DNA of 63,869 nt, filler included, from Octopus bimaculoides (taxonomy: Eukaryota): NCBI RefSeq assembly GCF_001194135.2. It is 5 parts of 5 records of this genome, joined end to end, with 100 filler letters (N's around TTAATTAATTAA, not from the genome) between each part and the next. Parts side by side here need not be neighbours in the genome. Positions count along the whole stretch, not along the records: positions 1 to 21,274 come from NC_068983.1; 4 more parts are not named here. One strand, written 5' to 3'. The notes beneath the pieces were generated by a model that was not told the origin of the DNA, made no database searches, and worked only from the letters and a program-made list of their open reading frames with translations. Both the position numbers and the translations under genes were made by a program. Below are positions 1-63,869 of this stretch, piece by piece. The number at the start of each line of letters is the position of its first letter. Within the stretch, counting starts at the first letter, position 1.

Positions 1-700
1 TTTCACTGCCATGTAGCATGGCTGTTCGTACACATGCGTCATACAGTCTGCATTTTACTCTGAACGAGAGGCCCTTTGTCACCATCAGAGGTAAGAGCTC
101 TCTGAACTTTGACCAGGCTATTTTTATTCTAGCAGCTACACTTTCAGCACACCCTCCCCCGCAACTGACTTGGTCACCTAGGTAACAGAAGCTATCAACT
201 ACTAGTTTTTCTCCCTGGAATGTGGCAGAAGTAGTTCTCTGCACATTTTCAGTGTTTATTGCTCCTGAGCATCTGCCACACACAAAAACTATCTTCCCAG
301 TTAGCCTTCCTTAGATATTGCTGTACCTCTTATGTGTCCAAAGCTTACACTGGGTACATCTTATAAAGTTTCTACCTACACCTTTTCTACAGATCGAGCA
401 GGGTCATCTACCTTAAGGGGTTTGTGGTTTGTCTGCCTTCCTACCTATTAGGACTTTGGTTTTAGCTAGGTTGACTTTAAGGCCCTTCGAGTCTAATCCT
501 TGCTTCCACACCTGAAACTTATCCTCTAGTTCTGAGAGTAACTCAGCAATTAGAGCAAGGTCATCAGCACAGAGGAGCTCCCAGGGGCATCCTGTCTTGA
601 ATTCCTGTGTTATTGCCTGGAGGACTATAATAAATAGGAGGGGGCTAAGGACTGAACCTTTGTGGGCCCCTACCTCTACCCAGAATTCTTCAATGCACTC
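1..700 (-). mobile_element. RTE-clade LINE, degenerate reverse transcriptase fragment
   Basis: Minus-strand translation gives GSVLSPLLFIIVLQAITQEFKTGCPWELLCADD (YADD-like at 560-571) and AWSKFRELLPL...KCRLYDACVRTAMLHGSE; stops and frameshifts present. Confidence 0.85.
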
Positions 701-701
701 G

Positions 702-1311
702 TGTAATTAGGTCCCTCACTGAACTGCCGAGTGAGGCAGGAATGCCACAAAAGAGAAGATTTAATTGTCGATGCGAAGGTACCGCATGTGCAGCGAAATA
801 AGCGTCCAACTGTGCAAACCAAAGCGTGACGTCATCAGTGAAGGAAGAATGATTAGGTAAACTCATGTTTTCGTTACTCGTGTTCTGTCAGAGGAAAACT
901 AGAGAACCGACAGAGTGTTACTTGGAAANNNNNNNNNNNNNNNNNNNNNNNNNNNNNNNNNNNNNNNNNNNNNNNNNNNNNNNNNNNNNNNNNNNNNNNN
1001 NNNNNNNNNNNNNNNNNNNNNGTGTGCAGATAATGAGAGATAAAATATCTCTTAACGAAATTTTAAGTCGTGTACTGCGAGCACAAAGGAGAAAAATTTT
1101 TCTTCGTCGCCAAACCTGCTTTTGTGCATGAGAGGCGCGTAGAGCAGAGAGAGTGAACAAGCTCAAGAACTGTCTTATATAGGTGTCCTTCCGGAAAGGC
1201 TTACTGTCTCGTTGCGCATGCCCACCGGAAGTTGGTGAGATCTCGCTCCGGTCTCGAGCAGCCAATGGCTGTCAGCAAGATCTCAATATGGCGCGTCTGT
1301 GCGACACTACA
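702..1311 (-). mobile_element. Probable solo LTR (LTR-C), related to the LTRs of Gypsy-A; contains a 94-N gap
   Basis: Minus strand begins TGTAGTGTCGCACAGACGCGCCATATTGAGATCT at 1311 and ends ...CCTAATTACA at 702; first ~80 bp align with the Gypsy-A LTR; no TSD found. Confidence 0.7.
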
Positions 1312-1374
1312 GTATCTTCCCGAAATATTTCCAGCACTCTTGACTTGAATGGCTCATGAATTCCACGGCTAGCA

Positions 1375-1916
1375 TTATACAATGTTGATTGTCCCTTTCT
1401 TTTCTTTGCTATCAAGGATGAAATAACAGTTCGAATTTTTGTATCCGATGGTAAATCGGAAACGTCCAGGATGTTTACGTTTAAGTTCCACCAACATTTT
1501 ACTTGGACCTCGTTTCATAGCTTCGTTTTCATTAACCAAATTAAACATATCAATAATTTCTTGTTTAAATGGATCCACATACTTTCGACCATACTTATTA
1601 CCATGCTTTCTTGTTCTTGCCCATCTTGTTTCAAATCCACAACACTCATTATTATGCTGGATCACTTCATGAATGGGATCAAACATCTTAAGTTCTTCAA
1701 CATTTGAACAAGTATTAATCACCTCAAATTGAGGCTGTTCATATATATCTTTAGCATAAACAATAGCTTGACTGATTAAATTATGGATTTCCATTATGCA
1801 ATTATAGATTCCATTTTGCAATTATGGATTTCCATTTTGTAGGCAGTTGTAAATTCCCTACGACATAAATTACATTGAAGAAGATTTTCATCGTCTAATT
1901 TCATATCCAAATCATT
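1375..1916 (-). pseudogene. C-terminal segment of a split DNA-transposon transposase (Sola-like)
   Basis: NDLDMKLDDENLLQCNLCRREFTTAYKMEIHNC (zinc-finger-like) then WARTRKHGNKYGRKYVDPFKQEIIDMFN...GPSKMLVELKRKHPGRF; joins segment 7529-8644 once Gypsy-A and one CATT are removed (ASNINDLDM). Confidence 0.7.
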
Positions 1917-2358
1917 TGTAGCGGCACAAGCAGTCAGCGCCATATTGGATGAGATCTCGCGGCAGCCATTGCCACCTCCGAGACTAGAACGAGACCTCAC
2001 CTGCATCCATTTGCCATGCGCGAGCTCACAACGAGGCTCGCGATGGCAAACTAAATAAAATGAAGAAACCACGAGGTAGAGCACACTTCACTGGTTGGGC
2101 CTCTAGGCTAATCCGCTTGTCGTATCTCCTGAGGCAATGGGCCCGCGTAACGGAGAACGACGAATTCACACTGTTTGAGATGACTGCAGAGCGCAACACA
2201 ATACACCCTTGTATATATTGTAAATAAAACTGTTTGAGAACCTGCGTTATGCCTAATACTTCATTACTCGACTGCTGGAATCTTAAGCAACACGAAGAAT
2301 TAGAAATTAATGGGAGAAGGCGATATTCAACCGATATCGAGAACCTTGCCTCTCATTA
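1917..2358 (+). repeat. 5' LTR of Gypsy-A
   Basis: Direct repeat of 7059-7522; lacks a 28-bp segment present in the 3' LTR, with GT microhomology at the deletion. Confidence 0.93.
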
Positions 2359-2370
2359 GGTGACACCCAG
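2357..2370 (+). promoter_or_regulatory. Degenerate primer-binding site, tRNA-Trp-like
   Basis: TAGGTGACACCC at the end of the 5' LTR resembles TGGTGACCCC, the complement of the tRNA-Trp 3' end used by CsRn1-clade elements. Confidence 0.55.
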
Positions 2371-3614
2371 TAAAAGAATTTCCGGCAGCCGAAAGAAGCT
2401 ACAGCGCACCAGAAGACTCCACTTAACTTCAAGCCATTGTTCCATCTGCCGCCACATTTGAATTGCCCCACGTGAAAACAGGACTTTACCAGTCGCGTTC
2501 CATTTTCTGGCGAATTATTTTCAATTGACAAGAAGAAAAAAACAGAAACAAAGAGAAAAATATTTGTTGGTACAACACACGTATATTCACAATGTTTTTG
2601 GCATTTTGTTTTGTTTTCTTTCAGCANNNNNNNNNNNNNNNNNNNNNNNNNNNNNNNNNNNNNNNNNNNNNNNNNNNNNNNNNNNNNNNNNNNNNNNNNN
2701 NNNNNNNNNNNNNNNNNNNNNNNNNNNNNNNNNNNNNNNNNNNNNNNNNNNNNNNNNNNNNNNNNNNNNNNNNNNNNNNNNNNNNNNNNNNNNNNNNNNN
2801 NNNNNNNNNNNNNNNNNNNNNNNNNNNNNNNNNNNNNNNNNNNNNNNNNNNNNNNNNNNNNNNNNNNNNNNNNNNNNNNNNNNNNNNNNNNNNNNNNNNN
2901 NNNNNNNNNNNNNNNNNNNNNNNNNNNNNNNNNNNNNNNNNNNNNNNNNNNNNNNNNNNNNNNNNNNNNNNNNNNNNNNNNNNNNNNNNNNNNNNNNNNN
3001 NNNNNNNNNNNNNNNNNNNNNNNNNNNNNNNNNNNNNNNNNNNNNNNNNNNNNNNNNNNNNNNNNNNNNNNNNNNNNNNNNNNNNNNNNNNNNNNNNNNN
3101 NNNNNNNNNNNNNNNNNNNNNNNNNNNNNNNNNNNNNNNNNNNNNNNNNNNNNNNNNNNNNNNNNNNNNNNNNNNNNNNNNNNNNNNNNNNNNNNNNNNN
3201 NNNNNNNNNNNNNNNNNNNNNNNNNNNNNNNNNNNNNNNNNNNNNNNNNNNNNNNNNNNNNNNNNNNNNNNNNNNNNNNNNNNNNNNNNNNNNNNNNNNN
3301 NNNNNNNNNNNNNNNNNNNNNNNNNNNNNNNNNNNNNNNNNNNNNNNNNNNNNNNNNNNNNNNNNNNNNNNNNNNNNNNNNNNNNNNNNNNNNNNNNNNN
3401 NNNNNNNNNNNNNNNNNNNNNNNNNNNNNNNNNNNNNNNNNNNNNNNNNNNNNNNNNNNNNNNNNNNNNNNNNNNNNNNNNNNNNNNNNNNNNNNNNNNN
3501 NNNNNNNNNNNNNNNNNNNNNNNNNNNNNNNNNNNNNNNNNNNNNNNNNNNNNNNNNNNNNNNNNNNNNNNNNNNNNNNNNNNNNNACACCAGGTATCAG
3601 CATATAGCCCGTAA

Positions 3615-6600
3615 GTGAATTCAGCCTTGTTCTTTCCAATCGCCAAAAAACGAGTCTCGGAGGAATTGAGCACGTCAATTCTCTCCTCTTCATTTTTTAC
3701 TCATCGTGCATTCCTCGTAAAAGATTTGGTGTCTAAGACACAATTCATGGTTGATACCGGTTCTTCTTGCAGTATTTGGCCTCTTCGTCTCACTGCAGAC
3801 AGGCCTAAGCATTCTGCCATTGTTTTGCACGCAATCGACTCGTCTCTCATTGCTACTTTTGGTCGGATTTCTTCACGCCTGGATATTAGTCTTCGTCGAG
3901 ATTTTCAATGGGTTTTTGTCATAGCTGATATGCCGCATCCTATTCTGAGAGCGGACTTTTCAGATTATTTTAATCTATTGGTAGATATCAAGCGACAGAG
4001 ACTCGTCGACGGTTCTACGTCTTTGTCTGCACCTGCAAAGGCCGCTACCAATGCTGTTCTCAGTCCTTCATTTTTTGTCGCCACTGCTGGTGATCCATTT
4101 CATTCTCTTTTGGCTTCTTTTCCAGAACTAGTAGATCAGTCTTTTCCTTCGACAAAACCTACTCACTCGACCCTCCACTATATTATCACCACTTGACCAC
4201 CTGTCTTTTCACGTCCGCGGCGACTTGCTCCTGACCGTCCTAAGAAGGCTAGGTCTGAATTTGAGCACATGCTCCAGCTTGGCCTGATACGCCCCTCCAC
4301 CAGCCCATGGGCATCTCCCCTTCATTTGGTACGAAAAGGGGATTCTGATTTTTGCCCGGTGGGGGATTATAGACGTTTGAATGCGGTCACTGCTCCCGAT
4401 CGCTATCCTATAAGAAATCTCCAGGACTTCTCTAATCTGCATGGTTGTACCATTTTTTCTAAGGTCGACCTCGTTCGCGCCTATCGTCAAATACCAGTCA
4501 ATCCTGAGGATGTACCAAAAACTGCCATCACTACTCCTTTTGGCAGCTTCGAGTTCCTTTTTATGAGCTTCGGGTTGCAGAAGGCCACGAACACGTTCCA
4601 ATGATTTATCAATGACGTTGTCTGTGGACTTGATTTTGTGTTCGCTTACGTTTAGGACATACTCATTGCAGGCGACACGCGTGAGAATCACCTCCAACAC
4701 TTAAATCAAATCTTTCAGCGTCTTCGCGCATACAGTGTGCGAATCAACCCTGATAAGTGTGTTTTCAGGCAGTCCTCTCTGGAATTTCTGCGGCATTATA
4801 TCGACTCAAATGGTATCAGACCTCTCTCTACCAAAGTCGATGCAATTCAGTGCATCGCACCCCTCACTTTATTACGCCAACTTCGGCACTTTTTGGGAGT
4901 AGTCAACTTCTACAGACGCTTCATTTGTGATTGTGCAGACAAGTTACTTCCTTTGACTCAGCTATTGAAAGCAAATACTAAAAGGAATTCTCTCATTACT
5001 TTATCTGCCGAGGCGTTATCTGCTTTTCAGTCAATCAAAAAAGAAATAACTTCTGTTCCTTTGCTTGCACATCCGGTTCCCGATGCTCCTCTCTCTTTAA
5101 CCGTTGATGCATCGGATTCTGCGGTTGGTGCTGTTTTGCAGCAAAACGTAGACAATCAAACTAAACCTTTAGCGTTTTTTTCTCGTCAATTAAAGCCAGC
5201 CGAACGTCGGTACAGTACTTTTGATCGTGAGCTCTTGGCGATCTACCCCTCGGTTCGTCATTTTCAACATCAACTCGAAGGCCGAGATTTTGTGATTTAT
5301 ACTTTTCACAATCCTCTTATGTTTGCTCTATCATCTAAATCGGACAAATCCTCGCCTCGTGCTTTTCGTTACCTGGATTACATTTCCCAGTTCACGAGTG
5401 ACATTCGGCACATACCTGGAACAGAGAACGTGCCTGCTGATGCACTCTCTCGTCTTCCTGTGTGCTCCCTTTCATCTCCTGCTGCAATCGATTTAACTAC
5501 AATTGCGCAGGATCAGCCAGCTCTGGACACTTTGGATTTAGCTTCTACCAAGTTGTCCTGTTGCAAGTTTGCCTATCTTCCACTTCCGTCTGCTGAAGGC
5601 ACCATTCTTTGTGACACAGCTACTGGTTCTCCCAGGCCGTTTGCACCTGAGAACCACCAGCACTCTGTGTTTGATGTCTTGCATTCACTGTCACATCCTG
5701 GCGTCGCTGCCTCAGGGAAGCTTATTACGGCTCAGTTTTTCTGGCCTAATATGCGCCGGATGATCACCGATTGGGCGCGCTCTTATGTGAAATGCCAGCG
5801 TTCTAAAACCCACGTGCACATTCGCACTCCTCTTGGACAGTTTTCTCCTCTGGAGACTCGCTTTCGCCATGTCCACATTGATCTGGTTCGACCATGGCCT
5901 GTGAGTCGCGGTTTCTCTTACATATTGACATGCGTCGATCGATTCTCTCGTTGGCCAGAGGTCATTCCGATAGTGGACATTTCCGTTTCTAACTGGATTG
6001 CTCGCTTTGATGTCACAGCTAAAATAATCACTGATTGCGAACGCCAGTTCGAGGCTTTCCTATTTCGTGAATTATCACGAATCCTAGGCGTTCATCACAT
6101 TCGTACGACCAGCTACCACCCAGCCTCCAATGGGATGGTCGAACGTTTTCACAGGCAACTGAATGCCACTCTATGCGCCGCTCCTGATCCGCAGTCTTGG
6201 ACAAAATTCTGCCTATCGTTCTTCTTAGTTATCGCACTGCTGTTAAATCAGACTTGGGCTTCTCCTCTGCTGAACTCCTTTACGGTACCACTCTGGCATT
6301 CCCTGGTACAGTGTTTGTGCCAGACAACTCATCGCCTCCTGATCTAACGTCGCATGTCACCAGACTTCGCTCGTATTTCTCAAGTCTTCTCCCCTTGCAT
6401 CCGCATGACCAGTCTATTTCCTCTCACGACCCACCGGATATTGACAAATGGACTCGTGTTTTTGTTCGGGATGATTCTGTCAGAGGACTACTCATTTCTC
6501 CTTATAAGGGACCATTTCGTGTGCGATTGTGCACACCTAAAACTTTTAGTCTTGACATCAATGGTCGAGCAGAGACCGTGTCGGTTGACAGATTTAAAAG

Positions 6601-6808
6601 GACACATTTTGAGGTGTCCACACCCTTCGATGACACCCCAAAAACGCCTACCTTTGATCCTTTACAACCACCTGCACATGCACCTTTGACCGCAACACCC
6701 CCACCTCCACCTTCGTCACCACTACCTAACACGAACAAACCCTATGTCACCAGGACAGGCCACACGGTGCATTGGCCCCCAAAACTCATTAAAACTATTT
6801 ATATCTGA
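3615..6808 (+). pseudogene. pol: Gypsy-A pol (aspartic protease, RT, RNase H, integrase), frameshifted
   Basis: MVDTGS protease; [32 protein letters not shown] with the YVDD site broken by a stop (AYV*DI); LTVDASD and YSTFDRELLA RNase H; HVHIDLV and SNGMVERFHRQL integrase. Confidence 0.93.
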
Positions 6809-7044
6809 CAATCTCTTTTGTGTTTCCTGTGACAGACAATTGCTTTCTTGTGTTACTGAACAATTCCAATACTCTGCCATTAAACATTTTGTCAAATTTT
6901 GTGCATGCCAATTTATATTTCTTGCAATTATTTTTCTATTTGACTTATCACATTTTTGTACCATATCTTGTTAGTTGCGATCAGTTGCCATCTTGGCTCT
7001 TTCTTGTGTCTGCTCCAATTATTCTGTTTTCTCACTGCTGCACT

Positions 7045-7054
7045 GAGGGAGGAG
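7045..7054 (+). promoter_or_regulatory. Polypurine tract of Gypsy-A
   Basis: GAGGGAGGAG a few bases upstream of the 3' LTR start TGTAG at 7059. Confidence 0.8.
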
Positions 7055-7058
7055 CCCT

Positions 7059-7524
7059 TGTAGCAGCACAAGCAGTCAGCGCCATATTGGATGAGATATC
7101 GCAGCAGTCATTTCTCTGAGACTGGAGCGAGACCTCACCTGCATCCATTTGCCATGCGCGAGATCACAACGAGGCTCGCGATGGCAAACTAAATAAAAGG
7201 AAGAAACCACGAGGTTCGATCTCTTTTCCCTGCGACCGCTTGTAGAGCACACTTCACTGGTTGGGCCTCTAGGCTAATCCGCTTGTCGTATCTCTTGGGG
7301 CAATGAGCCCGCGTAATGGAGAACAACGATTCCCCCGTTTGAGATGGTTGCAGAGCGCAACACAATACATACTTGTATATATTGTAAATAAAACTGTTTG
7401 AAAACCTGCGTTTTGCCTAAGACTTCTTTCCTCGACTGCTGGAGTCTTAAGCAACACGAAGAATTAGAAATTAATGGGAGAAGGCGATATTCAACCGATA
7501 TCGAGAACCTTGCCTCTCATTATA
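7059..7524 (+). repeat. 3' LTR of Gypsy-A
   Basis: Direct repeat of 1917-2358; ends CATTATA, followed by TSD CATT. Confidence 0.92.
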
Positions 7525-7528
7525 CATT

Positions 7529-8644
7529 AATATTTGATGCTACAGCAATCCAATACGATGCTTCTCTGGGATATAACCCCCAACACCATAAACGATACAT
7601 TTTGTTAAGCTGCCTCTATCTTTCTCTACAACACCAATATCGTCAGCAGTGTCTGTATCAAATATTTCATTTTCATTGGAAGCACAATCTTCTTCATCTG
7701 ATTCGCTTTCACAATTTCCTTCATTTATGTTGTTCGTAGTGCCATTGATAAGGTTGTATGTTGCTGTCAATAGTAAGTTCGAATTTTCATAAACTGAAGC
7801 GGAATTTCTTGTTAAGTCAAACTGTACTTCCATATGATCACATATGTTTTGTAATTTTCCTATTATCTCCAAGTTTTCCTGTTCAAACTGTTCAATAACA
7901 TGCCTGTTAATACAAACCAATTCTGCCACTGTATTTCTTACACTGCCATTAGCATTTAAAGCATCAACTAATTCAACAGGAGTTATAACATCTGAACCCA
8001 TATTACAATGCATATACACATGACTCATAGCTGTAGCAAAATGAGCGTCGATACTGCCTTTACCATCTTGTACACCAGGGTGTACCAAAGTACAAAGTTT
8101 AAGGTTGTAACTATCTGCAATTTTATATAATGTAAACAATTAGTTGCCCTTCTTGTAACATCTTGCGTTGTCAGATTGTACATAAAGATTTCGAATGTAT
8201 GGAAATTTGGTCGATATTTATCTACATACTTGTATCAAAATAGAACATAACAACCACATAGTCTTGCTTACTATCCCCAGTAGAAATGTGATCGAAGTAA
8301 GTGATACGATAATCCTTTATATTTTCAGTATTACGCCGTTCTTCATCGGTGTATCTTGAATACATCATGGTTCCATGCCACGATGACCCTTTCTTACCGT
8401 AAAAATCTGTAGTTTTTTCCCTACAGTATATAGCTTCGAATTTCATTTTGAAATCCATAACAACCATAGCATCTTCTAAACGTAAATTGAACATTATTTC
8501 ATTGCGTTGTTTAAGTACACGATGACCAAATAAAAGATATAATTTTTCCATCACATCATTCAATAGAATTTCATGTTCTGGGCTCACATGTCGTTTAATG
8601 TATTGTATTACATGCTTGGGGAAGCAACAAACACCACATTGTTT
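7529..8644 (-). pseudogene. Catalytic-core segment of the split Sola-like transposase
   Basis: VMDFKMKFEAIYCREKTTDFYGKKGSSWHG, YVQSDNARCYK and QDGKGSIDAHFATAM give a candidate D-D-D triad; in frame with the upstream segment across the GTTT TSD (ISEAEMKQCGVCCFPKH). Confidence 0.75.
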
Positions 8645-8998
8645 TGTAGTGACGCATAGTTCTAGACGTTATGTTGGAACATTCATCTGCGCATGCGCAA
8701 GGATTAGAACCTTCCGAAGACCTGACGGAAGCACCTTGTGCACATGCACAGTTATCATCAGCAGCTAGGGTTCACCACCATTCACCCTCTTCGATCACGG
8801 CTTCTGACCGGGCAGGACGCAATTTACAGTAGCTCCGTCGAGAATGGGACGTTTAATGGAGAGCGGCACCGCGAGTCTGTAATAATGCCTAATTGCCTTG
8901 GTGCCTAACTACCAACCCTGCTGCTTCTTCATCTAGGTGTTCACAGCTACCGTTAACCAGAGATGGAACGTTTATTCAGAGAAATAAATTATTATTGT
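8645..8998 (+). repeat. 5' LTR of Gypsy-B (5' part, interrupted by the Penelope element)
   Basis: Aligns to 16009-16277 up to AATAAATTATTATTGTT, then switches to Penelope sequence. Confidence 0.88.
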
Positions 8999-9117
8999 TG
9001 TTGTATTTGGGGATGGTCATATTGCCAGTTTAGCCAATAAAAACACACGCACTGTATATTTGGTGTTAATTTGCTTCAGCTTTATATTACATTACATTAC
9101 ATTAATCCTATTATTTC

Positions 9118-9162
9118 GGCCAGAGTTCTTTCGTCACACTTCTGTGACCTCATCAGTGGTCC
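9118..9162 (-). ncRNA. Minimal type I hammerhead ribozyme motif, sense to the Penelope ORF
   Basis: GGACCA-CUGAUGA-G-GUCACA(GAAG)UGUGAC-GAAA-GAACUC-UGGCC: core, 6-bp stem II, minimal stem III, CUC cleavage triplet, CCA/UGG stem I. Confidence 0.75.
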
Positions 9163-10172
9163 TTTGCTTACTTCTTTCTTATGTGTGTCCCACCTTGCTA
9201 ACTATCAGCCATTTTATATTTTGTATTCCTATTGTATTTGTCTACGCATGCGTATCCTTCTTTGTGTGTCTATGTTTTGTAAGTGCATGTGTGTGTATGG
9301 GGAGTGCCTGTATTATCTATATCCTCTGCTAATACATGTTCGTTTATTTATTTATTTGTTCATGTGTTTATACCTACTTTTTTTGTATTTAATTTAATTT
9401 TGTTAACGCATGTAGTTTTAATTCCATTTGTTTATCTATGTATTGTATTATATTTTGTTCATATTGTTATCGGTTTATGGGGAATTTATTGTCATATGTT
9501 GTGGTTTGTTGGGGGTGTGCGTTAGTGTTCCATTCCAGTTTCTTATTCAGGCAAGGTTTATCTTCTATTATGTGTGTAGCATCTGTAATTTGTCTAAGTG
9601 CTGCGTCTGTGCTATATGTGGACAAGATTTTAATTTCTATGTTGTTGAGTGAGCCTCCGTGTTCCTGCTCAGCGTGCTGGTACAGAACTGATGAGCTCTT
9701 CTCTTCCTTAAGTTCCCTCCAGTTTTTCATTTACCCGCTCTCCTGTGCTCAGTACTGTTTCCCCTACATTCGTCATTGTCTTGTTACTGCATTTTCCTTC
9801 TGTACATCTTATACTATAGACCACATTTCTGGTTTTACAGTTTGTTTGTGGGCTAAATCTACATACAGTATAGTTCCTATCAGTGCAGGGGGTTCTACTA
9901 AAAGGGTATGTTCTACTGATAAGGGATTTGAACAAATAAATCTCGCTAGAAGACGAACATGAACAAATAAATAAATAAAAACAAGAATAAATGAACATGT
10001 ATTAACAGAGGATATAGATAATACAGGCACTCCCCATACACACACATGCACTTACAATAACATAGACACACATAGAGGGATACGCATGCGTAGACACATA
10101 CAATAGGAATACAAAATACAAAATGGCTGATAGTTAGCAAAGTGAGACACACATAAGAAAGAAGAAAGCAAA

Positions 10173-10217
10173 GGACCACTGATGAGGTCACAGAAATGTG
10201 ACGAAAGAACTCTGGCC
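10173..10217 (+). ncRNA. Second hammerhead motif, in the inverted pseudo-LTR
   Basis: Same as 9118-9162 except the stem II loop is GAAA. Confidence 0.75.
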
Positions 10218-11210
10218 GAAATAGGATTAATGTAATGTAATGTAATATAAAGCTGAAGCAAATTAACACCAAATATAAAGTGCGTGTGTTTTTATTGGCT
10301 AAACTAGCAATATGACCATCCCCAAATACAACAACATCTGTTTCAACACACGATTTNNNNNNNNNNNNNNNNNNNNNNNNNNNNNNNNNNNNNNNNNNNN
10401 NNNNNNNNNNNNNNNNNNNNNNNNNNNNNNNNNNNNNNNNNNNNNNNNNNNNNNNNNNNNNNNNNNNNNNNNNNNNNNNNNNNNNNNNNNNNNNNNNNNN
10501 NNNNNNNNNNNNNNNNNNNNNNNNNNNNNNNNNNNNNNNNNNNNNNNNNNNNNNNNNNNNNNNNNNNNNNNNNNNNNNNNNNNNNNNNNNNNNNNNNNNN
10601 NNNNNNNNNNNNNNNNNNNNNNNNNNNNNNNNNNNNNNNNNNNNNNNNNNNNNNNNNNNNNNNNNNNNNNNNNNNNNNNNNNNNNNNNNNNNNNNNNNNN
10701 NNNNNNNNNNNNNNNNNNNNNNNNNNNNNNNNNNNNNNNNNNNNNNNNNNNNNNNNNNNNNNNNNNNNNNNNNNNNNNNNNNNNNNNNNNNNNNNNNNNN
10801 NNNNNNNNNNNNNNNNNNNNNNNNNNNNNNNNNNNNNNNNNNNNNNNNNNNNNNNNNNNNNNNNNNNNNNNNNNNNNNNNNNNNNNNNNNNNNNNNNNNN
10901 NNNNNNNNNNNNNNNNNNNNNNNNNNNNNNNNNNNNNNNNNNNNNNNNNNNNNNNNNNNNNNNNNNNNNNNNNNNNNNNNNNNNNNNNNNNNNNNNNNNN
11001 NNNNNNNNNNNNNNNNNNNNNNNNNNNNNNNNNNNTCATTTCTTTTCCTGTTTTTTCTTCTTTTTTCACAGCGACGAAGGTTGGTACAAAGAAAAAAAAT
11101 TTTTTTTCTCTCTGCATATAGTACACGATAAACAAAATTGTTTCTCACAATTTTTCTTTTTCTTTTCTCCTTTGTGCACACACTCCTCTACAAACACATT
11201 TTGTCGGTTC

Positions 11211-11923
11211 GGTACTATTCAAGAAGAGTGGTCCCGGTATACGCACTCGCACACTCGCGCATCCGCGCTAGCGAGTCGTGACTAGTCGATCCTCCGATTA
11301 CCTAGCGCGAGTGCGCGTTATGCGCAAAAACATGTATAAGGGTTTTTTCTAAACAAAGTAAATAATTTTTTTTACACAAAGTAAATAATTTATATAAACA
11401 AAATAAATAAATTATACACTACCTGTTTTTGGTAAAGAGTCCATTAAAAAGTCGGTCTTCCAAAATCTACTGTTCAATGGTATCAGTACATGAGGGACAT
11501 TACAAGTAATTATCTTTTGCGTAACCCCTACAAATACAACGGAGGATGGGATAGAGAGGATAAAAATAGGCTTTTAGTCTTTGTACCTGACCGTTCTTCT
11601 GAAACTCTTCTACCACTTATTAAAAAATTTATCAAACCATGGACGACTATATATTTATATATTCTGATTGTTGGAGTGCGTACAATGGGATTACTGAAAT
11701 AGATGTGACACTAAAATACGCTCTGGAAGAACGTAAAACGACGTTTTAAGAGTAAGAAGATGGGGAAGATTAAAATAGAAAAATATTTACTTTGTTTACA
11801 TGTTTTGCGCATACGCGCATTCGCGCTAGATAGTTGTTGTAGGATCGACTAGTCACGACTAGCTAGCGCGGATGCGTGAGTGTGCGAGCGCGCGTACCGA
11901 GACCACTCTTCTTGAATAGTACC
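11211..11923 (+). mobile_element. Merlin (IS1595-like) non-autonomous DNA transposon
   Basis: ~125-bp TIRs beginning GGTACTATTCAAGAAGAGTGGTC; perfect 8-bp TSD GTCGGTTC (11203-11210, 11924-11931); internal VPDRSSETLLPLIKKFIKP-TTIY..SDCWSAY transposase remnant. Confidence 0.9.
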
Positions 11924-12029
11924 GTCGGTTCACTATTCGGTTTTCTTCGTTTTCTCGTGTTTCATCTCAATTTCTCTTTGTTCCTTTTCGTCGTTTTGCT
12001 TCTATTCGTTTTCCTTTCCTTTTGGCAGG

Positions 12030-12515
12030 CGTCTCTCACATCGTTACCTATATTTACGGGAGATGTGACTCTGTGGTTTGTTCAGTTGGAAGCACATTTT
12101 TCGGTTCACAGCATTTCTCCCACACAGTAATTGCAGCTTTTGTATTGCAGCATGCCTCCTCAACTCGCAACTTCAACTAAAGATCTCGTTACAAATCCTA
12201 GCCCAGACTCTACTTATGCGTCTGTCAAAGCGGAGATTCTGCGCTGCAACACCAGGTCTGAAGAAAGTAAATTTAATGAGTTAATGGCACACGAGCAGTT
12301 AGGAGACAGAACCCCGTCACAGTTTTTGCGCCGCTTGCGAGAGTTAAGTGGTAACTCCGCTGACGCACCTCTTCTTAGAAAAAATTTCTTCTCAAGGTTG
12401 CCTTCCAACCTACAAACTATTCTAGCCACAGTCCAACACTGTGGACCAAATCGCCATTATGGCTGATAAAATAATTGAATTCTCTGCACAGCCATCGTCA
12501 CGTGGTGCTTGTGTC
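12030..12515 (+). pseudogene. gag: Gypsy-B gag, N-terminal part
   Basis: LPIFTGDVTLWFVQLEAHF...TYASVKAEIL...QLGDRTPSQFLRRLRELSG; internal stop; runs into an N gap. Confidence 0.85.
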
Positions 12516-13430
12516 NNNNNNNNNNNNNNNNNNNNNNNNNNNNNNNNNNNNNNNNNNNNNNNNNNNNNNNNNNNNNNNNNNNNNNNNNNNNNNNNNNNNN
12601 NNNNNNNNNNNNNNNNNNNNNNNNNNNNNNNNNNNNNNNNNNNNNNNNNNNNNNNNNNNNNNNNNNNNNNNNNNNNNNNNNNNNNNNNNNNNNNNNNNNN
12701 NNNNNNNNNNNNNNNNNNNNNNNNNNNNNNNNNNNNNNNNNNNNNNNNNNNNNNNNNNNNNNNNNNNNNNNNNNNNNNNNNNNNNNNNNNNNNNNNNNNN
12801 NNNNNNNNNNNNNNNNNNNNNNNNNNNNNNNNNNNNNNNNNNNNNNNNNNNNNNNNNNNNNNNNNNNNNNNNNNNNNNNNNNNNNNNNNNNNNNNNNNNN
12901 NNNNNNNNNNNNNNNNNNNNNNNNNNNNNNNNNNNNNNNNNNNNNNNNNNNNNNNNNNNNNNNNNNNNNNNNNNNNNNNNNNNNNNNNNNNNNNNNNNNN
13001 NNNNNNNNNNNNNNNNNNNNNNNNNNNNNNNNNNNNNNNNNNNNNNNNNNNNNNNNNNNNNNNNNNNNNNNNNNNNNNNNNNNNNNNNNNNNNNNNNNNN
13101 NNNNNNNNNNNNNNNNNNNNNNNNNNNNNNNNNNNNNNNNNNNNNNNNNNNNNNNNNNNNNNNNNNNNNNNNNNNNNNNNNNNNNNNNNNNNNNNNNNNN
13201 NNNNNNNNNNNNNNNNNNNNNNNNNNNNNNNNNNNNNNNNNNNNNNNNNNNNNNNNNNNNNNNNNNNNNNNNNNNNNNNNNNNNNNNNNNNNNNNNNNNN
13301 NNNNNNNNNNNNNNNNNNNNNNNNNNNNNNNNNNNNNNNNNNNNNNNNNNNNNNNNNNNNNNNNNNNNNNNNNNNNNNNNNNNNNNNNNNNNNNNNNNNN
13401 NNNNNNNNNNNNNNNNNNNNNNNNNNNNNN

Positions 13431-15749
13431 TCAGTAACAGTACTTGACCGATATCATATAAGGAATCTCCAAGATTTTTCGGTGCATCTTCATGGCTGTA
13501 CAATTTTTTTCAAAAGTTGACCATATACGTGCTTATCACCAAATACCGGTCAACCCAGCCGATGTTCCGGAAACTGCCATTACTACTCCATTTGAGTTTT
13601 TATACATGAGTTTCGGTTTGCGAAACGCTACTAGCACGTTCCAGCGTTTCATAGACGAAGTTGTCCGCGGACTTGATTTTGTGTTCGCTTATGTCGATGA
13701 TATCCTCATCGCAAGCGACACACAGGAGAATCATCTCCGGCACTTGTCTCAGCTTTTGCAGCGTCTTCGCGACTATGGTGTGCGCATTAATCCAAGCAAG
13801 TGTGTGTTCGGGGAATCTTCTCTTGACTTTCTCGGCCATCATATTGACTCGAGTGGAATCAGACCTCTCTCGTCTAAAGTCGATGCGATTCAGCGCATCA
13901 CACCTCCTACTTCTTTGTGCCAGGTGAGGCATTATCTTGGCATGGTAAATTTCTATCGACGCTTTATACCCGGTTGTGCGGATAAGCTACTTCCTCTGAC
14001 CCAGCTATTAAAGAACACCTCCAAAAAGAACGGTCAAATCACCCTTTCAACTGAAGCATTATCTGCTTTCGAGTCCATCAAGAAAGAGTTAGCTTCTGTT
14101 CCTTTGCTTGCACATCCGATTCCTGGTGCTTCTCTCTCTTTAACTGTGGATGCATCGGACACTGCGATTGGCGCTGTGCTGCAACACACAGTGTACGATT
14201 GTACTCGACCTCTGGCTTTCTTTTCTCGCCAACTGCAACCAGCTGAGCGACGATACAGCACCTTTGATCGTGAGCTCCTAGCGGTCTACCTGTCAGTTCG
14301 TCATTTTCAACATCAACTCGAAGGTCGAGATTTTGCGATCTATATTGATCACAAGCCTCTTACGTTTGCCCTGTCATCTAAAACGAATAAACTCACGCCT
14401 CGTGCTTTCCGTCACCTGGATTTTATTTCATAATTTACCAGTGACATTCGTCATATATTTGGAAAAGAGAACGTTCCTGCTGACGCTCTTTCTCGTCTTC
14501 CAGTCTGTCCTCTTTCGTCTCCTGCTGCAATTGATTTAACTGCCATTTCACAGGAGCAACCACCTTTGGCATCGTTAGACTTAACTTCGCCTAAGTTCTC
14601 CTGTTGCCAGTTTGCCTATCTTCCGCTTCCGTCAGCTGAAGGCACTATTCTCTGTGATACTTCCACTGGTTCTCCCAGGCCACTCGTGCCTGAGAATCAT
14701 CAACGCTCAGTGTTTGAGGCACTACACTCCTTATCACATCCTGACATCGCTGCTACCATTAAGCTTATCACTACTCGGTTTTTATGGCCGAATATGCGTC
14801 GCACTATTACCTCTTGGACATGCACTTGCTCCAAGTGCCAACGGTCCATGATTCAACGGCACATTCGTGCCCCACTTGGACATTTTCCTCCAACGGAGGC
14901 CCGTTTTCACTATGTCCACATTGATCTGGTTGGACCATGGCCTGTGAGTCGCGGGTTCTCTTATCTTTTAACATGTGTCGATCGCTTCTCTCGAAGGCCA
15001 GAAGCCATTCCAATAGCAGATATTTCTGCTGAATCTGTTGCTCGAGCTTTTATTTCTAACTGGATTTCCTGTTTCGGAGTTCCGTCCAGATTAACTACTG
15101 ATCGAGGGCGTCAGTTTGAAGCTTCTTTATTTCGTGAATTGTCACGTATTCTAGGTATGCACCACATTCGCACGACCATTTATCATCCAGCCTCTAATGG
15201 ATTAGTTGAACGGTTCCATAGACAGCTCAAGGCCGCTCTACGTGCCTCTTCAGATCCAAAGTCTTGGACTGAATTTCTGCCAATTGCTCTTCTTGGTTGT
15301 CGTACTGCTGTCAAGGCAGACCTGGGTTTTTCTTCTGGTACCACACTGGCATTGTCTGGTACGATGTTGGTGCCAGACACTTCGCAGCTCCATGATCCAG
15401 CGTCTTACGTCGCCAGGCTTCGCACGTATTTTTCACATGGTTCCCCGGGAACAATCTTCACCCTCTCATGTCCCACCGGATATGAACTCTTGGTCGCATG
15501 CTTTTGTTCGAGATGACTCTGTCAAGGGACCTCTTATTTCTCCTTATAAAGGACCTTTTCGTGTGCTTTCTCGCACACCCAAAGTTTTCACGATCGATGT
15601 CAATGGTCGTTCGGAGACCGTCTCTGTAGATCGGCTTAAAAAGGCATATTTTGAGGTGTCCACATCTTTTGATGACACCGCTGCCGCGCCCACCTTTGAA
15701 CCTACACATGCACCTTTGTCAACACCATCACCTTCACATGCACCTTTGT
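13431..15749 (+). pseudogene. pol: Gypsy-B pol (RT, RNase H, integrase)
   Basis: FAYVDDILIAS, LTVDASD, YSTFDRELLA, HIDLVGP, LTTDRGRQFE, SNGLVERFHRQLK; stop at 14431-14433 and frameshifts. Confidence 0.93.
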
Positions 15750-16008
15750 NNNNNNNNNNNNNNNNNNNNNNNNNNNNNNNNNNNNNNNNNNNNNNNNNNN
15801 NNNNNNNNNNNNNNNNNNNNNNNNNNNNNNNNNNNNNNNNNNNNNNNNNNNNNNNNNNNNNNNNNNNNNNNNNNNNNNNNNNNNNNNNNNNNNNNNNNNN
15901 NNNNNNNNNNNNNNNNNNNNNNNNNNNNNNNNNNNNNNNNNNNNNNNNNNNNNNNNNNNNNNNNNNNNNNNNNNNNNNNNNNNNNNNNNNNNNNNNNNNN
16001 NNNNNNNN

Positions 16009-16370
16009 AAGACCTGACGAAAGCCCCTTGTGCGCATGCACAGTCATCAGCAGCAGCTAGGGTTCACCACCATTCATCCTCTTCGATCACGGCTTCTGAC
16101 CGGGCAGGACGCAACCTAGAGCAGCTCCGTCAAGAATGGGACGCTTAATGGCGAGCGGCACCGCGAGTCTGTAATAATGCCTTATTGCCTTGGTGCCTAA
16201 CTACCAACCCTGCTGCTTCTTCACCTACCGCTAACCAGAGATGGAACATTTATTCAGAAAAATAAATTATTATTGTTTTTTTCAGAGAGATCTTGTCCTC
16301 ACCTTTTCGTTCAATGAATTATGTATGGAATTGTGAAGCACCCAGCAAGTGCTAAATCACATTTTCTACA
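16009..16370 (+). repeat. 3' LTR of Gypsy-B (start hidden in N gap)
   Basis: Matches the 5' LTR; ends TTTTCTACA followed by TSD GTTT. Confidence 0.88.
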
Positions 16371-16374
16371 GTTT

Positions 16375-17516
16375 CATTTCCGCTTCAGAGATGGATAAAG
16401 AAAACTCTTTATCCGTGACACTACATGTAGAAATGTGTCCCTCATAAGTTGTCTTAATGTAAGCTTCTAAAACCATTAATAATAGCATTCAAAGATTCTG
16501 ATTCAGCACTGGTAGCAACAACAGTCTTCAAACGGGCAAACGTATCATGCATTAATACTCCCGACACATAATCGACCGATTGTTTAATTGTTTGATCCTT
16601 GGTAGTTAACGTTTTGACTATCTTCCGGAATGATGTGGAGTCTAATTGTTTCTTTGTAATCATGTAGCATTATAGTTGTATTCTTTTTCCTAATCAGCTT
16701 GGGGAGGTGTATTTCTTCGCCATTAATCGTAAATGTTTTGGTACCCCATGAGATTCGGCATACACTAGCATCCGACAAAACAAACACCACTGTAGCTTCC
16801 ATTTGATCACGATCGTATCATATAATTGATCTATTGAAAGGTGTAAGCTGCTTTCCACTTGCCATATGTTTATACTTTCGTCTTAATGAAGCTACTTTCT
16901 TCATACCAATACCAAAACGATCTTTCAAAACACTTGAAACTAAGGATACCGCTAATGGAGCTGTAACAGCATCAGCTTGTACAACATTTCTTGGCAATGC
17001 ATCTCGTACTTTAATGTTATTTTCCGCTAATATGCCTTCATCGACGACACCTTCTCCTTCGTTATTTAACAACCTCTTTCATAAGGCCTTCGGCATCATA
17101 TGGACTAATGATAGAGCATAATTTTTTCATTATGGTACTGTTAAGTTTCACTAGTCGCTTTTTAGCTTTTTCGTCAAAGTCTGCCATTCGGGTACTTTCA
17201 CGTTTTGCTTTTCCTGGTAACGATGATGCTGATTTTAAACCAAATGCTTCATACAATGCCCCCACTTTTGAAACAATTCGTGATGGATCGCTGACTTCTG
17301 GTCCAGAACCCGCTTGTTCCGTATACACACTACGTTTTCTTGTATTCATACTTGTTTATATGTGCCGACACCTCCCATAAGTCGTATTCTCTTTGTGGCA
17401 CGTGTGTTTACATTTTCGTTGCATTTATTATCTCCACGACATGTACATCCACATCTGTAACATCCTTGACAACTTATATATCTACCTTTTTTGTAAGTAC
17501 ATGATAATTTTGACAT
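16375..17516 (-). pseudogene. N-terminal segment of the split Sola-like transposase
   Basis: ATG at 17516 opens MSKLSCTYKKGRYISCQGCYRCGCTC; consecutive frameshifted ORFs (17062-17349, 16818-17072, 16584-16802, 16454-16663) lead in frame into the segment at 8644. Confidence 0.65.
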
Positions 17517-17964
17517 AACTTCCGATTGGGTGAAGCAAAATCAAAATCTGGACTACCTGTGTGGTTATTTTTGATATATTAATTTTAACCAATCAAATTA
17601 TCCCGTTTATTATTCAGTTTGCGACAATTCAGTATTTTAAAGTTCTACAAAAAGTCAATACTCTGACCCGCGAAGCGACTAAAAATCAGAGTTTAAAATA
17701 CAAGACACTCATAACTTTTGCTTAAATTCCAGCAATGGACCATTCTTGAACAATATCAGTACATCATAGTGACAAAGTAACGCAGAAGGTATCAGGTGGT
17801 TGTGGATGTGCTAAAAACAACGGCTAAATTGCCTAAATCACACACAAAAATTTTATTTGCCTAATCTTTTGAATTCCCATGTGTAGAAGACAAATTCACA
17901 AAAAATAGAAAAGTTACGAGAGGTTATATGGGGTGCTTAAATCAAAATTCTGCCCCCCTGACTA

Positions 17965-19844
17965 AGAAGAAATACTGACAGTATTCCATTGAATACTGTA
18001 TGACTGTATTCTGTCGCTACAGAATGAAGCAAAACCAATGCGTCTCATATGTATGGATGTACTGTCAAATGATAACATGAAACCAACTAAGCTTAAATCC
18101 ATTCAGAGACAAAGCTCAAAGACAAGTAAAACAATATAGTAGAATATCTTAGAAAACTGTGCAGTTATTTAGTAATCAATTATGTAAAAATAATAATGGT
18201 TGACTGGCATCCTATGAAATTTCTAAAATTATAGCAAAGGTTGTGAAACCCCAATGTCATTGGTGAAATTATAATTGCCAGCGGTATCTGTCATAATTTC
18301 CTCATTTATGAAACAAAATGGTAATGAAATTACTTGTAAGATTCCATTAAGTAACTCATCAGTGTCACGGTGCATTGATGAAAGATATAGAAAAGCAGCT
18401 AGTAGCCAAATTACAAGTACAGAAATGTCCTTTTCAACCTGATGAATCTACCCTGAGAGATAATAAAGCTATTTTATTGGCATATGGTTGCTTTCTTTTT
18501 TTTTTTTTTTGGATGGTAATGAGGAAATTCTTTTTGTCAGACATCTTAAAACAGACACTAAAGGCAAAACAATTTTCAAAGATGCTGTAACTTATTTCGA
18601 GGATCATAATATTTCCCTCAGGTGTATAATAGCTTGTGCTAATGACAGTGCTCCGTCCATGATTGGCAGATACAGAGGTTTTCTTGCCTATTTAATAAAT
18701 ACTGTATTTTGTATACACTGTGTGATAACACCAAAATGAGCAAAACAATTGCAAAACAAGTGCACATCTGCACGATGCCCCTAAAAGTGTAATATCATTT
18801 ACAAGACTGCATCTTTCATGAATTCTGTAATGAAAATGAAGAATTTAAATGCTTTGTAATTCACACAGAGATGAGATGGTTATCTTAAGGTAAATTGTTT
18901 GTATCATTTTTTTCTTGCACTTTGGTATACTATTGTTTCATTCCTGGCTAACAACAATCTCAGCTAACAAATGGTTGCAGCTAAATGCGTTATTTATCAG
19001 ATATATTTGATAAAATTTATTTGATTAACAAACCGCTTCAAGGAGAAAACAGCTCTAGAAATTGTATGTTGTGTATTATTACGATTTCCTAGTTTGGAAT
19101 CAATTAACAGTAATCTGCATGATGATGACCTTGTATACTGAACGTCTGAAAACTTGCATAATGATATGCAAGCTCAATTTAACGACCTGCTGAAGTTAAA
19201 TATACCACGTTGGGTGACATTTCTTTTTGAAGTTAATGTTGCTGTCTCATTGAATTGCAGAGTGATGAAATATTTCAGGCAAGATTTAAAGATGGAAAAC
19301 ATAATGTATGGAAAAGAAATGACACTGCTACAAAGTATCCACTATTCTGGTGGGGAAGAACAGTTGTACCTTACTGCTTTTCCTTTATCTTACCTTCTTG
19401 AATATGGTTTTAGCCATGTCACTAACTTACTGTTAGAAGCTTGTAATCGAATCGACATTATAGAAAAAGGTGATCTTCAATTATCATTGACAGCATTGGA
19501 GTAGAGGATTTTAAAACTAGCAGAACAGCACCAACCGCCAGACTTGCATTAAAGAAATTGACACTAAAGTACTCCCTTATTTTAATAAATATATACTTGT
19601 ATATTTATGTTAATTTTACTTGTGAACATTCATTTTCCAGAGAATTTGGTTAAGAAATTGGTCATAAGTCTATAGTACACAATATATTTTAACAATTTTT
19701 ATACAAGTCCTAATAATATTTAATTATAAAAATACAATATAATTTTTTAAACATTGAATGGGTATGATAGGTGGGGGGGGGGGTCTACAGGAGTGAGATA
19801 GGAATCAAAAGGGTCCACAGATAAAAAAAGGTTGAGAACCCCTG
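17965..19844 (+). mobile_element. hAT (Buster/Charlie-like) transposon remnant, 5' end missing
   Basis: PLSNSSVSRCIDE, QPDEST, DSAPSMIG, CIHC, TEMRWLS and FPLSYLLEYGFS motifs; 3' TIR ...GGTTGAGAACCCCTG followed by GTTTACAT (nnnTAnnn). Confidence 0.85.
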
Positions 19845-19916
19845 GTTTACATAGCTGTTGTTGAAGTTGAGAGTTTGAAACATAGGTGACAGTTACTATT
19901 TTCAAGAAACTCTTCC

Positions 19917-20990
19917 TCAAAATATGTCTGTTGTAACAGTGGAGTTGTGTATTTTGATGTGAATGTCTAGGAATGGTAGTTCATTGTAGCTTGTTTCTGT
20001 TGTGAATTTGATAGATGGACGCAGTATGTTGAGGATATTGTGAAATGTTCGTAGGTCTTCTTTTGATCTATCCCAAAAAGTGAAACAGTCATCGAGGTAG
20101 CGCTTCCATTTCTTCACAATGTCTTCCCTGAAGTTGTGATCAAAAAGTTTTTCGACTTCCTCGTAAAGTTTACCTTCTAGGTAACCGATGACTAGGTTGA
20201 CATGCGAAAGTGCAAATTTCATACCCATAGCCGTGCTCTTTATCTCTCGGTATACCTTATCAAATCTGAAGGTCTTTTCTTCTAGTACCAGACGAGTGGC
20301 TTTAATAATGAAGTTAGATTTGAAACGTTCATCTATACATCTTCTGTGTCTCTTTCGACTGCTTTTAGGCCCAAGGTATGTTGGTATAGAGGTTAGTGAC
20401 ATCAAAACTTGCAAGTATAGTAGCTTCCGGAATAGTAGTTGGGATATGTTTGAGAAAGTCCATGTAATCCCGTATATAGCTGGGTATTAATGGGCATAAG
20501 GGTTTGAGGAGTATGTCCAAGAGGCGACTCAGTTGTGTTGGGGATTGGGGCCCAGCAACTATCAATCTCATTATGAGGTCTGTGGGTCTTTGTATTTTTA
20601 CATATTGGCTCCTCTGTTCATTTATGCCCTTCTGTATTTCGGAGCTTTTGTGGATTTTGGGCAACCCATAGAAATTGCTCTCCTTGATTATGGAGTTGCA
20701 TAAATAGTTTTTTTCCTTGTCTGTGAAGGAGTCCTGATATTGGTTAATTAATGTTCTGATTTTATTCAGTGTTGCTTTTCCCGGGTGTCTTGATTTCTCC
20801 TTATAGTATGTTTGATCTGTTAAAATTTGTAGTATTTTTCCTTTGTAGTAGTCTGTGTCCCTGATTATTATCGCTTCACTCTTGTCGGCTTCCTTTGGGA
20901 TGATTGAATTGTCGTTCTTTAGGCTTTGTAATGCTTCTTTTTCTCCTTCATGAAAGTTTTGTTTGCATTTACGGGGAATGAGAGGGAACT
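19917..20990 (-). mobile_element. Penelope-like element, reverse transcriptase fragment
   Basis: PKIHK, LASFDVTNLYTNIP, STAMGMKFA, WKRYLDDCF, IKFTTETSYNELPFLDI. Confidence 0.88.
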
Positions 20991-21318
20991 TCGAGTACTT
21001 TTCTCACCCCTAAATATTTATAAGTGTATATAAATTCATTGGTTACTATAATTTATTAGTTTCTTTTGCATATTCTTAGTTTATGCATGTGTATGCAAAT
21101 ATAGTATTGGTATATCCCATTTATGTTCATTAGAAATTAAATAAATAAAGAATTTTGACATGTACGAATATTTATTTCCCCCCACTGTATTTCGTATCAA
21201 GGCAAATTGTTGATGTTTTATTTAAACATTGATTATTCAACACGAAGCTTTTTCTAACTGCTTTCCTCTCTCTCNNNNNNNNNNNNNNNNNNNNNNNNNN
21301 NNNNNNNNNNNNNNNNNN

Positions 21319-21330
21319 TTAATTAATTAA
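21319..21330. other. Assembly spacer TTAATTAATTAA between two 44-N runs (also at 33664-33675, 50970-50981, 59133-59144)
   Basis: Identical 44N + 12 + 44N = 100-bp block occurs four times. Confidence 0.95.
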
Positions 21331-21539
21331 NNNNNNNNNNNNNNNNNNNNNNNNNNNNNNNNNNNNNNNNNNNNAGTCGATGAAATCGACTAGTAACCGC
21401 TCCACCCCCACCAAATTTTAGTCCTTGTCCCTTTAATAAAAAAGGGTTATTATTGTTATAGTTACAAGAATAACTGTAGTGATAATAATGTTTTTATTAT
21501 TTAAATATTTTAATAATAATGTTTTTGTACATAATAATC

Positions 21540-22030
21540 CTTTCTACAATCGGCACAAGGCCTGAAATTTGTTGGGAGGGGGTAAGTCGATCACATCGAC
21601 GCCAGTTCTTGACCGGTACTTAATTTATGGACCCTGAAAGGATAAAAGGCAAAGTCGACCTCGGCGGAATTTGAACTCAGAACGTGAAAACGGACGAAAT
21701 ACCGCTTAAGCATTTTCCCCGGGTTGCTAACGATTCTGCCAGCTCGCCGCCTTAACAACAACAATAATAATCCTTAAAGGCACAAAGCCTGAAATTTTGG
21801 GGTGGGAGCTAGTCGGTTATATGGACCTGAGTATGTAACTGGTACTTATTTGATTGACCCCGCAAGGGATGGAAGGCAAAGTTATCATTGGCACAAGTCC
21901 AGCAGTTTCGAGAGAGAGGGTATGTCGATTATGTCGACCTTAGTATTCAGCTGGTACTTATTTTATCAACCCCCAAAAGGATGAAAAGTAAAGCTGGCCT
22001 CGGCTGAATTTGAGCTCAGAACGTAAGAAC
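21540..22030 (-). mobile_element. Cluster of tRNA-derived SINE copies (family beginning GGCGGCGAGCTGGCAGAATCGTTAGC; OK-like): one full copy 21540-21751 plus truncated copies
   Basis: A/B-box-like head (GAGTTCAAATTCC); same body as the copies at 44092-44960. Confidence 0.82.
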
Positions 22031-22085
22031 GAACAACCAACAACAACCACCATCACCACCACCACAATTATTACCTTTAAGTATA

Positions 22086-22676
22086 GGCGCAGGAGTAGCT
22101 GTGTGGTAAGTAGCTTGCCTACCAACCACATGATTCCGGGTTCAGTCCCACCGCGTGGCACCTTGGGCAAGTGTCTTCTACTATAGTCTCGGGCCGACCA
22201 AAGCCTTGTGAGTGGATTTGGTAGATGGAAACTGAAAGAAGCCCGTCGTATATATGTATATATNNNNNNNNNNNNNNNNNNNNNNNNNNNNNNNNNNNNN
22301 NNNNNNNNNNNNNNNNNNNNNNNNNNNNNNNNNNNNNNNNNNNNNNNNNNNNNNNNNNNNNNNNNNNNNNNNNNNNNNNNNNNNNNNNNNNNNNNNNNNN
22401 NNNNNNNNNNNNNNNNNNNNNNNNNNNNNNNNNNNNNNNNNNNNNNNATATATATGTATGTGTGTGCATATGTTTGTGTCTCTGTTTGTCCCCCCCCCCA
22501 ACATCGCTTGACAACAGATGGTGGTGTGTTTACGTCCCCGTAACTTAGCGGTTCGGCAAAAGAGACTGATACAACAAGTACTAGGCACCCAAAGAATAAT
22601 TCCTGGGGTCGATTTGCTCGACTAAAGGCGGTGCTCCAGCGTGGCCACAGTCAAACGACTGAAACAAGTAAAAGAG
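22086..22676 (+). mobile_element. tRNA-derived CORE-like SINE (OR-like) with internal (TA/TG)n
   Basis: A box GCTGTGTGGTAAG, B box GGTTCAGTCCC, central CCTTGGGCAAG; recurs at several loci in the window. Confidence 0.85.
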
Positions 22677-22699
22677 TATACGAACAACCGAGAACTATC

Positions 22700-23140
22700 A
22701 CCATCACCACCACAACCACCACTACCACATATAACAACAACATTACCATCATCATCATCACCGCTACCTCCATCACCGTCGCTATCAACCATCAACGTGA
22801 GAAACTTTAATAACGATAATGACAACAACGCTACCACCGTCAGCACTGGTAACAACAACAACAACAACAACAACAACAGCAGCAGTAGCTACAACAACAA
22901 CAGCAGCAGTAGCTACAACAACAATGGCACAACGACTATCAGCGCCCCAACCATAATCACCATTTCTAATAACAACAACGACCGTCGCTTCTACAAACAT
23001 CATCAACAGCAGCAACAACGATAGTTGATCCAACATCCCTACCGCTACCATCATCGCCCTTAACACCGCCACCACTACCAACAGCAACAGCAACTACAGC
23101 AACAATAGCAGCGAACGTATCACGAATAACGCTAGTCACG
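22700..23140. repeat. Mosaic trinucleotide low-complexity tract (CAA/CAC/CAG)
   Basis: Visible runs of these triplets. Confidence 0.85.
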
Positions 23141-23199
23141 AGACTAGACAGGTTTTAAGGAGACAACAAATCAATAGGCATCAACACATCTGTAATTTA

Positions 23200-24089
23200 T
23201 GGAATAAACACATATGCCTATACATGTGTACAACACACACAACACTCGGAGTACGCATACACACATACATACAGTACATGCACACATAACTCACGCACAC
23301 ACAACCCACAGAGGCGTTCACATACACACACGCACGTTTCACACTCGTACCTACACGTATAGACACTCGAACACGTATCAACAAAACACAGCACAAATAC
23401 AACACACGCTCATACACATATATACGTCTACACGCACAACTCTCTCACACACATACACAGCAGACGCACAATTCAAAGATATACAGACACGCTCCTACAC
23501 ACACATACACATACATACATACATACATACATACAAACATACATAGATAAAATACAGCACATACACACACAATTCACACACACAACACACAGAAGCGTTC
23601 ACACACGTACATTTACATATATGCACACACACACACACACACACACATATAACAAATACACGAAGCGCACACATACGTATACATATATACACACATGCAC
23701 ACATTCACAAATACACGAACCACACACATACATTATATACACACACAAACAAATACACCCAACAAACACATGAATCACACACGTATATATACATATATAC
23801 ACACATGAACACATGCATACATATACGTATTTACACACGTACACACATTCACACAAATACACGAACAAACACATATTCATATTAATATACATATATATAC
23901 ACACATACACACATACAACAAATACACAAATCACACCCATACACATACATATACACATATAGACACGTACAATAAATACACGAATTATACATATATATAT
24001 ATACACATATACACATACATATGCATATATGCACATATATACATATATACACATATACATTTATACACACGTACACATGTACAACATAT

Positions 24090-24126
<37 letters not shown>

Positions 24127-24830
24127 AATATACACACGTACACACATACAACAAACACAAAACTCCCACTCACAAACAGACTCACTCACAAACACACTAA
24201 CACGCACCAACACACACAATAAATAACACAGACACACAACACATAGATAGAGCATACGCATACATTCAGCCACACCGCCACAGTGTCCACTCTTTAACAG
24301 TTTGTTACGTATTGTTTTTAACGTCTGCTGATGGTTACATATTAATTTGGTTTGTCGTCTGTTCCCGTTCGCGTTTTTTTTTAAATTCCTTTAATACTTC
24401 ATACTTTTTTTTGTTTATTTTCCCTGGTTTTTAGCTTCTGTTGGTTCTATGGTCCCACTGGTCTTTCAGACATGTTCGCATACACGCATACACGCATACA
24501 CGCATACACAAACATACTAACAGACAGGCACATACACATACATATAAATATATACACACATACACTCACATACACAAATAAATAAACACATACACTTATA
24601 CATTCACACACACACACACAGATGCATACAGACACACACTCATATGGGCAAACAAATGCATCCATTATACACAGCCATATACGCAAATGTGCATATCCAT
24701 GCGCATATGGACATACATACTTGTATCCATACGCCTTTACTCATTTATGTATGCGCATGCCCACACACTCACTTTAACACATTACAACATACGCAAATAC
24801 ATTCACATACACATACACATACACTTAATG
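23200..24830. repeat. Degenerate (CA)/(TA)/(CATA) microsatellite block
   Basis: Visible; source of many spurious ORFs. Confidence 0.9.
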
Positions 24831-25753
24831 AACCATTTCCTCCCGTTTTCTGTTACAATATTTCAATGAGATATCCTTGTTTTATCTCCTTTAAGAACAC
24901 CCAGACGCCCACATACTATTTTATTCCACCCTCGCAACTTCGCACTTACAGATATCCACTCTCTATTTCTTCACCCCCATCTCTCCCTTTCTTTCGTATA
25001 CTAAAGTACATCTGGTGGTATTTGTGGTGGCGGTCATCGTTGTGGATCTCCGTCGTTCGACGATGAAGAATAGATTGTTCAAACGAATTATTTGCACCTG
25101 AATTGATGTGTAAGTGACTGAATATTTCACAGACGCATGTATTCTCAATGTAATTCTCAGACAGAATTAACGTGGCAAAATGTGACTAGGTTCTATGTTT
25201 GAATTACAGTACAATCCGACTGATAGGCTTCTATACAGTTTCCGACTTCCCAGTTTTAGTAAGAAGTTATAGGTCGACAAAAAAAACAAAAAGAAGACAT
25301 TTAGCCAAGATGGTACATAATTGTATTGAGCCCTTGTGAAAACGAAGCGAAAGTTTTAACCATTTGGCCATACTAGGCCTACGAAAGTACATCAAAACTC
25401 TATAAACGACAGTACAAGATAATCAAGGAACCTCTATGTGGTTATGCGATCTGCTAGAAACAGCAACCAAATCTCAGCCAAATCACACTGTACTGTTTTA
25501 AAAAATACATTGGTTGACGGGGGTCTTCTTGTGTTTCCTGTATAAAGGAAGAAAAAAATAAACAGAATAGTTCACGGCTGGAATACCTTTGTCCCCATGT
25601 CTATTCGATTATGGCTGATCTAGGGTTAAACAACAAGAAAAACAACAGCACTAACAACATAATAAAAGTTGTAATATTTCGTCTTTCATGTTTGCATTAC
25701 ATTTCTGCTCTCATTCACATATTTAAGCAGGCTTTCTCTCAACAGACATATTT

Positions 25754-25759
<6 letters not shown>

Positions 25760-25793
<34 letters not shown>

Positions 25794-26990
25794 CGTAGTC
25801 TTTCTCTCTCTCTCTCTCTCTCTCTGACACACATATTCAGTCTGCTTTCTTCACAAAGACAGTCTCTCTCACACAGACGTACGGTTTCTCTCGCAGACAG
25901 ATGTATAGTTCTTTCTAACACACATATATAATCCTTCTTACAGTCTCTCTCACACATACAGAGTCTCTTTCACGCATACAGTGTCTCTCTCACACATACA
26001 GTGTCTCTCTCTCTCTCTCTCTCTCACAAGCACGTACCATCTCTCTCACACATGTATATAACCTTTCTCACGCAGAGATTTAAAGTGTCTCTTTTACAAA
26101 CATACACAGTCTCATTCTCTTACACATACAGTCTTTTTTCATACTCATATACGGCCTCCCTCTCATAGTTATACACTCTCTCACAGATATACAGTCTCTC
26201 TCTCACACATAATCTTTCTCACACAGAGCTATACGGTCTCTCACTTACAAACATATACAGTCACTCTCTCTCGCACATGGCCTCTCTCTCATACTTATAC
26301 AGTCTCTCACATATATACAGGGTGTCCGAGAAAAAGTTACCCATTGATATTTATTTAATTATTCAAAATAAACTTAAGGTAGGATAATGAAATTTGGCAC
26401 ACAAGTTCTAATCTAAGTTGTCAATCCATTGCAGTAATTACATTTCAAAATGACCACCTTTTGCCTTGATCATAGCCCGTAAACAAGTAGTCACTGAGTT
26501 CTTTGAGCACCGTACCACCTCTTCATTCAACTTGACCTATGAAGACAGAAAGGCTTTCTTCAGCTCTGATATATTTGAATAGGAGGAGCTGCACGCATGT
26601 GCAGTCTCTCTTTCACACATATACCGTCCTTCTCTCAAGCACATATTTACTCTTTCTCACACAGAGATATACAGTCTGTCTCTTACAAACGTACAGTCTC
26701 TTTTTCTCGGGAATACAGTCTTTTTTCATACTCATATATGGCCTCTCTTTCACACGTACATCCTCTCACAGATATACAGCCTCTCTCATGTGTGCACTCT
26801 CTCTTTCACACATATACAGTCCTTCTCTCACACACGTAATCTTTCTCATGCAGAGGTATAGACTCTCTCCTACAAACATACACAATCACTTTCTCTCTCT
26901 CTCTCACACACACACACGCATATATACACATTTTCCTTCACACGCATGTGCAGTCTCTCTTTCATGTATATCAACATATCTCAGTGCCCC
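25760..26990. repeat. CT/CA-rich composite minisatellite, split by a Tc1/mariner end
   Basis: Recurring CACATATACAGTCTCTCTC-type units on both sides of 26318-26590. Confidence 0.75.
26318..26590 (-). mobile_element. Tc1/mariner 3'-end fragment with TIR
   Basis: TA|CAGGGTGTCCGAGAAAAAGTTACC; minus strand encodes ...LRAMIKAKGGHFE-type C-terminus. Confidence 0.7.
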
Positions 26991-27544
26991 AATAACCATA
27001 GGTATAAACCTGAACTTGTAATCTGGGAAGAGTAACTGTTGATTTCATAACAGTTCAACATAGGTATTTTCCTTTTCACTGATCTTTAGCTTTATGCTAA
27101 CATTCGCTCGGCAGCAGATTTCCACAACTGAACAGTTTCTCTTGTCTATCTCAAATCACTATGTCAAGTCTCTTATGCTTACATTTTAGTGACGTTTTCA
27201 CTGGGACATTCCGCCAGTACTCCTTTTTATTATGAGTGGCTATTGCTTCTACAATACTATGGGTTCTTATTTCTTTGGTCTCAGGGTCATCCCTTTCAAC
27301 TGATCTCATTACGCAGTGTCTTGACTACACCATCATGTCTCATCAGTAGATAATACTGTGATGACATTTTCGGACAACTTATATATTTCATTGCATGTAT
27401 GTACGTACGTACGTACGTACGTATGTATGCATGTATGTATGTATGTATGTATGTATGCATGCATGCATGCATGTATATGTATGTATGTATGTATGCATGT
27501 ATGTATGTATGCATGTATGCATGTATGTATATATACGTCATCAT

Positions 27545-28035
27545 TGTCATCATCCAGTCGTGCTTATTGCTTGGATCACCGTGACTCGTTCTCTCCAAGC
27601 CATTCGGGTCGTCATTACACGTGGTAGGTCTTCTCGGGTGCACTCGGAGTCCTTGCACAGTCTTTTTCTATGTAGGTTCGACGTGGTCTACAAACATTTG
27701 CGTACCTATGCTTCGGTTTCCAAAGAAGGACATCACTGATCATCTTATCCATTGCTCTCCAGCAATGTCCAGCAAATCTTTCTCTGATGACGTGTAATAT
27801 TGGTGGTAAATTACCATTGCGAGGCTCTTTCATAGGATGTTGTCTCCAAGAGATGTCCAGAACAGCCCGAAGCATTCTTGTATAAGTTCCGTCGGTTTTC
27901 ATTCCAAGACGCTTTTTTTAAGTCCATATTGTACATCCGTACAACAGAACTGACTGCACAACTGCCTGAAAGAATTTACATTTCAAATTTAATGGAAGCT
28001 TAGCTTTCCAGACCATTGATAATTTATTTTAAGTT
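27545..28035 (-). mobile_element. RTE-clade LINE 3' fragment
   Basis: DGTYTRMLRAVLDISWRQHP...RFAGHCWRA...LLWKP...RPRRTYI; GAT-type tail. Confidence 0.82.
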
Positions 28036-28094
28036 GCCTATACATACATACATACATACATACATACATACATACATACATACATGCATACATA

Positions 28095-28437
28095 CATGAT
28101 GGCGGTCCACTCGTGACCGAGGAAGACCATTGCCGACCTCCAGGAACATTGTGCGCTCTAGGACTAACTTACATTTTGCATTTACGGTTCCGTTGGTGGC
28201 GAACGAGCCTTGCTCTTGACAAGCATACACGACTGCAAACATTGCAGACCAAGCTTTCCCCATTCACTATACGAGCCGTGCGCTTTCGCACAGCTCGCTT
28301 AAGTTCTTCATGCTGGATACGTGCTCTCTCTAAAGTGTCGATTCCCTCCTTAACCTGCTTCCTCCATCCGTGGCGATGACAGGCATTGTTCTCCCAGTCA
28401 GTGTCCTGCATATCACAGGCCTTTAATGAAGACTTGA
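28095..28437 (-). mobile_element. RTE (BovB-like) LINE 3' fragment with C-terminal zinc finger
   Basis: LKACDMQDTDWENNA..RHGWRKQVKEG...LVCNVCSRVCLSRARLVRHQR; (TACA)n on both sides. Confidence 0.82.
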
Positions 28438-28801
28438 CATACATACATACATACATACATACATACATACATACACACATACATACATATATGCATACAT
28501 ACATACAAAAATACATACATACATACATACATACATACTATACATATAAAAATGCTGAGATACAGAAATATAAATTTCTACTAACATACATATATACGGA
28601 AGATCTTAGTATTGTGTCCCATTGTTGTAAAGAAATAAAGCTTTTAACTAAAGACGCTGTTATTTTATATAGTAAGATGCAATACAAAAACACTTCAAAC
28701 AAACNNNNNNNNNNNNNNNNNNNNNNNNNNNNNNNNNNNNNNNNNNNNNNNNNNNNNNNNNNNNNNNNNNNNNNNNNNNNNNNNNNNNNNNNNNNNNNNN
28801 N

Positions 28802-28834
<33 letters not shown>

Positions 28835-30079
28835 GTAGGGGAGGGAACGAGCTAGTCAAAGACACAGTGATGTCAAACATTTTCCTACGTCTTAATATTT
28901 CTTCTTTCTCCCACGTCCACTCTAGAGCGGAAGTTACTTATTTCTTAGTTAATGTATGAATATAAAAACTTCCAAGTGTAGTCAAACAATGACCAGTTAT
29001 TTTATACATACCTTTGGATGAAGAATAATCGCTTTTGTTGCTAACAAGCGATTTGCGTTTTTCAATAGAATTCTGAAATGTTCTCTTTAATTTTGTTGTA
29101 ACCAAATCTCCCGGGGTTTGGTGGGTAATTCTTAGTCATTTGCCATGAGTATCGATTTGTGGTCTTGTTAATAATGTCTTCTTTGATTAATTTATTCATT
29201 ATGCTTTTTCCTGTGTTAAACATGCACTTTGTTACACGCATACTATTATCATTCTGTCTCTCTCTCTCATAACAGTCTACCTCCGTCTCTCTCTCCTAGC
29301 TTTCCTCCTACGCTATCGTATCATTGAATTAAATTTTATACGTCATTTCTTCTGACATATCATTAGACGTTAAGGATTTACGACCAGAAATCCTGTGACG
29401 TCATTTGTATCTACTGAATTAGAATGAAAAGGTAAAAGAGTGTCATTTGAGGAACATTTTGTTGCTCTTTCTAACAAGTTCGACGACCAGTAACTAAGTA
29501 CAGGCTTCGTGTATTTGGTATTATCCTATCCCATGTGTCCTTCATTTCTTTTTAAGCCATAGTTTGATTTGCATGAGATTTGGCTACTGTTTCTAGTCTG
29601 TTAAACAATAACATACAGGATCCCTCGTTGGCACGCATGATCTCATTTTGTTGTTTAACCCTAGGTCACCTTTCCGAGAGCAAACATATACACAAAGACA
29701 TTGATGTCATGACTGTCTTATCTTTTTCTGAGTCATAAGGTATATAGGATTAGATTTTCCAATGTGTATTTAATTTATTTTAAGACTGAATGCGTGATTG
29801 GAGGATGAGTTGGTTACTATTTCTAGCAATTAGAGCGAGTCATTCTCAAAGTTATACTGGTCGTGGAACTCATATTGAAGTCCGGTTTTCGGATTTCTAT
29901 GCTGTGGGACTATGTTGAGAATAGATTGGTATGAGGAAGTCAGTGAGCCAGGTGTTTCGGTAACAAATTATCGTATTACTAAATAACAAGCAGATAGATC
30001 CGGTTTCACTCGGGTTATAAACTCATAGCCTTAACACAGTACACTTTGCTTATAGTGTAATTTGACACCTTCCTTCTAG

Positions 30080-30193
30080 GCATGGTTAGGTAAATATTTC
30101 GTAAAGGACCCGTTCGACTTGCGGCGGGTTTGGAGGTCAGATACTTTGAATGCACTCGAAAAAACTCATGGAAAAAAATTATTTCACGCCGAG
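30080..30193 (+). CDS. Candidate internal exon of an unidentified host gene (AWLGKYFVKDPFDLRRVWRSDTLNALEKTHGKKLFHAE)
   Basis: Acceptor TTTGACACCTTCCTTCTAG|, donor GAG|GTACGA; 114 bp, open phase-0 frame, non-repetitive sequence; product not recognised. Confidence 0.5.
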
Positions 30194-31205
30194 GTACGAA
30201 TGAGTTCTTTACGAAATGTTTACCCATGGTTATTTACTGATACACAAATACACCAGTACAGCGTTTTGTTTGACCTTTCAGCCTTTCTAACATTTTGTTT
30301 ATGCGTTGGTGTACACAAATACACCAGTACAGAAGACCGCAAACGATGAAAGTAGCTGTAATATTGTTTTGGCACCAGACATCGTTACAACGACAGAATG
30401 AAGTGAGAATGATAGAGATACGTCGTGATCGTTGTCATCATCGTCGTCGTTGTCATCGTCGTTGTCGTATAAAATGTGTTCTACTATCTCGTACGCAATG
30501 AACGCGCAAACATACACACTCATATACAAAATGTGACGTTGTCGTCGTCATCGTGGTATAAAATGTCCTTTACTATAGTTGACTATAGAAAGATTATTTT
30601 CGAGAAAATGCTTTATTGTTTCAATCCAAATGAAAATAAAAATTATATGTTGACACTCGCAGGGTGTAATACTATTACCTTGTAAAATTTGATTTGATTT
30701 GATAGGGAACAGAGAGACAGGCAAATAATTTTATATGGAGAGAAATTAAAACGACAGAAGCAGTATTAACACCAATTAAAAGGTAAAATTAATTACCACT
30801 TAAAAGTGGACGTGCTAAAACACACAATACTGCGATATTTACCATGAAAGAGTCTCTCATGTGGATTTGTGGTGTATATGAGCACTCTTGTTTACACTGT
30901 TAACGGGAGACAACCACAGCTTTTTCCGCTGCCAGGACTGCCAGATCTCATCATTTCGGCGTTGTTTGGCACGAAACTAAAAGACGACGATGTAACGGTA
31001 GGACGACATTTACAATTAGATATTTAGCTTTAGAGATTTGAAGCATGCTTTAGTATAAACAGCGTAGGCATAGCATGGCCGGATGGTTAAAATGTTCACT
31101 TCGCAAGTACGATGGCACAAGTAGGATCTCGCAGCATAGCATCTTGGGCAAATGTCCTTTCTATAGCCTCGAGTTGACGTACAACTTCTGAGATAAAATA
31201 TGTAA

Positions 31206-31360
31206 GCAGGCGTGGCTGTGTGGTAAGAAACTTGCTTCCCAACTACATGGTTCCGGGTTTAGTCCCACTGTGTGGCATCTTGGGCAAGTGACGTTTGGCC
31301 TCGGACCCCGACCAAAGTCTTGAAAGTGGATTTTGTAAACGGAAACTGAAAGAAACCCAC

Positions 31361-31395
<35 letters not shown>

Positions 31396-31406
31396 GTGTG
31401 TGTGTG

Positions 31407-31445
<39 letters not shown>

Positions 31446-31680
31446 GTGTGTGTGTTTGTGCCTTTGCGTCTGAGTTTGTCTCCCAATACCGATTGACGAC
31501 TGATGTTGGTGTGTTTACATTCCCGTAACTTAGCGGTTCGGTAAAGAGACGGATAAAATAAGTACCCGACTAAAAATTAAAAACATAGATACTGGGGTGC
31601 GATTCATTCGACTAAATATTCTTCAAACTGGTGCCCCAGCATGGCCGCAGTCTAATGACTGAAACAAGTAAAAGACGAAA
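31206..31680 (+). mobile_element. OR-like CORE SINE with internal (TG)n
   Basis: Same head, core and tail as 22086-22676. Confidence 0.83.
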
Positions 31681-32069
31681 ACAAAAAAGATCGTTGGGTG
31701 GATTGTACCTGTATTCCAAAAGGTACAACCATGTCACACACTTGTGTCACACTTAATCCGCCTGAGAATCCCGTTAAGGGTACATGTCACAACATTCAAC
31801 TGCTTACACGTTAACTAAGGAGGAGGTAACACATTTGATGGAACAACTGAATCCTCCTCGTCGAATGACGGAGATCCACTACTATCAATTCCATGACACC
31901 GGAGTAAATGCTTTTGTTTCTTCTCACCGAGTTAAACACATCCCACTCAAGTCTACTCTACTTTTTTGTGGTGACGTCACCATCTTGGAGTGATGTCACA
32001 GCATCAGATGACATTGTGAGCGTAAAACAACGTCATGGCTTCGAGTGCCATCGATTTCAAATCAACAGA

Positions 32070-32102
32070 ACATTGCTGCTGCTGCTGCTACTGCTGCTGC
32101 CG

Positions 32103-32134
<32 letters not shown>

Positions 32135-32151
32135 GCTACTACTACTACTAT

Positions 32152-32222
<71 letters not shown>

Positions 32223-32227
32223 TAAAC

Positions 32228-32263
<36 letters not shown>

Positions 32264-32389
32264 CCTTTCTATTAAAGGCACAAATGAGTTCAAAACTGGT
32301 GTCCGGAACTCTCGTGTGAAAAAAATTTCGTTGCGCGGCGTGCTAACTATTCTGCCAGCACGCTGCATTAGAAACAAGANNNNNNNNNN

Positions 32390-32429
<40 letters not shown>

Positions 32430-32434
32430 TAAAC

Positions 32435-32470
<36 letters not shown>

Positions 32471-32700
32471 CCTTTCTATTAAAGGCACAAATGAGTTCAA
32501 AACTGGTGTCCGGAACTCTCGTGTGAAAAAAATTTCGTTGCGCGGCGTGCTAACTATTCTGCCAGCACGCTGCATTAGAAACAAGAACAATAATACAACA
32601 GCAGCAGCAGCAGCAATAGTAATAGTAGTAGTAGTAGTAGTAGTAGTAGTAGGAGGAGGAGGAGGAGGAGGAGGAGGAGGGACAGGAGGAAGAGGGGGAG
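32070..32700. repeat. Trinucleotide arrays (GCT, ACT, AAT, AGT, AGG) around a SINE fragment duplicated across an N gap
   Basis: Visible runs; ~32210-32369 repeated at ~32420-32586. Confidence 0.85.
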
Positions 32701-32740
32701 GAGGATCAGAAGCATATTCATCAATTGGCTTATAACAATC

Positions 32741-33150
32741 GATACCGACATTCATCGATCAGGTATATACGTAATTCAAATGATAAACACATATTTATAG
32801 ATTAAGTATACCAATAAATTGATTCAAGAATTCATCGATCAACTACCAGTACACAGAAACAGACATTGATCGATCAGCTATACCATTCAATTGATACCGA
32901 TATTCATTGATCAGCTATAAGAATCGATGCCGATACACATCGATCACGTAGTATACCAATCGGTCATTACAGACATGCGTCGATCAGCTATACCAGTCAA
33001 TTGGTAGACATTCATCGAACAGGTATTCCATTCAACTGATATCGACGTACATAGATTAGCTATACCAATCAATTGATACTGACGTTCATCGATCAACTAT
33101 ACCAATTAATGATAGCGCCATTAATCTATCAGCTACACCAGTCAAATGGT
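32741..33150. repeat. Degenerate ~37-bp minisatellite, consensus ~GACATTCATCGATCAGCTATACCAATCAATTGATACC, about 11 units
   Basis: Repeated ATCGATCAGCTATACCA...CAATTGATA motifs. Confidence 0.8.
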
Positions 33151-33577
33151 AGAAGGTTTGAGCGAGTTAACTTCGGATTGCTTTGTAAATGGTTTCTCTT
33201 GATCGGTATCGATCCTTCAGCTGGCTATTGTCTAATCTAATAATTATTGATCTGGTTTATCCGTAACTCACTTAGCGTGAGATAAATAACGTATTATTTG
33301 ATTTAACAACTGGTTAGACACACACAGACACACACAGACACAGACACAGACACACACACACAACACACACATAGTACACAACACACACATGCACATATAT
33401 ATGCATATATATATATATATTTATGTGTGAGTATACACATATACACACACTTATGTATGTATATACATATATAAGTATGTATATGTGCATATATATGTAT
33501 ATACATATATAAGTATGTATATATATATGTGTATATATATATGTCTATATACAAATATGCATATCTATCTATATCTA

Positions 33578-33608
<31 letters not shown>

Positions 33609-34984
33609 ATATATATATANNNNNNNNNNNNNNNNNNNNNNNNNNNNNNNNNNNNNNNNNNNNTTAATTAATTAANNNNNNNNNNNNNNNNNNNNNNNNN
33701 NNNNNNNNNNNNNNNNNNNAATGGTGCTTACCTTATTGTTTCACCGTTGTCTTTGTAATGTGTGCTATTGACGTAAGAGGTTGTTGTTGGTGATGGTGTT
33801 ATTTGTTGGGTGCTTAGGTTGATGTGTAGGCGGCTGGGTGGAAGGCTGGGTGGGTAGGTAGGCTTGGGAGCTGAGTGGGTGTCTCGCTTGCTGGCTGGTT
33901 GGCTGGCTGGTTGGCTGACTGTCTGCCGCTGGTACTAGGTGAACGTGGAAGAGTTGGAAGAGTAACAGGAAGAGGGAATGAAGAAAGGCACAGGTGATGG
34001 TAGCGGTGATGGTAGAGGCGTGAAAAGAGGTGAGGGTGGCAGTGGAAGTGGAAGAGATGAGGTGAGAAGAAAAAGATGGAGTGGAAGAGAGAGAGAGAGA
34101 GAGAGAGAGAGCTGGCATGAAGAAGACAGAGTGAGTGAAGGAAGCATATGCTGGTGGGTGTGTTTTTGTTGTTGTTAGAGGAGGAGAAAGAGGAGAGCGT
34201 AAGGTGCAGTGTGTGTATGTGTGAGTGTGTGTGTATGTGTGTGTTGTTGGTGGTGGTGTTTGGCCTCAGCTCAGACCAAACCGAACAGACCAATCGCCAA
34301 AGCCATCGGCCCACACCGTAAACCGGCAAGATGACCAAAGAGAAAGATATGCAGCTGAGGGATGAGTGGGGCTCTACGGTGGACTTTATTGAAAGGAAAC
34401 CAACGTCTTAAACAGCGCGCCGGACACGTTATTAAATACGCAAACACATTACAAGTTGATAAACCGAACGAACGATTATTATTGTTGTATGGACATTGCA
34501 AGAACTGATTTGCAAACTCTGGGTAAAAGTGCTACTAACAACAACAATAACGACAACGGCAGCAGCAGAAACAGTAGCAACAGTTGCAGCAGCAGTAGCA
34601 GTAGCAGCAGCAGCAGCAGGATTCGCATTATATGTCAAATAGAAATGTAAGCAAAATTAGTTTCGAGAATGACAGTTTTGTTTGTCATTCTGGACGTGAC
34701 TAAACTCATGCAAGATAGTTCTGGACGTGACTAAACTCATGCAAAACTAAAAGTTTGATAGCGCTATCTAAATTAAAACTTCATCGCTCGAGGAAGGAAT
34801 TCTCTGAAAGTATTAATGAGGAGTGTACCAAGTTTATAGATACTGAAAAATAGAAGAGGATGTTTTAGCTACCGTCAATGGACCGGAAGTTTATCGTGTG
34901 AATCAGTTGAGTGGCCTTCCTCTGGAAGTGGTCTAGGATATGTATTCGTATATATTTATGCATGTGTGTATTGCAACATCACTG

Positions 34985-35190
34985 TCCTAAATGTTGGAGT
35001 AGTAGCCTATTGAGGGCCTCAGCTGAGGTTTGTAAGCAGCTGACGGGGAGGAAATGTTGCTAGCGGTGAAGAGAAAAGCAAGTCTTATTTGCGATCCTAA
35101 TATTCTTACTATAACTAAGGCTGTGCATTCGCCATGAGATATACTAAGATGATAGTGAGGCCACACATTTGGACCCAACACGAATGGGGA
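34985..35190 (-). mobile_element. CR1/L2-like LINE RT C-terminal remnant
   Basis: Minus-strand AYKPQLRPSIGYYSNI resembles the YK.Q.RP..EY.S.IW motif. Confidence 0.5.
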
Positions 35191-35725
35191 GCATTGTAGT
35201 TACCATACGTGATTACTTGTTTTTGTATTATTATTGTAGTGATAGCGTTGGCTGTTCAGAATCTACTCTCAGTCTGTATATCACTTGTTAAAGTATAAAA
35301 TCTCTTAAATGAATAGAAATATTGTTTATTGATTCATCATATATTGGTAAAATATCGATGTCTTTTTTTATTTTTAAATTCAAAGCCATTCTTTCTCCTA
35401 TGCTACGGGTTGTTCGTCCTTAATACATTGCCGTAGTGTCCACAGTCTTTCCACGAACCTTATATGATAATTAATCTCTACTTTTTCCAGTTTATCTGTG
35501 ACTGGATTATGGGTACTCAGTAGCTGTTGGTAAATAGACTTTTTCTAAATGGATGTAACTTTTCATGATAATGACTCAATGAGTGGAGTAACCGCAACAA
35601 CCACTAATACTATCACAGTAACTCAAGAGCGATGACAATGTAGGATTATTATTCACTATAGACAACCACTACAACGTGCACATGCACGTACAAAAACCAC
35701 ATATCTGAACACAAACACACACATA

Positions 35726-36125
35726 AGCGCAGGTGTGGCTGTGTGGTGAGAAGCTTGCTTCTCAACCACATGGTTCCGGGTTCAGTTCCATTACGTGGCA
35801 CCTTGGGTAAGTGTCTTCTACTATAGCCTCGGGCTGACGAGTGGATTTGGTAGACGGAAACTGAAAGAAGCCCGTCGTATGTGTGTGTGTGTGTGTGTGC
35901 TCGTGCGTGTGTGTGTCCTTGTGTCTGTCTCCCCACCATCGCTTGACAACCGATGTTGACGTGTTTAACGTAGTGGTTCAGCAAAAGAGACCGATAGAAT
36001 AAGTATTAGGCTTACAAAGAATAAGTCCCAAGGTCAATTTCTTTGACGAAAACCCATTAAGGTAGTGCTCCGGCATGGCCGTAGTCAAATGACTGAAACA
36101 AGTAAAATGATAAAAGAATAAAAGA
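35726..36125 (+). mobile_element. OR-like CORE SINE with internal (TG)n
   Basis: Same family features as 22086-22676. Confidence 0.83.
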
Positions 36126-38287
36126 ATACACACACAATCAATCAACTACGCATACATTCAATCACAGCGTATAAACTACACACGCCCACATGTTAGCTGA
36201 AACAAAATGCAAATGATAATAAAATAAATGAAATGAAATGACATGGACATGATGAAAAAAACACAGATAGATGTTTGACAAAATAAAGACAAAAAATAAA
36301 GATAATAAAATTAGTTGCAGAATGGGAAATCATTGAAATCACTGATAAGGACTAATCAAGGATCTTGTCTTTCTCATTCGCAAAATGAACCCCGCTTAAT
36401 TTTGCTCAGATTGCTTTCAATTTTGCTGTATCGATCAACCAATTACTTTATCTCGTATATTAAAAAATCTGATGTTATTTGCAATTAAAGTTGGGAAATT
36501 TGGGTAATTTTAACCAACCAACAGACAGCGTGGCATTAGCAGCTTGTTGCCATGACAACTGCACGCTGTGTTGTGGTTCACTGTTGTCTGTGTCGCTGTT
36601 GTCTATGTTGATTTCACCCGCGTATTTTGTTCTAATTTTTCTGTGTTAGTATATTACATATTTTGCTGTGCTTCTGTGCGTTAGTATTTTTCTGTAATTT
36701 TTCTCTGTGTTAGTATTTTTACATATTTTTCATTTCAGATATCTTTGGCACTCATTGACTTAAATAGCTAGAATTATGTTTCACTAGGTTAATTCTATTC
36801 ATAAAAATTTAAACTAGGAGTTAGCTTAGCTTAAAGAGTTAGCTTCACATTTCATCAGCTTAACAGGAACTGAGAGGGATATCGTGGAACAGAGAAACTG
36901 TGGGTGATGCAGATGATTTGACATTATTCTTGAATTCTGCATGCAGAAACATACAAGACACAGGTATTCTTTTCCTTGGGACAAATTCTTTGTTGACCGG
37001 TGTTATTCTTATCGTAGTTTACAAATCCAAGCATGAAAAGGTTTCTCAACTTTGAATTTTTTGAGACAGATACCCACTTTCACACACACACACACACACA
37101 CGAACTTATATATTAATGATGTGCATAAATACATGGCAGGTATATATAATACTGAAGTACACATAAAGTAAACACATGCAGACAAATATATAAATATAAC
37201 GAATTTTAAAAATGATAAAAGCATACAATCAATGAAGAGACAAAAGAAACAGTAAGATGATGCATGTTGATTTTATCAGTTATTTCTGTTTATTTAGAAA
37301 CCTACAACAAACAGGTTAGACGCTAAACTATAAATTTCACAGGGTACAACCTTAAAGTTGACACCGCTCCGTTAAACGCAGAAAATTTCTGCCTCTCTAT
37401 TGACTAAAAGTACCCAGTTTTTTACGATTTTTAAACCTCTGTAACCTTTTTCTCTAATTTTTTTCTCCACAACCTCATACCTTCAAACCAATGAAACTGA
37501 AAGACTACATTATTAAAAAATGCATATTTTGCGAATGAAAAAACTAGATTTCTAATCAATAACTAATTAATTGATTAGTTAATGATATACATGAAGGGGG
37601 TACAATCAGTGAATGTGTTCAGTGGCAGAATGAACCGCCTTCAAAGTATANNNNNNNNNNNNNNNNNNNNNNNNNNNNNNNNNNNNNNNNNNNNNNNNNN
37701 NNNNNNNNNNNNNNNNNNNNNNNNNNNNNNNNNNNNNNNNNNNNNNNNNNNNNNNNNNNNNNNNNNNNNNNNNNNNNNNNNNNNNNNNNNNNNNNNNNNN
37801 NNNNNNNNNNNNNNNNNNNNNNNNNNNNNNNNNNNNNNNNNNNNNNNNNNNNNNNNNNNNNNNNNNNNNNNNNNNNNNNNNNNNNNNNNNNNNNNNNNNN
37901 NNNNNNNNNNNNNNNNNNNNNNNNNNNNNNNNNNNNNNNNNNNNNNNNNNNNNNNNNNNNNNNNNNNNNNNNNNNNNNNNNNNNNNNNNNNNNNNNNNNN
38001 NNNNNNNNNNNNNNNNNNNNNNNNNNNNNNNNNNNNNNNNNNNNNNNNNNNNNNNNNNNNNNNNNNNNNNNNNNNNNNNNNNNNNNNNNNNNNNNNNNNN
38101 NNNNNNNNNNNNNNNNNNNNNNNNNNNNNNNNNNNNNNNNNNNNNNNNNNNNNNNNNNNNNNNNNNNNNNNNNNNNNNNNNNNNNNNNNNNNNNNNNNNN
38201 NNNNNNNNNNNNNNNNNNNNNNNNNNNNNNNNNNNNNNNNNNNNNNNNNNNNNNNNNNNNNNNNNNNNNNNNNNNNNNNNNNNNNNN

Positions 38288-38334
<47 letters not shown>

Positions 38335-38586
38335 CACACACACACACTTACACACATATATATTCACATGCAGACCAACACAAGCACACACATATGCATA
38401 CAAGCAGATGTACTACGTGTGTGTTTATGTATTTCTCTGTTAGTGCTGACCTTGACACATTGTGACGTCTGTTTAATAGTTTATGAAAGCTCTTCGTTCG
38501 CTACATCTAATATGGCAGACAAATTCCTCAGTGTTTACTAAACGAGAGAACGTGAGGCAGAGCGTAGGGGTGAGAGAGCGCGCGAG

Positions 38587-38619
<33 letters not shown>

Positions 38620-39247
38620 TAGAGAGAGGGAGTGATAGAGAGGGAGAAAGGAAGAGAGAGAGGGAGAAAGGAAGAGAGAGAGGGAGAAAGGAAGAGGGAG
38701 AGGGAGAGAGAGAAATAATAAATGGAAGAGGAGGGGGTTGGTTTACCTCTGGGATTCAACAGAAATCTTGTACAAGAAAAAAAGAAACAGTCCTATTTTT
38801 CTTGTTCTTTCTAAGAAGCGTCCTCATTTGCCAGCTGAAAACAGCCGAGTTGATAAGATGCCAGATAACAAGCAGGTCTTCTCCTGTTGCTTCGTTGTTC
38901 AACAAACAGGAGTAAAAACACTCGATGTAATAGAGTTTATTTATATTCGTTCTATATGGAGATTAATTACGTCGTTACTCAGAGTTTCGCTCCCCACACT
39001 CTTTGTGTAAACACACACAGAGACACACACACACGTACAGAGATTTGAACAGCCAAGACGAACTATAGCATATGAAATACCATACAAAATAAATGTTTTT
39101 CTTATCGAAACTATCTTCTCAAAGCGAAGATGTTTTCCTTAAATCAAGAATTTACATCGTACGGTTTTCTTTGATGCATTATTTCCTAATTCATTTCTGA
39201 GGCGATTGCTACAGACTCCGAATGAGGTGATAATCTCAACAAATTTT

Positions 39248-39908
39248 GGATCTATTTCAAAACGGGGGCACCAGTATTTTCTTAACGAAACACTAACGAA
39301 ACACTTTGAAACTTCGGACACTGGTAGAATGTGTCATATAAAACATCTTTTACTCTTAGTCTTCTTAACAAAAAAACGTACATCGCAAGTTATTCCATGT
39401 TAAAGTTGTCGTATTTCTGTAATTTCAACCAATCACTGGCGTCTATTCAGCTGAATAGAGTTACTGCTGGGCGGTCATAAAAATGTTATTCCCTGTGACA
39501 TATTTCATCCGGTTTAATCGTAATTTATACGCATATATTGTTTATATAATAAATTACGCTGTGCGTATCTATGTGTGTAACAATTTTAGAGTTCGGATTC
39601 TCGAGTTAGGGTTAGTTTTAGGGTTAGGGTTAGGGTTAACAGTCTCGTTAGGGTTAGGGTTAGGGTTAGGGGATTAATACGATATACACCGTTACAGCGC
39701 TAACTGTTTTCAACTGAATAGACGTCAGTGATTAGTAGAAATTATCGAAATAAGACAATTTTTTACATGAAATAAATTCGAATACAAAATTTTTTTTCTG
39801 TTCTATAACACAAAATAGATAAGTATACGAAGTTTGAAAGTCTTTCGGTACCAAAAACACTACATAAAACATAAATGAAAACTGGTGCCCCCGTTTTGAA
39901 ATAGATCC
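39248..39908. mobile_element. MITE with 28-bp TIRs, 8-bp TSD and internal TTAGGG repeats
   Basis: TIR GGATCTATTTCAAAACGGGGGCACCAGT and its inverse at 39881-39908; TSD CAAATTTT at 39240-39247 and 39909-39916. Confidence 0.9.
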
Positions 39909-40669
39909 CAAATTTTTTTATTTCGCACGAGATAAGATGTTTATTTTTTGAAGGAAAAGACCATGATAATTACATGTTTCTACCTAAATATACGTCATCA
40001 GCACTGCATTGCCATTCGTTGCCTTCATCCAGATTACACACACAAACACTCAGAGTAAGCAATACTATCAGGAAATAAACGAACAATAACTATAATAGTA
40101 TTTTGTGCACTTAAATAGCTTACATTATTCCTGCCTGGCGTGATTTTTATATATATAGTCTCACTCGATGTCCAAGAAATAGTGGCCAAGCCCCTTAGAA
40201 GTCTCACCTTACAGTTTTAAAAATGCATATTTTTAGTATATCCGGGTGCACATTTACAGTCAATTAGACAGAATATTCAAGGCGAGATTGCCTCTGATCA
40301 GAGAGCTGATCAATCAGTATTGACCCATGGTTAAACCACAACTACGGCAACAATATGTATGAGTTATATGAAACCCATTTTGATGTTTTGACAGCAAATC
40401 ATGCGTACAATAAGATATTTCAATCCTGCACTTGGAGACTAATTGTTAATGGGGGTGAGGGAAGCACTAGATATTAATCACAGAATGCAGATTTCGTGAC
40501 AGTCAGTTGGTCCAATTGTATGATTCAAGATCTATTCATATAAATTAAATGTTTCAGTACCTCGGACTGTTAACATTGTCTAATGACATAAGTAGCTACA
40601 ATAAAGTAGCTTGAGATGTTAATGTTTCAGTTTACGTTAATAAATACATCACATCAATACATCTATCTA

Positions 40670-40720
<51 letters not shown>

Positions 40721-40986
40721 AACTATCTATATTTATATTAAACAAGTTCAAAATAATGGTTATTACATATTTTCCCTTTATTGGAGCAAATTTAGCTTAC
40801 AGGTGTTTCAGTAATCATTATAGGTACGTTACCGATAGGTTTACTTAGTTGGTCTATTGAAAAATTGAACGACCTAAAAGAATGCTACTTTCATCAGAGC
40901 CATTTCTGATTATAACAAAGCAGAACACTGAGTCTGTGGGTGTATGGAGGAAAAGATGGAAAGATGCAAGTAGAATAGAGAAAAGA

Positions 40987-41033
<47 letters not shown>

Positions 41034-41241
41034 NNNNNNNNNNTGCAACTATACATACATACATGCCTGTATGCACGCACGCACACACACACACATAAAT
41101 ATATATATGCGTGTGTGTGTATTTGTGTGTGTAGTATGCTTATGTATATGTATATATACATACGAGTGCATTTGTTAGTATATAAAGTTAAATAATATTT
41201 GGGGTACAAAAACCCTTGTAGTATACTATGCACAACTACCG

Positions 41242-41272
<31 letters not shown>

Positions 41273-41341
41273 TGTATGCATGTATATATGTATGTATGCA
41301 TGCATGCATGCATGTATGTATGCATGTATGCATGCATACAT

Positions 41342-41381
<40 letters not shown>

Positions 41382-41518
41382 ATGTAGCATATACAGAAAT
41401 ACGTTACAACAGTAACATATTTCAGAGTACAACTTTGAATGCCCCGATAAATATGAAACAACCGTCAATAAATCGCTAACCTGATGATTGAATCTACAAC
41501 AATAACAACAACAACAAT

Positions 41519-41598
<80 letters not shown>

Positions 41599-42426
41599 TA
41601 TACCAGAAACTGTTTACGCGCAGTCGATAATGAATTCACGAAGTAACAAGTAGGCGCTAGTAATTTCAATGAAGAATACCTACCTTCATCCACCAACACA
41701 AAACAACATGGAGACACAGTCTAATTATAAAAATAAAACGGCTACTCATTATAAAACTAATGAAAAAAAATTAAGGAGAGTAATTAAACAAAACGTACTT
41801 TGTATCAGATCTTAGGATGAAGTAGTTGCTTTGTTAGGTATAATAAATATTAAAAACTTCAGACTATTAAAAGTCAAGAGTTAATATATTAGTAGCAGAA
41901 ACACCACCCACAAATTTTATTGGACTCCAAGGTCAACTTCTCCTAAATATATTTTATGATGATAAAGTCTGATCAACGCTTGTAATAACTGAGGACAAAG
42001 ACACTATAAAGAAATACTGTGAAGAGACATTACAAAAAGACACGCAATAAGCAGACACCCTGACCAGAAATCTCATAGCCGTCATTAACCAATCAAACGT
42101 TAGTAATGTATTTATACATACCAATATGGAAGATTCTACGTGATATCTCAACTTAATGGAGATAACAGTCAAATTTCATTGAAACTACAACCATAGAGGA
42201 AGGGTACGTTAGATAGTGTAATCGCAGGTGCTCCAAGAAAGACATGCTGGTCACAGCTTTGGTCAATAGCCTGGTTTTTCGGAGTTGGTCTGAGTTAAAC
42301 AACAACAACAACAACAATTTGTTAACGTAAAAGCTGCCTACATCGTAACATCATAAAATGGCAAAACTTGTACGAGTTCTGTTACATACATCGAGTGTTT
42401 GTTGAACAGGAAATTTAATGATGATT

Positions 42427-42462
<36 letters not shown>

Positions 42463-43169
42463 TGATTTCTTTTATTTGCCTCCTGAGCAATGGATGAGAG
42501 ACAACCACAATGATATGACAAATATTTGAGGATTTACATTTATCATCGAAAAATGAAATACAAGCATACATAGTACTAAAAAATGATGAGGATAAAGCGG
42601 CTCCCGTGATACAACAGGACCTCCATCTATGGCCACTCTGAGACCCTACATACCCAACACAAAGGGCATGTGTTCAATTCTCCGACATACAGGCGTAAGC
42701 TTAGAGCGGCTCCGTCTACTTTCATCCGCCCTTCGTAAAAATCACTCGTGCACAGCCCTTCCTACTAACCACGCTCACCTTCCTTTTTTCAAGGAAAACG
42801 TGGCTAAGTCGAATAGTACAGCTTGTGTAAACGACATTACATGTAAAACAAGTACTCTTAGTTTGTTGGTGATAACATTCGCAATTTACAGTAACAACAA
42901 CAATTTGATAAAATATACGGCTGACACAACCAACCCACCTCCCACCCGACTACTGCTACACTCAGCCACCCCGATAACCCGTCAGTTTATCAATATAGCA
43001 CATTAAGACATAAAGGAATTGGGTACTTCAGTGTACACATGTGGAATATAGTGGTGTGAAATGGCGTATGTGCATATACATCTATGTGTATGTGTGTGTG
43101 TGTGTGTTTGTTATGAATGCACTATATATTTTGTTTGAATTTATTCTGTGTGTGCATGAGCGAGTGTGT

Positions 43170-43265
<96 letters not shown>

Positions 43266-44091
43266 CCTATACATACATACATACATAAGAGAAATATGAT
43301 ACGTACCAACCCGCTTGGAGCAAGGTATGGCTGAACTTGGGTTCTTGGGGAGAGAATGCAAATCCTTAATTCATATGTTACCAATGATCACGATATCTGA
43401 CTATAAAAATCTGCAAGAGCTTCTTCAGATTTAAAGAATGATGAACAAAACAAAATGCTTTCCTTCACAACATTGCTACTAAGTGGGTGGCCGTTTAAAA
43501 TTTACTCTAAAATTAAAAAGAGAAAGAGAACACACATACATACATATATACATACATACAGACATACATACATATATACATACACACTCGCACAGGCACA
43601 CATACGCACACACGTACGTATATACATATATACATACATAAACACGAATGTATGTGTATATGCACGTATTTATAAATAAACGTGTTTCTGTATACCTTAT
43701 AAATATACGAATTTATTCACACCGGTGTTGGTGTGTTTACGTCTTCATAACCAGCGGTACGACTAAACAGCATAAATACCAGGCTCAAAAAATAAGTACT
43801 AGGGTCGATTCGCTTGACTTAAAGTTCTTCAAGACGGTGCCCCAGCATGGCCGTAGTCTAATAACAATGACAACTGAAAGAAGATAACAGATATACGCAT
43901 ACATATGAACATACGTATATGTATGTATATGATGGAATATGCATTACAAATATATAATATATATTTCCACACATACGCGTATATATATAAGCACACACAC
44001 ATGCATATGCACACAGAGGAAACCGTTGATTATTATCACGGATGAAGTTATGAAATATTCATTGCTATCAATATGTACAAAGAATTATAAA

Positions 44092-44960
44092 GGCGGTGAG
44101 CTGGCAGAAGCGTTAGCACGCCGGCCGAAATGCTTAGCAGTATTTCGTCTGCCGTTAGGTTCTGAGTTCAAATTCTGCCGAGCTCGACTTTGCCTTTCAT
44201 CCTTTCGGGGTTGATTAAATAGTACCAATTACGCACTGGGATCGATGTAATCGACTTAATCCCTTTGTCTGCCCTTGCTCGCCTCCTATATGTCTAGCCC
44301 CCTCTGGGCAAGTAAAGAAATAAATATTTGCAGAATCGTAAGGCTGCGAGCTAGCAGAATCGTTAGCACGCCGGGCAAACGGCTTAGCGGCATTTCGCCC
44401 GTCTTCACGTATTGAGTTCCAATTCCGCCGAGGTCGACTTTGTTTTTCAGTACCGAGGTCGACTTTGCTTTTCAGTACCGACGTCGACGTAATCGACTTA
44501 CTCCTCACACAAAATTGCCGACCTTGTGCCAAAATTTGAAATCAATTTTGGCAGAATCGTTACCGCGCCGGATCAAATAGGTAGCGGCATTTCTTCCGGC
44601 TTTACATTTTGAAATGTCGATTTTGTCTTTCATCTTTTCGGATTTGATAAAATAAGTACCAGTTGCACACTGAGGTGGATGTAACTAACTATCCCCCTAT
44701 CCACCAATTTCAGTTTTGGTGATTATGGTAGAAAGAATATTAGTTAGTCCCAAAGTGATGAACTGGCAGAAGAGTCAGAGCGTCGGACAAAATGTCTTGC
44801 GATATTTCTTCCGACTCTTTACATTCTGAATTCAAGTCTCGCAAAGGTAAACCTTACTTTCATCCCTTCGGGTTCGATGAAATAAATATAAATAGCGAGG
44901 TCGATGGATGCGACTAAACCCCACCCCTCAAAATTATTAGCCTTGTGTCTAAACTATATA
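44092..44960 (+). mobile_element. Four head-to-tail OK-like SINE copies (~44092-44322, 44342-44545, 44549-44735, 44753-44960)
   Basis: Repeated TGGCAGAA head and GTCGACTTTGCCTTTCATCCTTTCGGGG-type body, increasingly diverged. Confidence 0.8.
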
Positions 44961-45024
44961 AAATACTAACCAGTCTCATACGCTGAGTAAAAAGTTATTC
45001 CCTTATCTGAATCACACTCTAAAA

Positions 45025-45430
45025 ATGTTTGTGGTAAGAAGCTTGCTTCTCAACCACATGGTTCTAGGTTCAGTCCCACTGCGTGATACCTTGGGCAAGT
45101 GTCTTCTACTATGGCCTCGGGCCGACAAAAGCCTTGTGAGTGGATTTGGTAGATGGAAACTGAAAGAAGCCCATCATATATATACATCTATATCTGTATA
45201 CCTATGTGTGTGTTTCACTGTGTCTGAGTTTGTTCCTACAACCCGCTTGACAACCGGTGTGTTTACGTCCCCGTAACCTAGCAGTTCAGCAAAAGAGACT
45301 GATAAAATAATTACAAGGCTTCAAAACAAATAGTCATAGGGCTGATATGTTCGATTAAAACCCTTCAAGGCGGTGCCTCAGCATGGCCGCAGTCAAAGGA
45401 CAGAAATAAGTAAAAGTAGAAAGATAAAAG
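45025..45430 (+). mobile_element. OR-like CORE SINE
   Basis: Same family features as 22086-22676. Confidence 0.82.
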
Positions 45431-45726
45431 ATAGTAAACTGATTACGCTAATCACTAATTGCAGTTGTTCATTAATCGATGAAACGAGTTTTGTAAACCA
45501 ATCACAGAAACCCCCAATAAGAAGGTATTAGAGTTTATTACAAAAGAAATTGCCCGAGAAGTGCGGCCATACAGGAGCAACTGCATTCAATAGTTTGAGC
45601 GTTCCTACCCTTGTATATATTGCTGGTACTCATTTAATCAATCATTATTGAATCGCTAAGGTACGGAACATCAAAGGAGGCAGCATAAATGCAATACAGG
45701 TTCCAACAAACATAGACACGTTTACA

Positions 45727-45813
<87 letters not shown>

Positions 45814-45829
45814 GAAAGCTTTCATCCCC

Positions 45830-46512
45830 ACATTCTACCAGCAGAATGTGTGGAAAGAGGGTCGAAAACGTGACTCACATTGTTAGTGTTTGTGAAAGTC
45901 TTGCACAGAAAGAGTACACGCGCAGACATGACGAGCTAGGCCAAAACTTTCACTGGCTTCTATGCCGGAAGCATGGGTACGAGGTAACGGGTGCTTGGTA
46001 CCAACATACACCGGAAAAGGTAATGGACGAAGAGGGGAAGGCAAAAATCGTCTGAAACTTTGATTTCCAGACAGACAAGGTATTAGAGCACCAAAAGCCG
46101 GATATAGTAATCTTTAGGAGTGCCAAACAGGGGTGCCTAATAATCGATGTGGCAGTGCCAGGAGATCAACATATTATCATGAAAGAAAGAGAAAAGATTG
46201 ATAAACATGGAGACCTGAGAATTGAGATCGTCAAGGTATGGCAGCTACGAGAGTCAAACATGGAGGTTGTCTCTGTTGTCATGGGAGCATCGGGTTCAAC
46301 AATACCACCCAACCTGAAGAAACATCTGGAAACTTTTAAAATACTCTGCAATCTAGGTGAATTGTAAAAATCGGCATTAATTGGAACTGCACGCATATTG
46401 AGTAAAGTACTATCAGTTTGAGGTCCTTGTTGTGACTAGACAGACAGACAAAGACAGTACACAATATCTTCATTCAACAACATCACGATATTGGATACTG
46501 TGCGACGACTTA
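45830..46512 (+). mobile_element. R4/Dong-clade non-LTR retrotransposon 3' fragment (CCHC plus restriction-like endonuclease)
   Basis: CRMCGKRVENVTHIVSVC, HQKPDIVIF, CLIIDVAVP, KEREKIDKHGDL; followed by (GAT)/(AAT)n. Confidence 0.85.
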
Positions 46513-46519
46513 AATGATA

Positions 46520-46552
<33 letters not shown>

Positions 46553-46555
46553 TTG

Positions 46556-46620
<65 letters not shown>

Positions 46621-46624
46621 GATG

Positions 46625-46704
<80 letters not shown>

Positions 46705-47134
46705 GATGATGATGGTGATGATGATGATACCCAAATTAATATCAACAAAGCAACAACAACAACAACAACAACAACTATAATAATATTATTATTTTTCTAC
46801 AAATTTGCCTGAAGATCAAATGAAGAGTAAAGTATTTCGTAGGTAGTTCTTGAATGCTGTCAGTTAAGTTTCCTCAATTGTTGTTCTGTAGAACAAAAGC
46901 ATTGATTGTTTGTTACACCAGTTTTTATAAAAGTTTTAATAAGATTATTGAATGTACTTTAAGAAAGAGAATCAAAGAAAATCCACTTTTCTTGTTGATA
47001 AACCAGAAATATACAATTCTCCATTTTGGAACTACATTCATAAATTAGATTTGATTTGTAAAAACACTTTTGATTCCATATATGGTATGCATTTGTTTCC
47101 ATTGGGCACAAATCATATTTAGGAAGGAAATTTG

Positions 47135-47325
47135 GTTTAACCCTAGGCAGTTCTAATCAAGTAAACACATGATCAAAATGTTGTTTAGCCCCAGGTCACT
47201 CCTGATCAAGCAAAAGTTTGTTCGAAGGATTGCTTAGCTGCAGGTCAGTCACGATCCAGCAAACCTATGATCAAAGGGTTGTTTAACCCTAGGCCAGTCT
47301 TTATCACGCAAGCCTATGTTTAATG
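47135..47325 (+). repeat. About four tandem ~45-bp units (TTTAACCCTAGGTCAG...CTGATCAAGCAAACCTATGATCAAAGG-like)
   Basis: Repeated GTTTAACCCTAGG/GTTTAGCCCCAGG starts; related single units near 25590-25635 (-), 29652-29710 and 47845-47895. Confidence 0.65.
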
Positions 47326-48483
47326 ACTATCTCTTTTTTGCAGGCATTGTGTACCTTGGACTACATGCGTCAATGTGTCCGTTTTTTGAAAACTGTGAAG
47401 TGTGAGATATATTTATAGGGAAGACTGCTACCATGTTTTGATGGTGTTCCTTCGTTAACCTTGCTCGATTACTGAGACTGATGAGGAAGATGATTGATAT
47501 TGGTGAGATTGATGTGGGTGGTGTTTGTCTATTCAATTTGAAATGTGTTTAGATCGATTTCTGGTTTAGACGAAGTGTTTAATGTGGCGATTGGGCTCTC
47601 ATACACCTCTTCTTTACACACACAAAGACACACTGACAATATAGCTCAAACTGCATAATGCTTGAAAACAAAACAGTTGGACACGATGCCTTTAATTTTG
47701 GGTCCGCTTGATCAAGGCTGGCCTACAGCTAAACTACAACCACTAACTAAAAGTAGTGGATTTGCTTTGTGGGTGTAGGAAGTGTGCCGAGTTTCTTACG
47801 GTTAGTTTACAAGAGTATAGACTGTTATTGTTGCTGAGTCCGCCAATTCAACCCTGATCGAGCAGACTTTTCATGAAAAGCATTCCAGTCCATTTTCTTT
47901 ATTATCAGACATAGAACATAGTTCTTTATAATCAGACACTGGACATCTAGGACCAAATGTCAACTGATGAGGTCGGATTATGAGTGCAAAATATGTTCTG
48001 AGTCTCCCTTACTTGCTGAAATAATTCAAATATGATTAATTTTCAGCTAATGGTGTTTTCCTGATCACAATTATTTTTTGCTAGTCTTTTAAAGGTCCCT
48101 GAAATAAATATTTAGCGCTCACTCTCAAGAAGAGCAATTGTTCAAAGTGTTAAATTTCTCTTCTTCCTCATGGCCTATAATTAATTCTAATTAGACAGAA
48201 AGACATCTAAACATCGTTTGGCATTTGGGACAAAAATCACTGAGAAGCTGAATTATACATACATACATGCATACATACATACATACATACATACATACAT
48301 ACATACATACATACATGCATGCATACATACAATATATTTAGGTCAATTTCTGGTTTAGACAAACTGTTTAATGTGACGATTGGGCAATCATACATCCATT
48401 CCTTTACACACATAAAGACACAATGGCAATGTAGCTCAAACTGCATATTTTTCAGTCTCTCTCTCTGTATATTTTCTCTTATT

Positions 48484-48521
48484 TCTTTCTGTTGAAGAGC
48501 GTAGGCTCGAAACGTAAAAGA
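48484..48521 (+). ncRNA. Hammerhead-like motif with non-canonical CUGUUGA core in a Penelope-type terminal repeat
   Basis: UCUUU-CUGUUGA-A-GAGC(GUAG)GCUC-GAAA-CGUA-AAAGA: 5-bp stem I, 4-bp stem II, palindromic ACGU stem III, GUA site. Confidence 0.6.
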
Positions 48522-48785
48522 TTTTTTCATTCTTCCGCGCGTCAAACTAATACACTTGCTTGTTGTTCATACATCTGTCTTCGTCTTCTGTTTTTCTATA
48601 AATTTGAACTATATATATATATATATGTAGATAAAAGTACAGTGAAATTGCCCTGTAGTCTTCTGCTGCACGCTTTTTTGTCGCTTTTTCCAAATAATAG
48701 ATTTCCCGATGCAGGACGCGACAAGCCTGCTTAGATTCTGTTTTAACTTTCTTTCTTTCTCTCTCCCTCCCTCTTTCTCATACTC

Positions 48786-48859
<74 letters not shown>

Positions 48860-49039
48860 CCTCTCTCTATCACACACACACACACACATATACACAAGCA
48901 TACGCATACGCAGACAAACACATGTACAAGCACGTACATTTTCATGTATATGTTAAAGATTTAATTTGAATACACTAAGGTGTACCGTTACTTTTGGTGT
49001 CCATAAATGACCTTTACAACTTGAAAATTTTTTTTAAAT

Positions 49040-49900
49040 AAATGAAAAATAAGGATAACTCAGCAGAGTTTAGAAACATCAGAAGCCTCTCATGTGGGCT
49101 CCATTGGTTGCATGCAGCACATCTAGACGACAATCAGTTTCTGACCATGTGCGTTGAAGCATCTGCTCATGAACGTTGGATACGGTTTGGCATATTTTTC
49201 CTTGAGATCATTGAGGTTTTCAACTTTTGTACAATAAACTCTGTCTTTAATGTAGTCCTGTAAGAAGAAGTCTAGAGATATCTGGTAATCATTATGGTCA
49301 GGGAACTGAACCACCTATTGCAATCCACTGGTTTGGGAAAGTTTCATTAAGAGATTCTCGAACAGGTCAATCTCCAGAGTGGCGACGCACCATCTTGTTG
49401 GAAAATAACTACTGGTTGCAAGTGCTGCCACTGTAGTACGACAAATTCTTGTGAAAAATCAATATAATTGTTGGAGATAATGGTAATTCCTGCAAAGAAA
49501 AATGGGACGATCACTTGACCAAACATGAGACCGAACCAAACACATTTGGGCTGTTTCTCTCCAGTTCTTTTGTTTCCTATGGGTTTTCTGAATCCCAGAT
49601 TCTGGTGTTGTACTTATTTATCATTTCTGATACATGAAATATTCCTTCATCACTGAAACAAATCTTTTGAAGGAAGATTTTATCTTCATGTCACCGAATT
49701 AACATGTCCACCGAAAATTGTTTACTTTGGGATATGCCGCCAGCCTGAAGTGCTTACAAAAAACTGCACTTTATAAAGCCTCAAGTTCCTGTAAATTGTT
49801 GAACGTGCTAAACTTAACTACTTGTGGAAGATATAAAGATAATTTATGGACACAGTGTTTATACTGAATTTCTGTAGCATTAAATACAGCCTTTATGGAA
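49040..49900 (-). mobile_element. Degenerate Tc1/mariner transposase
   Basis: Minus-strand FQQDGASP...W and LDFFLQDYIKDRVY...NLNDLK motifs. Confidence 0.75.
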
Positions 49901-50133
49901 CATTTATATAGTATGTATATAATACATAATTTCTATGGTATATACAGGGTGGGCCAAAAGTTAAGCACAAAAAAGTTCAATACTCTTCGAAGTTGTCAAA
50001 GACATGCTTCAAGTTTTTTAAAATTGAATAAAATAAACTAATGATGAATGCACAGGAAGAAAAGTAACACACTACCTACATATATCCAACCAAGAATAAG
50101 ACCGAACCTGAACCAAACCAAAATGATAAAATG

Positions 50134-50200
<67 letters not shown>

Positions 50201-51027
50201 TAATAATAATAATAATAATAATGATAATAATAATGATAATAATAATAATAATGGTTTCAAATTTTGAGATAAGGCAGGCGGTTTCGGGAGAGATAAGTCA
50301 AATACATCGAACCCCAGTGTTCAACTGGTACTTACTCCATCCTGAATGGATGAAAGGCAGCAACGTAATGTAATTTCAAACATTTTGGTGCGTGACTTTT
50401 GTCTATTATGTATGAATAATAATACATAATTTATATTGTACCACTATATATTGTATACACCTCCCCGTTTTGGAGTTTGTATGTTTACAGGGACGTAAAC
50501 GTATCAACAACGGTTATCAAGCGGTGATGGGGGTACAAACACAAACACACAGAGTCATATATCTATATCACAGCAGAATCTGCTGTGATGAATCTACAAA
50601 CAAATATACAAAACAGCTAAAGGTATTTTTTCCTTCTGAAGAGATTGTGGTCAGAAACATGAATTTGATATTTAATTAATTCTCTGTGTATAATTGAATC
50701 GGCTGTAAGGGATAATGATCGATTTGTTGTTGATAATAAACTCTTATTAACTTCACAATCTCCAGTTTCTTCTTCCTTTCTACGAATATAAACCACAGTT
50801 TATATACATACCTATAATTTTAAGGAAATCAATTCTTCCGCAAATATTAGGTATTGAACAAGTATTTCTTTGGGTGATACCATCCCTTCATGAGGCTAAC
50901 ATAACCTCTAATTGAATTGGGTATANNNNNNNNNNNNNNNNNNNNNNNNNNNNNNNNNNNNNNNNNNNNTTAATTAATTAANNNNNNNNNNNNNNNNNNN
51001 NNNNNNNNNNNNNNNNNNNNNNNNNTG

Positions 51028-51058
<31 letters not shown>

Positions 51059-51060
51059 GC

Positions 51061-51232
51061 GATGGTCTTCCACACAGTTTCTGTCTACCAAATTCACTGA
51101 CAAGACATTAGTCGGCCCGGGGCTATTGTAGAAAATACTTGCCCAAAGTGCCGCGCAGTGGAACTGAACCCCAAAACACGTGGCTGCAAAGCGAACTTCC
51201 TAACCTCACCACCATGTCTGTGTCTATAACAG
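51061..51232 (-). mobile_element. OR-like SINE, 5' part
   Basis: Reverse complement of the GGTTCAGTTCCACTGCGCGGCACTTTGGGCAAG head. Confidence 0.75.
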
Positions 51233-51627
51233 ATGCAACTAACACAAGTCTCTCTGCAGTGGAGTGACACTCTCAACCATTCGACAATACCTGCTCTAAT
51301 ATCAACCGTACTGCGGCCTACTTTATTAATATTGCTTATGTTATTGAGAGGAGGCAAATGTGTGAAAGTTGACCCAGACAGGACTTCAACGCACAGTCCC
51401 GAATGAAACAAAGCATTTTGAGTTCATCTTTGATGTTTCTGCCAGTTTATCGACCTGATTAAATTATTAATTATTAATTAATATACTAAGTTAATTAGCA
51501 CCATCATCTATACATTAACAATAATTTTTGTCTGTTGTTTGTGTTTTAATCTCGTATAAAATTCACAGGTCTGTAGCATATGACTAAATTAGTCTCAGTA
51601 CTAAGAGGACCATCGTTTTTACATTTA

Positions 51628-52317
51628 CAGGGTGTTCGGACTAAACTTGATAGTTTTTTACGTCTCCCTTTCTTCGGGAGCAATTTAATGTATTGGTGAA
51701 CAGTCAAGGGCGTTGGAGAGCATAAAAATTAAAGATCTTCATGAGAAAAAGTTAGCTGATATAGCGGACTTAAAACCATATGAATATTGGAAAAAAAGTT
51801 ACCTGTATCATGGTGGTTCGCGCCGGGTGTCAACATACCGACGTCATGACTGCTGCTCAATATTCTGTGAACAATGTAAAGAAGGCTGTAAAACGTGATA
51901 TGGATATCATCAGAGGCGGACTGGTCAGGTTGCCAGCTTTCCCGATGGCAAGTGGGCTGCTCCTGTGCCATTAGAATCTATATATAGGGGCCCATGTTAG
52001 TTTCTAAGGGGCCCATCCCCCTTCAAGTTTGAGAATTTTTTTATTCACTCCTGGAAGAATGCATTAGTTATTTCAGCCTGGCTGTGTTTGTAGACAGTTA
52101 AAAAGAATACTTTAATCAAAATGAAAAAAAATTAAATGATAGCATTGTAGTTGCAGGTGGGCCCCTTTTGTAGTTGCGGGTGGGCCCCCTTAGTTTCCTG
52201 GCAACCAATTTTTTAGACCCAGTTCGCCACTGGACATCATGAAAACCAAGTAACCCCAAACTGTAATGACATTTGAGTGTGTTTCCTGTGAGGGTGACGT
52301 CATACCACCCCACATCA
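51628..52317 (+). mobile_element. Internally deleted Tc1/mariner (maT-like), interrupted by a hAT MITE
   Basis: TA|CAGGGTGTTCGGACTAAAC TIR-like start; HTH-like N-terminus; KTK*PQTVMTFECVSCEGDVIPPHI resumes after the MITE. Confidence 0.7.
51911..52232. mobile_element. hAT-type MITE
   Basis: TIRs CAGAGGCGGACTGG / CCAGTTCGCCACTG (12/14 match); 8-bp TSD GATATCAT (51903-51910) vs GACATCAT (52233-52240). Confidence 0.8.
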
Positions 52318-52384
52318 GAGCCATAGGTTCAATTCTATATGAAGCTATATGAAGAAACCAGAGACTGTGGTCAAACCCTGGTTA

Positions 52385-52648
52385 ACCACATGATCGCGTG
52401 AATGACCAGACTATCAGATGTTGTTACACATCGCTAGTCACAATGCGCTTTGCATCGTTTTAGCTTTCGAATGACACTACCCCACTGGCTAGGCAAGGAG
52501 GCTAACATTACTCGCTGATCAAAAGGAGGACTGGAGCAATGTGAAATGAAGTCCTTTGCTCAAGATCAGAATGCGCCGCTCAGTGTGGGAATCGAACCTA
52601 CGATCTAACGACCGTAAATGCAACAGCCTAACCACTAGGTCACGCACT
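52385..52648 (-). mobile_element. Third tRNA-derived SINE family
   Basis: Minus strand GCGTGACCTAGTGGTTAGG (A box) ... GGTTCGATTCCC (B box), then CTTGAGCAAAGGACTTCATTTCACATTGCTCCAG. Confidence 0.75.
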
Positions 52649-52654
52649 TTCAAT

Positions 52655-52701
<47 letters not shown>

Positions 52702-52829
52702 ACATATGTATATATACATATATATTTGCATACATAAATATATACATACATGCATACATATATATTTGCATACATACATACATACATACATACAAACATA
52801 CATACATACATACATACATACATACATAC

Positions 52830-53500
52830 ATAGTGACCTTACTCAGCAATATACCAGTCCCAGCGTTCCTGCCACTTTTGGAATCCAGTCTGGAAGTTGT
52901 TTTCTGTGAGCGAGTAGAAGACCTTTTCCGAATCGCTCTGGATCTCAACAACGGTGTTAAAGCGGCAACATTTGAGTTGGATTTTCCTTTGGGGAAGAGA
53001 TGGAAATCCGTAGGTGTTAAATCGGGCGGAAGTGATACCATGTTGTTTTTGGCGGGAAAATCTCGAATGAGGAGAGCTCCGTTACAAGGTGCATTGTCGT
53101 CGTGAAGAATCTAATTCTTCGCACTCCACAGATCCGGTTGCTTTCGCCGAATGTTCTCCTTCAGACACTCCAAAACATCACAGTACAACTTACAATTGAC
53201 AGTCTGATGCTGGGGGATACATTCTCGATGCACAATACCACATTCCCGAGGGTGACGCTCATGGCAGGTCTTCTAGATTGCTCATCGTCTTCCAGGGACG
53301 TTCTTCCGCTTATGAAGCACCCATGCCACTCGAAACATTGCGTACTACCCATTGCCTCGTCCCCGTAAGCTTGCCGAAGCATGCTCAATGTCTCTGTAGC
53401 AGACTTACCAATTTTAACGCAAAATTTCACGTTGGCTCTTTCCTCCTGTCCATGACGAAATCGCAGACTACAGCATACATGTGATCACATAAACACAAAT
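52830..53500 (-). mobile_element. Mariner deletion derivative
   Basis: KFCVKIGKSATETLSMLRQAYGDEAMGSTQCFEW...GRTSLEDD HTH and SLPPDLTPTDFHLFPK (YSPDLAP-like). Confidence 0.85.
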
Positions 53501-53709
53501 TTCACAACTTGCGAAGTAAACAGAGCGACTTAATCCCTTTGTCTGTCCTTGTTTGTCTCCTGTGTGTAGCCCCTTGTGGGTAGTAAAGAAATAACACACA
53601 CACACACACACACACACATATATTAAATATCTGGGCACTGGTTCTCATATAAAAATTTTTAATGGATTCTCCTTCCAAATAACGCATATATGAAGTGCAA
53701 GACGCAGAA

Positions 53710-53975
53710 TCTAGCATACTGCATAACCTGCCCTAATTGCGAAGGGAACTATATTGGCGGAACCAACAATTTCCCTTGCCAACTTGCAAGAATCCATAGA
53801 CAACACATCATACATAAGAGTTATGTAAGATTCCGCTGAGCAAGCATCTGGAAATATGCAGAAACAGCAGATTCGAAATCTTTTCTTTCTGCAAATGCCC
53901 AAGAGATGATCCAAAATGCCGGAAGGCAATGGAACTACATTTTATATAAAAAAAATTTTACTTGAACTAAATGTG
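53710..53975 (+). mobile_element. Penelope-like GIY-YIG endonuclease fragment
   Basis: ITCPNCEGNYIG...RIHRQHI...PLSKHLEIC...ELHFI...ELN, across frameshifts. Confidence 0.65.
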
Positions 53976-54470
53976 TAAAAAGTATATCTATAAAAATATA
54001 AGAAATCCTTATTAAAAACTTAGTTACCGGCATGAAGTAAACAAGATTAATACTAGATATTATCATTAACAATATTCTCATTACTATTGCTAAAATAACT
54101 GGAAAAATTCATTTAAACAGCCGACACACAACACACATATACTCTCACATACATATGCTTAAACGCAGGCGCAGATACAAACACACACACACACACACAT
54201 TTAAAAGCCTTTCCAAATAATTCCGTAGATTCTATTTCTCTACTGCTGGCTAATATGACACCTGATCAAAAATATTTTGTCAGTCGTTGTTGTTGGCACT
54301 CCGTCGCTTACGACGTCGAAGGTGCCCCCGTTTTGAAATAGATCCTTGATGTGTGCGTGTGTTTTACTTTTTACGTGTTTCAGTCATTAGAATGCGGCCA
54401 TGCTGTGGCACCGACTTGAAAACTTTTTAGTCGAATGTTCAGTACTTATTTTATTATTATTATTATTATT

Positions 54471-54846
54471 CAGTAGTTTTATTTTTATAACGTACTTTCA
54501 CTTCACTACCGAGCGCAGCTCTGTGCGCCTTGGGTATGTGCTGTGGTTTGCTGTGGTGCTCTTATGTTTACTGTATTGAAAGTGTTTTGCGTAGAATGTG
54601 TGCAGTACCCAGTAGTGCAATTTTCTGTATGTTATATATATTTGTAAGTCCTGGTGTTTTTGTTATGTATTTGTCTGAATATTTTTTTATTATACCTAAG
54701 GCACCTACTATGATAGGAATTGTTTCTGTTTTTAGATTCCACATTCGAGTTATCTCTATTTCCAGGTCTTTGTATTTTGAAAGTTTTTCCATTTCTTTTA
54801 GAGAAACGTTGTCATCTGCTGGTATTGAAACATCAATTAGAAGGCA

Positions 54847-54847
<1 letters not shown>
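54471..54847 (-). mobile_element. R4/Dong 3' fragment inserted into an OR-like SINE (SINE halves ~54355-54447 and ~54886-55010)
   Basis: CLLIDVSIPADDNVSLKEMEKLSKYKDLEIEI...IIVGALG...QKIALLGTAHILRK; (ATT)n on both sides. Confidence 0.87.
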
Positions 54848-54883
<36 letters not shown>

Positions 54884-54998
54884 GCTAATCCTGGTACTTA
54901 TTCTATCGGTCTCTTTTGTCGAGCTACTAAGATACAAGGACGTAAACACACTAACACCAATTGTCAAGCGGTGGTGGGGAACAAACACGAACAGAAAG

Positions 54999-55091
<93 letters not shown>

Positions 55092-55289
55092 AAGAAAGAG
55101 AGAGAGAGAAAGAGAGAGAAAGAAAGAGAGAGAGAGAGCAAGAGAAAACAGAGTAAAGCAACAGAGTGGGGAGTGAGTGACAATCAGAGGTGGTAATGGA
55201 GGCGGACAGCATTCAAAACTTTTGCTCTTAAGAGACTGCAAATTTTTATCGCAAATTGTATTTAGTTTATCAGTTCCATACACCTTGTC

Positions 55290-57010
55290 ACCCAATGTCA
55301 TCCTCAAACTTGACCTTAAGAATGCCTTCAACTCCATCACCCACGATGCTGTCCTCAGCTCAGTAAGAGAGAAGGTTCCACAACTCTACCGCCTCGCATG
55401 GCAGGCTTACCAGGAGCCCTCCTCTCTTTCGGTGATCAAATCATCACCTCCACCTCAGGAGTCCAACAGTGCACCCACTCGGTCCCGCTCTCTTCGCACT
55501 GGGCATTGATGACGTCACCAAGATGGCCGTCGAGCTATACCTCAACGTCTGGTGTCTCAACGATGCTTGTTTGGGGTGGGGGGGATACCTCCGGACAGGG
55601 TTCTCGCCATTGCTAGCATGATGGTTGAGGAGCTTGGTCGCTGGGGCCTTCAAGTACACAGCTCCAAATGTGAGCTCTGAATCCTCAACCACCCGGCTTC
55701 TCAACATCAACCAACTGTTGACCTTTTTGCAGAGTCCTTCCCATCTATTGCAGTCCCTCCCCCATCGGCTTGGTGCTCTCTCTCGGTGCCCCAATCACTG
55801 ACCTTGCCTTTGAGTCCATCTTCCGGTCGAAGGTGGCTACCCTTGAGCAATTGCTGAAAAATATTGAAGCTATCGAACCCCATCAAGGTCTCTTCATAGT
55901 TAGGAATTACCTCTCGATCCCTAAGCTTCTATATTTACTCAGAATCAGCTCATCTTACCGATTCCCATCGTGTCTCCAACGTTTCGACAAACTAATCTTT
56001 GAGAGATTCGAATGCTTAGTCAATGTCAGACTCTCTCCAATATCCCGCAATCAGGCTGCATTGCCCAAGCGATTTGGAGGTCTTCGTCTTCGTAAATGTT
56101 CATCCATCTCTCTCCTCTGCTTCCTTTCCTCTACTCGCGCCTGCTTCACTCTGGTGAGTACCATCCTCTCCTCTCCAACATGGACCAATTCCAACAGGGG
56201 GTTGGATGAAGCTCTCCAACACTGGTGGTAATTGGGCTTGTCTGCTCCTGAGAAGATGGAGGACTATCGTAGCCAGAGAGCTTGAGGCAACATAATTTCG
56301 AGGGCCACTTTCGACTCCTTCTTCATCCAATCGGACCAGTTTTCAAGATGCCGCTTACTGTCTGCTAGCGCCAAATACTCAGGTGACTGAATTGAGGCCA
56401 TCCCTGTGGCTAATGTTGGTGACCTACTCAGCTTGGACGAACTTCGTGTCTCCATTGCCCTCAGAGTGGAGCTGACGTATGCACGGGTTTGATCTGTCGT
56501 TGTGGCAGGCTCCTCGACTCCACAGGCCTCTTGACGCCTAAATGCTGGTCGCTTCACGCGTCATACGGAGTTGAACCTGATACTCAAAAGGAGCTTGGCC
56601 CGGGCAAACATCCCCTCCATCTTGGAACTATCTACATTGTCCAGATGTGATGGGAAGAGATCTGACGGCCTCACCTTGTACCCCTGGTCGCAAAGCAGAT
56701 ACCTTTTCTGGGATGTCACAGTGAGCGACTCCTTTGCTTCTTCTCACATCCTGGATGCTGCAGTCAGGGTGAGATCCACAGCTTCTGTGGCCGAGCGGAA
56801 CAAAATCCTGAAATACCACGATCTGTCGGCCAACTACATTTTCCATCTTGTGGTGTTCGAGACGTTTGGTGGGGTCGGACCACTTACTGGGAGATTCTTG
56901 TCTTCACTGGCAACTCGCCTTGCAGCGGGCGCTTGGCTGTTCCAGCACATCAGCTTCGCCCTCACTTGCGGCAATGCTACAAGAAGCGTGTGGCGTGTCT
57001 CAATAGCCAT
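55290..57010 (+). mobile_element. CRE-clade non-LTR retrotransposon (RT, CCHC, REL endonuclease), degenerate
   Basis: LKLDLKNAFNSI, SGVQQ, LSLGAPI, QAALPKRFGGLRLR, CRCG, GKRSDGLTLYPW...WDVTV, AERNKILKY, FETFG, QHISFALTCGNA. Confidence 0.85.
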
Positions 57011-57855
57011 TAAAAAGGTTTCCCAACGCCCCCAACTTTTTAACCCAAAGTGGTGAATTGTTTTTGTTTGTTTTTGTTTTTGTTTCATTTTTTCCTTTTT
57101 TCNNNNNNNNNNNNNNNNNNNNNNNNNNNNNNNNNNNNNNNNNNNNNNNNNNNNNNNNNNNNNNNNNNNNNNNNNNNNNNNNNNNNNNNNNNNNNNNNNN
57201 NNNNNNNNNNNNNNNNNNNNNNNNNNNNNNNNNNNNNNNNNNNNNNNNNNNNNNNNNNNNNNNNNNNNNNNNNNNNNNNNNNNNNNNNNNNNNNNNNNNN
57301 NNNNNNNNNNNNNNNNNNNNNNNNNNNNNNNNNNNNNNNNNNNNNNNNNNNNNNNNNNNNNNNNNNNNNNNNNNNNNNNNNNNNNNNNNNNNNNNNNNNN
57401 NNNNNNNNNNNNNNNNNNNNNNNNNNNNNNNNNNNNNNNNNNNNNNNNNNNNNNNNNNNNNNNNNNNNNNNNNNNNNNNNNNNNNNNNNNNNNNNNNNNN
57501 NNNNNNNNNNNNNNNNNNNNNNNNNNNNNNNNNNNNNNNNNNNNNNNNNNNNNNNNNNNNNNNNNNNNNNNNNNNNNNNNNNNNNNNNNNNNNNNNNNNN
57601 NNNNNNNNNNNNNNNNNNNNNNNNNNNNNNNNNNNNNNNNNNNNNNNNNNNNNNNNNNNNNNNNNNNNNNNNNNNNNNNNNNNNNNNNNNNNNNNNNNNN
57701 NNNNNNNNNNNNNNNNNNNNNNNNNNNNNNNNNNNNNNNNNNNNNNNNNNNNNNNNNNNNNNNNNNNNNNNNNNNNNNNNNNNNNNNNNNNNNNNNNNNN
57801 NNNNNNNNNNNNNNNNNNNNNNNNNNNNNNNNNNNNNNNNNNNNNNNNNNATATA

Positions 57856-58015
57856 TTTGAAGAAAAGCAACAAAAAATCAAGAGGTTATAGCAGTACGTA
57901 CGTTTCGTACAAGCTCCATTCATTCATGTAGTGATAACACTACATGACTAAATGGAGCTTGTACGAAACGTACGTACTGCTATAACCTCTTGATTTTTTT
58001 GTTGCTTTCTTCAAA
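57856..58015. repeat. Near-perfect ~160-bp inverted repeat with a 4-nt loop (ATAA, 57934-57937)
   Basis: ~78-bp arms with two single-base indels and one 3-nt internal loop (CAT vs CTA). Confidence 0.92.
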
Positions 58016-58789
58016 TTTTATTCACCAAATCTCTTCATTTTGTTTTTGGTTTTTACCCTACCAAATTCTGGTGCCTCAAACATTATATATATATAAGAAG
58101 GATTCACAAAAAAAAAGACAAAGACAGGTGGTGTAGACAAGATCGGAAGNNNNNNNNNNNNNNNNNNNNNNNNNNNNNNNNNNNNNNNNNNNNNNNNNNN
58201 NNNNNNNNNNNNNNNNNNNNNNNNNNNNNNNNNNNNNNNNNNNNNNNNNNNNNNNNNNNNNNNNNNNNNNNNNNNNNNNNNNNNNNNNNNNNNNNNNNNN
58301 NNNNNNNNNNNNNNNNNNNNNNNNNNNNNNNNNNNNNNNNNNNNNNNNNNNNNNNNNNNNNNNNNNNNNNNNNNNNNNNNNNNNNNNNNNNNNNNNNNNN
58401 NNNNNNNNNNNNNNNNNNNNNNNNNNNNNNNNNNNNNNNNNNNNNNNNNNNNNNNNNNNNNNNNNNNNNNNNNNNNNNNNNNNNNNNNNNNNNNNNNNNN
58501 NNNNNNNNNNNNNNNNNNNNNNNNNNNNNNNNNNNNNNNNNNNNNNNNNNNNNNNNNNNNNNNNNNNNNNNNNNNNNNNNNNNNNNNNNNNNNNNNNNNN
58601 NNNNNNNNNNNNNNNNNNNNNNNNNNNNNNNNNNNNNNNNNNNNNNNNNNNNNNNNNNNNNNNNNNNNNNNNNNNNNNNNNNNNNNNNNNNNNNNNNNNN
58701 NNNNNNNNNNNNNNNNNNNNNNNNNNNNNNNNNNNNNNNNNNNNNNNNNNNNNNNNNNNNNNNNNNNNNNNNNNNNNNNGTGCGTGCGT

Positions 58790-59088
58790 GGTGTGATGCG
58801 AGGGTATTGGTGTGATGTGATGTGAGGGTGTTGGGAGGTGGGGAAGGCATGGGTGGAGTGTGGTTAGGCTGAGGGTGGGGTAGAGGTAGGGGTATGTGGG
58901 TATGTGTGGGTAGGTGGGTAGAGGGGTGTAAGGAATTGGATGGGGTGGAGTGGGAAGGTAGAGTAGGATTGTGTTGGGGTGTGGTGGGATGAGCTTATGA
59001 GGGGGTGTTGACGATGAAGGGGGAAGGGGAAGGTGGATGTAGGAGAGGGGGAAGGTGGGTATGGGAGGGGAGAGAAAGAGAGGAGAGA
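58790..59088 (+). repeat. G-rich tract with many GGG/GGGG runs
   Basis: Visible G runs between two gaps. Confidence 0.75.
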
Positions 59089-59214
59089 NNNNNNNNNNNN
59101 NNNNNNNNNNNNNNNNNNNNNNNNNNNNNNNNTTAATTAATTAANNNNNNNNNNNNNNNNNNNNNNNNNNNNNNNNNNNNNNNNNNNNTAATTATATATA
59201 CATTTATTGATTGG

Positions 59215-59425
59215 CTTCGAATTTCCGCACAGGGACAGCAAGTTCGGTGGGGGTAAGTGTATTACATTGACTCTGGTTTTCGACCGGTACTGCTTCTATC
59301 GTTCTCGTATGATGAACTGCAACGTCAGCGTCGGTGAAATTTTAACCTAGAACAATAATACGGACGAAATGCTGCTAAGCATTGTTCCCAGTGTGGTAAT
59401 GATCCTGTCAGCATGCCACCCTTAG
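59215..59425 (-). mobile_element. Diverged OK-like SINE
   Basis: Reverse complement of the family seen at 44092. Confidence 0.65.
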
Positions 59426-61705
59426 AAAGATATTTATATAATAATGGAAGAAACTTACACAGAGTACAAAGACAGAGAAAAATAAAGAGAAGTTACGGTG
59501 TTACAAGTCCACCACTTGTTTGAGGGACCTCGGATTTACTTCCTAACTTTGGCAGATATAATTCAACAGAATGATGTAACCAGTGACAGAAGCAATATCT
59601 ACCTCATCAACAACTTATGTACACAAACGCAAATCATAAAAACTTTCCCTACATCTTATCTTGGTCTATCGTCACTCTGGCTCCACTGTACAACTCTTAC
59701 CTCAGCGTTTGTAAACTGTGCTTAAGGGAATCGTTCACCATCCTTCGCAGCCACAACCCTCATTACTTAATAAATTCTCAGATGTAATCCTCTCATGTAA
59801 ACACAGATTGTACTCACCAGTTTCCCATTCTGTTAAATCTATGTAATTCCTTAGTTACGATTAACATTCATTACGATTAAACTTTAGTTACAACTTGGTC
59901 GCAGTACTAAAATATCCGTCTCACAAATACCACCCTTTCTACTAAATAACCGTTCTTAATATTACATTTGCACATTCATCTTACCCGACAAATTCCCCTT
60001 TACATCCACATCATCTTCGTTCTTTGAATTATTTTCCCATCTGCTCATAGCTCCTCCACAATGAAAAGCAACTAACAACAACCTATTACTGCCTTCTCTA
60101 CCAACCTATTACTCCCTTTGTCGCTCCCTGTCCACCGTCTGCTATTAAACTCTCATACAATTCTACACCTTAATTCTATGAATTTCTCCCTCTCCATTCT
60201 ACTAGCATCTATAACTGAACCCTATACTTTTTTGTTGTATATGTTCTTTGTTTTCTATTTGGTTGTCTTCATATCTGTGGCTGCTAATATATTCCTCCGG
60301 AGAAAATATATTCAAATTGACCTAATGACATGTGAATGATACGTATGTGTCCCATTTAAAACTAATTTCTTTCATACTTGCTGTTGGTAAAATGACAAGC
60401 GTCGACAAGTACATTTTGTGGAGAAGTGTTAAAGTATCAATTCCAAATATATTGTCGTTTCGTTCTCGTTTCTTTTACTAAATTCAGTTACAATTACAAA
60501 TAAATACATGGGTGTAAACTCCGTTTTTACATAACGACAGATGCAAGAAAAGGTGAGTATAATAGGAAGACAATTCTAAATTTCGGTCTAAAAGTTATCT
60601 GTCACAAAGATATGATAAGAATTAAATTTCTTACCTAGTTCATTTTAACTAATCTAAAGGCAGTATTAGATATATGACTTAACGCTATTGTGGAGGAAAG
60701 CAACATCTCGGACCATTGTAGTAAGAAAGTTAAATACAAGAAGTGTATGTGACAGTGAGTGACATAGCTTGCAGAAGGCACGCTATCCACTAACTAAAAT
60801 AGGAAAAAATCCAAGCTTTTAAAACTCCCCATGGAAGTTTCTAGAAGCGTTCCGAAATATATTTTAGAATACTGGCTAAAATTCTCGCTAAAACCTAGAA
60901 TAATTTCGGCTGAAATCTTTTGAACCAATGAGAGAACAAAGCCGCCAAAACAAACAGCTCTCACTACAACCTCCCCTTAATACTCGCCCTTGCTTTATTC
61001 ACTCTCTTAACTCCCCTACTATCCCCAAATTGTGCCATCTATTCACAAACCCAACAACAATGACCACCTTCCAAATACTAAACATCCCACCTATCCCACG
61101 TATATCCGAACTCTTAACTTCTATTACTTCTCTGAATAGCCTAATCGTTAACTCTACCATCTTTCTTAGCTCACGCTCTTATCTCTTCTTGCCCTTCCTT
61201 GTTTCAATACTCCTTACATCTCTATCGAGCTACCAACTCCCACCCTACACTTCACCTTGCCTCCCACTTCATCCATTCGACGTTTACATTTCTCTGGATT
61301 GTGATCTGAAATGTTGGATTTTTATCTCTCCATCTTGAAGACGGACGCTGGATCAACACATTTGATTTCATTTCTGATTTATTTGATTCCATTAATGGTT
61401 ACTAATTCTGGTGGACATCTTTCAACATAATGCAGTAAATCCGCGCTCCCAGAAACAGCAGACGGATTTGTAACATCATGCAGCCTTCCTTTTAATTTTC
61501 TGTGTCTTTGTATGCTCTATAAGTTTGGTCTGTTAATATATAAATATCATTATCTTTATACCTGCATATTCATAATCTGAAACTTTATAGATTTCACTTT
61601 TTCACTATCTACATGTGTACTTGTTCGTATACACACACACACACGCACACACATACACACACACACACTCACACATACATACATGCACGCACACATACAC
61701 ATAAA

Positions 61706-61741
<36 letters not shown>

Positions 61742-63653
61742 NNNNNNNNNNNNNNNNNNNNNNNNNNNNNNNNNNNNNNNNNNNNNNNNNNNNNNNNNNN
61801 NNNNNNNNNNNNNNNNNNNNNNNNNNNNNNNNNNNNNNNNNNNNNNNNNNNNNNNNNNNNNNNNNNNNNNNNNNNNNNNNNNNNNNNNNNNNNNNNNNNN
61901 NNNNNNNNNNNNNNNNNNNNNNNNNNNNNNNNNNNNNNNNNNNNNNNNNNNNNNNNNNNNNNNNNNNNNNNNNNNNNNNNNNNNNNNNNNNNNNNNNNNN
62001 NNNNNNNNNNNCTGCACTACTCATAGCTTTTCTGCTGTCAGCTTTTTATTTCCATCAAAAGAAATGTGTTGCAGTGTGCTTAATCCGTCAAATATAAGTA
62101 TATAAATATGATAATATATGTCATTTACGCCGTGAGGAAATATTTAATCGATGTTCATTAAGTAATATCTGTTGTATTCCTTTCGACATAACTGCCACAG
62201 TTTGCAATCGTCACATCCGTCATCCTTAATGTTCCCTTTATCCCGATTGCAATCTGAAAGTTATTTTTTTTTTATCTATTTACTTTTTTTTTTTTACGCT
62301 ACAGTTATTAAAAGAGATGAATCGGCAAAATTTTTTTAAACACTCTACTCTTTGAAGTAAACCTACTATAAATATTTTCTGTTCGATATAAACCGTATGA
62401 GGTCTTGCTGAAATATTGACTATTATTTTGCCTTTGATCTCTCATTCTTTGGACTTTGAACGACTTTTTAAGAAAGGGGAATGTGTGTATACAGTGAATA
62501 AATATATAACATTGTTTTAATTTTCCTTTCTTTCTCATAGTTTTTCTTTGACATCCTTAACATGGGTAGCGATACTGGTCGTCAATGTAACTAAAGCCAA
62601 CCAGCAGAAAGAATATATCATTATGAACATCGCTAATTAGACGAAAGGGACGACAGTATGCTGACATCCATTTATCATAACTCTTAAAAAAAAGAAATGA
62701 TATCAATTAGTCCATGCAAAATATTGATCAGTTCTGTATACCTCTAGCCCTACATAATATGTTTGGTAAATATTAGTTCAATATACATCCGCATCTGTAT
62801 TTGGGAAAATGATAAATTCGAAATATATATACTGTTTCGTTTATATTTTCTATCACCAGGAAGGAAAATTCTTTTGATCTGAATAGTAGAATAAAACAAA
62901 AATAATTGTACAAATCTGATTTAGCGATACACGTTTTAAATAAGAGAGAACTCAGACTTTGTATAAATCAAATCTAAATTTGAAACATCAATCAAGGCAA
63001 GATTTACATAAATTCACCGACTGATTTACATAATTACTATCAAGTTTACAAAGTTGATTGAATAATGTGCGGTCGAAGAGTGTCTTGTATATTTACAGTT
63101 TCACACGTTGAATTAAAGAAATTTTTGATACGTGAAGATGTAGCCAAATGTATCCTAGAGATAACTAATAAGTCGTTTGGGATTCGTACCACTAGGAACG
63201 AAATACAAAATTATTTCGTATTAAGTATAACTGAATGGAAACACTTTATAGAAAATAATTGAATGTTTGTAATAGATGATTCATTTCTGTCCCACAACAC
63301 TAGTAGAGTTATGTTTTCAAACTGGTTCAATTTGATATCCTAATATTTTATCTAAATTATCATTACCGCGATTTACAAATGTGTGAGTCTCTATAATTAC
63401 TTGTTTAGGTGTGAAAAAAAGGCTACAAATTAAATATGTTAGACTTGCTTTTTGTAGAGTAATTTGTAACCAATACCCAGACCTAAAAACAGAAAATATG
63501 GCTCTATAAGAAATAATTCTCCGCCACTGCTTATTGGTTCCAATACCACACGCGACAAAACTGAAAAAAATTGTAAACGGTCAAATATTTTCGATACTCA
63601 AATAATATTATTTACTGAAAAGAGTTGCATTGATAAGAGTATAATTATTACAC

Positions 63654-63766
63654 TTGCATTAAATATTGAGCTGACTGCGCGGAATACGTGCTGCTTCTAA
63701 TTTGTCCCACATTGGAAGCCATAATGAGATACTGGCAGCAGAAAGCGTGAAACAATTTACTGAGTA
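63654..63766 (-). CDS. Candidate exon (xLSKLFHAFCCQYLIMASNVGQIRSSTYSAQSAQYLMQ), product unknown
   Basis: Strong acceptor CCTCCTCCCTTTATCTCCCTCATTGATCTCTTCCAG|; open frame to CAA|GTGTAA; donor weak and alternative frames possible. Confidence 0.35.
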
Positions 63767-63819
63767 CTGGAAGAGATCAATGAGGGAGATAAAGGGAGGA
63801 GGTTTATAGATGTTTAAGC

Positions 63820-63869
<50 letters not shown>

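Follow-up and report, generated by a model that had tools for sequence, protein, structure and literature searches.

Three pieces of a probable Sola3-type transposase gene interrupted by nested Gypsy retrotransposons in Octopus bimaculoides

Three minus-strand pieces in the window, by which we mean the whole stretch of 63,869 nucleotides of Octopus bimaculoides DNA that was analyzed, very probably constitute a single copy, old and broken, of the gene of a Sola3-type cut-and-paste DNA transposon. This transposase copy, later split by nested Gypsy insertions, is a genuine fossil, and the mobile element that it comes from is of a kind known already. Excision of the LTR retrotransposons Gypsy-B (8645-16370) and Gypsy-A (1917-7524) rejoined the gene on the minus strand, and intact relatives of 900-1070 aa proved to be collinear with all three pieces. 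In tblastn comparison with the intact relatives, a check suggested in the first-pass annotation of this DNA, E was 7e-99 for piece 2 and 6e-33 for pieces 1 and 3, values that exclude chance similarity; the homology was collinear throughout, and the relatives covered 88-99% of the reconstruction. The TSDs of the inserted elements and the collinear relatives thus agree with the earlier proposal of a single DDD transposase gene cut by two Gypsy insertions, although that proposal had overlooked a third LTR element, which truncates the gene.

Piece 1 (16375-17516, minus strand) starts at the ATG at 17516 and aligns with P0005 and with residues 35-327 of P0006. It comprises (i) an 8-Cys N-terminal motif at 17516-17439, (ii) a basic stretch, and (iii) a helical N-terminal region. 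The motif reads CxCKKGxCxxCxxCxxCxCxC and lies at or near the N-terminus in 15 relatives; in the window copy, six of the eight cysteines remain, while the other two are replaced by tyrosine. Together with the basic stretch, it probably served in zinc-binding DNA recognition and nuclear import. Piece 2 (7529-8644, minus strand) contains a Cys/His cluster, the RNase H-like DDD catalytic core, and an acidic linker, and its three aspartate codons (8455-8453, 8172-8170, and 8049-8047) are all intact in the window copy; in an active element, these aspartates would bind the metal ions needed to cleave and transfer the strands. Piece 3 (1312-1916, minus strand) holds a C2HC/C2H2-like finger at 1874-1818 and a conserved C-terminal domain with the motifs GWA..HG.KYG.KY at 1623-1579 and KHPGRF at 1476-1459. 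The finger showed only weak C2H2 similarity in Pfam and PDB sequence searches, and the latter, run with the family profile, returned nothing but weak C2H2-finger matches. While piece 3 is a genuine minus-strand piece, as had been reported, it does not end at 1375 but continues after a frameshift in another frame, as DLPSDTKIRTVISSLIAKKRKGQ..., from 1457 to 1312. The 3' end of the gene and its last ∼50-60 codons are absent, cut off by the third LTR element, Gypsy-C. All of the motifs quoted previously were recovered, namely the Cys-rich N-terminus from the ATG at 17516, DFKMKF, FYGKKGSSWHG, SDNARCY, GKGSIDAHF, CNLCRREF...HNC, WARTRKHGNKYGRKY, and KHPGRF. The active element would have carried a single intronless ORF of ∼1,000 aa encoding a cut-and-paste transposase, with a predicted domain order of 8-Cys/basic region, helical region, Cys/His cluster, RNase H-like core, acidic linker, C2HC finger, and C-terminal domain.

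To place this protein among known transposases, we compared an HMM built from 12 relatives with the published Sola cores (Majorek et al. 2014; PMC3985635, supplementary file 5), at Z=1000. The profile matched the Caenorhabditis remanei Sola3 core CRE_08425 (E 5e-17, 57 bits) and the Sola3-1_HM core (E 7e-12, 40 bits), whereas Sola2-1_HM gave E 0.09 and the Sola1-1_AP core gave no match. The profile comparison thus supports a Sola3-like family, as had been suggested for this DDD transposase, the matched reference being two published cores of ∼130 aa each. A search with the C. remanei core for full-length canonical Sola3 proteins returned two fragments only. In the Pfam scan, neither the window protein nor the 12 relatives matched any transposase family, which fits both a published survey in which Sola RNase H-like domains had no detectable Pfam similarity (PMC5751038) and the earlier expectation that repeat annotation would likely miss the element.

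Three aspartates, D406, D514, and D555 in P0002 numbering, are invariant across the relatives. In the AlphaFold (AF2) model of the core (pLDDT 87, pTM 0.84), the elements follow one another as b1-b2-b3-a1-b4-a2-b5-a; one aspartate lies in b1, one immediately behind b4, and one where the helix following b5 begins. In this confident model, they sit where an RNase H-like fold canonically carries them, and so the three residues, whose failure to align with such a core had been named in advance as evidence against the element, do fit it. Consistent with this, the top Foldseek hits to the core-only model were almost all RNase H-like enzymes, including HIV-1 integrase, terminase nucleases, Mos1, SETMAR, Argonaute PIWI, and RNase HII, at E values of at least 2e-3, none of them passing 0.001. 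A Foldseek search with the full-length model (pLDDT 65) returned nothing significant.

The intact relatives are single-ORF elements of ∼3.4 kb, with TIRs that start 5'-CAG or 5'-CAC and with TTAA on both sides. TTAA is found at both ends of L002, L003, and L005 and at the left end of L004. L003 and L004 represent one element in differing flanks, and their identity begins exactly at TTAA/CAG, where the slash marks the boundary. The TIRs are 35 bp long and perfect in L002, and 35 nt long at 89% identity in L005; that of L003 starts with CAGCC. TTAA is probably also the target of Sola3, and the window copy itself presumably targeted this sequence as well. Within the window, we found no inverted repeat between the gene flanks (1-1450 versus 17400-19200) and no TTAA/CAG or TTAA/CAC motif in those flanks. 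The upstream region (17517-18487, minus strand), where the 5' UTR and the 5' TIR were expected, yielded no terminus, and no TIR or TSD of the copy's own is visible, its 3' end lying outside the window behind the third LTR element. An NDC10_II gene beside a relative in L001 was considered as a second transposon gene, but it proved to be chimeric, combining a Crypton-like fragment with a 701-nt transposase copy, and the idea was rejected for this reason.

The first-pass annotation had further raised the prospect of an undescribed lineage, with its closest motifs in oomycetes and a history of horizontal transfer. The analysis lent these ideas no support. The Sola3 group (Bao et al. 2009) has been catalogued since 2009, and the family at hand comprises 5,498 clusters at 50% identity. 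Moreover, bivalves are reported to carry Sola3 signatures (PMC10294476). The nearest relative, P0005, belongs to an animal, its gene model combining the transposase with a HEXB-like hexosaminidase; no relative bore an oomycete label. The next-closest relatives share only 29-42% identity with the window protein, and a divergence this deep (≤42% identity) is no evidence of transfer. It is conceivable, though rather unlikely, that the window copy and its relatives form a Sola3 sub-lineage not yet in repeat libraries and common to animals and to diatoms or other marine protists, in which case horizontal transfer of the transposon between marine organisms might account for where it is found. The hallmarks of such a sub-lineage would be strict TTAA targeting, 5'-CAG termini, and the motif CxCKKGxCxxCxxCxxCxCxC at the N-terminus.

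That these features, an 8-Cys N-terminus, TTAA specificity, and 5'-CAG termini, define an undescribed Sola3-related clade present in animals and in stramenopiles or other protists, possibly by horizontal transfer, seems doubtful to us. In its favor, once the one animal gene model is set aside, marine protist transcriptomes and metagenomes supply the nearest full-length relatives, with the diatom Stephanopyxis turris as the only species-labelled one, no Pfam model exists for the family, and the similarity to the Sola3 reference cores is moderate (40-57 bits). However, 29-42% identity fits ancient vertical divergence equally well, a closely related copy resides within an animal gene model, and the family is very large. 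In addition, unannotated animal TE pseudogenes are scarce in the searched databases, which are mostly microbial and metagenomic, and the choice of a "closest" relative is therefore biased by sampling.

PiggyBac and Kolobok are the other TTAA-targeting superfamilies, and the TTAA flanks of the relatives would suit an element of either type. We nevertheless regard both as very unlikely alternatives to Sola, since the window protein and the 12 relatives matched neither the piggyBac model DDE_Tnp_1_7 nor any other Pfam transposase model, and since the match that was obtained, to the Sola3 cores, is specific and significant. Further, Kolobok termini follow the rule 5'-RR...YY-3' (PMC9587614), whereas the relatives start with 5'-CA.

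The preferred reading, a Sola3-type gene split by retrotransposons, involves two joins. Gypsy-B, a Ty3/Gypsy LTR retrotransposon on the plus strand, has TGTAG...CTACA termini, an LTR pair of 93.0% identity, and a GTTT TSD (plus strand) at 8641-8644 and 16371-16374. On the minus strand, join 1 reads ...GAAGCGGAAATGAAAC/TGTAG...CTACA/AAACAATGTGGTG, which places the TG..CA ends of Gypsy-B at 8645 and 16370 and gives the element a 4-bp TSD. Deletion of Gypsy-B together with one TSD copy gives ISEAEMK/QCGVCCFPKHV in a single frame, as claimed earlier, and single stop-free tblastn alignments in the spliced DNA span the join (P0005 at 83% and P0001 at 56% identity); the homologues run on across it with no residues lost or overlapping. 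Within Gypsy-B, an ORF at 13492-14433 matches RVT_1, RT_RNaseH, and RT_RNaseH_2 in Pfam, and another at 14566-15516 was labelled by eye as a putative integrase; the element also holds three assembly gaps and nested insertions at 8996-10336 and 11210-11924.

Gypsy-A (1917-7524, plus strand), likewise a Ty3/Gypsy LTR retrotransposon, has LTRs at 1917-2358 and 7059-∼7522 (93.8% identical), a CATT TSD at 1913-1916 and 7525-7528, and the Pfam domains RT_RNaseH, Integrase_H2C2, and rve, while a gap at 2627-3586 occupies the expected position of gag. Five bases, TTATA (7520-7524), lie unexplained between the terminal CA of its LTR and CATT. Removal of Gypsy-A and one CATT leaves ASNIN/DLDMKLDDE readable, as had been noted; what had been overlooked is that this frame differs from that of the upstream ORF (which ends ...EKHRIGLL-stop), so that a frameshift is needed between 7552 and 7534, ∼10-20 nt upstream of join 2. 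Homology crosses this join for two codons only. Gypsy-C (1-1311, minus strand), the third LTR retrotransposon, has an LTR whose first bases, at 1311, are TGTAGTGTCGCACAG and after which gag begins with MSLPNHSSF..., and its positions 1214-1294 match the start of the Gypsy-A LTR inversely (74%, E 4.5e-5). It is itself interrupted by a LINE RT fragment (∼700-1), RVT_1 being the Pfam match in the region 1-1311, and it truncates the transposase gene, the remainder of the transposon lying beyond the window edge.

Four assembly gaps of estimated length (2627-3586, 10357-11035, 12516-13430, and 15750-16008) separate the pieces, and a scaffolding artefact could in principle have joined pieces of different copies across them. 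All four, however, fall inside Gypsy-A or Gypsy-B, and every transposase/LTR junction sits in uninterrupted sequence (blocks 1022-2626, 3587-10356, and 16009-21274), so the joins are independent of gap lengths. They depend only on the scaffold order, which is corroborated by the LTR pairs, the TSDs, and the collinear homology. Given that each inserted element has matching 4-bp TSDs and an LTR pair, and that the homologues are continuous across join 1, we consider such an artefact highly improbable.

Across the whole transposase copy, we counted at least eight frameshifts and ∼7 in-frame stops. Piece 1 carries ∼4 of the frameshifts and several stops; piece 2 has one frameshift near 8230, the one upstream of join 2, and at least two stops. 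With this number of lesions, the copy is dead and now without function. A host gene or domesticated transposase recently disrupted by retrotransposons, to which the long, ORF-like, intronless structure might point, is scarcely credible, as the frameshifts, the stops, and the loss of two conserved cysteines all lie outside the insertion sites, the locus is a TE nest, and the relatives are TIR-bounded mobile elements at different loci. On the Sola3 reading, the window copy would have lost its function and gathered these frameshifts, stops, and Cys-to-Tyr replacements; three Gypsy LTR retrotransposons (plus strand for Gypsy-A and Gypsy-B, minus strand for Gypsy-C) would then have inserted, and further insertions would have hit the Gypsy elements in turn.

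While the dead copy itself has no functional significance, the main value of the reconstruction lies in annotation. Standard pipelines would miss such a copy, because Sola transposases have no Pfam model and because this one is cut up by nested retrotransposons; alternatively, copies of this kind may be absorbed into host gene models, as in the case of P0005. The family description gained here (domain order, catalytic aspartates, TTAA flanks, and 5'-CAG termini) could seed a repeat-library profile, and L002, like other ∼3.4-kb relatives that seem intact, is a candidate for a transposition assay.

Comparison with known systems showed nothing unusual in the interrupting elements with respect to ordinary nested Ty3/Gypsy insertions. 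All three have TG..CA LTRs, Gypsy-A and Gypsy-B have short, 4-bp TSDs and RT and RNase H domains, in keeping with the pol order RT-RNase H-integrase (integrase by Pfam in Gypsy-A), and they are decayed and carry further insertions. With piggyBac and Kolobok, the relatives of the window element share the TTAA duplication at insertion sites; they differ from piggyBac in having no Pfam sequence match and from Kolobok in having 5'-CAG/CAC termini in place of the 5'-RR/YY-3' rule. Sola2 and Sola1, like the relatives, comprise DDD transposases with 4-bp TSDs, and the context of the second aspartate is similar in Sola2 (TDGCAGQY against SDNARCY), but the profile separates them from the family (E 0.09 for Sola2-1_HM, with Sola1-1_AP unmatched). 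Sola elements in general are DDD transposons of 2-9 kb, with 4-bp TSDs and TIRs of 11-1124 bp (PMC10741241), and the relatives have a 4-bp TSD, TIRs, and a size inside this 2-9 kb range. With Sola3, as represented by Sola3-1_HM of Hydra and CRE_08425 of C. remanei, the comparison covers the ∼130-aa cores, outside of which lie the 8-Cys N-terminus, the C2HC finger, and the C-terminal domain; within these cores, the family shares (i) the motifs D[YFW]xxK, RE...[FY][FY]GK[KS]G.S.H, SDNA..Y, and GK, (ii) the DDD triad, and (iii) the RNase H-like fold.

The gene lies in a pile of nested transposable elements. Translation of the minus strand recovered three blocks of one transposase-like protein, namely 17516-16375 (block 1), 8644-7529 (block 2), and 1916 downwards (block 3). 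Blocks 1 and 2 are separated by Gypsy-B, a plus-strand LTR retrotransposon at 8645-16370 that ends in TGTAG...CTACA, carries GTTT at both flanks (8641-8644 and 16371-16374), and has LTRs sharing 93.0% identity; blocks 2 and 3 are separated by Gypsy-A (1917-7524), whose LTRs (1917-2358 and 7059-~7522) are 93.8% identical and which has CATT on either side (1913-1916 and 7525-7528). Pfam searches identified reverse transcriptase and RNase H domains in Gypsy-A and Gypsy-B alike; Gypsy-A additionally has the zinc-binding and core domains of an integrase. Positions 1-1311 hold another Gypsy-like LTR element, the third, on the minus strand; its LTR, which starts at 1311 and reads TGTAGTGTCGCACAGACGCGCCATATTGAGATC, shows homology to the first part of the Gypsy-A LTR, and is followed downstream by (i) a gag start, MSLPNHSSFTDDVTLWF... 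(MSLPNHSSF...), and (ii) a LINE reverse-transcriptase fragment. This fragment (~700-1; RVT_1, E 6.6e-9 in Pfam) has a PHD-like finger and breaks the third element.

Further elements lie nearby. One with ~400-bp inverted arms (95-98% complementary) sits in the Gypsy-B 5' LTR at 8996-10336; homology to this LTR ends at ~8995, with none again before the gap at 10357. Within Gypsy-B, a 715-bp element (11210-11924) has 84-nt terminal inverted repeats (93%) and TCGGTT on both sides, and an internal frame contains a string that may resemble ISXO2/Merlin-type transposases. The ORFs at 18488-19504 (+) and 19917-20664 (-), neither of which has a Pfam match at E ≤ 0.01, may be fragments of a hAT-type transposase and of a Penelope-like or other reverse transcriptase, respectively.

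The first-pass annotation had assembled one transposase from the three blocks, a reconstruction upheld by collinear relatives and by in-frame alignments over the first join. In protein searches, intact proteins of 900-1070 aa matched the conceptual protein with 88-99% coverage and 29-42% identity, and P0005, a chimeric gene model, showed 64% identity overall; in tblastn, the intact relatives were collinear with the window over all three blocks (E 7e-99 for block 2 and 6e-33 for blocks 1 and 3). Join 1, between blocks 1 and 2 once Gypsy-B is removed, was spanned in spliced DNA alignments in one frame and without stops by residues 464-567 of P0005 (83% identity) and by residues 242-416 of another relative, P0001 (56% identity), which confirms that it is real. 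Join 2, between blocks 2 and 3 once Gypsy-A is removed, is weaker. Here, ASNIN/DLDMKLDDE is in a frame unlike that of the preceding ORF (...EKHRIGLL-stop), indicating a frameshift somewhere between 7552 and 7534; homology over the join covers two codons only, the surrounding protein is a variable acidic linker, and five bases, TTATA (7520-7524), are unaccounted for between the terminal CA of the Gypsy-A LTR and CATT. The homologous blocks nevertheless follow one another in an order, and at distances, that fit a simple insertion.

All four assembly gaps (2627-3586, 10357-11035, 12516-13430, and 15750-16008) fall within Gypsy-A or Gypsy-B and none in the transposase blocks. Every transposase/LTR junction is gap-free: 1022-2626 contains block 3 and the Gypsy-A 5' LTR; 3587-10356 contains the Gypsy-A 3' LTR, the whole of block 2, and the Gypsy-B 5' LTR; and 16009-21274 contains the Gypsy-B 3' LTR and block 1. 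The joins are therefore independent of gap lengths and of frame across the gaps, and the scaffold order is corroborated by LTR pairs, target-site duplications (TSDs), and collinear homology.

The coding sequence runs past 1375, its initially proposed end; after a frameshift at ~1458, it continues as DLPSDTKIRTVISSLIAKKRKGQ...IFREDT down to 1312, matching the conserved C-terminus of the relatives. Since the third LTR starts at 1311, the last ~50-60 codons and the transposon 3' terminus lie outside the window edge; no transposon terminus was found in the window copy when its ends were looked for. The frame path in spliced DNA alignments, 3-1-2-3-1-2-1-3-1, comprises at least eight frameshifts, the gene has about seven in-frame stops, and tyrosine has replaced two of the eight cysteines conserved at the N-terminus; the gene is thoroughly dead. 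What remains here is an ordinary fossil of a Sola3 transposon, in an advanced state of decay and split by three nested Gypsy insertions.

Three aspartates are invariant in alignments of the relatives, namely D406, D514, and D555 (numbering of the relative P0002), corresponding to the motifs DFKMKF, SDNA, and GKGxID, and their window codons are all intact (8455-8453, 8172-8170, and 8049-8047). The AlphaFold core model (pLDDT 87, pTM 0.84) follows the RNase H order β1-β2-β3-α1-β4-α2-β5-α, and all three aspartates map to it, lying within β1, directly after β4, and where the helix following β5 begins, in line with the DDD transposase first proposed. A Foldseek comparison of this model with PDB structures gave no hits with E below 0.001; its top matches were almost all RNase H-like enzymes, with HIV-1 integrase at E 2e-3 (probability 0.97) and others to herpesvirus and phage terminase nucleases, Mos1 and SETMAR transposases, Argonaute PIWI domains, and RNase HII. 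The full-length model gave the same kinds of match. To our knowledge, no Sola structure has been solved so far.

The family is large, an exhaustive profile search returning 5,498 clusters (50% identity) at E ≤ 1e-3 and 567 at E ≤ 1e-30. The suggestions of an undescribed lineage and of horizontal transfer are unsupported. The closest relatives were expected in oomycetes, which was not borne out: the closest is P0005, an animal gene model, and no oomycete label was seen. P0005 joins fragments of the transposase to a beta-hexosaminidase whose best similarity is to human HEXB (E 1.8e-82), and hence represents a further transposon copy, one that lies in an animal genome and was wrongly annotated as exonic sequence; the fusion is likely an annotation error from an unmasked Sola3 copy. 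In this public model (UniParc UPI00078A67FB), the transposon fragments are partly read in the wrong frame. The next relatives, at ≤42% identity, come from MMETSP transcriptomes, metagenomes, Logan assemblies, and two NCBI assemblies, with the diatom Stephanopyxis turris as their sole species label. With divergence this deep and databases skewed toward microbial eukaryotes, the comparison yields no evidence for horizontal transfer. Bivalves were reported earlier to carry Sola3 signatures (PMC10294476).

Contigs with intact relatives are ~3.4-3.6 kb long with a single ORF. The contig encoding P0002 (L002) has a perfect inverted repeat of 35 nt (TTAA/CAGTGGAACCACGAG...CTG/TTAA); L005 ends in TTAA/CACC...GGTG/TTAA; and L003 has TTAA at both sides, reading TTAA/CAGCCAGACC... 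on the left and CAGCCGACTC... on the right. L004, from a different sample, carries the L003 element with a left flank that is unrelated until TTAA, indicating one element at two sites, with identity beginning exactly at TTAA/CAG. The conserved eight-cysteine motif (MSCSCKKGYCFQCEECYSCGDCRC...) is present at 238-333 of L002, just 5' of where P0002 is called to start; in this apparently intact element, the ORF probably starts ~100 nt earlier than the call, or else a frameshift or intron intervenes. Contig L001 carries, next to the gene for another relative, P0008, a chimeric gene (4198-5808) with a Pfam match to NDC10_II (Crypton-like); the C-terminal half of this chimera consists of 701 nt that duplicate part of the transposase gene at 99.4% identity. 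P0012, a distant relative (1331 aa), bears a Ulp1 protease domain at its C-terminus (PF02902, E 1.1e-8), a domain that transposons of other superfamilies have captured too.

No Pfam model matches the window transposase family, in agreement with a published account in which the RNase H-like domains of Sola showed no similarity detectable with Pfam (PMC5751038). An HMM from 12 relatives of the window protein was run (Z=1000) against the published RNase H cores of Sola1-1_AP, Sola2-1_HM, Sola3-1_HM, and the C. remanei Sola3 protein (Majorek et al. 2014 supplement, PMC3985635, file 5). The original Sola3 assignment is sustained by matches to both Sola3 cores, C. remanei CRE_08425 (E 5e-17, 57 bits) and Sola3-1_HM (E 7e-12, 40 bits), with Sola2-1_HM at E 0.09 (6.5 bits) and no match to Sola1-1_AP. 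Shared strings can also be picked out by eye: REGQKEYFGKKGMSLH versus REKTTDFYGKKGSSWH, and LYAKSDNASSY versus LYVQSDNARCY. The TTAA flanks, terminal inverted repeats (TIRs), and size of the relatives fit the published description of Sola, namely a DDD transposase, a 4-bp TSD, a length of 2-9 kb, and TIRs of 11-1124 bp (PMC10741241).
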